Shown here one piece after another: positions 1 through 64,000 of a stretch of 64,000 nt of DNA. Source of the stretch: an uncultured Acidobacteriota bacterium (GTDB lineage: Bacteria > Acidobacteriota > Thermoanaerobaculia > Gp7-AA8); the NCBI GenBank assembly GCA_963822445.1, contig CAWGHO010000001.1, positions 352,001 through 416,000 on the forward strand, given 5' to 3'. Each line of letters opens with the position of its first letter. Position 1 is the first letter of the stretch. The notes under the pieces are model-generated. The model worked only from the letters and a program-made list of their open reading frames with translations. It was not told the DNA's origin and did not search any database. Position numbers and translations under genes: made by a program.

Positions 1-123
1 CGGACCGGAAAACGCACCGCTGGCAGACCCTGCCGGAACCGGCGCAATGGGCTGATCGACAGATAACAACGCCGCGAGGATCACTGGCAGCAGCACGTCC
101 CTGATACGACGTACCGCAGCCAA
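1..123 (-). CDS. Partial gene running off the window edge; possible secreted protein N-terminus
   Basis: Manual translation from TTG at 123 gives (M)AAVRRIRDVLLPVILAALLSVDQPIAP..., open to base 1 and signal-peptide-like; starts 6 bp after the HAD stop. Confidence 0.35.
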   Translation of the reverse strand, partial: MAAVRRIRDVLLPVILAALLSVDQPIAPVPAGSASGAFSGP

Positions 124-129
124 TCGTCG

Positions 130-734
130 CTACAGCAAGCCCTCGGCCGTCAGTTCCGCGGTGAGCGAATCGGCATCGACGAACTGGAACGCGCGCAGCC
201 CGACGGTCCGCGCGGCGAGCACGTTCTCGAGCAGATCGTCGATGAACACCACGTGCTGCGGCAGCGCTCCAATGATCTCCAGCGCGCGGCGGAACATCTC
301 CGGATCGGGCTTGGCGACCTTGAATCGGTACGAAAAGATGAAGCGGTCGTCCTTCCGAAAGATCGTCGCGAACCGCCGCGGGATGACCTCGGCGTGCACC
401 TCGTTCGAGTTCGACAGAAAGGCGACGCGATACTTCTCCCGCACCCGATCGAGCAGCTCTCCACGCCCGGAAGCGGCCCGTCGAAGAAGTCGCCCCAGAC
501 CTCGCGGAACTGCCGCAGTGACTCGCGATACCCCGCGTGCGTGCAGATGAATTCGTAGAACTCCCAGAACGAAACCGCCCCGCGCTCCAGATCGCGATAC
601 CCGCCCGGCCGCTCCAGCAACTCGACGAGCTTGTCCCGCGAGATCGTCGCGTCCCGGCAGATGTTCTCCAGCACCCGCTCGTACGCGAGCTTGATGAGGG
701 TGTTGCCGAGGTCGAAGAGGAACCAGGTCGTCAT
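130..734 (-). CDS. HAD-family phosphatase (YihX-like), one frameshift near 460
   Basis: N-terminal FLFDLGNTL (motif I) in ORF 150..734; C-terminal LSN, KPDPEMF and FIDDLLENV in ORF 130..444. Confidence 0.85.
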
Positions 735-736
735 GC

Positions 737-821
737 GTTTCGGGGTTTCGAGGTTACGGGGTTGCGGGGTTACGCCGATTCAAGCTACCTCGTAACCCCG
801 AAACCCCGAAACCCCGGAACC
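737..821. repeat. Inverted tandem-octamer element (GGGGTTWC-type left arm, GAAACCCC-type right arm)
   Basis: gtttcggg gtttcgag gttacggg gttgcggg gttacg, spacer, then cgta accccgaa accccgaa accccgga acc; fills the intergenic gap. Confidence 0.9.
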
Positions 822-2426
822 TACATCCTGAACACTCCAAACCTCGGATCCGCCATCTTCTCGTTATACGAAACCGACAGTCCCAGTCCCAGATACATCC
901 TCGTTTCCGCGGGATCGATCACGCCGTCGTCCCAGAGCCGCGCTGTGGAGTAGTACGGGCTGCCTTCCTCCTCGTACTTCGCGAGGACGGGATCGGCGAT
1001 GCTCCGCTCTTCCTCGGCGCTCAGCTCTTTTCCGGCGCGCGCGAGCTGGTCGCGTTTCACGGTCGTGAGCACGCCCGCGGCCTGTTCGCCGCCCATCACC
1101 GAGATGCGCGCGTTCGGCCACATCCAGAGGAAGCGCGGCGAGTATGCGCGGCCGCACATGCCGTAGTTTCCGGCGCCGAACGAGCCGCCGATGATGACCG
1201 TGAACTTCGGCACCGTCGAGTTGGCGACGGCATGAACCATCTTCGCGCCGTCTTTCGCGATGCCGCCGCGCTCGTACTGTTTGCCCACCATGAAGCCGGT
1301 GATGTTCTGCAGGAAGATGAGCGGAATGCGGCGCTGGTTGCACAACTCGATGAAGTGCGTGGCCTTGAGCGCCGACTCGGAAAACAGCACGCCGTTGTTC
1401 GCCAGGATCCCGACCTTGTAGCCGAAGATCCGCGCGAAGCCGGTGACGATCGTCGTCGCGTAGCGCTCCTTGAACTCGTGAAACCTCGAGCCGTCGACGA
1501 TGCGGGCGATCACTTCCCGCACGTCGTACGGCTTGCGCACGTCGTTCGGGATACGCCGTAGAGCTCTTTCGGATCGTAAAGCGGGTCCTCGGGCTCGACG
1601 CGCGTCTCCGGCTCTTTCTTCTCGAAGCGCAGGTTCTCGACGATGTTGCGAACGATGGCGATCGCGTGATCGTCATCCTCGGCGAAGTGATCCGCCACGC
1701 CGCTGATCCGCGTGTGCACATCCGCCCCGCCCAGTTCCTCGGCCGTCACCTCTTCGCCGGTGGCCGCCTTCACCAGCGGCGGGCCGCCGAGGAAGATCGT
1801 GCCGGTGTTCTTGACGATCACTGCTTCGTCCGACATCGCCGGCACGTACGCGCCGCCTGCCGTGCACGAGCCCATGACGGCGGAGATCTGCGGGATCTCC
1901 CGCGCCGACATGACCGCCTGGTTGTAGAAAATCCTGCCGAAGTGCTCCCGGTCCGGAAAGACCTCGGCCTGCAGCGGCAGAAACGCGCCACCGGAATCGA
2001 CGAGATAAATGCACGGCAGGTTGTTCTGCAGCGCCACTTCCTGCGCGCGAAGATGCTTCTTCACCGTGATCGGCAGATACGTCCCGCCGTTGACCGTGGC
2101 GTCGTTGGCGATGATCAGACACTCGCGCTGATTGATCCGCCCGATGCCCGTGACGATCCCCGCTGCGGGCGCGTCCTTTCGTACATCCCGTTCGCGGCCA
2201 GCGGCGACAGCTCGAGAAACGGCGTATCGGGATCGAGCAGTCCGGCGATGCGCTCGCGCACCGGCAACTTGCCCTGCTCCCGATGCCGGGCCAGATACTT
2301 TTCCCCGCCCCCTTCTCTCGCCTGCGCGACGCGCTGATTCAGCTCGTCGACGAGGGACTGGATACGTTGTGCGTTGCTCCTGAATTCATCCGAGGATGAA
2401 TCGAGATGGGTTTCGAGGGCTTCCAT
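821..2426 (-). CDS. Methylcrotonyl-CoA carboxylase beta (carboxyltransferase) subunit, frameshifts near 2178 and 1551
   Basis: Three consecutive ORF pieces carry [53 protein letters not shown] and the C-terminus FGVFRM. Confidence 0.9.
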
Positions 2427-2489
2427 GCGCGGCGAAGTGTAGCGGAGGTGTGGAATCGGGGGTTCGTGAAGGAGCCGTTGGAAGTCCCC

Positions 2490-3119
2490 TTACCTGATTG
2501 CCCCGAGCCGCCGCGCCAGAAGCAGCAACTCCTCACGCGACAGCCCGCTCGCGTGCCTGGTCAACTCCTTGACCATCGGCAGTTCAAGCCCCTCCAGCCG
2601 CGCCAGTTCCTCCTCGTGCGACTCCGCCACCCGGTCCACCAGATCGAGCGCCAGCGCTTCCTCGGCGGTCAGCACGCGATTCGCGAGAAAAAGCTGATTC
2701 GCGGCCTTGCGCGAGATCACCTTGCGCCACCGCGACGTTCCGCCGAATCCCGTGACGATGCCCAGGCGCGCACCGGGGTGAGCGAACCGCGAGCGCGGTG
2801 TTGCGAAGCGGAGATCGAAGGAGAGGACGAGGTCGAGCGCGCCGCCGAAGCAATCGCCGTCGATCAGGGCCACAGTGATGCACGGCAAGCGCTCGATCTC
2901 AGCGAATAGCTCCTGACCGAGCCGCGCAAAGTCCTCGGCCTCGAAGGGAGTGAACCGCTGCATCTCGGCCATGTCCGCGCCGGCGGCGAAGAGGTTCGGG
3001 CGGCCGGAGCGGAAGAGGAAGAGCGTTGCGTCCGTCGGAAGTTGATCGCGAATGCTGCGCAGCGCATTCGTCGACAGCAGGTTCATCCCGCCGTCGTCGA
3101 ACACGAATTCGCGCCGCAT
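2490..3119 (-). CDS. Enoyl-CoA hydratase/isomerase family protein
   Basis: FAAGADM, IDGDCFGGALDL and GIVTGFGG crotonase motifs. Confidence 0.85.
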   Translation of the reverse strand: MRREFVFDDGGMNLLSTNALRSIRDQLPTDATLFLFRSGRPNLFAAGADMAEMQRFTPFEAEDFARLGQELFAEIERLPCITVALIDGDCFGGALDLVLSFDLRFATPRSRFAHPGARLGIVTGFGGTSRWRKVISRKAANQLFLANRVLTAEEALALDLVDRVAESHEEELARLEGLELPMVKELTRHASGLSREELLLLARRLGAIR

Positions 3120-3517
3120 CAGCGGGCGACGGCGTTGCGGATGGCCTCGACCGCGGCGGAGGTCGGCGTGCCGGGGAGGAAGATCTCGCGGATGCCGAGG
3201 GCCTTGAGCTTGGGGATGTCCTGCTCGGGGATGATCCCGCCGGCGAAGACCAGGATGCCCTCCGCGTCCTCGTCCTTGAGCATGCGCATGATCTCGGGAA
3301 AAAGCACGTTGTGCGCGCCGGAGAGGATGGAGAGACCGATGGCGTCGACGTCTTCCTGCACCGCGGCGGCGACGATCTGTTCCGGCGTCTGCCGCAGTCC
3401 GGTGTAGATCACCTCCATCCCCGCGTCGCGAAGCGCGCGGGCGATCACTTTCGCACCGCGATCGTGGCCATCGAGGCCGGGCTTGGCGATCAGCACGCGG
3501 ATCTTCCGTTCGGTCAT
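3119..3517 (-). CDS. Cobalamin-binding domain protein (acyl-CoA mutase small subunit)
   Basis: [13 protein letters not shown] (DxHxxG), SILSGAH, GGIIP. Confidence 0.93.
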
Positions 3518-4113
3518 GAGGTCTTCTCCTGAAGCGCGCCGTCGCGGAACGCCGAGAGGATCACGATGTCGTGGTACGTCCCCTCCCGGTAGAACTCGGC
3601 CCGCAGCCGGCCTTCCTGCACGAAGCCCTGCGCCTCGAGGACGTGCTTCGCGCGGTCGTTGTAATCGAAAACGTTAATGCGCAGCTTGCGCAGATTCATC
3701 TCGTCGAAAGCGAACCGCACCAGCGTCGCGATCGCGTCCGTGCCGAAGCCGCGGTTCCACGCCGTCGGCTCGCCGATGAAAAGACCGAACCAGCCCGTGC
3801 GCGACACCCAGTCGATGTCGTGAATCGAGGCGTTGCCGATGTGGCTGCGGTCGTCCTTCCGCTCGATCGCGAAATGCCGTTCGCTCGAGCTGGCGTGCAT
3901 GGCGTTGTCGATCCACTCGGTCTCGTTCTCGAACGCGATCGGATACCGCGACTTGAGCGTCCGGACGATGTTCGGATCGTTCATCCAGCGATAGCAGCGC
4001 TCCGCGTCCTCCCGCTCGAACGCGCGCAGGATGACGTGCTCGCCGGCGATCATAAACCGCCGCCGCGGCGAGGCCGGCTCCGGCGCAAAATCCCGTTCAG
4101 TGCGGTTGCCCAT
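3514..4113 (-). CDS. GNAT N-acetyltransferase (RimJ/RimL-like)
   Basis: WNRGFGTDA acetyl-CoA motif, [17 protein letters not shown]; start is either 4113 (TATAAT upstream) or 4053. Confidence 0.85.
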
Positions 4114-4136
4114 GCGGGCGCGGATTATATGTAGGT

Positions 4137-4240
4137 ATGAGGAATGAGTGATGAGTGATGAGTAAAAGCAGCGCGCGGGCACCGCGCGCACTCATCCCTC
4201 ATCCCTCATCCCTCATCCCTCATGCCTCATCCCTCATGCC
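4137..4240. repeat. Inverted tandem-heptamer element (ATGAGTG-like x4, CTCATCC-like x7)
   Basis: Directly visible between the divergent GNAT and M13 genes. Confidence 0.9.
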
Positions 4241-4251
4241 TATACTTCCCC

Positions 4252-6255
4252 ATGCGAAAAACGGTCGCCCTGCTCTCGCTGCTCCTGTCCGTGACGCTCT
4301 CGGCCCAGCAGACCGGCGTCTTCGTCGCGGATATCGACAAATCCGCCGATGCCTGCACGAACTTCTTCGACTACGCGAACGGCGCTTGGCGCAAGGCCAA
4401 CCCCATTCCGGACAACATGCAGCGCTGGAGCAGGCGCTGGGAAGCGGGCGAGATCGCGAAAAAGCAGCTCGTGACCATCCTCGATGAGCTGTCCCAACGC
4501 CGCGATTACCCGAAGGGCAGCGTCGATCAGCAGATCACCGACTTTTATGGCTCGTGCATGGACACGAAGCGGATCAACGAGCTCGGCTACACCCCGATCA
4601 AACCGCTCCTGGCCGACATCGACGCGATTCGAAGCCGGGCCGGCCTGCAGCCGATGATCGCCAGGCTGCACGATCTCTCCGTCAACGTCCCCTTCGGCGT
4701 CGGCGGGTCGCCCGACCAGCACAATCCCCGGCAGGTCATCGCCCGGATCTTCGCCGGCGGTCTCAGCCTGCCCAACCGCGATTACTACATCCAGACCAGC
4801 GAGCGGATGGTGGAGACGCGCAAGAAATACCTCGAGCACATCGCGAAGATGTTCGAGCTCACCGGTCATAGCAAAGAAGAGTCGGCGAAGGCCGCGCAGA
4901 CGGTGTTCGCGCTCGAGTCCCGTCTGGCCACGGCGCATTTCACGAACGTCGAGCGCCGCAATCCGAAGCTCTCCGACAACAAAGTCACCCGCGCCGCGCT
5001 GCAGAAGATGACGCCGCACTTCAAGTGGGAGGAGTACTTCAACGCCACCAACGTTCCGCAGTCGGAGCTGAACGTCGATCAGCCGAAGTTCCTCGCCGCG
5101 GTGGAAGAGGAGCTGGCCTCGACGCCGCTGCCCGCCTGGAAGACGTACCTGAAGTGGAAGCTGATCAACGCCGCGGCCCAGCATCTCTCCGATCCGTTCG
5201 TCGAGGAGAACTTCGCCTTCTACGGCCGTCACCTCGGCGGCGCGAAAGAGATGAAGCCGCGCTCCACCCGTTGCGTCGAGACCACCGACGCCCTCCTCGG
5301 CGAAGCACTCGGCCAGCGTTACGTCGAGCGCCACTTCCCGCCCGCGGCCAAGGCGCGCATGCAGGACATGGTGACGAATCTCCTCGCGGCCATGGACGAC
5401 ACGATCCGCGGTCTGGAGTGGATGGGACCGGAGACCAAACGGCAGGCCCTCGAGAAACTATCGACGTTCGTTCCGAAGGTCGGCTATCCCGACAAATGGC
5501 GCGACTACAGCAGCATCACCATCAGGCCCGGCTCCTACTACAACAACCTGCTCGCGGCGACGAAGTACGAGATCGCCGATGACCGCTCGCAGATCGGCAA
5601 GCCGGTCGATCGCAGCCGCTGGGGCATGACTCCGCCGACGTCGAATGCGTATTACAGCGCGCTGATGAACGAGATCGTGTTCCCGGCCGGTATCCTCCAG
5701 CCGCCGGCCTTCGACGTGAACGCGACCGACGCTGTGAATTACGGCGCGATCGGCGTGGTCATCGGTCACGAGATCAGTCACGGTTTCGACGATCAGGGCT
5801 CGCAGTTCGACGCCCAAGGCCGCCTGCGCAACTGGTGGACGGACGAGGACCTCGCCCGCTTCCGCGAGCGGACTGCATGCGTGGTCGAGCAGTTCGAGGG
5901 CTACTTCATCGAGCCGGGAATCCATCACAACGGCAAGCTCGTGCTCGGCGAATCGATCGGCGACCTCGCCGGCGCCAAGATCGCCTACCTTGGCCTGCAG
6001 AAAGCGCTCGCCAAGACGCCGGGGCAGGTCGTGGATGGCTTCACCCCCGACCAGCAGTTCTTCATCGGCTGGGGCCAGTTCCGCGGCGACGAGCTCCGTC
6101 CCGAAACCCAGCGCCTGATGGTGCAGAACGGACCGCACCCCACCGGCAAATACCGCGTGATCGGACCGCTGTCGAACATGCCCGAGTTCGCAAAGGCGTT
6201 CGGATGCGGGCCGGATTCAGAGATGGTGCGAAAGAAGCGCTGCGAGGTTTGGTGA
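4252..6255 (+). CDS. M13 family metallopeptidase (neprilysin/PepO-like), secreted
   Basis: Signal peptide, NAYY, NEIVFPAGILQPP, HEISH zinc motif, GESIGD, C-terminal CEVW. Confidence 0.95.
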   Translation: MRKTVALLSLLLSVTLSAQQTGVFVADIDKSADACTNFFDYANGAWRKANPIPDNMQRWSRRWEAGEIAKKQLVTILDELSQRRDYPKGSVDQQITDFYGSCMDTKRINELGYTPIKPLLADIDAIRSRAGLQPMIARLHDLSVNVPFGVGGSPDQHNPRQVIARIFAGGLSLPNRDYYIQTSERMVETRKKYLEHIAKMFELTGHSKEESAKAAQTVFALESRLATAHFTNVERRNPKLSDNKVTRAALQKMTPHFKWEEYFNATNVPQSELNVDQPKFLAAVEEELASTPLPAWKTYLKWKLINAAAQHLSDPFVEENFAFYGRHLGGAKEMKPRSTRCVETTDALLGEALGQRYVERHFPPAAKARMQDMVTNLLAAMDDTIRGLEWMGPETKRQALEKLSTFVPKVGYPDKWRDYSSITIRPGSYYNNLLAATKYEIADDRSQIGKPVDRSRWGMTPPTSNAYYSALMNEIVFPAGILQPPAFDVNATDAVNYGAIGVVIGHEISHGFDDQGSQFDAQGRLRNWWTDEDLARFRERTACVVEQFEGYFIEPGIHHNGKLVLGESIGDLAGAKIAYLGLQKALAKTPGQVVDGFTPDQQFFIGWGQFRGDELRPETQRLMVQNGPHPTGKYRVIGPLSNMPEFAKAFGCGPDSEMVRKKRCEVW

Positions 6256-7039
6256 CTATCCCAACGACACCAGCTCCAGATTCGCGATCTCCTGCTCCAG
6301 GAACTCCCCGGCAATCCGGCGGAACCGCTCCTCGGCATCGGTGACGAGGAAGTGATGGAGCGGCGCGTTCACGCCCGCTGACTTGCCGAGGAGCTCCTTC
6401 ACCGATTGCGCGGTGGTCTCCGCGCTGTCGACGATGTGCACGGCGTCGCCGACGACCTGCTCGATCGTGCCGCGCAGGATCGGGTAGTGCGTGCAGCCTA
6501 GGACCAGCGTGTCGATGCCGGCGTCGATCAGCGGCTCGAGGTAGATCTCCGCGACCTCGCGCGCGACGTGCGTATTCGCCCAACCTTCTTCCGCAAGAGG
6601 AACGAAGAGCGGCGCCGCGGACTCGATCACTTCGATGTCCGGATCGAGGTTCTTGATCGCCGTCGTGTACGCCTTCGACTTCACCGTCCCCTCGGTGGCA
6701 ATCACGCCGACGACTCCCGACGTCCGTTCAACGGCCGCGCGCGCGCCCGGTTCCACGACGCCGATCACCGGGATCGACAACGCTTCCTGCAATGCCGGCA
6801 GCGCCGCGGCGGTGGCGGTGTTGCACGCGACGACGAGCATCTTCACGTCGCGCGACAGAAGGTGGCGCGCGGCCTCGAGTGCGTACCGCTGCACGGTCTT
6901 GGGCGATTTCGTTCCGTACGGGACGCGTGCGGAGTCGCCGAGGTAGATGAGGGGCTCGCGGGGGAGGGCGCGGGCGATCTCGCGGAAGACCGTCAGACCA
7001 CCGACACCGGAGTCGAACACGCCGATGGCGCGCGAGCCG

Positions 7040-7053
<14 letters not shown>
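6256..7053 (-). CDS. murI: Glutamate racemase
   Basis: FDSGVGGLTV, VPYGTKS, VACNTA, LGCTHYP. Confidence 0.97.
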
Positions 7054-8437
<1,384 letters not shown>

Positions 8438-8484
8438 CAGTTACCAACCTCGTGCATGACTGCGGCCAGGATTGTACGTGCGAC

Positions 8485-8819
8485 CGGGCCTGGTCGTTCA
8501 CGCCTCGGGTCGCTCGCAGCTCACCAGGGACATCGATCTCGCCGTTGATTCGTCCGCGCGCGATCGTGGTCGCCTTGGCGAACGGCCACGAGACTCTTCA
8601 CGTCAGTGAGGCCTTCTCGAATCACGAATGTCCCGACGCTTCTTTTAGACCCGTCACTTCATGGACCTCCGCGGCGAGACCGCCGAACGAGTTTTCAGGG
8701 CGGTGACGCCGAAAGCGGTCGCACTTGATGTCCCCGGCGTCGACCGGGAAATGGTGCGGGAGTACTATCGCCAGCACGGGTTGTTGGAGCTTTACGATGC
8801 AATCGAAAAGGCGGGTTGA
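8485..8819 (+). pseudogene. Decayed minimal nucleotidyltransferase-like gene
   Basis: Fragments in different frames: GLVVHASGRSQLTRDIDLAV, GHETLHVSEAFSNH, FMDLRGETAERVF, DVPGVDREMVREYYRQHGLLELYDAIEKAG*. Confidence 0.55.
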
Positions 8820-9003
8820 ACCGCTGGATACATTCGAACTGGATGTGCCCACGACTGCGGCAGACAACGCCGCCCTGTGGCGGGCGCGGGACCACACCGC
8901 CATGGACCCGCACGAATACCTCGACTTTCTGGTCCGATTCACTAAAGACCGCCCCGCCTCCCGCGAAACGAACTCCGACACCGACGAGCCGTTCGAACTC
9001 TGA
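8797..9003 (+). CDS. Small acidic hypothetical protein (68 aa), likely partner of the upstream remnant
   Basis: MQSKRRVEPLDTFELDVPTT...DEPFEL; overlaps the 3' end of the remnant. Confidence 0.5.
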   Translation: MQSKRRVEPLDTFELDVPTTAADNAALWRARDHTAMDPHEYLDFLVRFTKDRPASRETNSDTDEPFEL

Positions 9004-9004
9004 C

Positions 9005-9045
9005 GCCGCTGCAGTTGTCGCGGCTCCGCCGCGCAACTGAGCGGC
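9005..9045. repeat. GC-rich hairpin (REP- or terminator-like)
   Basis: gccgctgcagttg tcgcgg ctc cgccgcg caactg agcggc pairs imperfectly; lies just after the 9003 stop. Confidence 0.45.
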
Positions 9046-9157
9046 ATACCGGGCGCGCGCCGCTGAGCTGCGCCGCCCCGCGGCGCCAGCTCCTGCGCGC
9101 GCAGCGACCCCGGCGGCGCAGCCGTCCGGGTGTCGCGCGACATAGAATCGGCCCCGC

Positions 9158-10624
<1,467 letters not shown>

Positions 10625-11635
10625 TTCTGATTACAGCGGCTTGCGGCGGCAGCGCGAAGAAAGCGCCGGCCGCGCCGCGTCCTGCCGAGCCGGAAGTCGA
10701 TTTCACGGTCATCGAGTCGCCGAGCCTGCAGTTCCTCCCCCGTCGCGAGGAAGCGGTGGGCTGGCGTCTCGAGGAAGACCCCGTCGTCGTCCCCGGCGAG
10801 CGCATCGTCACTTACCTCGGACCCGACGGCGAGCACTTCACGAAATACGAAGTGGTCGACATGACCGCCGGGAAATACCTCACGACCCAGGGCGAGGGCT
10901 TCGCCACGGTCGAGATCTTCCGCTTCCCCGATTTCGTGAAGGCCTTCGGCGCCTACTCGATGCGCAAGGAAGCGGCGCGGGCGTTTCTGCCGATTCAGAA
11001 CGAGGCCTACGTCGAGCAAGTTCGCCGTGCACCTGTGGCGCGGCCCGTTCTACGTCCGCGTCACCGGCGGATCGCAGAACGCGTTCGCGGCGCTGACCGG
11101 CTTGGCCTCATTCGTCGCCGAGCGCATGCCGCCAGCGCCGGCCAAGCCGGCGGTGTTCAACTTCTTCCCGGTCGATACCCGTGTGCCCAACAGCGAGCGT
11201 TATGCGGCCGACAAAGGCTTCGGTCAGGCCATGCTCGGCAACTCGTTCCAGGCGACCTTCAACGTCGCCGGCGACGTGCAGGAGGGCCTGATCGTGCCCG
11301 CCGCGAACAAGCAGGCCGCCGCGCAGATCCTCGACGCCTACCGCAATCTCTACATCCGCAACGGCAAGCTCCTCGACCCCATCCCCAACCTCGGCGAGGA
11401 CAACTTCACCGCCGAAGACAAGTATCTGGGACGGGCCGTGGCCTTCCGGATCGATCGATTCGTGATCGCCTTCAACGGCTTCAAAGACCGGCAGAAGCTC
11501 GTCGATCTGGCCGTCGCCACCGACACGCGAATCCTCGGCACGATCCGCAAACAGCTCGTCAGCGCGGAGAAAGCAGCCGAAATGCCCGTGGAGCGGCGGC
11601 AGAGACCGAACGCGCCGCCTTGGCAGAGACCGAAT

Positions 11636-11725
11636 CAGTGATTAGTGGTTAGTCGTTAGTCGTTAGTAGAACCGTGTTCGCGCCCTTCGTTCTACTAATC
11701 ACTAACGACTAACCACTAACGACTA
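11636..11725. repeat. Inverted tandem-heptamer element (GTTAGTC / GACTAAC)
   Basis: attagtg gttagtc gttagtc gttagta gaa, spacer, ttc tactaat cactaac gactaac cactaac gacta; between convergent genes. Confidence 0.92.
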
Positions 11726-12202
11726 CCTCTCCCACGTCCCTGACTTCCCGCCCGACTTGCGCAGCAGTTGCAGGTTCTCGATCACGATCCCCTTTTCCGC
11801 GCTCTTGCACATGTCGTAGATCGTGAGGGCAGCGACGGCGCAGGCGGTCATCGCTTCCATCTCCACGCCGGTCTTGCCGTCGCAGCGGACGATGGCGTTG
11901 ATCTCCACCGCGCCTGATTTCGGATCGAGATCGAAGGTGATGTCGACCGAGTCCAGCGCGAGCGGGTGCGCGAGCGGGATCAGGGACGGCGTCTGCTTCG
12001 CGGCCATGACGCCGGCGATCTTCGCCGTGGTGAGCACGTCGCCTTTCGGCAGGGCGCGCTCCATCAGCGATTGCAGCGTGGCCGGCGACATGCGCACCGT
12101 CGCGGCCGCGGCGGCTTCGCGTTGGGTGCTCTTCTTCGCGCCGACGTGCACCATCGAGATGCCGCCGGTCTCATCCAGATGTGAGAAGTCTTTACCTGCC
12201 AT
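11723..12202 (-). CDS. moaC: Cyclic pyranopterin monophosphate synthase
   Basis: SHLD, KGDVL, LIPLAHP, GKTGVEMEA, IYDMCKS, KSGGKSG. Confidence 0.96.
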   Translation of the reverse strand: MAGKDFSHLDETGGISMVHVGAKKSTQREAAAAATVRMSPATLQSLMERALPKGDVLTTAKIAGVMAAKQTPSLIPLAHPLALDSVDITFDLDPKSGAVEINAIVRCDGKTGVEMEAMTACAVAALTIYDMCKSAEKGIVIENLQLLRKSGGKSGTWER

Positions 12203-12677
12203 CGATCCCTTCCAAATCCTCGACCGTATTTACGTTGCTGAGCGGGGCGCCGATGCCGATGATCCCCTGTTCCCACAGTCCGTGCAAATCGCGGCGTCCC
12301 GCGGCAAGGCGCCGCTCGATCTCCGGCAACCGCGCCGGATCCCAGACGGCACAGAGCGCCTGCCCATCCGCGACACGGCCGTCGTCACGAAGCAGGCGAA
12401 GGACGTCGCTCGTAATCAGCGGATAGTCGACCGCCATGATGAAGCAGCGCTCCTGCGCGTGACGCAACGCCGTGACGATGCCGAAGATCGCACCGTCATC
12501 CTCGTGCGGCTCTTCGAAGACCGTGGGGATGCTCATCGCGTCGCCGCCGGGCCGCTGCACGGCCAGGACCTCGTCGAACACCGGCTGCGCCGCGGCGAGG
12601 ACGCGGTCGAAGAACAGCTCGACTTTCGATCTGCCGAGGCGGCGGGAGCGGCCTCCGACGAGGATGTAGCATCTCAT
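12192..12677 (-). CDS. mobA: Short MobA-like NTP transferase (molybdenum cofactor guanylyltransferase-like)
   Basis: ILVGGRSRRLGRSK, GAIFGIVTAL, AVDYPLI, NVNTVEDL; overlaps the moaC start. Confidence 0.8.
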   Translation of the reverse strand: MRCYILVGGRSRRLGRSKVELFFDRVLAAAQPVFDEVLAVQRPGGDAMSIPTVFEEPHEDDGAIFGIVTALRHAQERCFIMAVDYPLITSDVLRLLRDDGRVADGQALCAVWDPARLPEIERRLAAGRRDLHGLWEQGIIGIGAPLSNVNTVEDLEGIDGR

Positions 12678-12680
12678 GGA

Positions 12681-13331
12681 GTGCGCGTCAGCGTGATCAT
12701 CCCTTCCCTGAACGAGGCCGCGACCATCGGCGCCGCGATCGACTCCGCTGCTGGAGCGGAAGTGATCGTAACCGACGGCGGCAGCACCGACGGCACGATC
12801 GAAGTTGCCCGCGCGCACGGAGCACGTGTCATCGAAGGAGAATCGATGCGCGCGCGGCAGATGAACCGCGCCGCCGGGGTTGCGACCGACGAGGCGCTGA
12901 TCTTCCTCCACGCCGACACGATTCTTCCCGCGGGTGCGCTCGATGCGGTCCGGAACGCTCTGCAAAACGGATGTGTCTTCGGCGGCTTTCGCATCGCCTT
13001 CGTCGAGCCGGGCCTCGACGGCGTCGCTCGCGCAATCAACGTCCGAACGCGCTGGACGCGCGCGCCGTGGGGCGACCAGGCCCAGTTCATCCGCCGCGAT
13101 GCGTTTCTTGCGGCAGGCGGCTTCCGCGAGATCCCGATCATGGAGGATTACGAGCTCGCTCGCCGGATGAAGCGCGCCGGACCAACGACCATCCTCCCCC
13201 TCACCGTCCGCACCTCGGGCCGCAGATTTCTGCAGAAGGGGCTCGTGCGCACGGCCGTGGTGAACTGGACGATCATCCTCGCCTACCACCTCGGCGTCTC
13301 GCCGGAGCGGCTCGCGCGCTGGTATCGCTGA
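12681..13331 (+). CDS. GT2 glycosyltransferase, TIGR04283-like
   Basis: SVIIPSLNE, DGGSTDGT, RARQMN, FLHADT, WGDQAQF, IMEDY, TSGRRF. Confidence 0.88.
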   Translation: MRVSVIIPSLNEAATIGAAIDSAAGAEVIVTDGGSTDGTIEVARAHGARVIEGESMRARQMNRAAGVATDEALIFLHADTILPAGALDAVRNALQNGCVFGGFRIAFVEPGLDGVARAINVRTRWTRAPWGDQAQFIRRDAFLAAGGFREIPIMEDYELARRMKRAGPTTILPLTVRTSGRRFLQKGLVRTAVVNWTIILAYHLGVSPERLARWYR

Positions 13332-13332
13332 C

Positions 13333-13809
13333 TCAGCGCCGCTTCTTCGTCGACTCCTCGATCTTTTTCGCGTGACGGGCCTGACCGAGGGAGACGTTGA
13401 TCGGATTGGTGCGGTCGAGAAACGGAACGGCCGGGCGGGCGCGGATGCCGAAGGACTTCCGGACCTGCAGGAGGTACTCATGTTCGGGAACGAGCTTCAG
13501 CCCGTTGTCGACGGTCTCGATGGCTTTCTTGCGATTTCCGGCGGCCGTGTAGACGCGGGAGAGATTGGCGTAGTGATCGCCGTTGTAGAACTCGAGATCG
13601 ATGGCGCGCCGGCAGAGATCGATGGCCATCTTGAAGTCTTTCCGAACCAGGGCGAGGCAGAGACCGAAGAATGACAGGCCGGCTGCATCCCGCGGCGTGC
13701 GGATGGGCGGCGAGTTTTCGGTCCCGTAGATGTCGAGGAACTTCGTCAGGGCGTGGAGGTAGTCTTCCCCGCGGACTTCTTCGATCGCTTCATCAACCTT
13801 CGATCGCAT
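13333..13809 (-). CDS. TPR-containing protein
   Basis: AIDLCRRAIDLEFYNGDHYANLSRVYTAAGNRKKAIE TPR-like helices. Confidence 0.75.
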   Translation of the reverse strand: MRSKVDEAIEEVRGEDYLHALTKFLDIYGTENSPPIRTPRDAAGLSFFGLCLALVRKDFKMAIDLCRRAIDLEFYNGDHYANLSRVYTAAGNRKKAIETVDNGLKLVPEHEYLLQVRKSFGIRARPAVPFLDRTNPINVSLGQARHAKKIEESTKKRR

Positions 13810-14525
13810 CAGATCAGCTCTCGCGAGCGCAGACGGTGCACGTAGCGCGAGATTCTCTCCCTTTCTTCTTCATTCGGGTCGATGAATCGCATCCCGTACT
13901 TCGACATCGAGCCCGCGAACTCCGCCCGCAGCACCTCGGCCACGATCTGCAGGGGCTTGGGATCGCCGGGCAGGTAGAAGTGAAGCCGCATCGGCCCGTC
14001 CTGCGGAAGCATGCGATCGACTTCGAGGAGGATGCCGGTCGAGGAAATGTTGATGCTGCGGCCGAGGACGAAGCGGCCGTTCTTTTCGAGCGACACTTCG
14101 ATTTTCGTGATCGTGCGGAGCTGCCGGCGCACGGGGATGTTCGTCAGCCGCTCCACCTTCTGATCCAGTTCCGGTTTGAGCAGGGGGCGGAAGATCACGT
14201 CGTTGCATCCCGCGGAAAGACAGAGGTCGCCGTGCTCGCGGTTTTCGCGATCGCAGACGAGCAGCAGGGAGATGCCTTTCGTCTCGTCGTGAGCGCGGAT
14301 CTCGCGGCAGAATTCCGGCGCGGTCATGTCGAACAGGTCGTAGCCGAACATGATCAGGTTCGGATGTTCTTCGCGCGCACGGACCAGCCCTTCCGAACCG
14401 GCCAGCGCGGTCTTGATCTGCATCTCTTTCCGCTTGAGGATCGACTCCTGGAAGATGAGGGCGCCGCGGGAGTGATCGACGAGCAGAATGACGCCCTTCT
14501 CCGGCTGCATCGACTCGTTGCTCAT
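13809..14525 (-). CDS. Receiver-like domain + PilZ domain protein
   Basis: REC-like N-terminus; PilZ motifs RRQLR and NISSTG, YGMRF. Confidence 0.85.
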   Translation of the reverse strand: MSNESMQPEKGVILLVDHSRGALIFQESILKRKEMQIKTALAGSEGLVRAREEHPNLIMFGYDLFDMTAPEFCREIRAHDETKGISLLLVCDRENREHGDLCLSAGCNDVIFRPLLKPELDQKVERLTNIPVRRQLRTITKIEVSLEKNGRFVLGRSINISSTGILLEVDRMLPQDGPMRLHFYLPGDPKPLQIVAEVLRAEFAGSMSKYGMRFIDPNEEERERISRYVHRLRSRELI

Positions 14526-15652
14526 GCGGCGGAGATCTCCCGCAGTCTGCGCACGGCGCGCGTAAGGTCTTCGATCAGCATGGAGATGTGCGCGGGAGTA
14601 TTCGATTTGCCGAGGCCGAAGCGGATGGAGCCGAAGGCCGCGGCGTCGGTTGCGCCGATGGCTTTGAGGACGCGCGAAGGTCCGCGGTCACCCGCGCTGC
14701 AGGCCGAGCCGGAGGAAAGAGAGAAATGCTTCATTGCCAGGATCAGGGAGTCGGCCTCGATGCGCTCGAAACTGATGTTGAGATTGCCCGGCAATCTTAA
14801 CTCCCGCGGTCCGTTCACTGAAACGTTTGGGATCTCGGCGAGGATCCCGTCGCGCAGCATTTCGCGGAGCTCGGTCAGCCGCACAGCCTCCTCAGTCATT
14901 TCCGTCGTACGCAATTGAATGGCCGCGGCCATCCCCACGACGCCGGGAACATTGACCGTTCCGGGACGCGCGTTGCGCTCCTGTCCCCCGCCGACGACCA
15001 CCGGCTCGATGCGAATGCCGCGGCGGACCATCAGCCCGCCGATGCCTTTCGGCCCGTACAGCTTGTGCGCGGAGAACGAGGCCAGATCGACGTTCGCCAG
15101 ATCGAGCGCGATCTTCCCCGCGGCCTGGGTCATGTCTGTGTGAAAGAGGATTCCCCGCTCCCGGCAGATCGCGGCCAGCTCGGCGATGGGCTGGATGGTG
15201 CCGATCTCGCCGTTCGCGGCTTCGATCGAGACCAGGCGCGTTTCCGGCCGGATCGCGTCGCGCAAGGCGTCAGCGGTAATGAAGCCTTCGCGATCGGGCT
15301 GGATGACGGTGACGCCCGGTTTGCGTTCGGCAGGGACGAGGATGGACTTGTGCTCGGTCGCGCCGGTGATGAGGTGCTGATCAGGCTTGAGGATGTTCAG
15401 GGCGATGTTGTTCGACTCGGTCGCCCCCGCGGTGAAGTAAATCTCCGGCGGGAGGACACCGAAGAACCGGGCGATGGCGATGCGCGCGTCTTCGACCGCG
15501 CTGGAGGCCTTGCGTCCGTGCTGATGGGTGATCGAAGCGGGATTGCCGAAGTGCTCGGAAAAATACGGGAGCATGGCCTCGACCACACGCGGATCGCACG
15601 GGGTGGTGGCGTGGTGGTCGAGGTAGACGACGTCGAGGGGCACGGTGCCCAT
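14522..15652 (-). CDS. Cysteine desulfurase (IscS/NifS family)
   Basis: YLDHHATTP, FGNPAS, SAHKLYGPKG, RPGTVN, SSGSACS. Confidence 0.93.
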   Translation of the reverse strand: MGTVPLDVVYLDHHATTPCDPRVVEAMLPYFSEHFGNPASITHQHGRKASSAVEDARIAIARFFGVLPPEIYFTAGATESNNIALNILKPDQHLITGATEHKSILVPAERKPGVTVIQPDREGFITADALRDAIRPETRLVSIEAANGEIGTIQPIAELAAICRERGILFHTDMTQAAGKIALDLANVDLASFSAHKLYGPKGIGGLMVRRGIRIEPVVVGGGQERNARPGTVNVPGVVGMAAAIQLRTTEMTEEAVRLTELREMLRDGILAEIPNVSVNGPRELRLPGNLNISFERIEADSLILAMKHFSLSSGSACSAGDRGPSRVLKAIGATDAAAFGSIRFGLGKSNTPAHISMLIEDLTRAVRRLREISAA

Positions 15653-15660
15653 GATACGCA

Positions 15661-15753
15661 GGAGCGCCGGCGTCCTCGCCGGCTGGACCGCCGGCGTCCC
15701 GCCGGCTGCAGCCGAGGACGGCTGCGGTACAGCCGCCGGGCCGGCGGCGCTCC
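15661..15753. repeat. GC-rich REP-like composite palindrome (GGCGTCCCGCC family)
   Basis: ggagcgccggcgtcctcgccggc, gccggcgtcccgccggc and ggcggcgctcc fill the pcnB/desulfurase gap. Confidence 0.7.
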
Positions 15754-15759
15754 ACCGTG

Positions 15760-17073
15760 CTACCGCCGCCGCCGTCTGCGCCGTTTCGTCTGCTGCTGCT
15801 CCCCTTCTTCCTGCGCACGTTTCGCGCGTGTCGCAAAGGCCTGCCACTGACGGAAGACGTCGATGTAACGGCCGGAGGAAAGCGCGTAGAGCTCGAGAAG
15901 AGCGAGGGCGTCGTTGAACGGGTCGCGAAACACGGCCCGGAACTGCGCGCGGCGATCGCTGGGCGGCTCGAGCAGCCGCCAGAGCGTTTCCAGGGCCTGT
16001 TCGATCTGATGACGTGTGCCGGCGGCGAAGGCCATGCGTGCGCACAGCGGCTGGATGAGATCGCGGATGAACACGATCACTTCGCCGATGCGCATGCGCG
16101 TGTCGCGGCGCACTTCTTCCTGCTCGATCTCGTACACGACCCACGGCAGCATCAGCACGGACAGCAGCACCGCGTCGGAGATCTGCCGCCCGGCCTGCAC
16201 GGTGCGGTCGAGCACTTCCAGCATTTTCCAGAAGTACGGCGCGCGATCGCCTTTGACCGCGTTGTAGATCTCGGGCAGCAGCGGCTCGAGCAGGCCCGTG
16301 TCGACCATCAGCCGGATCGCGCCGCGCGACCATCCCCGCCGCAACAACTCCAGAATCTCTTCCGACACGCGCGGAGGGGAAGCCTTCAGGATCTCCCCAC
16401 GATGGCGGAGGATGCCGTTGTACGTGGCCGCCTCGATCTCGAATCCGAGTCGTGAGGCGAACTCGATGGCGCGCATCATCCGCACCGGGTCTTCGCGGAA
16501 GCGGAGATCGGGATCGCCGATTACCCGAACGCGCGAGTCGTGCAGGTCCTCGACGCCGTTCACGTAATCGATCACCGAAAAATCGGCGATGTTGTAGAAC
16601 AGCGCGTTGATGGTGAAGTCGCGGCGCCGCGCGTCCTGCAGCGGCGACCCGAACGTGTTGTCGTCCGTGATCAGAAAATCCTCAGCCTCGGTCTCCGCCA
16701 GCGTCCGCTCCGGCTCGCGGCGGAACGTCGCCACCTCGACCACCTGATCCTGAAAAATGATGTGCACCAGGCGGAAGCGGCGGCCGATGATCCGGCTGTT
16801 GCGGAACAGACGCCGCACTTCCGCGGGATGAGCGTCGGTGACGACGTCGAAATCCTTCGGCGTGCGTCCCATGAGCAGATCGCGAACGCTGCCACCGCAC
16901 AGATACGCGCGGAAGCCGCTGCGGTGCAGGCGGTAGAGAACCTTGAGCACGTTCTCGGGGATGCTGCGCCGCGAGATCGGATGCCCGCCGCGATCGATCA
17001 CCGTGCCGTCGGGCTGGTGCTCGGACTCGACGTGGACGTGATCGTCCGCTTCCTGATTAATACTCGGATCCAT
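15760..17073 (-). CDS. pcnB: Poly(A) polymerase I
   Basis: GGSVRDLL, PKDFDVVT, IIGRRFRLVHI signature, RRDFTIN, EDPVRMMRA, poly-Arg tail. Confidence 0.92.
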   Translation of the reverse strand: MDPSINQEADDHVHVESEHQPDGTVIDRGGHPISRRSIPENVLKVLYRLHRSGFRAYLCGGSVRDLLMGRTPKDFDVVTDAHPAEVRRLFRNSRIIGRRFRLVHIIFQDQVVEVATFRREPERTLAETEAEDFLITDDNTFGSPLQDARRRDFTINALFYNIADFSVIDYVNGVEDLHDSRVRVIGDPDLRFREDPVRMMRAIEFASRLGFEIEAATYNGILRHRGEILKASPPRVSEEILELLRRGWSRGAIRLMVDTGLLEPLLPEIYNAVKGDRAPYFWKMLEVLDRTVQAGRQISDAVLLSVLMLPWVVYEIEQEEVRRDTRMRIGEVIVFIRDLIQPLCARMAFAAGTRHQIEQALETLWRLLEPPSDRRAQFRAVFRDPFNDALALLELYALSSGRYIDVFRQWQAFATRAKRAQEEGEQQQTKRRRRRRR

Positions 17074-17824
17074 AAGAGGTCACGCCGGGCGTGTAGTGGT
17101 ACTTGCTGTCGATGATGAAAAAGGAACGGTCCCAGCGGGTACGGCTGAAGAAGTGGCGGATGACGCTGGCCAGCTCTTTCACCCGCTCGCGCGGCTGACC
17201 GTCCACGGAGACCGGCCTCATGACCGGCTCGAACGACCAATAGACCATGAACGCGCGTCCCTTGATGAGGGAACGAGGCACGGCGCCCCAGTAGCGGGAG
17301 TCGTACGAGTGATCGCGGTTGTCGCCCATGGCGAAGAAATGGTCGTCGGGAACGCGGTACGGCCCGAAGTGGTCGCGCGAGCGCCAGGGCTCGGGCAAGG
17401 CCACACGCTGGTCGGGAAAGGTCTGCTTGTCGGTGTGCACGACGTACGGCTCGGGCAGGGCCTTGCCCTCGACGTAGATCTTCTTGTTGCGGATGGAGAT
17501 CGTCTCGCCGGGAAGGCCGATGACGCGCTTGACGTAGTCGGTCTCCGGATTTTCCGGATAACGGAAGACGATGATGTCGCCGCGGCGGATGGTCCGCATC
17601 GGAAAGAGCTTTTCCAGCGTGTCCGAGGCGTTGGCGCCGTAGATGAATTTGTTCACGATGATGTGGTCGCCGACCTTCAGGTTGTCTTCCATCGACCCGG
17701 TTGGGATCTTGAAGGCCTGAAACGCGAAGATGCGCGCGAAATTGACGAAGATGATGGCGATCAGCAGCGCTTCGTAGTACTCGCGGACCGTCGACTTCTT
17801 CTCGCGCTCATCATCTGCTGCCAT
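17057..17824 (-). CDS. lepB: Signal peptidase I
   Basis: IPTGSME, YVKRVIGLPG, GDNRDHSYDSRYWG. Confidence 0.96.
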   Translation of the reverse strand: MAADDEREKKSTVREYYEALLIAIIFVNFARIFAFQAFKIPTGSMEDNLKVGDHIIVNKFIYGANASDTLEKLFPMRTIRRGDIIVFRYPENPETDYVKRVIGLPGETISIRNKKIYVEGKALPEPYVVHTDKQTFPDQRVALPEPWRSRDHFGPYRVPDDHFFAMGDNRDHSYDSRYWGAVPRSLIKGRAFMVYWSFEPVMRPVSVDGQPRERVKELASVIRHFFSRTRWDRSFFIIDSKYHYTPGVTSYGSEY

Positions 17825-18950
17825 TCGGTGGGCTGGTCCTCTTCAGTTGCTCGGCAATGAAACGCGCGGCAAACGATTCTACGACAGCGGGCGGAACCGC
17901 GACGACGTTGCGGGTCTGGCGGTAGTGGCCGGCTTTGATGTCCGGGTCGGGATAGATACGTACGGCGGGCGTCCCGCCCGCTTCGCGACGGGCATGATGC
18001 CCGTCGCCCGGCGGGCGGGACGCCCGCCGTACGTCGACCACGAACGCCCTAGTCGCATCCATCCAACTCGTCTCCCCCACCCTCTTCCACAGCGCCTCGT
18101 CCGGCTCCTTGCTGGTGATCACCATCGCCACCCGCGCATTTCTCATCAGCTCCGCGCGGGCGTCGCTCCAGGTCAGACGGTCGGGCGTCACCCAGATCAC
18201 CAGCGGCAGGCGCTCGTTGTAGGCGATGTCGGGGCGCTGAATGACGATCGCGTCGCCGATGAACGGCTCGATGCTCATGTCCAGCTTCACAGGGGGCTTC
18301 AGCGCCGGCGTGCGCTGCTCGCCGCTGTACTTGAGGACGTCGATCGCGTCCGCGGTCACGGGACTCGAATAAACGACTGCGTAGCGCTCGGCCTGAGGGT
18401 CCCAGCCGAGGGCGTGGACCGTCGAGAAGGGGAAGTCGACGCTGAAGCTGTACGAGCTGGGGATGTGCAGCGTCCGGACGATGTCGCCGAACTTCGAGCG
18501 GATCACGTAGCTGATCTTGCTGCCCCGCGGCGCCCACTGCACGGCGACCTCATCGGCGGGATCGTTCGGCACCCAGCTGATGTCGCTCCCCTCGGTCGCC
18601 ACGAGCCCGATGTCGAAGTCGTCATCGCGCTTGACCGAAAAGACGACCTCGCCTCGCGCGTCGGAGAGATCGAACGAATCAAGAGCCATGAACGGCTCGG
18701 TCAGCCGCTTTTCGGCGTTCGCGATCATCGGACCGATGGCGTTCGTGACCACCTTGATCGGTCCTTTCGGCACCGTGAGCGCCGCCGGTTGCGAGCTGGG
18801 GGCGACCTTGCCGTCGGCGCCCAGAACGACCGAGCGGATGCGCGTCGTGGCAGGCACGCTCATCCAGTCCGGGGGGATGGTCTGGAGGGTGGTTGCGCAG
18901 CCGGCCAGAACGGTTAGAAACGGTAAGAATCGCAGGGGCCGCCAGAGCAT
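17811..18950 (-). CDS. Hypothetical lipoprotein with TolB/DPP-IV-like propeller segments
   Basis: Lipobox VLAGC; WAPRGSKISY and WDPQAERYAV propeller-like blades. Confidence 0.65.
   Translation of the reverse strand: MLWRPLRFLPFLTVLAGCATTLQTIPPDWMSVPATTRIRSVVLGADGKVAPSSQPAALTVPKGPIKVVTNAIGPMIANAEKRLTEPFMALDSFDLSDARGEVVFSVKRDDDFDIGLVATEGSDISWVPNDPADEVAVQWAPRGSKISYVIRSKFGDIVRTLHIPSSYSFSVDFPFSTVHALGWDPQAERYAVVYSSPVTADAIDVLKYSGEQRTPALKPPVKLDMSIEPFIGDAIVIQRPDIAYNERLPLVIWVTPDRLTWSDARAELMRNARVAMVITSKEPDEALWKRVGETSWMDATRAFVVDVRRASRPPGDGHHARREAGGTPAVRIYPDPDIKAGHYRQTRNVVAVPPAVVESFAARFIAEQLKRTSPPNGSR
17958..18034. repeat. REP-like palindrome embedded in the coding sequence
   Basis: acgtacggcgggcgtcccgcccgc paired with gcgggcgggacgcccgccgtacgt, with an inner gcgacgggcat/atgcccgtcgc stem. 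Confidence 0.85.
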
Positions 18951-18962
18951 CGAAATGCATTC

Positions 18963-19008
18963 TAAATCATTGATAAGAAAAGCTGAAATAGTTGGTTGCA
19001 CACTTGCA
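18963..19008 (+). promoter_or_regulatory. Putative sigma-54 promoter with upstream IHF-like site, for tonB
   Basis: TTGG-N10-GC(A) at 18992-19008 has exact -24/-12 spacing; minus-strand TATCAATGATTTA at 18963-18975 fits WATCAANNNNTTR; AT-rich island. Confidence 0.55.
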
Positions 19009-19023
19009 AATAACTTCCGTACT

Positions 19024-19977
19024 ATGGACCTGCAAAGGCACCTCATCGAATCCCAGAAGACACCCAAAAAGCGCGGTGGCTGGAAGGCCTCCGCGACGTC
19101 GATTGCCCTTCACGGACTGCTGGTCGGCTCGATCGTTTTCGCCGGCGCGCAGGCCAAGCACAGCGTGGCCGCCGAAAAGGCCATGCCGGCCTTCCTCACC
19201 CAGGGCGCGGCCCCGCCGCCCCCTCCGCCGCCACCGCCCCCGAAAAAGGCGAGCGGCGGCCAGCAGCAGGCCACGCCGAAGGTGCAACAGCCGAAGCCGG
19301 TGGTCGTCCAGCGCAATCCGCTGACGCCGCCGGTGGAGATTCCGAAGGAGCTCCCGAAGCTCGATCCCCTTCCGACGACGAAGAACCTCCCGATCGCCGA
19401 GGAACCGGTTGCGGAGTCCGCTCCGGATGATGGCGGAACCGCGGGCGGGGATGCCGTGAACGGCGTGGTCGGCGGCGTTGAAGGCGGCGTGGCCGGCGGT
19501 GTCGTCGGCGGCGAAGTCGGAGGCGTCATCGGCGGTGAGATCGGCGGCGTCAAAGGCGGCGTAGTCGGCGGCCAGGTCGGCGGCACCGGAACGGGTACCG
19601 AAGGCTCGGGCACTGGCGGCGTCGAAGCGCCTGTCGAGCCTCCTCCGCCACCCCCGCCGCCCCCGCCACCACCCCCGGTTCCGACCGGTCCGATGCGCGT
19701 CGGCGGCGCCGTGAAGGCCCCGACCGTGACCAACCGCGCCCAGCCTGATTACACCGAGGCCGCGCGCAAGGCCCGCATCGCCGGGACAGTCATCGTCGAA
19801 GCGATCATCGATCGCAACGGCAACGTCGACCAGGTGCGAGTAGTCAAAGGCCTGCCGATGGGACTCAGCGAACAGGCAGTGAACGCCGTGAAGAAGTGGA
19901 AGTTCCGACCCGGGACGATGAACGGAAACAACGTCGACACGATCTTCAATCTGACCGTGTCGTTCCAGCTGGAGTAG
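19024..19977 (+). CDS. tonB: Energy transducer TonB family protein
   Basis: TM helix SIALHG, poly-Pro tracts, GGVxGG repeats, C-terminal PDYTEAARKARIAGTVIV...WKFRPG. Confidence 0.9.
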   Translation: MDLQRHLIESQKTPKKRGGWKASATSIALHGLLVGSIVFAGAQAKHSVAAEKAMPAFLTQGAAPPPPPPPPPPKKASGGQQQATPKVQQPKPVVVQRNPLTPPVEIPKELPKLDPLPTTKNLPIAEEPVAESAPDDGGTAGGDAVNGVVGGVEGGVAGGVVGGEVGGVIGGEIGGVKGGVVGGQVGGTGTGTEGSGTGGVEAPVEPPPPPPPPPPPPPVPTGPMRVGGAVKAPTVTNRAQPDYTEAARKARIAGTVIVEAIIDRNGNVDQVRVVKGLPMGLSEQAVNAVKKWKFRPGTMNGNNVDTIFNLTVSFQLE

Positions 19978-19995
19978 TACGGCGCTTCGCGCCTC

Positions 19996-20090
19996 GCAGT
20001 AGGCAGTGGGCGGTAGGCGGTAGGCGGTGGAACCAAACCACCGCCTACCGCGAGGTCGCGCAGCGGCCGTACCGCCTACTGCCTACTGCT
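19996..20090. repeat. Inverted tandem-heptamer element (GCGGTAG / CTACCGC)
   Basis: gcagtag gcagtgg gcggtag gcggtag gcggtgg, then ccaccgc ctaccgc and taccgc ctactgc ctactgc; between convergent genes. Confidence 0.9.
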
Positions 20091-20091
20091 T

Positions 20092-21687
20092 CTAAAAGGC
20101 CTTCGCCTCCGCCGCCGTCTTCCCCTGCTTCCCCACCTTCCTCGAGATCGCCTTGGCCTGCTGGAAGAGGCCGAGGTAGTCGCGGCCGCCGGCTTTGGAG
20201 TCGGTGCCGGACATGTTGAAGCCGCCGAAGGGGTGCACACCAACCAGGGCACCGGTGCACTTGCGATTCAGGTAGAGATTGCCGACGAAGAACTCCTCAC
20301 GCGCGCGATCGAGCTTCTCCTCGTTCTCCGTGAACACCGCCCCGGTCAGGCCGAACTGCGTGTCATTCGCGATGCGCAGCGCGTCATCGAAATCCTTCGC
20401 TTTGATCACCGCCAGCACCGGTCCGAAGATCTCTTCCTGCGCGATCGTCGCCTGCGGATCGACGTCCGCGATCACGGTCGGCTCGACGTAGAAGCCGTCA
20501 TTGGGATCGACGTTGCCGCCGGCCACGAGCCGCCCTTCCTTCGCGCCCTTGTCGATGTACTCCTTGATCTTCTTCATCGCCTTTTCGTTGACGACCGGGC
20601 CGACCTGCGCGTCGGCGAATGTCGGATCGCCGATCTTCAGCTTCTTCGTCTTCTCGACGATCAGTGGCAGGATCTCGTCGTAGATCGCCTCGTCGATGAT
20701 CGCCCGCGAACAGGCCGAGCACTTCTGTCCCTGAAAGCCGAACGCCGACGCAACCACCGCTGCCGCGGCTTCATCGAGATTCGACCATTCTTTGTCGACG
20801 ATGATCGCGTCCTTGCCGCCCATCTCCGCGACGACACGTTTGATCCAGAGCTGCCCCTTCTGATGCTTGGCCGCCTCCTCGTTGATGTGCAGCCCGACTT
20901 CCTTCGAGCCGGTGAAGGAGATGAAGCGGATGCGCGGGCTCTGCACGAGCGGATCGCCGACTTCCCCACCCGAGCCGCTGACGAAGTTGACGACGCCCGG
21001 CGGCATGCCTGCTTCTTCCAGCAACGCCACCAGGCGATACGCGATCCACGGCGAGTCCGATGAAGGCTTGAGCACGACGCAGTTGCCGCTCACCACCGCG
21101 GCGGTGGTCATGCCCGCCATGATCGCCAGCGGGAAGTTCCACGGCGGAATGACCGCGCCGACGCCCAACGGGATGTAAACGAGATCGTTGTCTTCGCCGG
21201 CGATCTTCACGATCGGCTGTTCGCCGGCGTAGCGATAGGCCTCACGCGCGTAAAACTCGAGGAAGTCGATCGCCTCGGCTGTATCCGCATCAGCTTCGGA
21301 CCAGGTCTTACCGACTTCGTAAATCATCACCGCGGAGAACTCGTGCTTCCGCTCGCGCATCAGCGCCGCGGCTTTGAGCAGCAGTCCCGCGCGAACGTCG
21401 ACCGGCTGGCGCTTCCAGCTCTCGAACGCTTTCCACGCTTCTTCAATGGCCCGCTCGACGTGCGCGCGCGAACCTTTTTGAAACTTGCCCAGGAGCTGCT
21501 CCTTGTGGGCGGGATTGATCGATTCGAACGTCTTGAGGCCGGTGATACGCTCCCCGCCGATGATCAGCGGGTACTCGCGGCCCAGCTCGCGTTTCACTCT
21601 CTCGAGCGCCCCTTCCATCGCCGCTTTGTGCTCGGGATTGGAAAAGTCGGTCAGGGGCTCGTTTTTGAACTCGGGAAGACTTGGCAT
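20092..21687 (-). CDS. pruA: L-glutamate gamma-semialdehyde (P5C) dehydrogenase
   Basis: FKNEPLTDF, EAIDFLEFY, EMGGKD, GFQGQKCSACSR, HPFGGFNMSGTDSKAGG. Confidence 0.93.
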   Translation of the reverse strand: MPSLPEFKNEPLTDFSNPEHKAAMEGALERVKRELGREYPLIIGGERITGLKTFESINPAHKEQLLGKFQKGSRAHVERAIEEAWKAFESWKRQPVDVRAGLLLKAAALMRERKHEFSAVMIYEVGKTWSEADADTAEAIDFLEFYAREAYRYAGEQPIVKIAGEDNDLVYIPLGVGAVIPPWNFPLAIMAGMTTAAVVSGNCVVLKPSSDSPWIAYRLVALLEEAGMPPGVVNFVSGSGGEVGDPLVQSPRIRFISFTGSKEVGLHINEEAAKHQKGQLWIKRVVAEMGGKDAIIVDKEWSNLDEAAAAVVASAFGFQGQKCSACSRAIIDEAIYDEILPLIVEKTKKLKIGDPTFADAQVGPVVNEKAMKKIKEYIDKGAKEGRLVAGGNVDPNDGFYVEPTVIADVDPQATIAQEEIFGPVLAVIKAKDFDDALRIANDTQFGLTGAVFTENEEKLDRAREEFFVGNLYLNRKCTGALVGVHPFGGFNMSGTDSKAGGRDYLGLFQQAKAISRKVGKQGKTAAEAKAF

Positions 21688-21706
21688 GTAGGTTCCTTTC
21701 AAAAGC

Positions 21707-22516
21707 GTGCGCATGTTATCCAAATCATCGAGAGCCGCAACCGCACTCTGCCTCGTGCTGTTGTGCGCATCCTGTTCGCGCCTGCTGCCGTGGCGCACCG
21801 CGCCTCCGGACGAAGAAGTCAACATTTCCTTCACCCTGGAGAACAATCTGGTAATCCTGCCGTCGACCCTGCGCATCGACGGCCACGCCGGCCGCTTCAT
21901 CCTCGGCAGCGCCAGCCGCCGGACCGCAATCGATGACGGATTTGCCGGTGCGGGCCGCGTGCTGACCATCCAGGCGAGGGACGCCCTGCGCCTCTCGTCC
22001 GTTCGCGTCGACCTGCAGGGAGTTGCGGATGCGATCGTCGGCGCGGACGTCTGGGGCCGCAATGCGATCTCGATCGATTACCGCAGCGGCCTGGTGACGT
22101 ATCAGAAGAGCGGCATCGAGCGGAGTCAGATGAAGACCTTCCGCTACCGCGACGAGCCGTCGGTCTGGGTGGAGGTGAACGGACGCCGCGTCGCCGCGGT
22201 CGTCGATACCTCCAGCCCCGACACGCTGGTCCTTCCCGGATCGACCACGACGCGCGGGATGGTGAACGTGAGCGTCGCCGGAACGGACTTTGGCGCGGTC
22301 GACGTGCAGTTCACCAACGTTTCGAGGCCGCGCATCGGCAACCGGCTGCTGTCTCGCTTCCTGGTGACGATCGATTACGGGCGGCGGGTGGTGGGGTTGT
22401 GGCGGGATCCGCGGATCCCGCTCGTACCTGATGTCATCCCGAGCGAAGTCGAGGGACCTGGCGGTGCGGGCGGCGCGGCCGCTGCGCCACCCGATCCGCC
22501 CAGGTCCCTCGACTGA
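21707..22516 (+). CDS. Hypothetical lipoprotein with retropepsin-like domains
   Basis: Lipobox-like LCASC; VEVNGRRVAAVVDTS and IGNRLLSRFLVTIDY; C-terminus extended by a REP element. Confidence 0.6.
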   Translation: MRMLSKSSRAATALCLVLLCASCSRLLPWRTAPPDEEVNISFTLENNLVILPSTLRIDGHAGRFILGSASRRTAIDDGFAGAGRVLTIQARDALRLSSVRVDLQGVADAIVGADVWGRNAISIDYRSGLVTYQKSGIERSQMKTFRYRDEPSVWVEVNGRRVAAVVDTSSPDTLVLPGSTTTRGMVNVSVAGTDFGAVDVQFTNVSRPRIGNRLLSRFLVTIDYGRRVVGLWRDPRIPLVPDVIPSEVEGPGGAGGAAAAPPDPPRSLD

Positions 22517-22530
22517 CGCTCGGGATGACA
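22432..22530. repeat. REP-like inverted-repeat element (TGTCATCCCGAGC family)
   Basis: tgtcatcccgagcgaagtcgagggacctgg paired with ccaggtccctcgactgacgctcgggatgaca. Confidence 0.88.
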
Positions 22531-22552
22531 CGGGGCGTGGCATCATCGCGTC

Positions 22553-23722
22553 TTGCGCGCCGCCTTATTCGTCCTCCTCCTCGCGCCCACCGCCCTCGCT
22601 CAATCCTCGTTCGACCTTCAGGGCTACGTCGCCGCGCGAGGCATCAACGCCAGCGGACCGACCTCCTGGCTTGACGGCGGAATCGGACGGCTGGAGTCGT
22701 CCGGGGGGAATCGCGATGAATTCGACGCCGTCGCCCAGCTCGGCTTCGACTGGACGCCTTCCCGCTACTTCGATCTGCACGCGAGCGGGGTCGCGCGCGA
22801 AGAGGGCTCGGGCCTCATCGAAGCCTACGCGGACGCGCGGCTCATCTTCGGCCTCGACGAAGTCCAGCTTCGTGCCGGCCAGTTCTTCCTCCCCACTTCG
22901 CGCGAGAACAAAGACGCGCTCTGGGCCTCGCCGTACTCGATCAGCTTCTCCGCGCTGAACACCTGGATCGCGCAGGAAGTCCGTCCCGTCGGTGTCGATC
23001 TGGAATGGCGGCACACACTGCAGCGCGGCCACATCCTCACTACCGCCCTCACCGCCTTCCGCGGCAACGACTCCATGGGCGCCCTCCTCGGATGGCGAGG
23101 CTGGACGATCGGCAATCGCCTTTCGTCGTACGACGAGCTCCTGCCTCTGCCACAGCTCAGCCCCTTTTTCGCCGACCAGCGCGACGACGGCACGAAGCCA
23201 TTCGGTCGCGATCTCGACGGCAAAACCGGCTACTCCGGGCGCGTCCGCTACTCCGTCCCGCAAAAGGGAAACGTCCAGTACGCGTACGTCGACAACCGCG
23301 GCGATCGCGAGCTTCATCGCGGCGAGTACGCGTGGGCCACCGACTTTCATCTGATCAGCGGCGAGATCGGCGAACCGGACAACCTGATCGTCGCGGCAGA
23401 GCTCATGCGCGGCTCGACGGGGATGGGATTCGCCCCCGCATTCGTGCAAGGCGATTTCTACGCCGCGTACGCGCTGATCTCGCACGAGCGCGGCCGCAAC
23501 CGATGGACGGCGCGGTACGACCTCTTCGGCGTCGACGAGAAAGATTTCTCGCTGGCCGGCACGAACGACGAGACCGGCCGGTCGTGGACGCTGGCCTGGC
23601 TGTACGACATCACCCCGTCGATCCGCGGCGGCGCGGAATTCACGCAGATCACGGGGAAGAACTTCGCCGGTCAGGGAACGAACGGCCGCACGGTGACCGT
23701 GGAAGCGCGCTACGCGTTCTGA
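22553..23722 (+). CDS. Probable outer-membrane beta-barrel protein
   Basis: Signal peptide (ALA-Q), amphipathic strands, C-terminal TVEARYAF beta-signal. Confidence 0.7.
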   Translation: MRAALFVLLLAPTALAQSSFDLQGYVAARGINASGPTSWLDGGIGRLESSGGNRDEFDAVAQLGFDWTPSRYFDLHASGVAREEGSGLIEAYADARLIFGLDEVQLRAGQFFLPTSRENKDALWASPYSISFSALNTWIAQEVRPVGVDLEWRHTLQRGHILTTALTAFRGNDSMGALLGWRGWTIGNRLSSYDELLPLPQLSPFFADQRDDGTKPFGRDLDGKTGYSGRVRYSVPQKGNVQYAYVDNRGDRELHRGEYAWATDFHLISGEIGEPDNLIVAAELMRGSTGMGFAPAFVQGDFYAAYALISHERGRNRWTARYDLFGVDEKDFSLAGTNDETGRSWTLAWLYDITPSIRGGAEFTQITGKNFAGQGTNGRTVTVEARYAF

Positions 23723-24603
23723 ACGACCACGCGCCCCTTCCCCAGCGCCTTCCCTCGATACATGGCCTCGTCCGCGCTGCGCAGGAACTCCTCCGCGCTG
23801 GACAGCGGCTCGCGATACATCGCGATTCCCACCGTCGCGCCGAAGCCGATGTCTCCGTACACCGACGCCACGTCCCGAATTCGCTCGACGAGCGTGTCGG
23901 CCACCCGGCGGGCCTCGAGCTCGCCAGCGTCGCGGCAGAGCAGGACCGCGAATTCGTCGCCGCCGATGCGCGCAACCACGTCCTCTTCGTTCACCGACTC
24001 ACGGAGAACGCGCGCGACTTCCATGAGGATGTCGTCGCCCGCGGCGTGCCCCAGCCGGTCGTTGAAGGCCTTGAAGTTGTCGAGATCGATGTAGAGGATC
24101 GCCAGCGGATGCCCCTTCTTCAGCTCCGACTCAGCGTGCTCGAGGAACGCCCGGGAGTTGGCCAGACCGGTGTTAGCGTCCGTTCGCGCGAGAATCGCCT
24201 CCCGCACCGCGAGTTGCCGGAGCTTCTCGCGATCGCCGCGCAGAATGGCGATGAAGACGCCTTCCGAAACGAAGATCACGAAACGGGTGAAGGCGTTCCA
24301 CAGCGAAATGGCCACCGCGGTGCCGTCCACTCTCCCGACGAGATCGGCCGCGAGCCAGGACGCACCGGCCAGGGTCGCCACCACCACTGCCGGCCCGACG
24401 CCGCCGTACCACGCGCTGAGCGCGATCGGCACGAGGTAGAACAGCGACAGGCCGATCTCGCGCGGGGTGACCTGATCGAGCCAGCCGATGAGCAGCACGA
24501 TCGCGAGTGACGCCGAGGTCACGAAGAGACGCTTTGTGTTATCGGGCACGTCCGGAAGTCTCAGTCCATCCAATGTCTGTGCCCGCTGGTACGGGCGGCG
24601 CAT
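23710..24603 (-). CDS. Membrane-bound diguanylate cyclase (GGDEF); start uncertain
   Basis: Several TM helices, DLDNFKAFNDRLGHAAGD, RIGGDEF, ADEAMYRGK. Confidence 0.9.
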   Translation of the reverse strand: MRRPYQRAQTLDGLRLPDVPDNTKRLFVTSASLAIVLLIGWLDQVTPREIGLSLFYLVPIALSAWYGGVGPAVVVATLAGASWLAADLVGRVDGTAVAISLWNAFTRFVIFVSEGVFIAILRGDREKLRQLAVREAILARTDANTGLANSRAFLEHAESELKKGHPLAILYIDLDNFKAFNDRLGHAAGDDILMEVARVLRESVNEEDVVARIGGDEFAVLLCRDAGELEARRVADTLVERIRDVASVYGDIGFGATVGIAMYREPLSSAEEFLRSADEAMYRGKALGKGRVVVQNA

Positions 24604-24616
24604 GGATGCGCTCCCA

Positions 24617-26269
24617 ATGCGCGTGTTTCCGATCGTCGTGCTCGCCTTGATGTGCGCAGGAGACCCGCCCGCCCAGGTCCCTCGACAGGCTCGGGATGAC
24701 AGGGCCGCCGACTTCGATCTGATCATCCGCGGCGGCGAGGTTCTCGATGGCCTCGGCGCACCGCGAACACGCGCGGACGTCGGCATCCGCGGCGACAACA
24801 TCGCGCACGTCGGCGACCTCTCGAAATCGACCGCTTCAACGACCATCGACGCGACCGGCAAGGTCGTCACGCCCGGCTTCATCGACCTCCTCGGCAACTC
24901 CCAGGCCGCGGTGCTGATCGACCCGAAGCTCGAAGGGAAGATCCGTCAGGGCGTGACGACCGAGGTGACTGGCGAAGGTTTTTCGCCCGGCCCGCTCGAC
25001 GAGGAGATGGCCGCGGAGATGGAGCGCACGAAACCCGCCGGATGGCCGAGAGTCACCTGGCGAACCCTCGGCGAATTCATGAAAGTCGTCGAGTCGCGCG
25101 GCTCCGCGCTCAACTTCGCGTTCTTCATCGGCGCCCGCAATCCCCGCGAAATGGTGCTCGGTCACGCCGAGCGCGCGCCGACCGCGGCCGAACAGAAGGA
25201 AATGAATCGCCTCGTGCAGCAGGCGGTCGAAGAAGGAGCAGTCGGTTTAGCCAGCGCGTTGATTTATCCGCCGGGACGATTCGCGACGACCGCGGAGCTG
25301 ACGGCGATGGCGCGCGTCGCCGGGTCGTACTGGACGCATCTCCGCAACGAGGCCGATCGCATCGAGCCGGCGATCGACGAGGCGATCAAGATCGGCCGCG
25401 ACGCGAACGTGCCGGTCGACATCTTCCACCTGAAGATCGGCGGCGAGCAGAACCGGGGCCGAATGCCGCACATCGTGAAGAAGATCGAGGCCGCGCGCGC
25501 GAGCGGTCTCGACATCGCGTCGAATGTCTACCCCTTCACCGCGACGTCGACTGATCTCATCTCGATCGTTCCGGCCTGGGCGCTCGAAGGCGGTTACCTG
25601 AAGTTCGTCGATCGGTTAAAGGACCCGGCGACGCGGACCAAGATCGCCGGCGAGTTGCGCGAGGGGCGTCTGCGCGGCAACGGCGCATCGAGCATCGCCG
25701 TACGCGCGGCGCAGACGCGCCGGCTCGATGAGATCGCGAAGTCGATGAATGTCGATGCGGCCGAGGCGGCGTTGCGGTTGTTCGAGCAGAGCGCGAAGTC
25801 GCCGATCGCCATCTTCTTCTCCCTTAGCGAAGAGGACATGAAAGTCGCGCTGGTGCAGCCGTGGGTCGCGTTCGGATCGGACTCCGGCGCCGTCGTCGGC
25901 GAAATGCGCAACAGCGGCGCGCATCCGCGCGCGTATGCGACGTTTTCGAAAGTGCTGGCGCGCTACGTTCGCGAGCAGAAGCTGCTCACGCTGGAGGAAG
26001 CGGTGCGGAAGATGACTTCCCTCGCCGCGTCCCGCGCGCGCCTGAGCGATCGTGGCGTGCTGAAGGCCGGCATGAAGGCGGACGTGGTCGTCTTCGATCC
26101 GAAGACCGTTCGTGACGTCTCGACGTATGAGGATCCGCATCATTTCTCCGAGGGCGTGTCGCACGTGATCGTGAACGGGACGCTCGTGCTGAGGGACGGA
26201 ACGATAACCGGCGCGTTGCCGGGACGGATTCTGCGGCGCGTCAGCGGTACTGCAAAATCGCCGCGATGA
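24617..26269 (+). CDS. N-acyl-D-amino-acid deacylase family amidohydrolase
   Basis: VVTPGFID, GVTTEVTGE, HLRNE, HPRAYATF, ADVVVFDP. Confidence 0.88.
   Translation: MRVFPIVVLALMCAGDPPAQVPRQARDDRAADFDLIIRGGEVLDGLGAPRTRADVGIRGDNIAHVGDLSKSTASTTIDATGKVVTPGFIDLLGNSQAAVLIDPKLEGKIRQGVTTEVTGEGFSPGPLDEEMAAEMERTKPAGWPRVTWRTLGEFMKVVESRGSALNFAFFIGARNPREMVLGHAERAPTAAEQKEMNRLVQQAVEEGAVGLASALIYPPGRFATTAELTAMARVAGSYWTHLRNEADRIEPAIDEAIKIGRDANVPVDIFHLKIGGEQNRGRMPHIVKKIEAARASGLDIASNVYPFTATSTDLISIVPAWALEGGYLKFVDRLKDPATRTKIAGELREGRLRGNGASSIAVRAAQTRRLDEIAKSMNVDAAEAALRLFEQSAKSPIAIFFSLSEEDMKVALVQPWVAFGSDSGAVVGEMRNSGAHPRAYATFSKVLARYVREQKLLTLEEAVRKMTSLAASRARLSDRGVLKAGMKADVVVFDPKTVRDVSTYEDPHHFSEGVSHVIVNGTLVLRDGTITGALPGRILRRVSGTAKSPR
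24670..24701. repeat. Half copy of the TGTCATCCCGAGC REP element within the deacylase 5' region
   Basis: cgcccaggtccctcgacaggctcgggatgaca closely matches the 22497-22530 arm. Confidence 0.8.
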
Positions 26270-27052
26270 GCGCGCCGGAAAGCAGCAGCACCGACATCAC
26301 CCACACGCCGATCCAGAGCAGCACCGTCTTGGCGATGGCCTTGCCGCGCGTCTGACCGTAGAACCGGCGCTGCGCGAAGTACAGGTAGACCATGTGCACG
26401 AGCACGCCGATTACTCCGACCGTTTTCTGCAGCGGTCCTGGCGAAAACCCGGCCATCGCGTAGATCGGCCAGACCAGAACCAGTCCGAACAGATACGTGA
26501 ACGAGAGGTAATGCGCCGAGAACACGAGGTGCTCGACGAAGTAGCGTTTGCGTCTCCTGTAGAGCAGTTTGAGCACGACGGCCATGCCGACGACGTTCAC
26601 GAGCTGCAGCATCGACAGGTTCTTCTGCCAGCGATGGTTGATGCGCTCCGCGTGCTGCTCGAGGGGCATCTTGTACTTCGCGGCCTTCTTCTCGATCAGC
26701 CGCTGGACGTTGCCGCTCTTGTCGAACTTCATGAAATTCAGGACGTCGTACATCGCCGCAGGTTTGTAGGCGGTGAAAGCGATGAACTGGATGGCGAAGA
26801 GCGTCAGGAACAGCCGGATCGGCGAGATGTAGCGTTTCTTGCGGCCGGCGAAATATTCGGCGGTGAGAAATCCCGGCCGCACGACGAGCAGCTTCAGCGT
26901 CTGAAAGAGCTTCGAATCGAGATGAAAGAGCTCGTGGAAGAGATCGTGGGTGAAGTGGCCGACGGTCAGATCGTGATGGCTGGGCTGCTTCTCGCCGCAG
27001 CGGGCGCAGAAGACCTCGACGTTTTCCGCGCCGCAATTCGTGCAGATCTCGT

Positions 27053-27056
<4 letters not shown>
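26241..27056 (-). CDS. DUF3667-like membrane protein with N-terminal zinc ribbon
   Basis: CTNCG...FCARCGEK, RPGFLTAEYFAGRKKRYISPIRLF, YFVEHLVFSAH. Confidence 0.85.
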
Positions 27057-28949
<1,893 letters not shown>

Positions 28950-28962
28950 GCCGGATGATTTT

Positions 28963-29043
28963 AAGGCGCAAAGGCTCAAAGGCTCAGAGGCTCAAGAAAA
29001 AGGCAGAACCTTTGAGCCTTTGCGCCGTTGAGCCTTTGCGCCT
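28963..29043. repeat. Inverted tandem-octamer element (AAAGGCKC / GMGCCTTT)
   Basis: aaggcgca aaggctca aaggctca gaggctca, spacer, tgagcctt tgcgccgt tgagcctt tgcgcct. Confidence 0.92.
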
Positions 29044-29965
29044 ACCGAGCGCGGCTGCGGGACGTCGACTTCGCCACCGCCTCGCGCGGCGCACTCTTCG
29101 GCGCCTTCCGCTCCTGCTTCGACTTGATCGGAAGCTTCGTCACGGCGGACTTCGCCGACGGTGCGGCGGCTTTCGCCGCGGGTTTCGACGAGGTCTTCGG
29201 CGATCCGAGGCTCTTGCGGAGGGCTTCCATCAGGTCGATGACCTGCGCTTTGGGCTCGTCGAGGAGAGCGCTGGTGATCTCCTCCCCTTCCACCTTGCGC
29301 TGGATGAGGGCGCGCATGCGCTCCTGCACTTCGTCGCGGTAGTTCTCGGGATGGAAGGCATCGCTCGCGCTCATCTCGGCGAGCTGGATGGCCATCTTCA
29401 GCTCGCTGTCCTTCACTTCCGCATCGCCCAGATCGATGTCGTCCAGCGAGCGGAGCTCGTTGGGGTAGTAGAGCTGCTGCATGACCAGCCCCTTGCCGAG
29501 CGGGCGGATGATCACCAGGTAGCCCTTGCCGCGGGCTGCGTACTTGGCGATGGCCCAGCGGCCGGTCTCCTGCAACGCGCGCGACAGCAGCGCGTACGCG
29601 CGGGCGCCCTGCTTGTCCGGGCCGAGGTAGTAGGGCTTGGCGAAGTAGATCGGGTCGATCAGATCGGACTTCACGAACTCGGTGATGTCGATCTGCTGCG
29701 TCGACTTCTCCTCGAGCTGCTTGATCTCCTCGTCCTCGAACAGCACGTACTGGCCTTTGGAGAACTCGTAGCCCTTGACCACTTCCGTGCGGTCGATGGT
29801 GCGCTCGTCCTTGGGACAGAAGAGCTGCTGCTGGATGCGGCTTCCGCAGTCCTTGTGCAGCATGTTGAAGGAGATCTTCTCGGACGACTCGGCGGCGGAG
29901 AAGAGTTTGATCGGGATCGAAACGAGCCCGAAGGCAATCTGTCCAGTAGCTATCGCACGCGGCAT
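29042..29965 (-). CDS. ku: Non-homologous end-joining protein Ku
   Basis: GQIAFGLVSIPIKL, VKGYE, IDPIYFAKPYYL, VIDLMEALRKSL, basic tail. Confidence 0.96.
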   Translation of the reverse strand: MPRAIATGQIAFGLVSIPIKLFSAAESSEKISFNMLHKDCGSRIQQQLFCPKDERTIDRTEVVKGYEFSKGQYVLFEDEEIKQLEEKSTQQIDITEFVKSDLIDPIYFAKPYYLGPDKQGARAYALLSRALQETGRWAIAKYAARGKGYLVIIRPLGKGLVMQQLYYPNELRSLDDIDLGDAEVKDSELKMAIQLAEMSASDAFHPENYRDEVQERMRALIQRKVEGEEITSALLDEPKAQVIDLMEALRKSLGSPKTSSKPAAKAAAPSAKSAVTKLPIKSKQERKAPKSAPREAVAKSTSRSRAR

Positions 29966-30064
29966 GGAGACCCTCTCGATTTACTTGAGATCCAACCGGG
30001 AAATGGAAACCGATAATCCGAGGCGAAGTGCCCAAAAGCCTGTGCATCTTACAATGCGTCGCCG

Positions 30065-30424
30065 GTGAATCGCTACGAGCTGATCTGGTCGGTAGTCCGG
30101 AAGATCCCCCGCGGTCGCGTCGCGACGTACGGCCAGATCGCCGAGCTCGCCGGCCTCGAAGGCCACGCCCGCCAGGTCGGCTACGCCCTCCACAACCTGC
30201 CCGAGCGCAGCAACGTCCCCTGGCACCGCGTCATCAATTCGCGCGGCGAAGTCTCGCCGCGCTCCAGCGGTGATTCGCACGAGCTGCAACGGCATCTGCT
30301 CGAAGCCGAAGGCGTGGAGCTCGATTTGCGAGGGAGGGTGGACTTGGGGCGGTTCGCGTGGAGAGGCTCAAAGGCTCAAAGGCTCAAAGGCGCAAAGAAG
30401 GCGTCTGGCGGCACACCCCTGTGA
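30065..30424 (+). CDS. Alkyltransferase-like protein (Atl/YbaZ, MGMT family)
   Basis: IPRGRVATYGQIA, ARQVG, PWHRVIN (Trp in place of the catalytic Cys). Confidence 0.9.
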   Translation: MNRYELIWSVVRKIPRGRVATYGQIAELAGLEGHARQVGYALHNLPERSNVPWHRVINSRGEVSPRSSGDSHELQRHLLEAEGVELDLRGRVDLGRFAWRGSKAQRLKGAKKASGGTPL

Positions 30425-30485
30425 GCCTCTGAGCCTCTGAGCCTCTGAGCCTCTGAGCCTCTGAGCCTTTGCGCCTTTGAGCCTT
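30362..30485. repeat. Inverted tandem-octamer element (ARAGGCTC / GAGCCTYT)
   Basis: About 4 left units; right arm gagcctct x5 gagccttt gcgccttt gagcctt. Confidence 0.93.
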
Positions 30486-30489
30486 CCGC

Positions 30490-31854
30490 CTACTTCCGCA
30501 CCGCCCTCCTCCTCTGCATGAACTGCCCCGCGAGAATCTGGCCGCCCTGCACCTCGTCCGGCTGTCCACCGTAATGCGCTTGCGAGGTGAAGAGGATCCA
30601 TCCCGGGCCGAGGATCTCGGCGGCGTCGATGATGCCCGATGACTCTTCGTTGATGGTCATGCTTCCTCCTTCGCCGAAACGGGCCGGATCGTGGGTGGCG
30701 ATCGGTCTCGGGTCTTCGCCGGTGACGAGGTCGTAGCGCCAGATCTGCCCGAGGCGCGGATTCGGACCGGGGTCTTCCTGGACGTAGAGAATGCCGTGCG
30801 CGGTGATGGCGATGTTGTCCATCCCCCGCGGTCCGGCGCTGTCGTCGAAGATCATCGACACCTGTCCTCCGGCGGTCACGTCGTCGATGTCGTCGAAACG
30901 AAGGCGCCACAGACGCGAGGTGGTGGTGACGCCGGTCGTCGCGAAGTAGAAGTCGCGTGGTCTCGACGGATCCCAGGCGCCATCTTCCGGGCGCTGCCAC
31001 GCGGTGATGCCGGCCGCGTTGCTGTCGTTTTCCAGCCTGGGGCCGTCGGCGTTCGAGACGTCGCCGAGATCGGCGAGCTCGAATCGCGCGGACACGATCC
31101 CGCTGTTCGTTTCCCGCGGAAAGTCCAAGACCTTCACGCCATACAGGCGGCCGTTGTTCAGGCCCGCGCGATCGGCAGGAGTCCCGGTGTTCGTTTTTGT
31201 CCCGACATAGACGTAGACCTGACCGGTGTGGTCATCGTCGAGGCCGGTCACCACGGTCTTGGTTCCGGTCGCGTAGTGCGGCACCTGGTTTTCCCAGGAG
31301 GCGCGGCCGAGGCGGGGAAGCTCGTAGGTCGTGCCGTCGAGGGTGTGTGCAAACGCGCGGCCGGAAGCCGGCACTTCCTCGCCGTTCAGAAACAGACGAT
31401 CCGGATATCCCGTGTTTGTCTCCGCATCGTGAAAAGCGCTCACCTCTCCCAGCGTCGCGGAGCACAGCCGGTGGAAGGCATGCGCCCGATCGTGCTCGTA
31501 CGATCGCGAAGCCGGAAGCCAGCGATAGACGGTGTGCACCAGGTCACCGCCTTCCAGGACAGCGAGGTCGCTCTTGCGGATCCGCCACTTCGAGATCGTC
31601 GCTCCGATTCCGCCGTGCCGGCGCTGCACGTTGACCGTCCGCGGAATCTCATGGTTGACCAGCAGCGTGAATGTGCCGTCGCCGTTGTCCCAGGCGCCCA
31701 GTCCGTCGGGAGTCGCGGACATCCGGTATCCGCCCACCTGGTCACCGGTCGTGAGGATGGAGATGGTGCGCAGATTGGGCTCGAGGGGAAGAACGTACGG
31801 GGGGTGGGAGGAACTCGGGCCGGTGAGCGCGGCCGCGAGGATCAGGGCGAGCAT
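30490..31854 (-). CDS. Secreted PhoX/DUF839-like beta-propeller protein
   Basis: PDGLGA, LVNHE, RLCSA, LNGEE, WEN, RPEDGAWD, DNI, QED, ESSGIID, QAH; ends RRRAVRK. Confidence 0.75.
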   Translation of the reverse strand: MLALILAAALTGPSSSHPPYVLPLEPNLRTISILTTGDQVGGYRMSATPDGLGAWDNGDGTFTLLVNHEIPRTVNVQRRHGGIGATISKWRIRKSDLAVLEGGDLVHTVYRWLPASRSYEHDRAHAFHRLCSATLGEVSAFHDAETNTGYPDRLFLNGEEVPASGRAFAHTLDGTTYELPRLGRASWENQVPHYATGTKTVVTGLDDDHTGQVYVYVGTKTNTGTPADRAGLNNGRLYGVKVLDFPRETNSGIVSARFELADLGDVSNADGPRLENDSNAAGITAWQRPEDGAWDPSRPRDFYFATTGVTTTSRLWRLRFDDIDDVTAGGQVSMIFDDSAGPRGMDNIAITAHGILYVQEDPGPNPRLGQIWRYDLVTGEDPRPIATHDPARFGEGGSMTINEESSGIIDAAEILGPGWILFTSQAHYGGQPDEVQGGQILAGQFMQRRRAVRK

Positions 31855-31888
31855 GCCGTTGTGACAAGCACGGGGAGTGCCGTGGGCG

Positions 31889-31977
31889 AAGTCGCAGAGT
31901 CGCAGAGTCTCAGAGTCTCAGAGAGGAAAGCGTTGAGATCCTCTTTGAGACTCTGCGACTTTGAGACTCTGCGACTC
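31889..31977. repeat. Inverted tandem-octamer element (AGAGTCKC / GMGACTCT)
   Basis: aagtcgca gagtcgca gagtctca gagtctca gag, spacer, tgagactc tgcgactt tgagactc tgcgactc. Confidence 0.92.
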
Positions 31978-31984
31978 CCGTTCT

Positions 31985-34900
31985 CTACCGCTCCACCGAA
32001 ACCGCCGGCGCCACCACCTTCTTCGGCGGGTTCTTCGCCAGCTCGTCCATCAGCAACTTCACCGCTGCTTCGAGCGACGGATCTTTGCCGGCGGCGACGA
32101 GGTCGGGGCGGTCCACCACTTCGATGTCCGGCGCAACGCCCACCCCTTCGACGGCCCACATCCCGTCCGTGTCCATGAAGCGGAACTGCGGCGCGGAGAC
32201 CGATCCGCCGTCCATCAGATTCGGATTGCCGGAGATGCCGATCAGGCCGCCCCAGGTGCGGGTGCCGATGATCGTGCCCAGCTGGCGCTTGCGGAAGTAG
32301 TACGGCAGCGCGTCGCCGCCCGAGGCCGAGTAGCCGTTGATCAGCATGACCTTCGGACCGATGTGCGCGTAGGCCGGCGTGGCCGAGGGCGGCTGGCCGC
32401 GGCGCGCCCAGTAATTCAGCACCGGACGATCGAGCATCTCGATCATGCGGTCGGGGATGAAGCCTCCGCCGTTGTAGCGGTCGTCGATGATCAGCGCGTC
32501 CTTGTCCACCTGCGGATAGAAGCCCTTCACCAATTCGCGATTGCCTTCCGCGCCGGTGTTTGGCAGATGGATGTAGCCGATGCGGCCGCCGGACATCTTT
32601 TCCACGTACGCGCGCCGCGACGCAACCCAGTCGAGATAGCGAAGGTTCGTCTCCTTCTTCACCGGCCGCACTTTTTCTTCACGCGCGCCGGACGTCTCCG
32701 GCTTCGAGTTCACCAGCAGCGTGACCACGCGATCGGCCTTGTTCTCGAGCAGGCGATAGAAGTTGTCGACGCCCTTCGTCGACGTGCCGTCGACGGCCAG
32801 GATGTAATCGCCCTGGCGGACCTTCACCCCCGGCTCGGTGAGCGGCGAGCGGAACCCCTCATGCCAGTTCTCGCCGGGATAGATGTGCTGAATGCGGAAG
32901 TAGCCCGCATCGGCGACGATGTTCGCGCCGAGGAGTCCGTTGTCGACGCGGTCCTGGTTGAGGTCCGAGGGCGAGCCGACGTAGACGTGGCCGGCGTTCA
33001 TCTCGCCGGCGACTTCGCCGAGGATGTAGTCGAGGTCGGCGCGGTGCGCGATGAAGGGAACGAGCTGCCCGTACTTCGCGCGGATGGCGTTCCAGTCCAG
33101 GCCATGCATGCCCGGGTCGTAGAACCAGTCCCGCAGGATCCGCCAGGCGTCGTTGAACTCCTGCGCCCACTCCGCCTTCGGATCGACCTTCATCTCCATG
33201 TTGTCGAGCTTCAGCATCGCGTCCGCGGCTTTCTGACCGGGCTTCGCCACGACGATCGCGTAGTTGTTGCGACCCATCGACGCCAGGATCTTCTCGCCGT
33301 TCGAGGACAGCTCGTAGCCGCGCAGGCCATCGAGCACCGTCTCTTCCTTCCGGTCCTCGATGTTGTAGAGCTTGAGCGAGCGCTCGTCGTCGCCTTTGAG
33401 ATAGAGCACGCCGTTGTTCACGGCGGAGAGCGTCGAATACGTCGCCCGCGCCGCCGGGAATCGCGCGAACGCGATTCTCGAAGCCCGCCGGATCGATCTT
33501 CACCACGACCGCCGTCGATTTCTTCTCGGGCGCTGCGGGTGCGGCGGCCGGTTTCTCTTCCGCGGCCGGAGCAGGCGGCGCGGCGGCCTTCTCTTCATCG
33601 CTCTGCGGCAGGAACAGCGCCGGTCCGTCCGCGGCCAGCACGCCGACGTAAACGCGCGTCGGATCGGTGTAGACGTAGTTGAACTCCCACGCGCTGAAGG
33701 TCAGGTTGAAGTCGCGATTGGACGTGAAGTAGAGGTAGCGGCCTTTCGGATCGAACACCGGCTCGCTGTCGTTGGTCGTGCCGCTGGTGAGCCGATGCGA
33801 CTTCCCGTCGGCGAGCGAGTGAACGTAAACCGCGGAGAAGCGCGCTTCGTTGAGCTTCGTGTACGTGAGCCACTTCGAGTCCGGCGACCAGCGGTAGTGA
33901 TTGATGTCGCCGTACTTGTCCTTGTCGACGTCGGTGATCCGGCCGCTGGCCACGTCGAGCACGCGCAGGGTCATGTCCTTGTCGGAGAAGGCCAGCATCT
34001 TCGAGTCGGGCGACCAGAGCGGCGAGAACTTCCAGGCCTTCCCGTCGCGCGTGATCTGCCGCTCCTCGCCCGTGCCGTCCGCATTGCGGACGTAGATCTC
34101 GTACTCGCCATTGCGATCGCTGAGATACGCGATCGACCGGCCGTCCGGCGACCAGACCGCGTCGCGCTCGCGGATTCCGGGCGTCTGGGTGAGATTGCGG
34201 ACCTCCCCTTCCTTCGCCGGCGCGCTGAAGATGTCGCCGCGCGCGACGAGGAGCGCACGCGCGCCGGTTGGCGACGGCGTGTACCACTCGATGTTCTCTT
34301 TCACGCTGCGGAAGTACGGGAGGGTGTTGCGGAAGTCGCCGTAGACGCGGATGGGGATGCGCTCGCTGCGATTGGTCGCGGAGTCGAGGCGGTAGATGTA
34401 CCCGCCGTTCTCGTACACGACCTGGGTTTTGTCGGCGCTCGGCCACAGCACGTCGTAATCGTTGTGAGTGGTGACTTTTTTCTGCTGCTTGGAGGCGAGG
34501 TCGTACGACCAGAGATTGAGACGACCGTCTTCACGATCCGAGGTGAAGTAGATCGTGTTGCCGACCCACACCGGCTGGTTATCGGTGTACTGGTTGTTCG
34601 TGAGCTGCTCGGCCTTGTTGGACGCGAGGTCGTAGATCCAGACGTCCTGCGCGCGTCCGCCGCGATAGCGCTTCCAGGTGCGGAACTCGCGCTCGATGGG
34701 CGTGTAAACGAGCTTCGTCCCGTCACCCGAATACGACCCCGCACTCCCCTCGGGAATGGCCAGCGGCTTCTCCATTCCCCCTTCGACGTTGATCACGTAA
34801 TGCGCGGGCATGCGGTCGGACCAGGGAAGGCGATGCGGGTTGAAAAGGATCTGCTTTCCATCCGGCGTCCAGTCGAGCACGCGGTTGTCGATGCCGCCGC

Positions 34901-35252
34901 GCGGCGGAAGCGCGCCGACGTCGTTGTAGAACGTCAGCTGCCGCGGCGTGCCGCCTTCCGCGCTGACCACGAAGACCTGCCGGCTGCCGGTGTAGTCGCC
35001 GGTGAAAGCGATCCAGCGACCGTCGGGCGAGAACTTCGGGAAGTACTCCATCCCTTCGCCGGAGGTGAGCCGTCTCGCGTCACCGCCGCGGCTCGACGCG
35101 AGCCAGATGTCGCCCGCGTAAACGAAGGCCACCGTGTCGCCGTGAATGTCGGGCTGGCGCAGGAGCCTGGTGAGCCGTTCCTGCGCGAATGCGGTCGTGC
35201 CCATGCCGAGGACAACGGCGAGCGCGAAGGTGATCGTGATCAGCTTTTTCAT
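31985..35252 (-). CDS. Tricorn-like S41 protease, one frameshift near 33440
   Basis: Signal peptide, PD40 propellers, WKRYRGG, PDZ region, IGYIHLP, DDRYNGGG, SASGGD, GTRTWGGLIG. Confidence 0.92.
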
Positions 35253-35305
35253 GGCGCGACTGTCTAACACGGCAGCCGCGCGGGGCGAAGTGGTTTACAA
35301 CTCTG

Positions 35306-36721
35306 TCACAGCCACTTCACGGTGAAGTCGATCAGCTTCTCTTTCAGCTTTCCGCGGTACGGCGGGAACAGCAGCTCGATCGCGCTGAACTTCAGCCGCT
35401 GGTCGAGCACGCCACGCGCGTTCGAAAACTCCTGGAAACCGGCGAAGCCGTGCGAGCGGCCGAAGCCGCTCTGCCCCACTCCGCCGAACGGCAGGTCGAG
35501 CGCGTAGAAGTGAATCATCGTGTGATTGAGCGCCGTGCCGCCCGCGCTGGTGTTGGCGAGAATCCGCCTCAGCACTTTGCGATCGCGGCTGAAGACGTAG
35601 AGCACGAGCGGTTTTTCGCGCGCGCCGATCATCACGAAGGCATCGTCGAGCGTGCGATAGGTCATGACCGGCAGCAGCGGTCCGAAGATCTCTTCCTGCA
35701 TCAGCGCCGTGTCCGGCGGCACGTCGGTGAGCACGGTCGGTTCGACGGCGCGCTCATGGAACGTTCCGCCGATCAGAACCCTGGCTCCGCGCGCAACGGC
35801 AGCATCGAACAGCTTCTTGATCCGGCCCGCGTGGCGATCGTTTACGAGAATCCCGCGCGATTCGCTGCCGAGGGCTTCGATCGATGCACGCAGTTTTTCG
35901 TTGAACTCCGCGGCCACGCTTTCATCGACGAGCACGTAATCGGGCGCGACGCAGATCTGGCCGCAGTTGAAGAACTTGCCCCAGGCGATCTTCTTCGCCG
36001 CCTCGCCGAGATCCGCGGTCCGGTCGACGATCACCGGAGATTTCCCGCCCAGTTCGAGCGTCACCGGCGTCAGATGCTCCGCCGCGGCCTTCATCACGAT
36101 GCGTCCAACCGCGGGACTGCCGGTGAAGAAGATGTGATCGAACCTCTTCTGCAGCAAAGCTGCGGCGACGGAAGCGTCCCCTTCGATGACCGCGACCTCG
36201 TCTTCCTCGAAGAGATCGCCGAGGATCCGGCGCATGCAGGTCGTCGACTCCGGCGTCATTTCCGAAGGCTTGAGGATGGCCGTGTTCCCGGCGGCGATGG
36301 CCGAGATCAGCGGGCCGAGGGTGAGATTGAAGGGGAAGTTCCACGGCGAGATGATCAGCACCGTGCCCTTCGGCTCGTAGGCGATGCGCGATTGCGACCC
36401 GAAAAGAGCGAGCCGCGTCGCCACGCGCTTCGGCTTGATCCACGACTTCAGGTGACGCCGGGCGTGACGGGCCTCGCTGACGACCGGATAGATCTCCGAG
36501 AGGTCGACTTCCGCCGCGGGCTTCCTGTAATCGGCCCACATCGCCGCGCGAATTTCGTCGCGCCGCGCGTGCATGGCCTCTTCGAGCCGCCTGATCTTCG
36601 CGATGCGCTGTGCCGCCGTCGTGGAGGCGACGGCGGCACGATTGTTTCGTTGCGCTTCGTAGACGCGCTCGATGTCGGCGAGCGCGGAGGAACTTTCGAA
36701 AAGACGGGCGGCTACGGTCAC
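35306..36721 (-). CDS. Aldehyde dehydrogenase (ALDH3/CalB-like)
   Basis: PWNFP, FTGS, LELGGKSP, GQICVAPDY, EEIFGP. Confidence 0.93.
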   Translation of the reverse strand: MTVAARLFESSSALADIERVYEAQRNNRAAVASTTAAQRIAKIRRLEEAMHARRDEIRAAMWADYRKPAAEVDLSEIYPVVSEARHARRHLKSWIKPKRVATRLALFGSQSRIAYEPKGTVLIISPWNFPFNLTLGPLISAIAAGNTAILKPSEMTPESTTCMRRILGDLFEEDEVAVIEGDASVAAALLQKRFDHIFFTGSPAVGRIVMKAAAEHLTPVTLELGGKSPVIVDRTADLGEAAKKIAWGKFFNCGQICVAPDYVLVDESVAAEFNEKLRASIEALGSESRGILVNDRHAGRIKKLFDAAVARGARVLIGGTFHERAVEPTVLTDVPPDTALMQEEIFGPLLPVMTYRTLDDAFVMIGAREKPLVLYVFSRDRKVLRRILANTSAGGTALNHTMIHFYALDLPFGGVGQSGFGRSHGFAGFQEFSNARGVLDQRLKFSAIELLFPPYRGKLKEKLIDFTVKWL

Positions 36722-36736
36722 CGCGAGATTGTATCG

Positions 36737-37483
36737 CTAGGGAAAAATGATCTCGGCGACGTTCGAGAACTTCGCGAAGATGATCTTGCCGCTCACGTGA
36801 TCGCGCGCGATGAAGTCGATGCTGTAGCCGCCGCACGAGTCGGTGAAGTACAGCGGCGTGACCTCGCCGGTCTTCAGCGTGGCGTTGATCTTCTGCGGCG
36901 TTCCGGTGCCGCCGCAGCACGCGCCGGCGGTTTCATTCGTGGCCGGACCGGTGATGCGCGAGAACTGGATGCGGTTGAGCACCACCGTCGTGCCGTCGGG
37001 CTTGCAGAAGTCGTCGTGGTCGCTCTTGATGTAGCTGCTGAACGGAGGAACGTAGCCGAACTCCACGCTCTCGTTGTCGACGTCGTGCTCGGTTCCGTCG
37101 ATGAGGCGAAGTTTCACGGTCGGCGTCGGCTGCACGCGCAGGGTGAGAGCGTGCGGACCGGGACCGCTGATCGGCTGGCTGAGAACGGTGTAACCGCTGC
37201 GCTCGACCATGAGGTCGGCCTGGCCGTAAATCGTCGTGCTGAGCTGGAACGAGCCGGTGGTATCGGTGCGGTCGAAGCGGTTGCCGACTTTGACGGAGGC
37301 GAACACGACCGGTGCGTTGGTGACGGCATCGAGCACTTTGCCGGTGATGGTGACGTTCGTTCCGGGGGCGGCGGGTGAAGGATGCTGAACCGCGCGGCGC
37401 TTCTGCGCGAAGGCGGGCACGGTCAACAGGAGCGCCGCAATCGCGACGGCAGACTTCCAGCTACGGTTTTTGGTTGGGTTCAT
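36737..37483 (-). CDS. Secreted protein with carboxypeptidase-regulatory-like domain
   Basis: Signal peptide (AFA-Q), KRRAVQHP, ITGKVLDAVTNAPV...ASVKV. Confidence 0.7.
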   Translation of the reverse strand: MNPTKNRSWKSAVAIAALLLTVPAFAQKRRAVQHPSPAAPGTNVTITGKVLDAVTNAPVVFASVKVGNRFDRTDTTGSFQLSTTIYGQADLMVERSGYTVLSQPISGPGPHALTLRVQPTPTVKLRLIDGTEHDVDNESVEFGYVPPFSSYIKSDHDDFCKPDGTTVVLNRIQFSRITGPATNETAGACCGGTGTPQKINATLKTGEVTPLYFTDSCGGYSIDFIARDHVSGKIIFAKFSNVAEIIFP

Positions 37484-37683
37484 GAGTCTCCTCGGTGTGA
37501 TCTAAAGCTGCGACGATTGGAAGCGCCGCGGAGTTTCGCCGGATGGTAACACTGCACATTGGTTATACGCATGAACGCACGGGTCTGTTGGCTATACTCC
37601 CGGCCGAACGATTGCACCGCACCACCAGCGAAGTGCAACCGACCTGCAACATCCCGCCATCAATTCACTTTTCGGAGGTTGTC

Positions 37684-39579
37684 ATGCGCACACTCCCGCT
37701 GACCTTCGTCGTTCTGGCCGTGCTCGCGCTCGCCGCGTGTACGACCGCGACCACGCCCGTACCCGAGCCCGTTCCCGCGGCTGTCGTGGAACCCGCGCCT
37801 GCTGCCGAGGCCACCGCGACTCCGCCACCACCTCCCGGCCCGACGGTCGAAGAGGCAACCCGCTTCGCGAATGAAGCCGAAGCGCGGCTCGCCGCGATGA
37901 ACGTCGACGCGCAACGCGCGGCGTGGGTGCAGCAGACCTACATCACCGACGACACGCAGATCATCTCGGCGAAAGAGAACGAGAAGCTGATCAACGCCGG
38001 TGTCGAGCTCGCGAAAGGCGCGGCCCGCTTCGACAACCTCGAGCTGCCGTACGACACGCGCCGCAAGCTGGAGACGATCAAGCTCGCCCTCACCTCGCCC
38101 GGTCCGTCGGATCCCGTGCTCACCGCGGAGCTCGCGCGCATCGGCGCGCAGCTCGATGCGATGTACGGCTCCGGCAAGTACTGCCCGGAGGGGAAGACAG
38201 GCGACGACTGCCTCGACATCAACGAGATCTCGAACATCCTCCGCACCAGCCGTAAGCCGGATGAGCTGCTCGACGCCTGGCGCGGCTGGCACTCCATCTC
38301 CCCGCCGATGCGCGAGAAGTACACGCGCTTCGTCGAGCTCATGAACCAGGGAGCGAAAGAGCTCGGCTACGCGGACGTCGGCGCGATGTGGCGCGCGAAG
38401 TACGACATGACGCCCGAGCAGTTCGGCGCGGAAGTCGATCGCCTCTGGAACCAGCTCAAGCCGCTCTACGACTCGGTGCACTGTTACGTGCGCTGGAACC
38501 TCACCAACAAGTACGGCGAGAAGGTCGTGCCGCCGGGCCAGCCGATTCCCGCGCATCTTCTCGGCAACATCTGGGCGCAGGAATGGGGCAGCATCTACGA
38601 CCTCGTCGCGCCGAAGAACGCCACGCCGTCGGGCTACGACCTGACCAAGATCCTCCAGTCGCGCAAGGACATCGACGAGCTGGAGATGGTCCGCATCGGC
38701 GAGCGCTTCTTCACCTCCCTCGGATTCGATCCGCTTCCGAAGAGCTTCTGGGAAAAATCGATGTTCACCAAGCCGCGCGACCGGGACGTGGTCTGCCACG
38801 CCAGCGCCTGGGACGTCGACGACATCGAAGATCTCCGTATCAAGATGTGCATCGAGAAGAATGCCGAGGACTTCAACACCATCCATCACGAGCTGGGGCA
38901 CAACTTCTATCAGCGCGCGTACAACGAGAAGCCGTACCTCTACAAGAACAGCGCGAACGACGGCTTCCATGAAGCGGTCGGCGACACGATCGCGTTGTCG
39001 GTGACGCCGGCGTATCTGGTGAAGATCGGGTTGATCAAGAAAGAGCCGCCGGCGTCGGCCGACATCGCTCTGCTGCTGCGCGACGCGCTCGACAAGCTGG
39101 CCTTCCTGCCGTTCGGCGTGCTCATGGACAAGTGGCGCTGGGGCGTCTTCTCCGGCGAGATCACGCCCGCGAACTACAACAAGGCCTGGTGGGAGCTGCG
39201 CGAGCAGTACCAGGGCATCGCTCCGGTGGGAACTCGCGGCGAAGATCTCTTCGATCCGGGCGCGAAGTACCACATCGCGGGCAACGTGCCGTACGCACGC
39301 TACTTCCTGGCGCGCGTGCTTCAGTTCCAGTTCCATCGCGCGCTCTGCCAGCAGGCGGGCTATCAGGGACCGCTCAACCGCTGCTCGATCTACGGCAACA
39401 AGGAAGCGGGCGCGAAGCTGGAGAAGATGCTGGAGATGGGCATGAGCCGTCCCTGGCCGGATGCGCTCGAAGCGGTGACCGGTCAGCGGCAGATGGACGC
39501 CACCGCGATCGTCGACTACTTCCAGCCGCTGCTGGTCTGGCTGGAGGGGCAGAACAAAGGCAAGACATGCGGCTGGTGA
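37684..39579 (+). CDS. M2 metallopeptidase (ACE-like peptidyl-dipeptidase), lipoprotein
   Basis: Lipobox LAAC, IPAHLLGNIWAQ, VCHASAW, HHELGH, GFHEAVGD, FDPGAKYH; GGAGG RBS. Confidence 0.95.
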   Translation: MRTLPLTFVVLAVLALAACTTATTPVPEPVPAAVVEPAPAAEATATPPPPPGPTVEEATRFANEAEARLAAMNVDAQRAAWVQQTYITDDTQIISAKENEKLINAGVELAKGAARFDNLELPYDTRRKLETIKLALTSPGPSDPVLTAELARIGAQLDAMYGSGKYCPEGKTGDDCLDINEISNILRTSRKPDELLDAWRGWHSISPPMREKYTRFVELMNQGAKELGYADVGAMWRAKYDMTPEQFGAEVDRLWNQLKPLYDSVHCYVRWNLTNKYGEKVVPPGQPIPAHLLGNIWAQEWGSIYDLVAPKNATPSGYDLTKILQSRKDIDELEMVRIGERFFTSLGFDPLPKSFWEKSMFTKPRDRDVVCHASAWDVDDIEDLRIKMCIEKNAEDFNTIHHELGHNFYQRAYNEKPYLYKNSANDGFHEAVGDTIALSVTPAYLVKIGLIKKEPPASADIALLLRDALDKLAFLPFGVLMDKWRWGVFSGEITPANYNKAWWELREQYQGIAPVGTRGEDLFDPGAKYHIAGNVPYARYFLARVLQFQFHRALCQQAGYQGPLNRCSIYGNKEAGAKLEKMLEMGMSRPWPDALEAVTGQRQMDATAIVDYFQPLLVWLEGQNKGKTCGW

Positions 39580-39905
39580 GTGTCGTCTTTCACGACGATT
39601 ACTCAGAAAAACTTCAGAAACTCGCCTTCCGCACGCCGGTCTGGATCGTCGACACCACGGCGAACCGGGCCGCTGCGGAAGGCGCCTGGCACGAGGCGAC
39701 GGAGTGGCCGCACATCTCGGTCACTCTGTTCCGCTTCGACGACTGGCCGTCGCTGCTCGAGCAGATCGCGTTTCAGGTGCGCGGTGTCGACGCGATCGAT
39801 GCCATCGGGACGACGTTGACGCTGCCCGCGCGGGCTGCGCTGGACGAGGCGGGATTCGAACGCGTCGACGAGAACGCGAATGGGTTTCGGGCGCGGAAAA
39901 CATAA
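39576..39905 (+). CDS. Hypothetical protein
   Basis: GTGA overlap with the M2 stop; plausible globular sequence. Confidence 0.6.
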   Translation: MSVVFHDDYSEKLQKLAFRTPVWIVDTTANRAAAEGAWHEATEWPHISVTLFRFDDWPSLLEQIAFQVRGVDAIDAIGTTLTLPARAALDEAGFERVDENANGFRARKT

Positions 39906-39980
39906 TCCCGCCACATTTCGAACCCCGACTTTCCTTCATCCCTCCCTCCCCTTGACGCGATGCGGACCTCAAATGTCTGC

Positions 39981-40712
39981 ATGTCAGAAGCAAACAACTA
40001 CCGCCTCGAGCGCTGGATCGCGGCGATTCTCTTCCTCCTCTTCTTCCTCCCCTTCGTCGCCAACGCGGACGAGATCCTCTTCACCGACCTCTTTCACGGC
40101 GATCAGATCAAAGCGAAAAGCGGCGAGAGCTATCTCGCGCTGGTGTGCAACGAAGACAACGATCGCTGCGTTCTGCAGCCGGTGAAGATTCAGGTGACGC
40201 CTGAGTTTCACCCCGTCGTCGACGCGGACGACGAGCGCACGGGCAAGCGCGTTTCCGCTCCGGGCGTGGAGATGGTCTATCTCCTTCGTAGCGCGCATCT
40301 CTCAGCCGGCCCAGTCACCGGCGCGCGCCCTTCATTCACCGAGCTTCTCCCGGTCAGCAAACCGCAGCCGATCACCCTCGGCACGACGAAGTACGTTCTG
40401 CACTACCGCTGCACCAGCGCGCCCGACCCCGACGGCTACGTCGACTGCATGCTCGTCCTCGACGGCAACGGCCTGACTCAGGTCCTGGCGACGTTTCCGG
40501 CGCTGGACGAAGACGGCAAACTGAGCTCGCTCGACGTCGAGCAGTACGTCGTGTTCGCCGGCGATCTCGATCACGACGGAAAGCTCGACCTCCTTGCGAA
40601 CATCGCCAGCCGCTGGAACGAATGGCGCCCCGCGCTGTATCTCTCGAAGGCCGCGCGCGAGGGGGAGCTGGTCGGGAAGGTCGTGGAGTGGCTGGTGGAC
40701 GTCGGTTGCTAA
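39981..40712 (+). CDS. Secreted hypothetical protein with one FG-GAP/Ca-binding-like motif
   Basis: Signal peptide (ANA-D), FAGDLDHDGKLDL, paired Cys. Confidence 0.65.
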   Translation: MSEANNYRLERWIAAILFLLFFLPFVANADEILFTDLFHGDQIKAKSGESYLALVCNEDNDRCVLQPVKIQVTPEFHPVVDADDERTGKRVSAPGVEMVYLLRSAHLSAGPVTGARPSFTELLPVSKPQPITLGTTKYVLHYRCTSAPDPDGYVDCMLVLDGNGLTQVLATFPALDEDGKLSSLDVEQYVVFAGDLDHDGKLDLLANIASRWNEWRPALYLSKAAREGELVGKVVEWLVDVGC

Positions 40713-42313
40713 GTTCTCAACAACTCCCTCACCCGTCGCGCGATCTCCTCTTCCCCATCAACGGCGATGTCCCGTTCGCGTTCCGCGGCGTCGAGCATCG
40801 AGCGCAGCGCGCGATAGGCATCGCCGCGATCGCTCGCTTCGTTCATCAACGCGGGATTCACCCGCGCGTCGATTGCCGCACGGATCTCCGTCGCGGTCTT
40901 GCCTCCGACGATCGCATTCGCTTCACGACGCACGGCCATCTCGCGCAGCAATCGCGGGAGTCCGACGCCAGCCAGTAGCAGCGCCAGCGCGCCACCGGCG
41001 ACCCACGGCACGACGTCCGCCGGCTCGCGCGTCGCTTTCGCCGATTGCGCCGGCGTCTGGCCCACCGGCAACGCAGCCGCGCGCGCCTCCAGGGTGGCCG
41101 CTTCGCATCGCACTTCTTTCCGCTGTTCGGTGGCCGGAGAGAACGTGCGAAGACTCATCGGCGGCACGTACAGCAATCCTTCGCGCGCCGGAAAAATGAG
41201 GAATCGCCAGTGACGGGCCATCGCGGCGCTGTTCTCTTCCCGCGAGACCGTCACTTCGCCGCCTTCGATCTGCACGTTTCCTTTCAGAGGCTCCGCAAAC
41301 CGCGGCGGCGGCACGCCGCGCAGATTCGCCTCTGCCGCAACGGTCACCTGCACGACCACCGGCCCGGCATTCTGCTGGCGCGGCGGCTCGCACTTCAGGA
41401 TCACCTCGCCGACCACATCGACAGGCGGCCCGGCCGGGAGAGGCTTCGCCGCGACGGTGATCGGCGCCGAGGTGAAGCTGGTCTCGACGAGCTCTCCATT
41501 GAATCCGGCGAAAACTCCCGTGCGATACCGGCGCATCACCGCCGCCTCGACGGCCAACCCATCTACCTTCAGCGATCCGCTGCGCAACGGATAGAGCACG
41601 ACCCGCCGGATCGGAACGCGTTGCATGAGAACGTCGCCCACGTAAACGCGCTCGGCGGGCTCGTTCCGCACCGGCACTTCCTCGGTCCAGAAATCCTCCA
41701 GCTTTGGCACGGACACGACCTGCCATTGCTGCACGTTCACGGCGTTGTACAGATACCAGGTGATGCGCACCGGCTCCCCGGCAAAAACCGCGGTCTTGTC
41801 GATCTCCGAAATGACGAACACCGGATCTCGACCGCTCGCGCTGAGGTCGCGCAGCAGCGAGTCGGCGTCATTCGAGCCGAACGCGCGATCGGCCACGACG
41901 TCGAGCACGATCTGCGGCAAGGTCTCCTTCCCGCCGTCGTCGGCGCGAATGAGCATCGGTCCGACCAGGGCCTTCCCCGGCGCAATCGGTCGCACGCGGA
42001 ATCGAAAGACTTTCCGCCGCGTGACCTGGCCGTTGATCCAGGCGAATTCGGACGACACCCACGGCTCGCCGACGATGGCCAGGTTCTCGAGCGGCGGGCT
42101 GGCCGCCTCGACTTCGGCGAACGAGCCTTCGAGCGACAGCGTGACCGTGGCCATGTCGTTCATGCGCAGCGTGCGGGCGTCGACCGTGAGTTGATTCGCG
42201 TACGCGTCCGCCGGCGAATGCAGAATGCAGAATGCAGAATGCAGAAAAAATGCGACGCGTAAGGCCCGCCATCGCCACTTCTGCATTCTGCATTCTGCAT
42301 TCTGCATTCTCAC
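40709..42313 (-). CDS. batD: BatD family protein
   Basis: WINGQ, VFAGEPVRITWYLY, VLYPLRSG, C-terminal TM; last gene of the MoxR-Bat operon. Confidence 0.8.
   Translation of the reverse strand: MRMQNAECRMQKWRWRALRVAFFLHSAFCILHSPADAYANQLTVDARTLRMNDMATVTLSLEGSFAEVEAASPPLENLAIVGEPWVSSEFAWINGQVTRRKVFRFRVRPIAPGKALVGPMLIRADDGGKETLPQIVLDVVADRAFGSNDADSLLRDLSASGRDPVFVISEIDKTAVFAGEPVRITWYLYNAVNVQQWQVVSVPKLEDFWTEEVPVRNEPAERVYVGDVLMQRVPIRRVVLYPLRSGSLKVDGLAVEAAVMRRYRTGVFAGFNGELVETSFTSAPITVAAKPLPAGPPVDVVGEVILKCEPPRQQNAGPVVVQVTVAAEANLRGVPPPRFAEPLKGNVQIEGGEVTVSREENSAAMARHWRFLIFPAREGLLYVPPMSLRTFSPATEQRKEVRCEAATLEARAAALPVGQTPAQSAKATREPADVVPWVAGGALALLLAGVGLPRLLREMAVRREANAIVGGKTATEIRAAIDARVNPALMNEASDRGDAYRALRSMLDAAERERDIAVDGEEEIARRVRELLRT
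42216..42311. repeat. Inverted tandem-heptamer element (GAATGCA / TGCATTC) in the batD 5' coding region
   Basis: gaatgca x4, spacer, ttctgca x4 ttct. Confidence 0.93.
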
Positions 42314-42933
42314 CAGCCCACCTTGGCCTCGCCCGATCTCGCCTTCATCCGCCGCAGCTCTTCCTGTTCCTGCTGCTGCACGGAGCGAAGCAACGCCTCG
42401 AGATCGATGTCCCCCGGCTTGGGCTGCTGTTGTCCCTGATTTCCGGGCGCCTGTTGCTGCTGCTGCCGTTCGTTCTGCTTGTCCGGGCTCTGGCTGTCTT
42501 TCCCACTCGCACCACTTTGTTGCGCCCGCTGGCGTATCAACGCAATCTCGAGATTGCGCTTCGCCGCCCCGTCGTTCGGCCGCAGCTTCAGCGCCTCGGT
42601 GTAATCGCGCACGGCGTGATCGAACGCTTTCGCCGCTAGGGCGCTGTTGCCGCGATTGAAGAACGCATCCGCGCGCAGCACCGGATCCTTCAGCGCCTCG
42701 GATAGCGTCGTCGAGCCACGTTCGCGATCGCCGGCCGCGATCTGGGCGGTGCCGAGGTTGAAGGCACCGCGTGCCGAGGGTTTGAGCGTTTGTGCCTCTG
42801 AATATGCCGCCACCGCGTCCTCGTACTTCGATCCGGCGTAGGCCTTTTCACCGCGCGTTGCCGCGGCGTGGGAGTTCGTCTCGCGGAGAAACGGCGCGAC
42901 GGAGATGGCGAGAATCGCGAGCAGAGTTTTCAT
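42310..42933 (-). CDS. BatC-like TPR protein
   Basis: AFNLGTA, AFFNRGNS, AKRNLEIA, Q-rich linker, terminal W. Confidence 0.82.
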   Translation of the reverse strand: MKTLLAILAISVAPFLRETNSHAAATRGEKAYAGSKYEDAVAAYSEAQTLKPSARGAFNLGTAQIAAGDRERGSTTLSEALKDPVLRADAFFNRGNSALAAKAFDHAVRDYTEALKLRPNDGAAKRNLEIALIRQRAQQSGASGKDSQSPDKQNERQQQQQAPGNQGQQQPKPGDIDLEALLRSVQQQEQEELRRMKARSGEAKVGW

Positions 42934-43880
42934 TCAGCTCCTCGATTCAGGACGGATCCGGCGATCAACAACAGGAACGCGAGGCCGAGCGGCCATTGAT
43001 AACGCTCGATCGGTACGCGGGCGTGGGTCTGCCGCTCGCGGCCTTCGCCCGATCGATCGAACAAAGCATCGAGCGCACGTTCGCCGAAGGGGTTCTCGAG
43101 CATCAACCCGCCGGTGCCGGACGCGATCTCGCGCAACACTTCTGACCGCGCGTACGTCGTCACCACTTCACCGGCATCGCGCAAAGGGCCGCGCGAAGTC
43201 GGAATGGTGCTTCCCTCCGCGGTTCCGATCAGCACCGTCGACACCGCCGTGCCGCGCTGCTTCGCGCGCTCGATCGCTTCCTTCACGCGGCTGCCCTGAT
43301 CCTCGCCGTCGCTGAGCACGACGATGTCGGCCTTCTGCGTGGGGTCGGCTTCGATGAGTCGGAGTGCGCCGAGGATTGCGTTGCCGATGTCGGAGCCGGC
43401 CTGGCCGATCTCGCCTGTTTGCAACGTGTCGAGCAGCGCGACGACGGCTTCCGTATCGGTCGTGAGCGGCGAGACCACGTCCGGAGCTCCTTCGAATACG
43501 ACGAGCGCGATGCGGCCTGGTTGCGCGTCGGCGAGGCGCTTGGCGATCGCCTTCGCCCCGCTCAGCCGCGACGTCCCGACGTCCTCGGCGCCCATGCTGT
43601 TCGAAACATCGATGACCAGCACGCGATTCGATTCACGCGCGGTGATGGGAATCAGCGTGAAGCCTGCGGACGGCCCCGCGAGCGCGATCACACCCGCGGC
43701 GATGGCCAGAGTGATGATCCACGGCCGCAACACGCGCGCCGGCGTGGTCACGCCGCGCAACCGCTCCGACGCAAATCTGCGGGCGATGCGCGTGCGCAGC
43801 TGCTCGCGCGCAAACAGAAATGCGAGCGCGAACGGCACCAGCGCCAGCAGCCAGAGCAGAGTCATGCTGCGGAAGGTCAT
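42930..43880 (-). CDS. BatB-like VWA domain protein
   Basis: DVSNSMGAED MIDAS, SPLTTD, LSDGED. Confidence 0.87.
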   Translation of the reverse strand: MTFRSMTLLWLLALVPFALAFLFAREQLRTRIARRFASERLRGVTTPARVLRPWIITLAIAAGVIALAGPSAGFTLIPITARESNRVLVIDVSNSMGAEDVGTSRLSGAKAIAKRLADAQPGRIALVVFEGAPDVVSPLTTDTEAVVALLDTLQTGEIGQAGSDIGNAILGALRLIEADPTQKADIVVLSDGEDQGSRVKEAIERAKQRGTAVSTVLIGTAEGSTIPTSRGPLRDAGEVVTTYARSEVLREIASGTGGLMLENPFGERALDALFDRSGEGRERQTHARVPIERYQWPLGLAFLLLIAGSVLNRGAE

Positions 43881-44884
43881 GCCGGCACCTTCAGCCAGAG
43901 CGTTTCGCCCGCGAACAACGCCAGTAAGAGCAGTGACAGGCCGGCCGCGAGCGGCCAGACGTACAGCTCATCGATCTGCTCGCGTTTCGGCGCAGTCAGG
44001 CGCGTCTTCTCCAGCGTGTCGATGCGTTGCAGCACCGCGCTGAGCGCACGCGCGTCGGTGGCGCGGAAAAAGTCGCCGCCGCTGGTCCGCGCGATGGCGC
44101 TCAACGTTTTCTCATCGAGCTCTCCGCGGATGTGCGTGTAGACCGTTTCCACCGCGCCGGTGAACGGATTCTGCCGTCGAACGGGAAGCGGAACCGGACC
44201 TTCGCTGCCGACGCCGATCGTGTAGACCTTGATGCCGCTGCGCGCAGCGAGCTCCGCGGCGACCAGCGGCTCGATGGAGCCGGAGTTGTTGACGCCATCG
44301 GTGACCAAGATGATCACCCGGCTGCGCGTTTTCGACGTCCGCAGGCGATTGACCGCCGTCGCGAGCGCGTGACCGATGGCCGTCCCATTTCCGTGCTCGC
44401 CAATCTCCGCCCGATCGAGAATCGCCTCGGCGATCCGCCGGTCGTATGTGATCGGCACGCGCGTCGCCGCGCGGCTGCCGAAGGTGACGATGCCGATGCG
44501 GTCATCGGTGCGGCGGCGGATGAATTCCGCGATCAGTTCCTTGGCCACGGTGAAGCGATTGCGCGGGCGGAAGTCTTCAGCGGCCATCGATCCCGAGGCG
44601 TCGAGGGCGACGACGATGTCGATGCCGAATCGGTCGCTGGCGGCGACCCGCACCACGCGCTGCGGCCTCGCCAGCGCGACGATCACGAGCAGCAACGCCA
44701 GCATCTCCAGCACGAACGGCAGGAGCGCCGTTCGCACGCGAGCCCCGCGCGCCGGCGCGACGAGCGAAAGCGAGGAAAAGCCGAAGGCGCCGGTGCGCGC
44801 GCGCAGATCGCGCCAGAGCATGACGGTGCGGGCGATCACGAGAATCGCGAGGGCGAAGAAGAGTGGATGGGCGAAGCGGGTCAT
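43877..44884 (-). CDS. BatA-like VWA domain protein
   Basis: ALARPQ, DASGSMAAEDF, GTAIG, VTDGVNNSG. Confidence 0.9.
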   Translation of the reverse strand: MTRFAHPLFFALAILVIARTVMLWRDLRARTGAFGFSSLSLVAPARGARVRTALLPFVLEMLALLLVIVALARPQRVVRVAASDRFGIDIVVALDASGSMAAEDFRPRNRFTVAKELIAEFIRRRTDDRIGIVTFGSRAATRVPITYDRRIAEAILDRAEIGEHGNGTAIGHALATAVNRLRTSKTRSRVIILVTDGVNNSGSIEPLVAAELAARSGIKVYTIGVGSEGPVPLPVRRQNPFTGAVETVYTHIRGELDEKTLSAIARTSGGDFFRATDARALSAVLQRIDTLEKTRLTAPKREQIDELYVWPLAAGLSLLLLALFAGETLWLKVPA

Positions 44885-45576
44885 GACGCGAGCCTCAATG
44901 CCCGATCCGCCACCTCATCGAAATCCTCCGGCTCCGCGCCGGTGAGCGAGAACTTCTCCAGATCGCCCTGCCGCAAGATCGCGCGAACGATCCGCTCTTC
45001 CTCGCGCAATCGCGCCACGAGCTCCGTCGTCGTCAGATCGCTTCCGAGTTGCGGCCTCGTTTCCGCGAGGTAGGCGCGCGTCGCATCAGCGAGCGCCGCC
45101 CAGCGCTCCGGCTCGCGTTTCGCGGCGATCACCGCGCGGCGGAAGCGCTCATCGACAGGCATCGGCGGCGCGAGGGGCTCCTCCCTGCGTTTGCGCGAGA
45201 ACCACCCCGCCGCGAACCACGCGGCGATCGCGGATAAAGCCGCGACACCGATGGCGATGAACGGCGCGCGCGGATAGGGAACGCGTTGCGGCGGCCGCAG
45301 CGGCGCGGGCTTGAGATCGTCGTCCGGCTTCAGCACCGATTTCATCGGCACGACCAGATTCTGAAAGCGGACGTTGCCCATCGTCCCGCTCAGAGCGAAC
45401 GGTATCGGCAGGAACGAGCGGATCACCACCCGCGCGCCCTGCTGTTCGACGAGCTCGTATTCGCTCGACGCGTCGAGCACGACCGCCGCGGGAAACTGAA
45501 TGACGATGCGATCCCCCACCGTCGGCCGCGCGGGCTGGAACGTGGCGCTGACGACGGCAAGGATGACCAGGATCAT
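44881..45576 (-). CDS. Bat-operon membrane protein (DUF4381-like)
   Basis: Operon position, single TM, LTTTEL and DLEKF motifs. Confidence 0.7.
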   Translation of the reverse strand: MILVILAVVSATFQPARPTVGDRIVIQFPAAVVLDASSEYELVEQQGARVVIRSFLPIPFALSGTMGNVRFQNLVVPMKSVLKPDDDLKPAPLRPPQRVPYPRAPFIAIGVAALSAIAAWFAAGWFSRKRREEPLAPPMPVDERFRRAVIAAKREPERWAALADATRAYLAETRPQLGSDLTTTELVARLREEERIVRAILRQGDLEKFSLTGAEPEDFDEVADRALRLAS

Positions 45577-46478
45577 GCGGGGCGGCGATACCGGAACGAG
45601 CGCTCGCGGAAGAAGCGCAGCAGCTCCCGGTCGTAAGGAACAACGGTCGATACGGGCAGATGATCGATCGCCGCGGAGCGGAACCTTCGCACGAGCTGCT
45701 CGCGGCGGATCGCGGCCCGTTTCGCGACGTCGGCGCGTTTGAGATCGATCAGCCGCGCTTCGCCCGATTCGAGGTCGACCACGCGCATCAGACCGCGGTC
45801 TGGAAAGCGCTCCTCCCGCGGATCGATGACGGGAATGGCCACCACGTCGTGCTTGCGATTGAGCCGATTCAGCGGCCGCTCGAAGCGGCTGTCCAGAAAG
45901 TCGGAGATCACCAGGACAACGGCGCGCTTCACCGCGACGCGCTCCAGAAAGCGCATCGCATTCTCGAGATCCGCCTCGCCGCCGGCCTGCCGCATCGCCG
46001 CGTCGACCGCCGCCCGCACGATGACCTGCGCGTGCGCCCGACCGCGGCGCGGCGGGATGAACGTGCGCACGCCCTCATCGAAGAGCAGCAAACCGGTGCG
46101 ATCGGAATTCTCGACCGCGGCAAAGGCGAAGATGGCGGCCAGCTCCGCGGCGATGTCGCTCTTCCGCCAGTCGACCGATCCGAAGCCCATCGATCCCGAG
46201 ACATCGACGGCGATGAGCACGGTCAGATCGCGCTCTTCGATGAACTCCTTCACATGCGGCACGCCGCTCCGCGCGGTGACGTTCCAGTCGATCGTGCGGA
46301 TGTCGTCGCCGGGCATGTACTCGCGCACCTGCGAGAACTCGATGCCTCGCCCATGAAACGCGGAGTGATAATCGCCCGCGAACCCCGCGCGAATCAGCCG
46401 CGCGCTCATGAACTCGAGATCGCGGACGCGCCGGATCACGGGCGTGCGGAGGTCGGGGGATTTGCGTTTGAACATCAC
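45573..46478 (-). CDS. DUF58 domain protein
   Basis: GRGIEFSQVREYMPGDDIRTIDWNVTAR, DVSGSM, ISDF. Confidence 0.92.
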   Translation of the reverse strand: MMFKRKSPDLRTPVIRRVRDLEFMSARLIRAGFAGDYHSAFHGRGIEFSQVREYMPGDDIRTIDWNVTARSGVPHVKEFIEERDLTVLIAVDVSGSMGFGSVDWRKSDIAAELAAIFAFAAVENSDRTGLLLFDEGVRTFIPPRRGRAHAQVIVRAAVDAAMRQAGGEADLENAMRFLERVAVKRAVVLVISDFLDSRFERPLNRLNRKHDVVAIPVIDPREERFPDRGLMRVVDLESGEARLIDLKRADVAKRAAIRREQLVRRFRSAAIDHLPVSTVVPYDRELLRFFRERSFRYRRPA

Positions 46479-47449
46479 GGGACGGGAACCGCGCCGAGAA
46501 CCTGATCGATCACCCGATCCGCCCCCACCCCCTCCGCCGCCGCCTCGTAACTCAACACCAGCCGGTGCCGCAGCACGTCATGGGCGATGGCCTTCACATC
46601 CTCGGGGACGACATACGGACGGCCTTCGATGAAGGCGTGCGCTTTCGCAACGTGCGCCAGGGCCAGCGTCGCGCGCGGAGACGCACCGTACTGAATGTGA
46701 TTCGCGAGCGAGGGCAAGCGAAAGTCCGCCGGCTTCCGCGTCGCGGTGACGATCTGCACGATGTAGCGGCTGATGCGCTCGTCGGTGTGCACGCGCGAGG
46801 CGAGCTCGGACACTTCCCTGATCTCGCCCAGCGTGAGCACCGGCCTGATGTCGACGCCGGCGGCGGTCGCGTCGAGATACAGCGACAACATCCGCAGCTC
46901 TTCCTCCGCGGCCGGGTAGTCGACCTTCAGCTTCATCACGAACCGGTCGACCTGCGCCTCGGGCAGCGCGTACGTGCCTTCATGCTCGATCGGGTTCTGC
47001 GTGGCGATGACCATGAACGGATCGGGCAGCAGGTACGACTGATCGCCGATCGTGACCTGACGCTCCTGCATCGCCTCGAGCAGCGCGCTCTGCACCTTCG
47101 CCGGTGCGCGGTTGATCTCATCCGCGAGGACGAGGTTGGCGAAGATCGGTCCGAGGCGGGGGTTGAAGGTTCGGTTCTCGGGGTTGAAGATCTGCGTGCC
47201 GGTGATGTCCGCGGGCAGCAGGTCGGGCGTGAACTGAATCCGTTTGAACGTCGCGGCGATCGCCGCGGCGAGCGTTTTCACGAGCAGAGTTTTAGCGAGG
47301 CCGGGCAGCCCCTCGATCAGCACGTGTCCGCGGATGAGGATGGCGATGACGAGGCGGTTCACCACCGCGTCCTGGCCGATGACGGCCTTCGCCACTTCTG
47401 CCCGGAGCCGCGCGATCGTGTCGTGGGCTTTTTCGGTGGCCTGTTCCAT
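46475..47449 (-). CDS. MoxR family AAA+ ATPase
   Basis: GLPGLAKT, RIQFTPDLLPADITG, DEINRAPAKVQSALLE, YGASPR. Confidence 0.96.
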   Translation of the reverse strand: MEQATEKAHDTIARLRAEVAKAVIGQDAVVNRLVIAILIRGHVLIEGLPGLAKTLLVKTLAAAIAATFKRIQFTPDLLPADITGTQIFNPENRTFNPRLGPIFANLVLADEINRAPAKVQSALLEAMQERQVTIGDQSYLLPDPFMVIATQNPIEHEGTYALPEAQVDRFVMKLKVDYPAAEEELRMLSLYLDATAAGVDIRPVLTLGEIREVSELASRVHTDERISRYIVQIVTATRKPADFRLPSLANHIQYGASPRATLALAHVAKAHAFIEGRPYVVPEDVKAIAHDVLRHRLVLSYEAAAEGVGADRVIDQVLGAVPVP

Positions 47450-47472
47450 GGTCGAAGTCTAAACTGCGCGCC
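47450..47472. promoter_or_regulatory. Overlapping back-to-back -10 elements (candidate bidirectional leaderless promoter)
   Basis: TAAACT on + at 47460-47465, 7 nt before GTG; TAGACT on - at 47456-47461, 6 nt before ATG. Confidence 0.55.
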
Positions 47473-48228
47473 GTGCGGCCCAAGAAGAAATGGGGTCAAA
47501 ACTTCCTGCGAAATCGCGGCGCGGTCGAGAAGATCGTCGCGGCGATCGAGCCGCAGCCCGATGAGCTCGTACTGGAGATCGGGCCCGGTGAAGGCGCGCT
47601 CACGGACAAAGTGCTCGCGCTGCCGAACCGGGTCATCGCGCTGGAGATCGATCCCGACCTCGCCGCGCGTTTGCGCGCGAAGTACGGCGATCGCCTCGAA
47701 ATCCGCAATGAAGACGCGGTCGACGCGGAGCTGCCGGCGACGCCCTTTCGCGCTGTGGGCAACCTTCCCTACAACGTCGGCACGCCCATCCTGCGCCGGA
47801 TCATCGCCGAGCCCAATTGCCGCCGCGCCGTGTTCATGCTGCAGAAGGAAGTCGCCGATCGCATCGTGGCCAAGCCGGGCTCGGATCCATACGGCTACCT
47901 GACCCTGTACGTCGCCGCCTACGCATCGGCGAAGACACTGATGACCCTCGATCCGCGTTCGTTTTACCCGCCGCCGAAAGTGCGCAGCGCGGTGGTGGTG
48001 CTCGATCCTCGCGATCCCGGCCTCACGTCGCCGCGCGAAGAACTGCTCGACCTCGTCAGCGCGTCCTTCCGCATGCGCCGCAAGAAGCTGGTCAACAACT
48101 TGACGACGTGGCGGGATCACACTCGGGAGCAGGTGCTCGAGGCTATGGTGAGCGCGGACATCGACGTCGATGCCCGCGCCGAGACGCTTTCGCTCGCTGA
48201 TTTCGACCGGCTGTACTCCCGACTTTGA
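47473..48228 (+). CDS. rsmA: 16S rRNA adenine dimethyltransferase
   Basis: WGQNFL, LEIGPGEG, GNLPYN, MLQKEVA, FYPPPKVRS. Confidence 0.96.
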   Translation: MRPKKKWGQNFLRNRGAVEKIVAAIEPQPDELVLEIGPGEGALTDKVLALPNRVIALEIDPDLAARLRAKYGDRLEIRNEDAVDAELPATPFRAVGNLPYNVGTPILRRIIAEPNCRRAVFMLQKEVADRIVAKPGSDPYGYLTLYVAAYASAKTLMTLDPRSFYPPPKVRSAVVVLDPRDPGLTSPREELLDLVSASFRMRRKKLVNNLTTWRDHTREQVLEAMVSADIDVDARAETLSLADFDRLYSRL

Positions 48229-50804
48229 GGTACATTTCTTTCCCTTACCTGGAGGACCTCTCGTTGACCCGGACCCTGCTCGCCTCTCTTCTCCTTCTCG
48301 TTCTCGCCACCCCGGTTCTCGCCCAGCAATGTGACCTGCAGATCACCGCCACCTGTACACCGGGCGGCCACTGCACCAGCACCACGACCAACACCGGCCG
48401 CAACGCGTGCAGCGGCGTGTATTACATCGGCTGGATCGGCACCGATCCGACGGCGGCCGGCTCGCTGTCGGGCATCCAGAATTCGCTCGGCATCGACGAA
48501 TGCTTCGACACGAGCGACTTTCCGCCCGGCACGTTCCCGCAGGCGTTCGCCGTCTGCTTCGGCGAGGCGTCCCTCGCCGCCGGCGCCAGCTTCACCACGT
48601 CGGCGCGCATCACCGGCGCGAACGCGAACGTACCGCTGGTGGCCGTCACTCAGGTCATCGACCTGGAGGCCGGCGAAGCGCTTGCCGTGGTCCATGCGTT
48701 TGCGAACGCGGACGTGCCGTCGTGCAAACCGCGAATCAACGCGCCGGCCATCGCCCAGACCGGCGCCGACTACACGGTGTCCTGGTCGACCGTCGCCGAT
48801 CCGTCGGCGAGCTTCTTCGTCGAGGAATCGACGACGCCGGACTTCAGCGCCAATGTCGTGACCACCACAGTAAATGGCACTTCCAAGACCTTCCGCCACG
48901 ACGTCAGCACGGCGACGACCTACTACTACCGCGTGCGGCCGACGCAATGCGCCGGAGGTACCGCGGAGCATTCCGAGGTTGCTTCGACTGTCGTGCAGCC
49001 CCCGCCGCCGGTCGTTCGCGAGTCGGGTGAAGCCGCGGTGCCGCTTGGCAGCACGACACCGGTGCAGTTCCCGGTCTTCATCCCCGGTTTTGCGGGGAAC
49101 TCCACGCTCGCGACGACGACGTTCACAGCCTCCACCGACAAGTCCTTCCTGGCCGTGACCCCGAGCTCGGGAACGCTGCCGCCGGAAGGAACGACGGTCA
49201 CCGTCACCGCGAATCCAACCGGCCTGCAGGCGGGCGCGAATACCGGCTCGCTGAAGGTCACTGCCAACAACACCACCACCAGCATTCCCATCTCGATCAG
49301 CCTCGTGACACCGGTGCAGCCGGGAACGAAGAGCGTTCCCCCGTCGAATGCGCTGGTCATCCCCGTCGTCACGCACGTGCAGGGAGCGACCGGACCATTC
49401 CTCTCCGACGTCCGCCTCACCAACGCCTCGGCGAGCCTGCTGAAGTATCAGATCTCGATGACACCGACCGAGACCGATGCGACAAAGTTCAGCAAGGTCA
49501 CGACCGTCGACGTCGAGCCGCAGCAGACCATCGCCCTGAACGACATCGTGAAGAACTTCTTCGGCTTCGGCGCGACGACCGCGCCGGGCGATTTCGGGTT
49601 CGGCTCGCTGGAGATCCGGCCGCTGAACAGCTCCACGACGCAGACCTTCGCGTCGAGCCGCACCTACGCCAGCACGTCCACCGGCACCTTCGGCCAGTTC
49701 ATCGCCGCGGTGCCGTTCGGGCAGTTCATCACCCGGCGCTCCTCGGGCCTTCCGATTCCCGGCGAGCCCACCAGCAGCGCCGTCGTGTCGCTCCAGCAGA
49801 TCGCCCAGTCAGCGAAGTTCCGCACGAACCTCGGGCTGGTCGAAGGAGCCGGCGAAGCAGCCAGCGGCCGCATCCGCGTGTTCAACGACGCCGGAACGCT
49901 GCTGAAGGAACTGCCGTACAGCCTCCAGCCCGGCGAGCACAAACAGATGAACCGCTATCTGGAGGTGGAAGCGGGCATCACCAATCTCGAGGACGGCCGC
50001 ATCGAGGTCACCGTCGACTCGACCACGGGCGCGGTCACCGCCTACGCGTCCGTTCTCGACAACGTGACCACCGATCCCCTGGCCGTGATGCCGGTGGAAG
50101 TGTCGAAGGTCAGCGCCTCGCGTTACGTACTGCCGGGCATCGCCGAGCTTCCGGGCGAGAACAACTTCCACTCCGACATCCGCGTGTTCAACGGCGGCGC
50201 ATCGGACGTGGTGGCGAACTTCACCTACTACACCACCGGCATCGCGCCGATCAGCGCCGCACCGCGAACGATCAGGAAGGGCGAGGTCCTCGCGATCGAC
50301 AACGTGCTGCCCACGATGTTCAACCACAGCGGTACCGGCGGCTCGATCGTCATCACCACGAGCGGCAATTCGTCGCTCGTGGCCACGGCGCGCACGTACA
50401 CGAACGTCACCGGTGGCGGGACGTACGGGCAGTTCATCCCGGGCGTGACCCCGGACGAAGGGATCGGTCTGGGCGACGCTCCCCTCCAGGTCCTGCAACT
50501 CGAGCAATCAGACCGTTTCCGCTCCAACCTGGGCCTCGCCGAGTTGAGCGGCAATCCGGTCAGCCTGCGTCTCTCGGTGCATTTCCCCGACACGAAGATC
50601 ACGGCGTCGGTGCCGATCGATCTGGCGGCGAATGAGTTCGTCCAGCACGGCCGGATCATCGAGAACTTTTTCACCAACCCCGGCGATCAGACTTACAACG
50701 CGCGCATCACCGTGGAGGTGACCGGCGGCAGTGGACGCGTCACTGCTTACGGTTCGGTGATCGACAACAAGAGCAAAGACCCGACGTACGTTCCCGCGCA
50801 GTGA
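48225..50804 (+). CDS. Large secreted beta-rich protein: Cys-rich N-terminus, Fn3/BACON-like modules, duplicated C-terminal domain
   Basis: Signal peptide (VLA-Q), YYYRVRP, LAVTPSSGTL, two copies of RTY..GTxGQFI / FRxNLGL / AYxSVxDNxxxDP. Confidence 0.75.
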   Translation: MRYISFPYLEDLSLTRTLLASLLLLVLATPVLAQQCDLQITATCTPGGHCTSTTTNTGRNACSGVYYIGWIGTDPTAAGSLSGIQNSLGIDECFDTSDFPPGTFPQAFAVCFGEASLAAGASFTTSARITGANANVPLVAVTQVIDLEAGEALAVVHAFANADVPSCKPRINAPAIAQTGADYTVSWSTVADPSASFFVEESTTPDFSANVVTTTVNGTSKTFRHDVSTATTYYYRVRPTQCAGGTAEHSEVASTVVQPPPPVVRESGEAAVPLGSTTPVQFPVFIPGFAGNSTLATTTFTASTDKSFLAVTPSSGTLPPEGTTVTVTANPTGLQAGANTGSLKVTANNTTTSIPISISLVTPVQPGTKSVPPSNALVIPVVTHVQGATGPFLSDVRLTNASASLLKYQISMTPTETDATKFSKVTTVDVEPQQTIALNDIVKNFFGFGATTAPGDFGFGSLEIRPLNSSTTQTFASSRTYASTSTGTFGQFIAAVPFGQFITRRSSGLPIPGEPTSSAVVSLQQIAQSAKFRTNLGLVEGAGEAASGRIRVFNDAGTLLKELPYSLQPGEHKQMNRYLEVEAGITNLEDGRIEVTVDSTTGAVTAYASVLDNVTTDPLAVMPVEVSKVSASRYVLPGIAELPGENNFHSDIRVFNGGASDVVANFTYYTTGIAPISAAPRTIRKGEVLAIDNVLPTMFNHSGTGGSIVITTSGNSSLVATARTYTNVTGGGTYGQFIPGVTPDEGIGLGDAPLQVLQLEQSDRFRSNLGLAELSGNPVSLRLSVHFPDTKITASVPIDLAANEFVQHGRIIENFFTNPGDQTYNARITVEVTGGSGRVTAYGSVIDNKSKDPTYVPAQ

Positions 50805-50812
50805 TGGATGAG

Positions 50813-50841
50813 GGAAAGCGGCGGCACTGCCGCCGCTTTCC
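50813..50841. terminator. Perfect GC-rich hairpin (terminator or REP) at the left edge of the cluster
   Basis: ggaaagcggcggc-act-gccgccgctttcc. Confidence 0.6.
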
Positions 50842-50868
50842 GTTCCTTGGAGCAGTAGTATCTAGGGC

Positions 50869-51744
50869 ATGCTCGACGCGTCCGCCACCGTCGACCGCAC
50901 GCGGCCGTTCATCTGCGACACGCTCACGCCGCTGTACTACACGGCGTCCTGGGCTGAGCTCGAAGCGCAGGAGCGTCTGACCTACAACCAGCTCAACGGG
51001 ATGTACTGGAACGAGCTGATCGCCGCGTTCGAGAGGGAGATGGCGATCGCCGTGCTGAACGCGGCGGGTAAGCGCGGCGACCTGCCCGCGGCAATCCACG
51101 AGCGGCTCCGCGGTTTCGCGAATGACGAGATCGAACACGCGCGGGCGTTCGCGCGACTCAATCAGCTGAGCGACCCGCGCCGTTACGCGAACGGGGACCG
51201 CTCACTGCTGCGCCTTCCCCCGGGTGCCGGATTGCTCGTGCCGCTGCTCGCGGCGTCGTCTGCCGTCAGCGCGCTGGTGTGGCTGATGTTGCTGATCGAG
51301 GAACGCTCGATCGCCGTCACCGAGATCGCGGCACGCAATCCGGACCTCGATCCCGCGTATGCGACTGTGTATGCCGCGCACGCGGAAGACGAGCGGCGGC
51401 ACGTGGCCGTCGACGTGGAGCTGCTGGCGCTACTGCACGAGCGTCGCGGAGCAACCGTCCGCTCGCTGACCGCGACCGTCTTTCGCTCGCTCGTGCAAAG
51501 GTTCCTGGTCGGCCCGGGTCCCGCCGCGATGCGCATCCTCGATGCGCTGATCGCCAGCCATCCCCGCCTCGCACCACTGCGTCCTCGATTGCGCCGCGAG
51601 TTACGCGCGCTGACCAGCGACCGCGGCTATCACCGGATGATGTACTCGCGCGAGAAGGTGCCGATCACCTTCGGCCTCTTCGATCGCCTTCCCGAGATGC
51701 GCCGCATGCAATCGGTCCTCCTCGGCTACGAGGCCACGGCATGA
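50869..51744 (+). CDS. Ferritin-like diiron oxygenase (AurF-like)
   Basis: TPLYYT N-terminus; spaced ligands FE, DEIEH, IEER, EDERRH. Confidence 0.72.
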   Translation: MLDASATVDRTRPFICDTLTPLYYTASWAELEAQERLTYNQLNGMYWNELIAAFEREMAIAVLNAAGKRGDLPAAIHERLRGFANDEIEHARAFARLNQLSDPRRYANGDRSLLRLPPGAGLLVPLLAASSAVSALVWLMLLIEERSIAVTEIAARNPDLDPAYATVYAAHAEDERRHVAVDVELLALLHERRGATVRSLTATVFRSLVQRFLVGPGPAAMRILDALIASHPRLAPLRPRLRRELRALTSDRGYHRMMYSREKVPITFGLFDRLPEMRRMQSVLLGYEATA

Positions 51745-52655
51745 CCCGCCATCGAATCCCAGGTGTCGCCAACGCGCTCATCGCCGTCGTCCAAGTGGCC
51801 GTGGTCGCCGCTCTTCTGCAAGCATCCTCGGGCGCGCGCGGCTGGCGGCTGGCGCTTTTCGCCGCGGGCTTCGCCCTCGTGATGAACTCGGTCTACTCGA
51901 TCATTCACGAGGCCGAGCACGGCATTCTCTTTTCGCGGCGATCGCTCAATGACGCCGCCGGCGTGAGCATGGCGTTGCTCTTTCCCGCGCCGTTTCACCT
52001 GATCCGGCAGGGACACATCGGTCACCACCAGCGCAATCGCTCGGACGACGAGGCCTTCGATTTCTATTTCGAGGGGGAACATCCGCTGTGGAAGCGGATG
52101 CAGTTCTACGGAATCCTCACCGGCTTCTACTGGCTGGTGGTGGTGATCTCGAACCTAGCCGTTCTGCTCGTGCCGCGGCTGTTCGACCGGACCCGTTTCG
52201 AGTTCGATCGCCCGTCCGCGGCGTTCATGGACGCGCTCAATCCCGCGTATTGGCGATGGATTCGCGTCGAGGCAGTCGCGGCGATCGCGATCCACGCCGG
52301 CGCGATCTGGTTTCTCGGCGACCCTCTCGCATATGCGGTGTTGTACGCAGCTTGGGGCGTGTCGTGGTCGGCGATGCAGTACGTGCATCACTTCGGCACC
52401 GAGCGCGACGTCCTCGACGGTGCCCGCAATCTCCGCCTCCTCGGCCCCATCGACGCGCTCTGGCTCAATCACAACTGGCATCTCACCCATCACCGCCATC
52501 CCACCGTTCCCTGGCCTCACTTGCCGAAGGTTGCCGCTGAGGAACAGCAGGGGGAGCGGGGATTCCTGCCGGTGGCGTACTTCAGAATGTGGCGCGGCCC
52601 CCGATTCACCGACGTGCGAGTGAGGAACCGCTATGCAGGACGCATCGTCAATTGA
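51741..52655 (+). CDS. Membrane fatty-acid desaturase family protein
   Basis: His boxes HEAEH, HIGHH, HNWHLTHH plus QYVHH; TM helices; ATGA coupling. Confidence 0.88.
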   Translation: MTRHRIPGVANALIAVVQVAVVAALLQASSGARGWRLALFAAGFALVMNSVYSIIHEAEHGILFSRRSLNDAAGVSMALLFPAPFHLIRQGHIGHHQRNRSDDEAFDFYFEGEHPLWKRMQFYGILTGFYWLVVVISNLAVLLVPRLFDRTRFEFDRPSAAFMDALNPAYWRWIRVEAVAAIAIHAGAIWFLGDPLAYAVLYAAWGVSWSAMQYVHHFGTERDVLDGARNLRLLGPIDALWLNHNWHLTHHRHPTVPWPHLPKVAAEEQQGERGFLPVAYFRMWRGPRFTDVRVRNRYAGRIVN

Positions 52656-53328
52656 GCCGGTTCCGGTGATCGCGCTGCCGGTGTCGCGCCGGCTGGCGAT
52701 GCTGGTGATGGGCTATGTCTCACTGCTGCATCTCCTCGGATGCGTTGCGCTCCTTTTCGTGCCGCAGACGCCGGCCGTGCGCATCGGAGCATTCCTCGCC
52801 GCGCTCTACCTGCTTCCGCCGCTGGTCGCGCGGATCACGCTCGCGGTCGCGCCGCTCGAGCCGCGCGTGCACGGCATTCACGAGCGCGGATTTCTGGTCT
52901 GGTGGTGGACGCAGCAGTGGCAGACGCTCTTCAACCGCATTCCGCAACTCGAGGAGCTGCTGCGGCTCGTTCCCTCGCTCTACAGCGCCTGGCTGCGGCT
53001 CTGGGGATCGCGCGTGGGAAAGCTCGTGTACTGGGGGCCCGGCGTCACGATCCTCGACCGCCCGCTGATGATCATCGGCGACCAGGCCATGTTCGGCGCG
53101 GGCGTGCGCATGATCGCCCACATCGTCAATCGCACGGCCGACGGCCGCGTCGACGTGACCATTGCACCGGTGACCATCGGCTCGACCGCGATCGTCGGCG
53201 CGTACTCGCTCCTCGGACCGGGCGTGATCATCGGCGAGGGCGAGTCGACGCCCGCGGCGCTCCCGATGTCGCCGCATTCGGAGTGGCGCGGCGGACGGCG
53301 CATCGCCCGGAGACGCAATGCGCTCTGA
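52633..53328 (+). CDS. Membrane-anchored left-handed beta-helix acyltransferase-like protein
   Basis: Two N-terminal TMs, WLRLWGSRVG, hexapeptide repeats VTIGSTAIVGAYSLLGPGVIIG. Confidence 0.75.
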   Translation: MQDASSIEPVPVIALPVSRRLAMLVMGYVSLLHLLGCVALLFVPQTPAVRIGAFLAALYLLPPLVARITLAVAPLEPRVHGIHERGFLVWWWTQQWQTLFNRIPQLEELLRLVPSLYSAWLRLWGSRVGKLVYWGPGVTILDRPLMIIGDQAMFGAGVRMIAHIVNRTADGRVDVTIAPVTIGSTAIVGAYSLLGPGVIIGEGESTPAALPMSPHSEWRGGRRIARRRNAL

Positions 53329-53953
53329 GCTCGCGGCGCGGCTGCGCAGCGAGTGGCGGTACAAGCTTCTGCTCTCGATCGCGTTGCCGCTGTATTTCTG
53401 CGCGCTGTACTTCGCGCTGCAGCGGGTCGTGATCTTCACGCCGCGCGTGCTGTCGCTGACGGCGCTCGATCGCGCGGTGCCGTTCGACATCCGCTGGACG
53501 GCGGTTTATCAGTCGCTCTACCTCTTTCTGCCGATGCCCTGGCTCGCGGCGCGGCGCGAAGAGCTCCATCGCTACACGCGAGGCTTCTTCGCCTTCACCC
53601 TGATCAGCTTCGCCGCTTTCTACCTGGTGCCTGTCGCCGGCCCACGTCCGGTGAGCAGCGACAGCAACGTGCTCTATCAGTTGCTGATCACCTACGACCG
53701 CAATCTCAACGCCTTCCCCTCCCTCCACGCCGCGCTGGCCGTCTACACCCTCTTCCTCGGTGCACGGCTGCTGTCCCGTGCGCGAACGATGATCCTCGCC
53801 GCGGGCGGCGTCTGGTGCATGCTGATCCTCTATGCGACGCTCGCCACCAAACAGCACTACGCCGTTGACGTCGCGGCCGGAATCGCGCTCGCCGTCGCCG
53901 CCGACGCATTCGCCTGGGGATACACTCCGCTCACACAAGCAGAGGAGGTTTGA
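53318..53953 (+). CDS. PAP2 superfamily membrane protein (Aur1/Ipt1-like)
   Basis: NAFPSLH and TLATKQHYAVD catalytic motifs; about 6 TMs. Confidence 0.82.
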   Translation: MRSELAARLRSEWRYKLLLSIALPLYFCALYFALQRVVIFTPRVLSLTALDRAVPFDIRWTAVYQSLYLFLPMPWLAARREELHRYTRGFFAFTLISFAAFYLVPVAGPRPVSSDSNVLYQLLITYDRNLNAFPSLHAALAVYTLFLGARLLSRARTMILAAGGVWCMLILYATLATKQHYAVDVAAGIALAVAADAFAWGYTPLTQAEEV

Positions 53954-53954
53954 G

Positions 53955-54581
53955 ATGAGACAGATCCACGGATCCCGGATCGCGCTCGTTCTCCTGGTTC
54001 TTTTCGCGTTCCCGCTGATGGCCAGTGAAGAGGCGGATCACGAGGCGCTGCGGCAACTGCGCGCTCTGTACGAGAAGGCCGTCAACGAGGACCAGCTCGA
54101 CCTCCTCCGCCCGCACGTGGCCACGCCGCTGTATGGCGTGATGATCACCAGCAAGCGCGTATCGAGCGTCGACGACATGAAGCAGTACTGGGCGGCGATG
54201 AAGAAGCTGATGGGTCCGGGCAGTACGTATCAGGTCAAGGTCGAGCCCGAGCGGAGCGTGTTCATGGGCGACTTCGCGCTTGCCCGCGGCACGACCTCCG
54301 ATGTCGTCACCACCGGCAACGGCAAGACCTATCGCTTCGGCACGAACTGGACCGCCGTCCTCCGCCGTGACAACGGCGTCTGGAAGCTCGTGCAGGTGCA
54401 GGGCTCGATGGATCCGGTGAACAACGAGTTCGTGCGCACGTTCATGCGCGACGCAATCGTGAAATCGGCCGCCGCGGCGGGCATCGTCGGCCTGCTCATC
54501 GGTGTCTTCGCCGGATACCTCTTCGCAAGAAGGGGAGCGGGCGTCCCGCCCGCGTCGGTCGGGCGTCCCGCCCGATCGTAG
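53955..54581 (+). CDS. NTF2/SnoaL-like protein with signal peptide and C-terminal TM anchor
   Basis: GGAGG RBS; LRALYEKAVN...GDFALARG...WTAVLRRDNGVWKL; hydrophobic C-terminus. Confidence 0.75.
   Translation: MRQIHGSRIALVLLVLFAFPLMASEEADHEALRQLRALYEKAVNEDQLDLLRPHVATPLYGVMITSKRVSSVDDMKQYWAAMKKLMGPGSTYQVKVEPERSVFMGDFALARGTTSDVVTTGNGKTYRFGTNWTAVLRRDNGVWKLVQVQGSMDPVNNEFVRTFMRDAIVKSAAAAGIVGLLIGVFAGYLFARRGAGVPPASVGRPARS
54533..54577. repeat. Tandem REP-like hairpins (GGGCGTCCCGCCC x2)
   Basis: gcgggcgtcccgcccgc gtcgg tcgggcgtcccgcccga at a convergent gene junction. Confidence 0.75.
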
Positions 54582-54593
54582 AAGCGCACAACC

Positions 54594-55619
54594 TCAGAAC
54601 CGCAGCGTAACCACCGACGTCGACTCCTCCGTGGCCCGCGACGCCACGGCATCGCGCCACAGGCGAAGAATGCGGGGGCCGAGGAGGTCCGTTTCGGCGA
54701 AGGTGTAGCGGGGGGCGTCGAACCTTCGCAGATTCGCGGAATGCTCGGCGAGGATCTCCACGTCCTGGCGCAGGATGCGGCGCGACAGCGGCTCGAAGTA
54801 GAGCCTCACCAACGGCGCGATGGAGCCGTAGCGAAACGTGACCACCGTGTACACATCGGTCTCGTGCGCGGAGACCGGCGTGCACTGCGAGGTGATGATG
54901 AAGTGCCGCTCGCTGCTGAACGAATAATCGACGCGGCTGGTGGTGGGCATCACGAAGCGATCCGTGTGGGTGAGCTTTCCCGCCCTGGGAAAAAGCAGGC
55001 GCGCGACGACACTTCGCCGTTCCGGCTCTTCATCAAACTCCGCGACCGCGCCGTCGCGCTCCGTTCTCACCGTTGCCGTGGCCACGCGTGTCGCGCGCGT
55101 GCGGAAGAGTCCTCCGTGAACGTAGACCGTGTGCGGGACGTCGAGAAAATTCTCGAGACAGGCAAACGCGCTGGCCTCGAAGCGCGTGGTCATGCGGAAC
55201 GTCGTCCATCGGGGTTCATCGACGTTGGGAAAAACGAAAGGCTGCACCGCCGGCTCCCCTTCGCCCATGTAAATCCAGATGAAGCCTTGTTGTTCGCGAG
55301 CAGGAAACGACGGCACTTTCGCCTGAGGTAGGTCCTCACGCACGAGCGAAGGTGCCGCGGTGCACGTGCCGCGGCCGTCGAAGGTCCAGCCGTGGTACGG
55401 GCACTCGATGCCGTTCGCGGTCGTGCGGCCGGCGGAGAGGCGCATGTTGCGGTGCGCACAGCGATCGAGCAGCGCGGACGCAACGCCGTTTCCGTCGCGG
55501 AACAACACGATGGGCTGGCCGAGGATCGTGCGGCGGATGGGTTTGTGGCGAAGGGTTTGCGCGGTTGCCGCGATGTACCAATACCGAGTCAGACTGAGTG
55601 CCAGCTCCGATTCGGTCAT
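54594..55619 (-). CDS. Rieske non-heme iron oxygenase (VanA-like)
   Basis: CAH...CPYHGW Rieske motif; ENFLDVPHTVYVH mononuclear iron motif; QD near the C-terminus. Confidence 0.92.
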   Translation of the reverse strand: MTESELALSLTRYWYIAATAQTLRHKPIRRTILGQPIVLFRDGNGVASALLDRCAHRNMRLSAGRTTANGIECPYHGWTFDGRGTCTAAPSLVREDLPQAKVPSFPAREQQGFIWIYMGEGEPAVQPFVFPNVDEPRWTTFRMTTRFEASAFACLENFLDVPHTVYVHGGLFRTRATRVATATVRTERDGAVAEFDEEPERRSVVARLLFPRAGKLTHTDRFVMPTTSRVDYSFSSERHFIITSQCTPVSAHETDVYTVVTFRYGSIAPLVRLYFEPLSRRILRQDVEILAEHSANLRRFDAPRYTFAETDLLGPRILRLWRDAVASRATEESTSVVTLRF

Positions 55620-55643
55620 CGACGTTACTGTACGATACCGGAC
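55620..55643. promoter_or_regulatory. Overlapping back-to-back -10 elements in a 24-bp divergent gap
   Basis: TACGAT on + at 55631-55636 and TACAGT on - at 55627-55632, each 7 nt from its ATG. Confidence 0.55.
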
Positions 55644-56249
55644 ATGCTCCCCGTGCGGCCGTTCCTTGCCGCGGCGTCAGGTCTGGCGCTGACGGCAGCG
55701 ATCTTCTTCTGGCGGCAGAATTTCGGAGGGCAGATCGGCGGGGAGATGTCCCTCGCCAAGATCCTCTGGCTCCACTACACCATCCTGGCCTGGTTCGTCC
55801 TGCCGGCGTTTCTGTGCCGTTCGCCGCTGCTGCCGCGCCCCTGGCGGCGCGTCTTCGCGGCCCATCTGATCAACTTCAGCGCGCGCGCGGTGATCGAGCT
55901 GTTCCTGCTGTACGTGACGGTCAGCTGGAGCCCGCTCTACGGCATCGTCCACGACCTTTTCTCGATCGCCCTCATCGCCGTGCTCGCGCGCGACGCGGCG
56001 GTTACCAGCGAACATGCTGTATTGGCGCGGCGGTTCTCGTGGACGCTGCGCGTGACGCTGGTCTGCGAGATCGTTTTCGCGGCGATGTTCTTCGTCGCCC
56101 AGGCCGGACAACGCGATCTCTACTTCGCCAGCGACGATCCCCGATTCCGCCTGATCAACGCGCTGACGACCATCGTCGACCTCGCCGTTTACACAGATCT
56201 GTTCCTGCTGCTGCGCCGCGCCCTGATCCGGGAGCCCCAGCGTGTCTGA
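55644..56249 (+). CDS. Hypothetical integral membrane protein
   Basis: About 6 hydrophobic helices; QNFGGQIGGEMSLAK and WSPLYGIVHD segments; overlaps the next gene. Confidence 0.7.
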   Translation: MLPVRPFLAAASGLALTAAIFFWRQNFGGQIGGEMSLAKILWLHYTILAWFVLPAFLCRSPLLPRPWRRVFAAHLINFSARAVIELFLLYVTVSWSPLYGIVHDLFSIALIAVLARDAAVTSEHAVLARRFSWTLRVTLVCEIVFAAMFFVAQAGQRDLYFASDDPRFRLINALTTIVDLAVYTDLFLLLRRALIREPQRV

Positions 56250-56982
56250 GGAAACGCTCACCAGCGCGGTGATCCCTGCATCGCGCGTCGATCGGGATGC
56301 CCTCTTCACGATCTTCGAGGCGAATTACGACCGCGCCGATCGCGCGCGATTCGAAGAGGACCTCGACGGCAAGGACGCGGTGATCGTGCTGCGGCGCTCC
56401 GATGGCTCGATCGCCGGATTCTCGACGCAGGCCGTCTTCGAAGTCCTGCACGAGAACCGCCGCGTACGCGTGCTCTTCTCCGGCGACACGATCATCGATC
56501 CGCGCAACTGGGGCACGCAGGAGCTCGTGCGGGCGTGGTGCCGTTTCGCCGGAACGGTCAAAGGCGAAACACCCGATCTGCCGCTGTACTGGCTGCTCAT
56601 TTCGAAGGGCCACCGGACGTACCTGTATCTCCCCTTCTTTTTCCACCGCTTCTTCCCTTCGTGCGAGCACGTGCCGCCGGCCTTCGAGCAGTCACTCATG
56701 CACCGGCTCGGAACGAAGCGCTTCGCCGATCGTTATGACGCGCGGACCGGCTTGATCGATGCCGATGCACCGCTCGATCGCCTCCGTCCGGAGATCGACT
56801 CCGCGCCGCAGCGCGCGCACAACCGCCACGTCGCGTTTTTTCTCGAGCGCAACCCGCGCTACGCGGACGGCGTGGAGCTGCTGTGCCTCACGGAGATCGA
56901 TCCGTCGAACATGCGCTCGTTCGCCCGGCGTGAAGCGGAGCGCGGGATGGCCGAGGTCGTGGAGCTGGCGGGGGTGCGGTGA
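56242..56982 (+). CDS. Hypothetical protein with probable GNAT-like fold
   Basis: IAGFST, LFSGDTIIDPRNWG, YWLLISKGHRTY; fold assignment is inference. Confidence 0.65.
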   Translation: MSEETLTSAVIPASRVDRDALFTIFEANYDRADRARFEEDLDGKDAVIVLRRSDGSIAGFSTQAVFEVLHENRRVRVLFSGDTIIDPRNWGTQELVRAWCRFAGTVKGETPDLPLYWLLISKGHRTYLYLPFFFHRFFPSCEHVPPAFEQSLMHRLGTKRFADRYDARTGLIDADAPLDRLRPEIDSAPQRAHNRHVAFFLERNPRYADGVELLCLTEIDPSNMRSFARREAERGMAEVVELAGVR

Positions 56983-58454
56983 GAACGGCCGTTGAGCGAT
57001 GGCTCGCGACCGGCGAGCAGGGCGCGGCGCGTTTCTCCGCTGCGGTTCACCATCCGCGCGTTGCGCAGGAGCAGATTCTGCTCGAGACGCTACGCGCGAA
57101 TGCGAACAGCGAATACGGTCGGCGGTTTGGATTTGGCGCGATTCGCTCTGTCGCCGAGTACCAGCGCCACGTTCCGATCGTCACGTACGACGACATCGAA
57201 GACGACGTGATGCGGAACGTGCTCACCAGTGAGCCCGCGGTCATGTTCGAGAAGACTTCCGGCTCGACATCGGCGGCGAAGTACATCCCCTTCACCGAGT
57301 CGCTGCGAAGACAGTTTCTGAACGGCGTGTCGGCGTGGATGCGCGATTTGTACGGCGCGCACCCGGAATTGAAGCAGGGCCGCGCCTACTGGTCACTCTC
57401 CCCGCTCGCCGCCGATCGCGAGATGACCAGCGGCGGATTGAAGGTTGGATTCGAAGACGATCGCGACTACTTCGCTGGCGAGGCCCGGGAGGCACTGGGT
57501 GAGATCCTCGTCCGGCCGCGGCTCCGTGATCAGTACGGAACCCTGCGAGCGCTTGCCGGGGAAGAGTCGCTCGCGTTCATCTCCATCTGGAATCCGACAT
57601 TCCTCACGGCGATGCTGGCGCGGCTCGAGGAGTGGAGCGAGCGGATCGTCGCGGAGACCGCGAACCCCCGTCTGCATCGACTGCTCGCTCGCGACGGACG
57701 GCTCATTCCGCACCACGTCTGGCCCAATCTGCGGGTGATCAGCTGTTGGACCCACGCCGCCGCCGCACTCGCCGTTCCAAGGCTCGCGGCGATCTTTCCA
57801 AACGTCGAGCTGCAGCCGAAAGGGTTGCTTGCAACGGAAGGTGTCGTCTCGATTCCCATCACCGCCGCCGGCGGCGCGGTACTGGCGATCACCTCTCATT
57901 TCCTCGAGTTCCTCGACGAGCGCGGCGACACCCATCTCGCCGATGAGTTGCGCGAGGGCCACGAATACCGCGTCCTCCTCACAACCGCCGGCGGCCTGTA
58001 TCGCTACGACCTCGGCGACATCATCTGCGTAACCGGCCTCTTCGCATCGACGCCGATCGTCGAGTTCGTCGGCCGCGCGGGCGACGTGAGCGATCTCTGC
58101 GGCGAGAAACTGTCGGAAGCGTTCGTCGGTGCCGCGCTGGCACGGGAGCGGATCGATGCGGCATTGCTCTTCCTCGCGCCCCGCGAGGGCAATCCGCCGC
58201 GCTACGCGCTGTTCGCCGAGACCAATGCGCCGATCGACGCGGACCGGATCGACACGGCGTTGCGCGCGAACCCGCACTATCGCTTCTGCCGCGATGCGGG
58301 ACAGCTCGCGCCCATCGAAGTCGTCCGGCTGCGGCAAGGTGCGGCGGAAACGTATCTGCGCCTCCGCGCGGGAAGCGGCAGAACAGGCGACGTGAAACCG
58401 CGCTCGCTCGAACGGAACGCCGACTGGCTGACGGCGCTGGAGGCCGCGTCGTGA
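56979..58454 (+). CDS. GH3 family acyl-adenylating enzyme
   Basis: TSGSTSAAKYIP, LLATEG, GGLYRYDLGD, DLCGEKLSE. Confidence 0.9.
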   Translation: MRTAVERWLATGEQGAARFSAAVHHPRVAQEQILLETLRANANSEYGRRFGFGAIRSVAEYQRHVPIVTYDDIEDDVMRNVLTSEPAVMFEKTSGSTSAAKYIPFTESLRRQFLNGVSAWMRDLYGAHPELKQGRAYWSLSPLAADREMTSGGLKVGFEDDRDYFAGEAREALGEILVRPRLRDQYGTLRALAGEESLAFISIWNPTFLTAMLARLEEWSERIVAETANPRLHRLLARDGRLIPHHVWPNLRVISCWTHAAAALAVPRLAAIFPNVELQPKGLLATEGVVSIPITAAGGAVLAITSHFLEFLDERGDTHLADELREGHEYRVLLTTAGGLYRYDLGDIICVTGLFASTPIVEFVGRAGDVSDLCGEKLSEAFVGAALARERIDAALLFLAPREGNPPRYALFAETNAPIDADRIDTALRANPHYRFCRDAGQLAPIEVVRLRQGAAETYLRLRAGSGRTGDVKPRSLERNADWLTALEAAS

Positions 58455-59530
58455 CGCGTTACGTCGTCGAGCTCGCGCGAAACGAGGACGACGCCGCCCT
58501 GCGCGGCCTGCTCGCGCGCAACTCGATGGCCGGACCGATCGAGCTGGCCTTTCTGCGCGAGCCCGGATACTTCCTCGCGTCCCCCGTTCAGGCCCCGCGA
58601 CACCAGATCATCGTCGCGCGCGACGGCAAGGAAGTCGTCGGCGCTGCATTCCGCGGCATCCGCAAGACCTGGCTCAATGGCCAGGTTCGCGACGCCGGCT
58701 ACCTCGGCGATCTCCGCCTCGACGTAGCCCACCGCGGCGGCTCGCTGGTCGCCCGCGGCTATCGCTTTCTGCGCGAGTTGCACGCTGACCGCGGCGCGTC
58801 GCTGTACCTGACTCTCATCGCCGGCGCGAATGAAATCGCGCTGAAGACGATCGCCGCAGGCCGCGCCGGCCTGCCGTCGTACAAGCCACTGGGCCGGATC
58901 TTCACCCCAGCGGTGCGGCTGAGTGGATGGTCGAAGAAACCGGCGCGAATCAAGATCGTGCGCGGCAGTGAAGTCAGCCGAGGCGAGCTCGCGGCGTGCC
59001 TTCAACGGAATCTCGCCCGCCGCCAGTTCGCGCCGTTCCTCGATCTCGAGACGCGCTTTCCCGGTCTGACCCTCGACGATTTCGCGGTCGCCGTGCGCGA
59101 TGGGAAAGTGATCGGCGCGGTCGCGGCGTGGGATCAGAACGCATTCCGGCAGACGCGTGTCGTTCGCTACCGCGGAACGGTGCGGGCGGGACGGCCGCTG
59201 TACAACCTCGTGGCGCCGCTGCTCGGCACGCCGCGCTATCCGAAGCCGGGCGAAACGCTGCGATTCTTCTACGCGTCCTTCGTCGCCATCGATGACGACG
59301 ATCCGGAAGTCTTTCGCGCTTTGCTGGCGCGTCTCGCAGCCGACCGCGCCGGGCGTTACCACTATTTCGTGGTCGGACTGCACGAGCGCGATCCGCTGCT
59401 GCCGGTCGTGAATCAGTTGCCGAGAACGCCATTCACCGCGCATGCGTTCGCCGTCCATTTCGAGGACGGCCTGGAGGATTTCGAATCGCTCGACGGACGC
59501 GTGCCGTACGTCGAGCCGGCCATGCTATGA
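58451..59530 (+). CDS. GNAT-like protein (probable tandem GNAT fold)
   Basis: FLREPGYF, GYLGDLRLDVAHRGG, AAWDQNAFRQ. Confidence 0.7.
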   Translation: MTRYVVELARNEDDAALRGLLARNSMAGPIELAFLREPGYFLASPVQAPRHQIIVARDGKEVVGAAFRGIRKTWLNGQVRDAGYLGDLRLDVAHRGGSLVARGYRFLRELHADRGASLYLTLIAGANEIALKTIAAGRAGLPSYKPLGRIFTPAVRLSGWSKKPARIKIVRGSEVSRGELAACLQRNLARRQFAPFLDLETRFPGLTLDDFAVAVRDGKVIGAVAAWDQNAFRQTRVVRYRGTVRAGRPLYNLVAPLLGTPRYPKPGETLRFFYASFVAIDDDDPEVFRALLARLAADRAGRYHYFVVGLHERDPLLPVVNQLPRTPFTAHAFAVHFEDGLEDFESLDGRVPYVEPAML

Positions 59531-62256
59531 GCACGCTCACCGCCGACACACCGCTTTCCACACCGCAGGTAACCGCGGCCGCGAGACGTCTCGACGCGCG
59601 GATTCCGTTCGCGATCCTGCTGACGCTCTACGCCGTCGCGGGCGTGACCGTTCTGCGCTTCAACCGCACGCCGCTGCAAATGCTCATCACCGTCTCCGCG
59701 ACCTGTGCACTGGACATGTTCTTCGCGCGCGTCATCCGCCGCGAGAAGCTCGTCCCGCTCAGCGCCTACATCAGCGGCCTCTCGCTCGCGCTGCTCCTCA
59801 ACTACGCGCACGACAGCTGGATTCTGCTTCTTCCGGTCTTCCTGACCATCGCCTCCAAGTACGTCCTCACGTTCGAAGGGCGCCATGTCTTCAACCCGTC
59901 GATGTTCGGAGTCGCGGTCTCGCTGCTGATCGGCGGAGACCTCATCACCACCGCGCCCGCGTATCAGTGGGGCGGCGGCGCGGCCGGCACGTGGGCGATG
60001 TCCGCATTCCTGGCCGCCGCCGCGCTCTCGCTTTTCGTCTTCCGCGTCGGACGCGCGCCGCTGATCGTCTCCTTCCTCGGCTTCTACGCCATCCAGATTC
60101 TGCTGCGCGCCTACTGGATGCGCTGGTACCTGCCGCCGGAGTCGCTGATCCTCGGCACGCTCACCAGCGCACCGTTCTTCCTCTTCGTCTTCTACATGAT
60201 CACCGACCCCAAGACTTCGCCGGCCAGGCCGCGCGATCAGGTCCTGCTCGCGTTCGGGCTCACCGTCGTCGATCTTCTGTTTCACACGCGCGGCAGCCTC
60301 TACACCTTCTTCTACGCCGCGCTGGTCGTCGCATCCGCGCGTTTCGTCTTCCTTCACCTCCGCCGCAGACGATTCGCATTCAACGCCCGCGCATGGACCG
60401 TCGTCGCCGCAACCGGCGCGGTGATGATCGCGACGTACGCGATAACCGTGCAGCCCTTCGCCGCACCGCCGCCGCTCACATTCGACTTGGTGAAGCTCGA
60501 TCCACTGCAGACCGGCGTGGCGCCGAAACTCGACGGCTCGATCATCAACGAGGCCGATCCGCGCGTGCGTCACATCGCCAAGTGGCTCCTCTCCGCGGGT
60601 GACGCGGCAGCCGCGGCGGACTTCGACAACGACGGCCGGCTGGACCTCTTTCTCTGCGGTCCCTTCAAGACCGTCGACGACCGGGCTATCCTCTATCGCG
60701 GCACCGGGGCGATGACGTTCGAGCGCGTCCGCGTACCGGCGCTCGAGAAAATCGTCGCCGACCCGCGCCGCTTCGGCATCATCTCCAGCGGCTCGTTCGT
60801 CGATCTCGACAACGACGGCGATCGCGACCTCTTCCTCACCGTCGGTTACGGCCGCAGCATCCTTCTGCGCAACGACCTTACCGAGCGCGGCGTGGCGGAG
60901 TTCGCCGAGGTTGCGGATGCGGGGACGGGCGATTACTCGATCAGCATCGCCGCGAACTTCCTCGACTTCGACAACGACGGAAAGCTCGACGTCTTCGTCG
61001 CCAACGCTCTCGATCCGATGCTCCGCAAATACGACCCGCCGCGGCCGCTGAGCATCTTCGCGCTCGAGCAACCGGAGCATCCCGGCGACCGCCGCATGCT
61101 GCCGTTCATGCACAGCAGCTGGGACAACGCGCGAAACGGCGGCCCTAACGTCCTCTACCGCAACCAGGGCGCCAACCGCTTCACGCGCGTCGATCCGGGC
61201 ATGCCCGAAACGCACTGGAGCCTGTCGGTGGCGACGGCGGACTTCAACGGCGACGCGCGCACCGATCTCTACGTCGCCAACGACTTCGGTCCCGACGACT
61301 TCTATCTGAATGAAGGGAAGGGGCGCTTTCGCAAGATCGAAGGGCGCATCGCCGGCGAGATCAGTCACGACACGTACAAAGGCATGAACGCGTCGCAGGG
61401 CGACGTCGACCGCAATGGCCATCCCGACGTGTATGTGTCGAATGTGCACATGCCGCTGCAGGCCGAAGGAAGCCTGCTGTGGATGACCTACCCGGGGCGC
61501 GATGGCGTGCCGGAGCTGCGCGACGAGGCCAATCAACGCGGCGCGCTCAACGAGCATCGCTTCGGCTGGGGCGGGGCGATGGGCGATCTCGACAACGACG
61601 GCTGGCTCGACATCGTCCAGGCCAACGGCATGATCGACGACGCGTTCGACAGGAAATTCGAGCAGTGCCGGGATTACTGGTACGTCAACGAGAAGCTGAT
61701 GCGCTCCGGCCCGGAGATTCACACCTACGCGGACAAGTGGGGCGATCTGCGCGGCTACTGCATCAACGGGCGCGAGTCGAATCGCGTGTACCTCAGCCGT
61801 GGCGATCGCGAGCGGCTGCAGTTCGCCGACGTCGCCCCGCGCCTCGGCTGGAAGGACGAGCCTCCATCGCGCGGCGTCCTCCTCGCCGACTTCGACGACG
61901 ACGGCGATCTCGACCTGGGCATGACCCACATCACCGCGCCGATCACGCTGTACCGCAACACGCGCAATGAGCGGGGCGGGCGGTGGATCGGCTTCGACGT
62001 CCGCGGAAACGGAACGACGTGCAATCGCGACGCGGCCGGCACGCGAGTAACCATCTCCTATCCGGAAAACGGACGTACCGTGACCCAGATGCGCGAGATC
62101 TCGATCGTCAACGCGTTCGCCGCCCAGGGCGATCGCCGCGCGCTCTTCGGCCTCGGCGACTACAAAGGCGACGTCGACGTGACCATCTCCTGGTGCGGCC
62201 GCAGCGAGACCCGGATGCGCGTCAACACGAATCGCTATCACGTGATCCAACAATGA
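59527..62256 (+). CDS. Fusion: RnfD/UnbU-like membrane domain + FG-GAP/CRTAC1 propeller + ASPIC/UnbV domain
   Basis: IASKYVL...RHVFNPSMFG and FYMITDPKTSP; about 7 DxDNDGxxD repeats; NRDAAGTRV...QMREI...LFGLG. Confidence 0.88.
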   Translation: MSTLTADTPLSTPQVTAAARRLDARIPFAILLTLYAVAGVTVLRFNRTPLQMLITVSATCALDMFFARVIRREKLVPLSAYISGLSLALLLNYAHDSWILLLPVFLTIASKYVLTFEGRHVFNPSMFGVAVSLLIGGDLITTAPAYQWGGGAAGTWAMSAFLAAAALSLFVFRVGRAPLIVSFLGFYAIQILLRAYWMRWYLPPESLILGTLTSAPFFLFVFYMITDPKTSPARPRDQVLLAFGLTVVDLLFHTRGSLYTFFYAALVVASARFVFLHLRRRRFAFNARAWTVVAATGAVMIATYAITVQPFAAPPPLTFDLVKLDPLQTGVAPKLDGSIINEADPRVRHIAKWLLSAGDAAAAADFDNDGRLDLFLCGPFKTVDDRAILYRGTGAMTFERVRVPALEKIVADPRRFGIISSGSFVDLDNDGDRDLFLTVGYGRSILLRNDLTERGVAEFAEVADAGTGDYSISIAANFLDFDNDGKLDVFVANALDPMLRKYDPPRPLSIFALEQPEHPGDRRMLPFMHSSWDNARNGGPNVLYRNQGANRFTRVDPGMPETHWSLSVATADFNGDARTDLYVANDFGPDDFYLNEGKGRFRKIEGRIAGEISHDTYKGMNASQGDVDRNGHPDVYVSNVHMPLQAEGSLLWMTYPGRDGVPELRDEANQRGALNEHRFGWGGAMGDLDNDGWLDIVQANGMIDDAFDRKFEQCRDYWYVNEKLMRSGPEIHTYADKWGDLRGYCINGRESNRVYLSRGDRERLQFADVAPRLGWKDEPPSRGVLLADFDDDGDLDLGMTHITAPITLYRNTRNERGGRWIGFDVRGNGTTCNRDAAGTRVTISYPENGRTVTQMREISIVNAFAAQGDRRALFGLGDYKGDVDVTISWCGRSETRMRVNTNRYHVIQQ

Positions 62257-63146
62257 CAACGCCGTTCAACAACCCGGACCTGCACGTCGAGAGCTGGTAC
62301 GTGGCCATGCCGTCGCGCGAGCTCGCACGGGGGAAAGCGAAAACGCTCGACGTTCTGAACCGCAAGATCGTCTTCTTCCGCGGTGAAGACGGGACTGTCC
62401 GCGCGCTCGACGCACGCTGCCCGCACCTAGGCGCGGACCTCGGCATCGGCACCGTGGAGGGCAACCGCATCCGCTGCGCGTTTCACGGCTGGACGTTCGA
62501 TGGCGATGGGCATTGCGCGAATGCGCGCGCCGTCGCGTACCCGGTCGAGGAGCGCCACGGCGCGATCTGGTTCTTCAACGGCGCACGCGCCTCATTCGAG
62601 GTTCCGGCGTTCGCCTCGAACGACCGCGTGGTGATGCTGAAGCCGCAAGTCATCCACTGCCATCCGCATCTGATCGCCTGCAACGGCCTCGACCTCGATC
62701 ACTTCGCGACGTTGCACGAAATCGCCTTTCTCGACGAGCCTCGCTTCGAACAGCCCGATGCGTTTCGCACGCGGATGCGCATGCGGTTGCGTTTCACCGG
62801 CAACGGCCTGATCGACCGCATGCTCCGTTCGCTGGGCGGCAACGACGTCACGGTCGCGTTCACGACCTGGGGCGGGAACATCGCCACGATCGACGGCTCG
62901 CTCGGCCGCATCCCCATCCGCGTGCTCTTCTCCCACCGCCCCATCCTCGGCCGCAACAGTCTTTCGCGCACATTCGTGTTCGTGCCGACACGCTTCATGT
63001 TGCCGGTGGTGCTGATGGTTCTCGCGCGAATCGTCGTCGGCGACCGTGAGCTGCTCGACCGCCTCGATTTCCGCGAGAACCTCACCAGCCGGGACTGGGC
63101 ATTGGCCGCGTTCATCGAGCAGGTGAACGCGATGCCTGTGCACTGA
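62253..63146 (+). CDS. Second Rieske non-heme iron oxygenase
   Basis: CPHLGADL...CAFHGW; NGLDLDHFATLH; ATGA coupling. Confidence 0.88.
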   Translation: MTTPFNNPDLHVESWYVAMPSRELARGKAKTLDVLNRKIVFFRGEDGTVRALDARCPHLGADLGIGTVEGNRIRCAFHGWTFDGDGHCANARAVAYPVEERHGAIWFFNGARASFEVPAFASNDRVVMLKPQVIHCHPHLIACNGLDLDHFATLHEIAFLDEPRFEQPDAFRTRMRMRLRFTGNGLIDRMLRSLGGNDVTVAFTTWGGNIATIDGSLGRIPIRVLFSHRPILGRNSLSRTFVFVPTRFMLPVVLMVLARIVVGDRELLDRLDFRENLTSRDWALAAFIEQVNAMPVH

Positions 63147-64000
63147 CTACTCGGCGCGGCTCGATCCCGGCTCGTACACCCATTCGGTCTGCGTCTTGGC
63201 CCCTTCGGCGAAGCGCGGATCGATGTACTCCTCGAAGGCGATGTCGCGTTCGAGCACGCCCGTTTCGCGCATCAGCTTCACGATCAGCTCGAAGTCTTCG
63301 CGCAACGGTGTTAGCGGCTGGTACTGAACGCGATCGAGCGGGTTCGTGAGCGCCCACTTCAGCAATCGCGGGTCCTGGCGGAAGTAGAAGCGTCCGACGA
63401 AATCGGCGGCATGCTCGCGGCGTGCTCGTTTCTTTGGCGGGTTGTCGAGCCAGAGGCCGGATCGGGCGATGCCGTCGACGAGGACCTGCACGGCTTCCTG
63501 TTTCTTCTCGATCACGTCCTCGCGCACGACCAGGACGCAGGAGATGTAGTCCGGCCAGTACTCGCGCGCGTGGAAGAGGACGCGGCCGAAGCCGGCCATC
63601 TCCGCCTGGGACGGGTAAGGCTCGCCCATCGAGAAGGCGTCGATCGCTTTCGCCGCGAGCGCGCCGGCAACGTCGGGCGGCGCCATCTCGACCATGCGCA
63701 GATCGCCGGCGCTCATCCCGTTCGCGGCCAGCGCACGGAAGAGGATCAACCGCTCGTCGGAGTAGCGGCTGGGAATGGCCACAGTCTTCCCCTTCAGATC
63801 GGCGAAGGTCTTCACCGATCCGTTCTTGTGCACCACCACGGCGCTGCCGTAGCGATGTCCGAGGTAGACGATCCTGATCGGAACGCCCTGAGCACGCAGG
63901 GCGATTGCCATCGGCGCGACCATGAACGCCGCCTGCATCTGATTCGAGATCAGCGCTTCCTTGATCTCAGGGAAGCCCTGAAACATCCGCGGGATGAACA
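63147..64000 (-). CDS. ABC transporter substrate-binding protein (NitT/TauT, NrtA/CmpA-like), 5'-partial
   Basis: LGHRYGS, DLKGKTVAIPS, GEPYPSQAE, ISCVL; the frame continues toward the window end. Confidence 0.85.
   Translation of the reverse strand, partial: FIPRMFQGFPEIKEALISNQMQAAFMVAPMAIALRAQGVPIRIVYLGHRYGSAVVVHKNGSVKTFADLKGKTVAIPSRYSDERLILFRALAANGMSAGDLRMVEMAPPDVAGALAAKAIDAFSMGEPYPSQAEMAGFGRVLFHAREYWPDYISCVLVVREDVIEKKQEAVQVLVDGIARSGLWLDNPPKKRARREHAADFVGRFYFRQDPRLLKWALTNPLDRVQYQPLTPLREDFELIVKLMRETGVLERDIAFEEYIDPRFAEGAKTQTEWVYEPGSSRAE

Follow-up and report, generated by a model that had tools for sequence, protein, structure and literature searches.

The twelve genes at positions 50869-63146 of the window (the whole stretch of 64,000 nucleotides that was analysed, from an uncultured Acidobacteriota bacterium) have as their conserved core a GNAT-GH3-tandem-GNAT triad (G08-G09-G10; Table 1), which is accompanied by exchangeable tailoring modules. 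All support for the function of the cluster is computational, and the chances are about even that it encodes a membrane-associated N-acyl amide pathway of the aminolipid type, with oxidative tailoring and phospho-headgroup chemistry. It is likewise a finely balanced proposition that all 12 genes function together as a single unit, which would then be the most elaborate aerobic version of a widespread cassette built on this triad. The initial annotation had read the locus as a membrane-associated pathway making or remodelling a highly oxidised acyl amide or lipid, and had divided it into arm 1 (G01-G05) and arm 2 (G07-G12) with G06 in between; its overall interpretation is supported, as the arms co-occur elsewhere, no characterised cluster in the literature searched matches and there are membrane indications.

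The region contains 12 intact open reading frames separated by gaps of at most 24 nt, and neighbouring genes overlap by 4 nt at five positions (ATGA at 51741, 59527 and 62253, GTGA at 56979 and 58451); the intactness and the 4-nt overlaps are as initially annotated. Other overlaps measure 23, 11 and 8 nt. G06 is the only one of the 12 on the minus strand and diverges from G07 across a gap of 24 nt, and a Shine-Dalgarno-like sequence (aggagg) precedes G05. The left edge of the cluster is a GC-rich hairpin, the stretch 50800-50870 (71 nt) folding as RNA at -35.7 kcal/mol (z -4.15), a stability that none of 200 shuffles reaches; a simple terminator pattern scan left it unflagged because it has no T-run. 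The secreted-protein gene upstream of it is unrelated to the cluster. The paired 7-8-nt tandem repeats present elsewhere in the window are missing from 50869-63146, and Pfam and NCBIfam detect no PKS, NRPS or carrier-protein domain among the 12 proteins, so the edge hairpin, the lack of microsatellite elements and the lack of PKS, NRPS and ACP all stand as first described. The family calls are confirmed, with the left-handed beta-helix call for G03 remaining weak (Hexapep 26.0 bits, just short of the cut-off of 27) and the initially annotated UnbU-like part of G11 matching as an RnfD/NqrB-like membrane domain. The metal- and nucleotide-binding motifs of the four iron enzymes and the GH3 protein are intact, and transmembrane (TM) segments are predicted in six of the 12 proteins (G02, G03, G04, G05, G07 and G11).

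Table 1. Features of the cluster and its left edge (positions in the window).
Feature	Provisional identification	Positions	Strand	Length	Remark
Hairpin	GC-rich hairpin	50810..50844	+		Directly 3' of the upstream secreted-protein gene stop (50804)
G01	Soluble AurF/CmlI-like diiron oxygenase	50869..51744	+	291 aa	
G02	Membrane fatty-acid-desaturase/hydroxylase-family diiron enzyme	51741..52655	+	304 aa	ATGA overlap with G01
G03	Membrane-anchored left-handed-beta-helix-type acyltransferase (weak assignment)	52633..53328	+	231 aa	
G04	PAP2_3 (Aur1-like) lipid phosphate phosphatase or phospho-headgroup transferase	53318..53953	+	211 aa	
G05	NTF2/SnoaL-like protein with N-terminal signal-like segment and C-terminal TM segment	53955..54581	+	208 aa	
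G06	Rieske non-haem iron oxygenase, alpha3 type	54594..55619	-	341 aa	
G07	Membrane protein, 5 predicted TM segments	55644..56249	+	201 aa	
G08	GNAT-fold protein with C-terminal helical extension	56242..56982	+	246 aa	First triad member
G09	GH3-family adenylating acyl-acid amido synthetase	56979..58454	+	491 aa	GTGA overlap with G08
G10	Tandem-GNAT protein, N-myristoyltransferase-like fold	58451..59530	+	359 aa	Third triad member
G11	Polytopic RnfD/NqrB-like membrane domain + FG-GAP beta-propeller + UnbV/ASPIC C-terminal domain	59527..62256	+	909 aa	
G12	Second Rieske non-haem iron oxygenase, divergent catalytic domain	62253..63146	+	297 aa	

The core triad and its recurrence

G09 matches the Pfam models GH3 (126.2 bits), GH3_M (57.7 bits) and GH3_C (24.9 bits) and contains the motifs TSGS93, ATEG285 and YRYDLGD341; from its family membership and these intact motifs it is predicted to adenylate a carboxylic acid with ATP and couple it to an amine, giving an amide. 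The OlsH precedent and the lipid-type neighbours suggest that G09 may use free fatty acids, or that its amine may be supplied by an amino acid or an amino alcohol, the product then being an N-acyl amide lipid. The acyl substrate may, however, not be a fatty acid, since G09 is as distant from OlsH as from the plant GH3 enzymes.

G08 has no Pfam family match, and its AlphaFold2 model (pLDDT 94.5) retrieves GNAT acyltransferases from the PDB with Foldseek (best E 7e-5, TM 0.37-0.55); its family comprises 2624 representatives at 50% identity (E at most 1e-3). G10 reaches 18.9 bits on Acetyltransf_1, below the cut-off of 20.7, and its model (pLDDT 95.2) is closest to N-myristoyltransferases (E about 1e-12, TM about 0.6), followed by Eis-like and MAB_4324 tandem GNATs, while hhalign shows homology between the N-terminal half of G10 and G08 (93.6%, E 2e-7). 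As their folds suggest, both proteins may transfer additional acyl groups supplied as thioesters, and G10 may do so by means of an N-myristoyltransferase-type pocket for long acyl chains. Counting against the lipid reading, the canonical CoA motif Q/RxxGxG/A is found in neither GNAT by regex search, and the 12-gene cluster contains no fatty-acid synthesis, ACP or acyl-donor gene.

The triad was compared across 80 public loci around GH3 homologues, nearly all from metagenome-assembled genomes (MAGs), some with taxon labels that look mis-binned. Homologues of G08 occur in 73 of them and of G10 in 64, rising to 34/34 and 30/34 for the loci with full context (at least 8 kb available on both sides), while the flanking control genes U1 and D1 occur in 0/80 and 1/80, respectively; the cluster thus exceeds a chance neighbourhood. 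G08 is also fused to the GH3 protein in L003, L052, P0177, P0191 and P0257. The triad is directly preceded by G06 orthologues (41-64% identity) in L002-L007, L013 and L016, G11 is found in 17 loci, its full-length orthologues (51-62% identity) adjoining G06 or G10, and a G07 homologue is found in 14. The arm-1 families recur less often (G01 in 9/80, G02 in 20/80, G03 in 4/80, G04 in 8/80 and G05 in 12/80 loci), and the low counts for G01, G04 and G03 mean that arm 1 adjoins the triad in fewer than half of the cases, which counts against the reading of the locus as one lipid-forming unit.

The exact 12-gene set recurs in none of the 80 loci. The closest among them are L002 (a Chthoniobacter MAG), L037 and L044 (Planctomycetota MAGs), in each of which 11 of the 12 families are grouped on a single strand, with one Rieske gene instead of two; all five arm-1 families adjoin arm-2 genes there, in a gene order that differs from the window. 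In L013 (Udaeobacter), three of the five arm-1 families lie beside arm-2 genes and both Rieske types are present. Co-occurrence of the arms elsewhere, set in advance as a test of the initial annotation, is thus found in Verrucomicrobiota and Planctomycetota; as for its two-arm division, the arms do occur together, but the conserved unit is the triad with exchangeable modules.

These arrangements bear on the view that the locus comprises at least two independent adjacent operons (a lipid-modifying arm 1 and a GH3 arm 2), or else a catabolic or detoxifying set by which an exogenous compound is conjugated and oxidised. The inverted G06 between the arms, the lack of arm-1 families in most triad loci and relatives of the Rieske O-demethylase kind typical of catabolism all speak for it, but it is judged very improbable, as the arms are joined on one strand in another order in the two phyla named above, and G12, placed in arm 2 here, comes after the arm-1 genes G01-G02 in L013 and L028, the usual position of G12-type orthologues elsewhere. 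Moreover, one natural protein, P0229, consists of PAP2, FA_desaturase and G08-type GNAT domains (40% identity to G02, E 2e-42; 36% to G04, E 3e-13), joining the PAP2 and desaturase of arm 1 to a GNAT of arm 2, and the anaerobic radical-SAM version of the cassette does not look catabolic.

In anaerobes, the triad lies amid one to five B12 radical-SAM genes, which replace the O2-dependent iron enzymes; cobalamin radical-SAM enzymes would thus tailor the same core there. Tailoring genes are of the radical-SAM type only in 30 of the 80 loci, O2-iron only in 27, both in 10 and neither in 13. On a FastTree phylogeny of 70 GH3 rows the window falls in a 17-row clade (support 97) in which 15 rows are O2-type, and the O2 and radical-SAM labels are clustered on the tree (0 of 500 shuffles as low).

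A further proposal is that the target of the cassette is a protein or peptide, comparable to lipidated RiPPs or lipoproteins: G10 and G08 would acylate an N-terminus or side chain, the GH3 enzyme would ligate a carboxylate, and radical-SAM or iron enzymes would tailor residues. It is consistent with the best structural matches of G10 being protein N-myristoyltransferases, with the Lnb_N domain fused to G08 in P0245 and with weak matches of the anaerobic B12 radical-SAM proteins to RiPP C-methyltransferase models, among many others. Those matches, however, are all far under the cut-offs, with hopanoid, BchE and lipid models equally close, the gaps in the cluster are too small for a precursor-peptide gene, and clustering of 1089 ORFs of at least 90 aa from the 80 loci revealed no conserved small ORF family, protease or RiPP recognition element, making a protein or peptide target unlikely.

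Tailoring enzymes, membrane proteins and possible product classes

Four enzymes of the cluster are iron-dependent. G01 exceeds the Pfam AurF cut-off (34.6 against 29.6 bits), its family profile (10 sequences) matches AurF 3chh (E 8e-5) and 5hyg (E 7e-4) with ExxH and HxxxExxH aligned, and E55, E87, H90, E144/145, H171, E175 and H178 are invariant in the family. G02 (FA_desaturase, 98.8 bits) contains the His boxes HEAEH56, HIGHH92 and HLTHH247 and four predicted TM segments. G06 (Rieske 73.5, VanA_C 43 bits) contains CxH..CxxH at 54 and DVPHTVYVH at 160, has DdmC, NdmA/B, SxtT and KshA as PDB relatives and weakly matches NCBIfam SdmA (92.7 bits, cut-off 600), whereas the likeness of G12 (Rieske 81.5 bits; CxH..CxxH at 56, DLDHFATLH at 147) to G06 is confined to the Rieske domain (36% over 107 aa). 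These four O2-dependent enzymes may tailor the scaffold at or in the membrane. Two observations count against a lipid scaffold: the Rieske and diiron enzymes have no partner reductase or ferredoxin in the cluster, and those relatives of the tailoring enzymes whose structures are solved use small, soluble substrates (p-aminobenzoate for AurF, dicamba for DdmC, caffeine for NdmA and saxitoxin precursors for SxtT).

Of the membrane proteins, G03, with two predicted N-terminal TM segments and weak NCBIfam matches to WcaF and maltose O-acetyltransferase, may acylate the scaffold further, and the PAP2_3 protein G04 (55.1 bits, four TM segments) may add or remove a phospho-headgroup at the outer face. 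G05 (SnoaL_3 23.3 bits, cut-off 22; DUF4440 23.7, cut-off 25.2), which has hydrophobic segments at 9-27 and 167-185, is putatively exported and would, together with the membrane-propeller proteins G07 and G11, handle the lipid or display it in the envelope. G07 has no family match in Pfam or NCBIfam, and G11 contains about 8-9 N-terminal TM segments, NQR2_RnfD_RnfE (45.5 bits), six stretches of FG-GAP_3 (123 bits) and UnbV_ASPIC (35.6 bits), its membrane part being identified from sequence as an RnfD/NqrB-like domain. A membrane-associated pathway, as first annotated, is further supported by natural fusions, namely the MMPL-G08 protein P0265 and the PAP2-desaturase-G08 protein P0229; a PAP2-FA_desaturase fusion is also found in L053, and the G08-Lnb_N fusion P0245 is a further pointer to lipids or membranes. 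In related loci, MMPL genes adjoin the triad (L055, L065), L059 contains an acyl-ACP thioesterase and an Aas-like acyltransferase/AMP-ligase, and more FA_desaturase, FA_hydroxylase, PhyH and P450 genes lie near the triads.

Alternatively, the cassette may produce a small secreted or soluble specialised metabolite, such as an N-oxygenated or hydroxamate-type acyl amide (e.g. an amphiphilic siderophore), a signalling N-acyl amide or an antibiotic, with the membrane proteins serving export. Hydroxamate siderophore pathways combine an N-oxygenase, GNAT acyltransferases and an adenylating amide ligase, a logic which this cluster resembles, and the AurF/CmlI-type N-oxygenase ligand set of G01 is complete; the Rieske relatives DdmC, NdmA and SxtT use small molecules, plant GH3 enzymes use small acids, and MatE, MarR and ABC genes occur in several related loci, the MatE exporters of Acidobacteriaceae loci suiting a small secreted molecule rather than a lipid. 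However, G01 lies beside the triad in only 9 of the 80 loci, the core GNAT is directly fused to PAP2_3 and membrane desaturase domains in P0229, MMPL fusions and neighbours exist, and no TonB-dependent receptor or siderophore-uptake gene was found among 285 neighbour representatives scanned, so that a small metabolite appears rather doubtful.

Comparison with known systems

A match to a characterised cluster had been named in the initial annotation as grounds for rejecting it; in the literature searched no such cluster matches the 12-gene set, and only the GH3-dependent ornithine-lipid pathway OlsH/OlsI of Singulisphaera acidiphila was found (PMC12493201). OlsH, the only bacterial GH3 known to have been characterised, uses ATP to join ornithine and free fatty acids (PMC12493201). 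The GH3 fold is the one feature that this pathway shares with the cluster, and G09 has all three nucleotide motifs. As described, OlsH needs only ATP, Mg2+, free acid and amine to form a membrane-lipid amide and uses neither ACP nor CoA (PMC12493201), which fits the lack of such genes in the cluster. G09 is, however, a distant relative (52.5 bits on the NCBIfam OlsH model, cut-off 620), the 12 genes include neither an OlsI-type alpha/beta-hydrolase (olsI) nor an OlsG methyltransferase (olsG), and no GNAT partner is mentioned in the text of the paper, in which 'GNAT' and 'acetyltransferase' occur 0 times (PMC12493201). G08, G10 and all tailoring genes are thus specific to the GNAT-GH3-tandem-GNAT system.

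The plant GH3 enzymes (JAR1, GH3.5/3.6/3.12) have the same Pfam domains as G09, whose full-length profile matches their structures with an E-value of about 3e-34. Plant GH3 chemistry proceeds in two steps, adenylation and then amidation. In plants these are stand-alone enzymes that act in hormone conjugation, on small aromatic or jasmonate acids, whereas G09 is translationally coupled to GNAT genes and fused to them in some genomes. G10 resembles N-myristoyltransferases, Eis-like proteins and MAB_4324 in its predicted two-GNAT fold, but the identity is 9-13% and there is no Pfam NMT match.

G01 resembles the arylamine N-oxygenases AurF and CmlI in its Pfam match and in the aligned motifs, its profile also matching 2jcd, but it scores only 25 bits against AurF, a very low similarity, its gene is coupled to a membrane desaturase-family gene and no aromatic-amine pathway genes lie nearby. 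Like Aur1/IPC-synthase-type PAP2_3 proteins, G04 is polytopic and retains motifs C2 (PSxH, as PSLH134) and C3 (HYxxD, as HYAVD180), with C1 (KxxxxxxRP) absent; it differs in scoring 25.4 bits on the phosphoinositol dihydroceramide synthase model (NCBIfam, cut-off 480), and the cluster contains no serine palmitoyltransferase or other sphingolipid gene. Residues 6-205 of G03 (TM and beta-helix) align with one terminal-domain repeat of the Pls/PosA polyamino-acid synthetases (39.6 bits on the NCBIfam NRPS terminal-domain model, cut-off 423), although G03 stands alone and has no adenylation or thiolation domain. G11 shares FG-GAP repeats and a C-terminal UnbV_ASPIC domain with CRTAC1/ASPIC-UnbV propeller proteins and differs from them in being anchored by its RnfD/NqrB-like polytopic domain, while in Planctomycetota the homologous propeller is anchored instead by a G07-like domain. 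Fusions of G07 to an FG-GAP propeller are found in L005, L037 and L044.

The GNAT–GH3–tandem-GNAT core and its distribution

The cluster comprises 12 intact open reading frames (G01–G12, window 50869–63146), in keeping with the initial annotation, whose ORFs were borne out by translation.

Genes of the cluster, with window coordinates and family assignments
Gene	Coordinates	Strand	Assignment
G01	50869–51744		AurF-like
G02	51741–52655		FA_desaturase
G03	52633–53328		hexapeptide (LbH), sub-threshold
G04	53318–53953		PAP2_3
G05	53955–54581		SnoaL/NTF2
G06	54594–55619	minus	Rieske + VanA_C
G07	55644–56249		no family matched; membrane domain
G08	56242–56982		GNAT fold by model; no Pfam match
G09	56979–58454		three-domain GH3
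G10	58451–59530		tandem GNAT by model
G11	59527–62256		RnfD/NqrB-like + FG-GAP + UnbV_ASPIC
G12	62253–63146		Rieske

G09 contains all three GH3 domains (PF03321, PF23571 and PF23572; 126.2, 57.7 and 24.9 bits, cut-off 23.6), and its profile matches plant GH3 structures (E 3e-34). It possesses the motifs TSGS93, ATEG285 and YRYDLGD341, which, following the GH3 literature and the discussion in the OlsH paper, are the three nucleotide-binding motifs of adenylating enzymes, and whose positions are invariant or nearly so in a 20-sequence alignment. By sequence, G09 is a complete GH3 enzyme with the predicted activity of an adenylating amide synthetase.

G09 was aligned with 19 homologues from a protein search, and one genome per species was scanned, where at least 599 stretches matched the GH3 patterns, 594 of them being confirmed relatives. 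The best 80 of these at least 594 loci (numbered with the prefix L) were analysed together with flanks of up to 10 kb either side of the GH3 gene; the window's own genome is absent from the set, and the best match is 53% identical. The 12 proteins and two flanking control genes (U1 upstream, D1 downstream) were compared with the best 80 loci by tblastn, which detected G08 in 73/80 and G10 in 64/80, against 0/80 for U1 and 1/80 for D1. Where at least 8 kb is available on both sides of GH3 (n = 34), G08 is present in 34/34 loci and G10 in 30/34, and the conserved core is therefore G08–G09–G10. The other families recur in the best 80 loci as a Rieske protein (34/80), G02 (20/80), G11 (17/80), G07 (14/80) and G05 (12/80), G01 (9/80), G04 (8/80) and G03 (4/80). 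That the genes of arm 1 (G01–G05) accompany the triad in a minority of loci counts against a lipid product.

The two partners of GH3 were modelled with AlphaFold2 from alignments of 54 (G08) and 52 (G10) sequences, with pLDDT values of 94.5 and 95.2, respectively. The G08 model shows a GNAT fold with a C-terminal helical extension, matching AAC(2')-Ia and other GNATs in Foldseek (E about 1e-4). The G10 model is a tandem GNAT; in Foldseek, N-myristoyltransferases rank first (E about 1e-12, TM about 0.6) and Eis-like and MAB_4324 tandem GNATs come next. The G08 profile aligns with the N-terminal half of G10 (hhalign 93.6%, E 2e-7). By sequence, the GNAT match of G10 is sub-threshold in Pfam, G08 and G07 match no Pfam or NCBIfam family, and the G08 family profile has no match in the PDB; ESM Atlas look-ups returned "GNAT" again and nothing further. 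The canonical acyl-CoA pyrophosphate-binding motif Q/RxxGxG/A was not matched by regular expression in G08 or G10, which also counts against a lipid product; read by eye, a degenerate CoA motif stands at the expected place in both (RNWGTQ in G08, RGGSLVA in G10).

With 2624 matches of a G08-family HMM at E<=1e-3 (931 at E<=1e-30) among 1.84 billion representatives (50%-identity clusters), the cassette can be called common. The representatives also include P0002, a relative at 74% identity. Natural fusions of G08 to GH3 occur among the best 150 of the 2624 (P0177, P0191, P0257 and P0003) and likewise in L003 and L052; a complex prediction of GH3 with G08, prompted by these fusions, scored 0.02, a value that speaks neither for nor against binding. 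Also among the best 150, P0229 joins PAP2_3, FA_desaturase and G08 in a single chain, its parts being 36%, 40% and 36% identical to G04, G02 and G08 of the window, which physically ties G01–G05 (arm 1 of the initial annotation) to G07–G12 (arm 2). Further G08 fusions within the same 150 are MMPL-G08 (P0265), JmjC/cupin-G08 (P0176) and G08-Lnb_N (P0245). An FG-GAP propeller homologous to the one in G11 is joined to a G07-like membrane domain in L005, L037 and L044, tying G07 to G11.

The co-occurrence of the two arms in other genomes, whose absence would have refuted the initial annotation, was found across phyla and in varied orders. L002 (a Chthoniobacter MAG) carries on one strand G06-G07-G08-GH3-G10-G11-G01-G02-G03-G04-G05, L037 and L044 (Planctomycetota) have these 11 families too, and L013 (Udaeobacter) contains both Rieske types, with no match for G03 and G05; no locus among the best 80 holds all 12 genes together. 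A reading of the region as independent or catabolic operons is very improbable. The division into two arms is itself not a natural boundary, as G12-type Rieske genes adjoin G01-G02 downstream in L013 and L028.

Tailoring enzymes and membrane proteins

Searches against Pfam and NCBIfam upheld the earlier family calls for AurF, FA_desaturase, PAP2_3, SnoaL/NTF2, both Rieske proteins and GH3, the LbH call for G03 being weak. G01 lies above the AurF cut-off (PF11583; 34.6 vs 29.6 bits), and its diiron ligands E55, E87xxH90, E144/145 and H171xxxE175xxH178 do not vary among 10 sequences and line up with those of AurF (3chh), whose own seven-ligand pattern we take to be E, ExxH, E, HxxxExxH. The 10-sequence profile of G01 matches AurF 3chh with the ligand motifs aligned (E 8e-5); a single-sequence search of the PDB gave nothing useful. 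G02 (PF00487, 98.8 bits) contains the His boxes HEAEH56, HIGHH92 and HLTHH247 and four TM segments. G03 falls just short of the Hexapep cut-off (26.0 bits, cut-off 27) and otherwise has weak NCBIfam matches, the best being the Pls/PosA synthetase terminal domain (39.6 bits). G04 (PAP2_3, 55.1 bits) possesses the catalytic motifs PSLH134 (C2) and HYAVD180 (C3), and is not an equivalog of a characterised ceramide phospho-headgroup synthase (25.4 bits vs a cut-off of 480). The SnoaL/NTF2 match of G05 is just above cut-off.

The Rieske proteins G06 and G12 contain the motifs CxH...CxxH (at 54 and 56, respectively) and DxxHxxxxH (at 160 and 147), and their likeness is confined to the Rieske domain; the solved relatives of G06 are the alpha3 Rieske monooxygenases DdmC, NdmA/B, SxtT and KshA. 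No flavin reductase or ferredoxin domain that could mark a redox partner was detected in the 12 proteins and the two flanking genes. G11, labelled an UnbU-UnbV-like fusion in the initial annotation, matches UnbV_ASPIC (35.6 bits vs 23.4) and FG-GAP_3 (123 bits), and its N-terminal part matches NQR2_RnfD_RnfE (45.5 bits vs 27.7), with no match for that domain in a sequence search of the PDB. G07 was considered as a relative of the G11 membrane domain and rejected. One conserved neighbourhood includes the four iron oxygenases, whose sites are intact, and six proteins that are membrane-bound or exported.

Clustering of the 1089 ORFs of the best 80 loci revealed a second putative tailoring set, a B12-binding radical-SAM family of 112 members in 40/80 loci (1–5 per locus), none of which reaches any NCBIfam cut-off. 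The usual order, rSAM x3 - G08 - GH3 - rSAM x2 - G10, is seen in Ruminococcus, Ruminiclostridium, Eubacterium, Fibrobacter and other anaerobes. The anaerobic cassette, in which paralogous B12-binding radical-SAM genes, up to five in number, are interspersed with those of the triad, occurs in L009–L011, L020–L021, L026, L031, L040, L048–L051, L058–L060, L066, L068, L071 and L074–L078. Some of these loci have a SPASM radical-SAM gene in addition, as well as small protein families (about 150 and 224 aa). The few loci among the 80 whose record titles do not label them as MAGs (L077 and L078, for example) have this anaerobic form. Sorted by tailoring set, the best 80 loci contain radical-SAM enzymes only (30), O2-dependent enzymes only (27), both (10) or neither (13, several being short contigs). 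A FastTree of 70 GH3 rows (the window and 69 loci; 11 loci lacking a GH3 ORF that clustered as full length were omitted) places the window in a clade of 17 rows (support 97 in a quick tree, w/o bootstraps), of which 15 are O2-type, one has both sets and one comes from a 2.5-kb contig. The tailoring labels are clustered on the tree (0/500 shuffles as low).

All 285 representative ORFs lying no more than 4 kb from the triad genes were scanned with Pfam, and among them are lipid-type neighbours, namely FA_desaturase, FA_hydroxylase, PhyH, P450, MMPL (L055, L065), a PAP2-desaturase fusion (L053), an acyl-ACP thioesterase and an Aas-like fusion (L059), and an acyl-CoA thioesterase (L038). In the Acidobacteriaceae MAGs L016–L018, L032 and L052, a second FA_desaturase, a P450, a MatE exporter and an FA_hydroxylase replace arm 1 of the window. 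PKS, NRPS or carrier domains, said from the outset to be missing, are indeed absent from the 12 proteins, and neither PKS, NRPS or ACP nor adenylation-thiolation-condensation or KS-AT-ACP domains were found in the 285 neighbour ORFs.

Gene layout and surroundings

The five 4-nt start/stop overlaps reported previously are all exactly in place, and three additional overlaps of 23, 11 and 8 nt occur. The widest gap in the cluster is the 24 nt between the starts of the divergent genes G06 and G07, so both promoters must sit within coding sequence; the corresponding distance is 48 nt in L003 (1990–3058), a Thermoanaerobaculia MAG and the closest related locus. The G06 segment (window 54594–55644) has the opposite orientation in most of the other loci compared. 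A RiPP was set aside as a product, since gaps of at most 24 nt leave no space for a precursor gene; modification of a protein or peptide by the cluster enzymes is in general an improbable reading.

RNA folding located a stable hairpin directly after the upstream gene, as annotated for the left edge. A promoter/terminator pattern scan returned fewer terminator-like sites than in shuffles and none at the left edge, Rfam gave 0 families at gathering score in the whole 64-kb window (no tRNA, riboswitch or sRNA), and a repeat search inside the cluster found nothing beyond the FG-GAP repeats and the two Rieske motifs. The paired 7–8-nt tandem repeats of the window, presumably the "microsatellite elements" described as absent from the cluster, do not occur in 50869–63146. 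Five pairs are present (28050–28130, 28963–29042, 30364–30484, 31890–31976 and 42216–42310), with 7–8-nt units or 16-nt double units in 2–8 copies, the two arrays of a pair being about 50 nt apart. In the 28963/29012 pair at least, the arrays are reverse complements of each other (AAGGCTCA / TTGAGCCT), and each pair could fold into a long repeat-built hairpin. An imperfect 12/24/36-nt tandem array at 19461–19584 (about 10 copies of CGGCGTGGTCGG, 71–76% matches) is probably a coding repeat.

Immediately before the cluster, 48225–50804 (+) encodes a secreted Thr/Ser-rich protein of 859 aa, which has sub-threshold Ig-like/BACON matches only and stands beside the cassette in 0/80 loci. The window also contains a BatA-D/MoxR/DUF58 "aerotolerance"-like operon (40709–47449, minus strand; MoxR AAA_3, DUF58, two VWA proteins, a TPR protein and BatD) and a full-length bacterial angiotensin-converting enzyme homologue (37543–39579, plus strand; Peptidase_M2, E 1e-220). 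The best named relatives of the MoxR protein are from Thermoanaerobaculia/Acidobacteria (79–82% identity); as L003 belongs to Thermoanaerobaculia too, the window most likely derives from an Acidobacteriota genome of this class.

Predicted product and comparison with the OlsH pathway

The product may, with about even probability, be an N-acyl amide lipid, because of the OlsH precedent, the N-myristoyltransferase-like fold of G10, the PAP2/desaturase/MMPL fusions and the lipid-type neighbours. However, the cluster contains no acyl-donor or reductase genes, G09 is no nearer to OlsH than it is to plant GH3s, and the solved relatives of the tailoring enzymes use small molecules; a soluble specialised metabolite, for its part, is possible but rather unlikely. 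If the product is an N-acyl amide lipid, later steps would include oxidation, LbH acylation, PAP2 headgroup transfer or removal, and handling by G05, G07 and G11, which topology predictions would site at the membrane or periplasmic face. Hopanoid or sterol modification, prompted by weak SdmA, HpnJ and HpnR matches and the MMPL fusions, was set aside, as all these matches fall far short of their cut-offs and Clostridia, which to our knowledge make neither hopanoids nor sterols, possess the triad as well.

More broadly, and tentatively, GNAT-GH3-tandem-GNAT may be the core of an unrecognised pathway family (at least 15 phyla by record titles) making a new class of amide-linked envelope lipid, whose scaffold would be tailored in two dialects, by 1–5 cobalamin radical-SAM enzymes in anaerobes and by Rieske, AurF-like and desaturase iron enzymes in aerobes. 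The window would be the fullest aerobic form, with a phospho-headgroup step and a membrane-propeller handling module in addition. The data define a distinct GH3 clade accompanied by two GNAT partners, with O2-dependent and O2-independent tailoring sets interchangeable around the same triad. An envelope lipid would be a new lipid class for Acidobacteriota, Verrucomicrobiota, Planctomycetota and gut Clostridia, and a rare aerobic/anaerobic enzyme substitution in lipid tailoring. The triad is a concrete three-gene target for heterologous expression, in a cluster without the PKS, NRPS and carrier-protein domains that are the usual anchors of rule-based cluster finders.

No description of a GH3-GNAT triad or a GH3/radical-SAM operon was found by full-text searches of the open literature, passages of a 2026 review (PMC12971839) among it, and no characterised cluster found there matches this one, as the initial annotation had anticipated; with the search covering open full text, "not in print" is provisional. 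Every enzyme family is already known, as is GH3-dependent lipid amidation; the cassette, its partners and the dual tailoring sets are provisionally new. Bacterial GH3s number in the thousands, and we know of none with a known function other than OlsH, reported in 2025. The OlsH pathway is the nearest described system. OlsH forms an amide from free fatty acid, ornithine and ATP; the paper on it (PMC12493201) makes no mention of GNAT partners and found E. coli to be a limiting host. G09 scores below the OlsH equivalog model NF052613 (52.5 bits in two partial stretches vs a cut-off of 620), and the 12 proteins contain no alpha/beta-hydrolase (OlsI) or methyltransferase (OlsG) domain, so that score and gene context rule out G09 as an OlsH ortholog. 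The cluster is not a member of the OlsH pathway, and by analogy the two are probably alike in their first step.

Follow-up and report, generated by a model that had tools for sequence, protein, structure and literature searches.

A single-chain UnbU-like and UnbV-like membrane protein encoded in a GH3-containing operon of an uncultured acidobacterium

The window, by which we mean the whole 64,000-nucleotide stretch of DNA analyzed here, derives from an uncultured Acidobacteriota bacterium and carries a 909-aa open reading frame without internal stop at 59527-62256 on the plus strand, as established by ORF calling and translation. This gene occupies fifth place among six translationally coupled operon genes, and its product, P0001, combines an UnbU-like membrane domain and an UnbV-like propeller in one chain. 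Throughout, we take E5, UnbU and T3 (DynT3-type) to denote the same protein, and likewise E4, UnbV and U14 (DynU14-type). The features of the locus are as follows.

50869..54581, plus strand: genes for an AurF-like di-iron protein, a fatty-acid desaturase (51279-52655), a hexapeptide transferase, a PAP2 protein and a SnoaL-like protein (Pfam)
54594..55619, minus strand: Rieske non-haem iron oxygenase, 341 aa, divergent from the operon (Pfam Rieske and VanA_C)
55644..56249, plus strand: small hydrophobic membrane protein, about 200 aa (translation; probable start at M85 of the ORF 55392-56249)
56242..56982, plus strand: 246-aa protein, GNAT-like by language-model features (Atlas clusters auto-named GNAT, score 0.98)
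56979..58454, plus strand: GH3-family adenylating amide ligase, 491 aa (Pfam GH3 N, M and C domains)
58451..59530, plus strand: GNAT-like protein, 359 aa (weak Acetyltransf_1 match, 0.0018)
59527..62256, plus strand: UnbU-like::UnbV-like single-chain protein P0001, 909 aa (ORF and translation, Pfam, full-length homologues, AlphaFold2)
59527..60363, plus strand: RnfD/NqrB-fold membrane core of P0001, UnbU/E5-like, residues 1-279, ten helices (PF03116, structure match, tree)
60391..60453, plus strand: eleventh transmembrane helix, residues 289-309 (hydropathy and loop charges; helix 287-308 in the model)
60559..62016, plus strand: seven-bladed FG-GAP beta-propeller (Pfam FG-GAP_3 and FG-GAP, invariant columns, Foldseek)
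62032..62238, plus strand: UnbV_ASPIC C-terminal domain, residues 836-904 (PF07593 8.7e-09, 35.6 bits against a cut-off of 23.4)
62253..63146, plus strand: second Rieske-domain protein, 297 aa (Pfam Rieske 4.2e-23; junction sequence)

The ORF, its translation and Pfam analysis confirmed the description in the earlier note of a multi-TM domain joined in a single chain to FG-GAP repeats and an ASPIC/UnbV end, including the quoted motifs, which are located at S110-K-Y...H120-V-F-N-P-S125 and M224-I-T-D-P-K-T-S-P232; the membrane domain thus contains the UnbU/E5 motifs SK.....H..NP(S/T) and M(I/V)TDP.T. It matched NQR2_RnfD_RnfE (PF03116; 8.1e-12, 45.5 bits against a cut-off of 27.7), a broad family, and the propeller matched FG-GAP_3 (7.3e-36, six stretches) and FG-GAP (7.5e-15). 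The membrane domain has 11 helices in all, ten in the core plus helix 11, and contains polar residues that are invariant in the P0001 family according to invariant-column analysis. Helix 11 is preceded by a positively charged loop (RRRRFAFNAR, residues 279-288) and, by the positive-inside rule, would carry the chain to the outer face; split V proteins and E4 start with a hydrophobic signal/anchor segment, whereas P0001 has the charged loop and helix 11 ahead of its propeller. Seven DxDxDG-type calcium-loop motifs are present in the propeller, together with family-specific invariant motifs (DRRM..H..W 521-532, KGMN 618-621, S638/H641/E647 and Y717-R742). The whole-chain AlphaFold2 model of P0001 had a mean pLDDT of 89.4 and a pTM of 0.89.

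The ATG of the fused gene at 59527 overlaps the stop codon of the upstream GNAT-like gene (ATGA), consistent with translational coupling, and its own stop codon (62254-62256) overlaps the ATG of the second Rieske gene. The 359-aa GNAT-like protein gave weak GNAT and N-myristoyltransferase matches in the PDB (E 0.045 or higher). No Pfam match was obtained for the 246-aa protein at E ≤ 1, nor for the hydrophobic protein of about 200 aa, whose best Atlas score was 0.87 and to unnamed clusters only. We surveyed 80 genome loci, comprising 14 fused and 66 split loci. Homologues of the 341-aa Rieske oxygenase were found at 12 of the 14 fused loci, of GH3 at 11, of the 246-aa and GNAT-like proteins at 10 each and of the small membrane protein at seven, and operon partners are conserved across phyla; the same search found no flanking-gene homologue in the 66 split loci or in 16 actinobacterial stretches (L120-L135). 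The genes at 50869..54581 are a local extension that does not travel with the fusion: desaturase, PAP2 and SnoaL-like homologues occur at only one of the 14 fused loci (L089), and homologues of the AurF-like and hexapeptide genes at none. The unsaturated acyl substrate suggested in the earlier note was not supported, with a desaturase homologue at a single fused locus and GH3, GNAT-like and Rieske proteins as the conserved partners, which suggest that the compound is an amide-linked lipid or an acyl amino acid.

The fused architecture is widespread. Among the 120 best database matches to P0001 (51-85% identity), 118 had at least 95% query coverage and all 120 contained FG-GAP and UnbV_ASPIC, and because the same architecture recurs this widely, P0001 is the product of neither chance nor misassembly. 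The membrane domain matched 462 long proteins, and the U profile 933 representative clusters at E ≤ 1e-30. At 60 of the 66 split loci the V gene immediately precedes that of U (57 by the strict rule and three with an overshooting U ORF start), and a second fused type is found in actinobacteria (L120-L122; Pfam run on L120), placed elsewhere in both trees. Many split V-U pairs occupy other contexts (TPR/FG-GAP giants, TonB-type barrels, TauE), which means that the pair cannot be linked to a single substrate, and BNR, RHS and TPR modules are further fusion partners of U-like domains, so that a general role as anchor or platform fits as well as a catalytic one. One relative, P0328, ends in an AurF-like di-iron domain. 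In a paralogous propeller family of the window's phylum, an in-frame TGA in conserved context represents a candidate selenocysteine, which adjoins the column of C714; this cysteine is common in the fused family and is replaced by Pro or Gly in some members, and it falls inside the predicted interface segment 713-742 described below.

Enediyne polyketide machinery was not detected around the fused gene, as the earlier note had stated. The ORFs between 39960 and 63986 of the window, which were those scanned, included no PksE, E3/DUF1702 or cassette thioesterase (E10). The search of the source genome (6.0 Mb, 94.7% complete) likewise returned no PksE, its KS domains being confined to frames of at most 713 aa, the longest a single KS protein, and no match to DUF1702/E3 (PF08012), the latter being weak evidence because the search was equally silent in control genomes. 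A profile search of this genome for UnbV_ASPIC gave a single match, the fused gene itself.

Authentic enediyne cassettes (E3-E4-E5-PksE-TE) were located in actinobacterial genomes. Locus L124 encodes DUF1702/E3, an FG-GAP+UnbV protein (640 aa), an RnfD-like protein (346 aa), a KS-AT-KR-DH PKS (1942 aa) and a 4HBT_2 thioesterase, and PksE, E3 and TE homologues were found in five further loci. Cassette E5 scored 74-94 bits against the fused-family HMM, and cassette E4 aligned to almost the whole C-domain HMM of that family, at 109-151 bits. The residues K, H, N-P, M, T-D-P and T are invariant among seven cassette-type E5 proteins (six beside PksE), 19 split U proteins and the P0001 domain. In the N-domain tree (65 rows; support given as SH-aLRT), respiratory RnfD was split off at 100, the fused clade was recovered at 98 and the enediyne clade at 100, and the fused, enediyne and actinobacterial groups joined at 93. 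In the C-domain trees, the fused and enediyne clades each had a support of 100, while their union (81-82) and the separation of U-linked from generic propellers (87-88) fell below the 95 mark. By sequence comparison, then, both halves of P0001 group with E5/UnbU and E4/UnbV and their widespread split homologues, rather than with respiratory RnfD or generic CRTAC1-like propellers, in agreement with the UnbU/E5 and UnbV/E4 types assigned earlier. The fused clade is the sister of the enediyne E4/E5 clade and not nested within it, and transferring function from the fused protein to enediyne chemistry is for this reason an inferential step.

To what extent U and V may contact each other can be gauged from the predicted complex of the L124 pair. 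E4(45-640) and E5 gave an ipSAE, which is a model confidence and not a measurement, of 0.86, compared to 0.00 for the best control, with 146 contacts, at least 91% contact agreement between runs and a partner pLDDT of at least 77. Solved complexes attained this mark in 116 of 157 cases and mismatched pairs in 2 of 215, counts that are rough since own alignments were used. No similar solved complex was found in PDB sequence and fold searches. Mapped on P0001, the contact segments correspond to residues 44-50, 92-96, 133-159 (Y146-Q-W148), 202-217 and 252-260 of the membrane domain and to 530-534, 643-648, 666-676 and 713-742 of the propeller, and they include many residues that are invariant across 111 fused sequences. 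The modeling thus provides computational support for contact between U and V through conserved loops. Together, the pairing, the second fused type and the predicted docking support the Rosetta-stone reading of the earlier note, in which UnbU and UnbV work as one membrane-anchored unit; its part on an unsaturated acyl substrate was not supported.

With moderate confidence, we propose that P0001 is a one-chain UnbU/UnbV with a composite site on the outer face of the cytoplasmic membrane, acting on an amide-linked acyl product of the GH3/GNAT-like/Rieske operon. Its ten-helix core of RnfD/NqrB fold would have lost the flavin-attachment loop, and helix 11 would link it to a calcium-loop FG-GAP propeller that lies outside the cytoplasm and ends in UnbV_ASPIC, such that the U and V halves could form the site jointly. 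In the cytoplasm, the GH3 ATP-dependent amide ligase, the two GNAT-like acyltransferases and the Rieske oxygenases would most likely build and oxidize an amide-linked, lipid-like acyl compound; the U domain might then take this hydrophobic product from the membrane, and the V propeller modify it or hand it on. The topology and the kind of reaction are likewise put forward conditionally, and the substrate class is read from the neighboring genes only.

Alternatively, P0001 may be a redox machine in which electrons move via U between the propeller and the quinone pool (or a non-covalent flavin), and the propeller would catalyze an extracytoplasmic oxidation of a hydrophobic chain, for instance by dehydrogenation, acetylenase-like chemistry or cross-linking. 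We consider this unlikely but worth retaining, as the RnfD/NqrB ancestry and fold, the constant company of Rieske oxygenases (at 12 of 14 fused loci), the C-terminal AurF-like domain of P0328 and the candidate selenocysteine of the paralogous propellers beside the C714 column are all in its favor. The flavin-attachment threonine of RnfD/NqrB lies in an [ST]GA[TS] motif. However, the P0001 membrane core lacks this motif at the loop where RnfD has it, and only 2 of 76 UnbU-like stretches contain it, neither in the right loop (after the FNPS motif), a comparison whose control is coarse given that the pattern was present in only two of five RnfD rows; these two motif-bearing rows have a loop region longer by about 30 residues. 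Moreover, Pfam and NCBIfam report no Fe-S, haem or flavin domain in P0001, C714 is not invariant, and the Rieske proteins show no sign of an extracytoplasmic location.

A non-catalytic role, in which P0001 would be an exporter or flippase that also offers a docking platform, seems to us similarly improbable, though not far-fetched. Here U would move the operon product, or a step-powering ion, across the membrane, and the propeller would do no more than bind the product or deliver it to the envelope. Channel proteins (urea transporters, AmtB) follow RnfD/NqrB among the fold matches, albeit weakly (E 0.26 or higher); K111, N123-P124, M224 and D227-P228 are invariant across all U-like rows, and T226 nearly so, with K, NP, M, T and D also found at the aligned RnfD positions; several unrelated extracytoplasmic modules are fused to U; and TonB-type barrels lie beside split pairs. 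On the other hand, no ATPase or export partner is conserved beside the fusion, and the propeller surface facing U shows unusual conservation, dozens of its residues being invariant among proteins of 45-87% overall identity, which exceeds the usual need of docking and so counts against a docking-only role.

We strongly disfavor the view that P0001 is a generic CRTAC1-like surface or adhesion protein on a polytopic anchor without functional tie to the operon or to E4/E5. NCBI names such as 'CRTAC1 family protein' or 'FG-GAP-like repeat-containing protein' and the best structural match, CRTAC1, would suit it, but the C-domain groups with U-linked propellers and not with the generic ones of the same loci, the membrane domain holds invariant polar residues, the operon partners are conserved across phyla, and the start and stop codons overlap the neighboring genes. 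Finally, an assembly or gene-calling artefact, or a respiratory Rnf/Nqr subunit, was rejected as having next to no probability: IMG labels some members RnfD or NqrB and the PF03116 score exceeds its cut-off, but the junction is spanned by 118 of the 120 best matches, which also answers the concern of the earlier note about an artefactual fusion, the linker helix lies within the confident AlphaFold2 model, the score against TIGR01946 (rnfD) is 23.3 bits against a cut-off of 207, the tree separates RnfD at full support (SH-aLRT 100), and the operon contains no Rnf/Nqr partner genes by Pfam and NCBIfam.

Returning to the composite U-V unit, a bolder generalization, which we advance only tentatively, is that UnbU and UnbV constitute an unrecognized two-part envelope enzyme, in which a flavin-less RnfD-type domain would deliver a hydrophobic chain, and possibly electrons, to the calcium-loop propeller, with the active site at the invariant U-V surface on the outward-facing side of the membrane. 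If so, enediyne cassettes would be one specialized user of a split or fused machine that hundreds of lineages apply to lipids, and the steps still missing downstream of the PksE polyene would be located at the membrane and not in the cytoplasm. More immediately, the analysis places E4 and E5 in a large, always-paired family (the 933 clusters of the U profile), whose partners are fused in at least two separately placed lineages and are predicted to dock via their most conserved loops. One fused clade resides in a defined six-gene operon, and since this operon occurs in easily handled bacteria such as Myxococcus xanthus (L045), the role of the pair can be tested by ordinary genetics and lipid analysis, away from the slow, low-yield enediyne producers. 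The findings further indicate that many soil phyla have an unstudied lipid pathway with GH3 at its center.

Among known systems, the enediyne cassette is the most direct comparison. E3, E4 and E5 have belonged to the conserved enediyne cassette since its description. The fused protein shares with it SK(Y)...H..NP(S) and M(I/V)TDP.T on the U side and, on the V side, the FG-GAP propeller with UnbV_ASPIC and the motifs NGG, KGM and SNI..., but its chain runs U-V, the reverse of the V-then-U gene order in the cassette, and an extra helix takes the place of the V signal/anchor sequence of enediyne and split pairs. The partners also differ, being GH3, GNAT-like and Rieske proteins at the fused locus and PksE, E3 and thioesterase in the cassette. 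A paper from 2023 refers to E3, E4 and E5 as genes 'of unknown function' (PMC9992847), and another report counts the cassette genes as part of the 'essential warhead gene cassette' (PMC11350584).

The N-domain model (pLDDT 87.6) shares its fold with RnfD/NqrB, with RnfD (8rbq_D; E 9.1e-06, TMq 0.61) as the best and NqrB (7xk3_B) as the second match, and P0001 has the K...NP and M.TD motif residues in common with RnfD. It nevertheless scores far below the cut-offs of the respiratory rnfD/NqrB equivalog models, and whereas Rnf and Nqr have partner subunits, none is named among its neighbors. CRTAC1 (cartilage acidic protein 1; ASPIC) combines an FG-GAP propeller with an ASPIC/UnbV domain as P0001 does, and the murine structure 9etn_A was the best PDB match (sequence 8.4e-11; Foldseek E 3.7e-21, TMt 0.66). 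In domain make-up and structure P0001 fits the CRTAC1 family, a name that describes fold and not function: identity is 14%, CRTAC1 is a soluble, secreted animal protein without a membrane domain, and the propeller of P0001 has extra invariant motifs mapping to the contact with U.

From a fatty acid, ornithine and ATP, the bacterial GH3 enzyme OlsH makes N-acyl ornithine (PMC12493201). The operon GH3 is far from OlsH (NF052613, 52.5 bits against an equivalog cut-off of 620), and neither the OlsI alpha/beta-hydrolase nor the OlsG methyltransferase was seen among the operon genes, which encode GNAT-like, Rieske and U::V proteins instead. What the operon comparison does reveal in common with the OlsH/OlsI ornithine-lipid pathway of Singulisphaera acidiphila is a GH3 ligase at the center of a lipid-related operon.

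P0001, a 909-residue protein that places an RnfD-like membrane domain of the UnbU/E5 type (U) ahead of an FG-GAP propeller with a UnbV_ASPIC terminus of the UnbV/E4 type (V), is encoded by the following feature:

59527-62256, + strand, fused U::V gene, a single 909-codon frame

The start ATG of the gene overlaps the stop of the preceding gene, and its own stop overlaps the ATG of the following one. Pfam assigned NQR2_RnfD_RnfE (45.5 bits, cut-off 27.7), FG-GAP_3, FG-GAP and UnbV_ASPIC (residues 836-904), and the motifs quoted by the earlier note were found in the translation. The fusion described there is confirmed. Hydropathy and loop charges gave eleven helices. Since the loop RRRRFAFNAR (279-288) lies directly ahead of helix 11 (289-309), the propeller should, by the positive-inside rule alone, be located outside the cytoplasm. 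The whole-chain AlphaFold2 model, built with 111 homologues, reached a mean pLDDT of 89.4 and a pTM of 0.89; its top structural match was murine CRTAC1 (9etn_A, E 3.7e-21), ahead of integrin alpha propellers and aldos-2-ulose dehydratase.

The possibility that the fusion is an assembly artefact, raised by the earlier note, was ruled out through homologues spanning the junction: 118 of the best 120 database matches, 51-85% identical to the query, extend over at least 95% of its length, and they come from many phyla and several source databases. A look-up of sequencing runs returned only two soil-metagenome runs, in which 0.09 and 0.05 of the sampled words were present, and no run of RNA. Database names of fused-type matches include 'CRTAC1 family protein', 'FG-GAP-like repeat-containing protein', 'RnfD subunit' and 'enediyne biosynthesis protein E4'. 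With the membrane domain as the sole query, 462 matches were obtained at E ≤ 1e-10 in proteins of 499-1591 aa. A U-type profile run against 1.84 billion representatives retrieved 933 representative clusters at E ≤ 1e-30, a number that rises to 3252 when the threshold is relaxed to E ≤ 1e-10; among the best 150, 26 were at least 700 aa long and the rest mostly 250-350 aa. Within 201 genomes of its own phylum (three flagged unpublished), the full-length fused form was present in the window's genome only, the remaining matches being propeller-only or U-only. The fused gene is common in other phyla, yet found in 1 of these 201 genomes; the module may have been acquired horizontally, and GC content is ordinary. 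The U-type domain also appears in fusion with BNR, RHS or TPR repeats (set P0395, P0383, P0350, P0328, P0320 and P0327); one protein of this set combines an FG-GAP propeller with an AurF-like di-iron domain, and the set includes a 230-aa N-terminal extension ahead of U::V.

A separate observation concerns related propellers of the same phylum, where CRTAC1-like frames containing a single in-frame TGA account for about 25 matches, spread over about 22 genomes. Because the TGA in two such loci, L151 (G973:C1:3611500-3616000) and L153 (G937:C5:918800-923300), is flanked by conserved coding stretches (...NGFISGK.M.DT / TGA / S.FWRHVVA...), it is a candidate selenocysteine codon. In a MAFFT alignment it falls one column away from C714, a Cys common in the fused family, and SelA is encoded in all three genomes tested and in the window's own. 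SECIS-like hairpins downstream of the TGA were no more stable than in shuffled sequence (z -1.1 and 0.0).

To survey pairing, 80 genome loci were collected with the U-type profile, 14 of them fused and 66 split. Under a strict distance rule, 57/66 split loci have a V-type gene whose end abuts or overlaps the U start, and V also abuts U in L010, L023 and L055 after allowing for an over-long U ORF call. In one exception V lies 1.5 kb downstream, and five loci have no V in the examined stretch. A second, more distant V-like gene follows U in 37 loci.

Because NCBIfam contains no UnbU family model, we sought authentic enediyne cassettes directly. Among 401 sampled genomes from the actinobacterial phylum, such a cassette stands at locus L124.

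Gene order of the cassette at L124
Gene 1, DUF1702 (E3 position)
Gene 2, FG-GAP+UnbV_ASPIC protein, 640 aa
Gene 3, RnfD-like protein, 346 aa
Gene 4, KS-AT-KR-DH polyketide synthase, 1942 aa
Gene 5, 4HBT_2 thioesterase

A second sample, 401 genomes of the class of L124, contained E5 orthologues in 8 genomes, and homologues of PksE, E3 and TE were present in five of the six further loci fetched. L145 (G730:C34:1-20000) has E4 and E5 orthologues, the E5 match containing a single in-frame TAG, but no PKS or PksE was seen in the 20 kb retrieved there; the locus may represent a cassette in decay or one that has been rearranged. Against HMMs built from the fused family, cassette E5 scored 74-94 bits and cassette E4 109-151 bits, and the invariant motifs in the alignments are the same whether the form is cassette, split or fused.

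We then placed both halves in trees. For the N-domain (IQ-TREE in quick mode, 65 of 81 rows, with every second fused row plus the window's, and the short L111 and L114 omitted), an SH-aLRT of 100 divides respiratory RnfD from every UnbU-like row; the fused clade is supported at 98 and the cassette E5 clade at 100, and these unite with two actinobacterial groups at 93. The C-domain trees (56 of 69 rows, after thinning the fused rows to every second one; a second tree also without the long branches L053_other and L068_other) recover the fused clade and the cassette E4 clade at 100 each, as sisters at 81-82, and, at 87-88, set these and the U-adjacent split propellers apart from generic propellers encoded in the same loci. 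The N- and C-domain trees are concordant, with deeper joins in both falling under the 95 mark. In these trees the U and V halves group with UnbU and UnbV, and the alternative grouping with respiratory RnfD and generic CRTAC1 proteins, which the earlier note had named as refuting, was not seen. A second fused type of 1003-1072 aa occurs in actinobacteria (L120, L121 and L122, in genomes G199, G226 and G252; Pfam run on L120). Its membrane domain lies within an actinobacterial U clade and its propeller with generic FG-GAP/UnbV proteins, a placement in the trees that suggests a separate fusion event.

Direct contact between U and V was evaluated by ESMFold2-based complex prediction for the L124 pair (E4 residues 45-640 and E5, with a 27-row alignment each). 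The ipSAE, a measure of model confidence, was 0.86, 0.84 and 0.86 in three runs versus 0.00 in all three controls, with 146 contacts, at least 91% run-to-run agreement and partner pLDDT of at least 77. Among solved complexes 116 of 157 attain this mark, as do 2 of 215 mismatched pairs; both counts are rough because our own alignments were used. Transferred to P0001 by alignment, the predicted contacts fall at 44-50, 92-96, 133-159, 202-217 and 252-260 on the U side and at 530-534, 643-648, 666-676 and 713-742 on the V side. These segments contain many residues invariant in 111 fused sequences, including R47, Y146-Q147-W148, H253, W532, E647-G648, A668, N675, Y717, Y719, D736, W738 and D740. 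The Rosetta-stone idea of the earlier note draws support from gene order, from two separately placed lineages with a fusion, from the parallel trees and from the docking prediction.

The fused gene is one of six translationally coupled genes (55644-63146), encoding a small membrane protein, a 246-aa GNAT-like protein, a GH3 enzyme, a 359-aa GNAT-like protein, P0001 and a Rieske protein; an additional Rieske oxygenase gene lies upstream, divergent from the operon. Across the 14 fused loci, several on short contigs, homologues were found of Rieske in 12, GH3 in 11, the 246-aa and GNAT-like proteins in 10 each and the membrane protein in 7, and one joint search found none of these neighbours in the 66 split loci or 16 actinobacterial stretches. 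In Myxococcus xanthus (locus L045) the fused gene is accompanied by genes for the 246-aa protein, GH3 and Rieske. PDB profile searches gave nothing significant for the 246-aa (best E 0.17) or the 359-aa protein (best E 0.045), and Pfam had no match in nine homologues of the former. Farther upstream, desaturase, PAP2 and SnoaL-like genes recur in one fused locus only; the AurF-like and hexapeptide genes recur nowhere among the fused loci. The unsaturated substrate suggested by the earlier note is hypothetical. The AurF-like ORF (50869-51744, +) and the desaturase ORF (51279-52655, +) overlap by about 465 nt; as the desaturase domain starts at residue 189, the true start is probably near 51744. 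A BatA/BatD-type aerotolerance-like operon (40709-47449, -; MoxR AAA ATPase, DUF58, VWA proteins, TPR and BatD) is unrelated to the fusion.

OlsH, a bacterial GH3 enzyme, uses fatty acid and ATP to make N-acyl ornithine (PMC12493201); the operon GH3 is only a distant relative. In the most likely reading, to which we give an even chance, P0001 is the extracytoplasmic final station of a pathway to an acyl compound with an amide link, and U and V together would make up a single composite site on the surface of the membrane.

Folded alone (pLDDT 87.6), the N-domain of P0001 matched RnfD best (8rbq_D, E 9.1e-06, TMq 0.61) and NqrB second, with urea and ammonium channels far weaker. The rnfD model gave 23.3 bits where its cut-off is 207, and none of the genes nearby encodes an Rnf or Nqr partner. 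The pattern [ST]GA[TS], at which RnfD and NqrB attach flavin, is present in only 2 of 76 UnbU-like stretches, neither time in the loop after FNPS, where it sits in both RnfD rows that carry it; the scan is coarse because only 2/5 RnfD controls were positive. FNPS-to-TDP spacing is 93-109 residues in UnbU-like stretches versus 129 in those two RnfD rows. Both a redox role for P0001 and a pure export or platform role seem unlikely to us, each to the same degree.

Split pairs occur in other settings. In Paenibacillus and Virgibacillus they lie alongside discrete KS, KR and FabA-type genes and a methyltransferase; L017, L028 and L085 (Paenibacillus) and L036 (Virgibacillus) have discrete KS genes with V and U, without PksE. 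By Pfam, L017 encodes KR, a methyltransferase, a DUF1702 (E3-like) protein and a second U. For L036 the Pfam matches are a methyltransferase and a FabA-type dehydratase, and neither a DUF1702 gene nor a second U was seen; phmmer found KS and DUF1702 homologues in L028 and L085. These clusters resemble a system for polyenes or fatty acyl chains, type II in style, that employs the E3/E4/E5 trio. Split pairs of Acidobacteriota, Bacteroidota and Latescibacterota lie beside TPR/FG-GAP giants, a TonB-type barrel or TauE.

We found no literature on the fusion or on E4/E5 function, in a search that largely excluded subscription journals and could have missed a published function. In the enediyne cassette the gene order is V then U, as in the split loci, whereas the fused protein runs U-V, with helix 11 of P0001 taking the place of the signal or anchor sequence of split V. 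The UnbU/UnbV pair is already known; what is new is its fused form in a non-PKS context.
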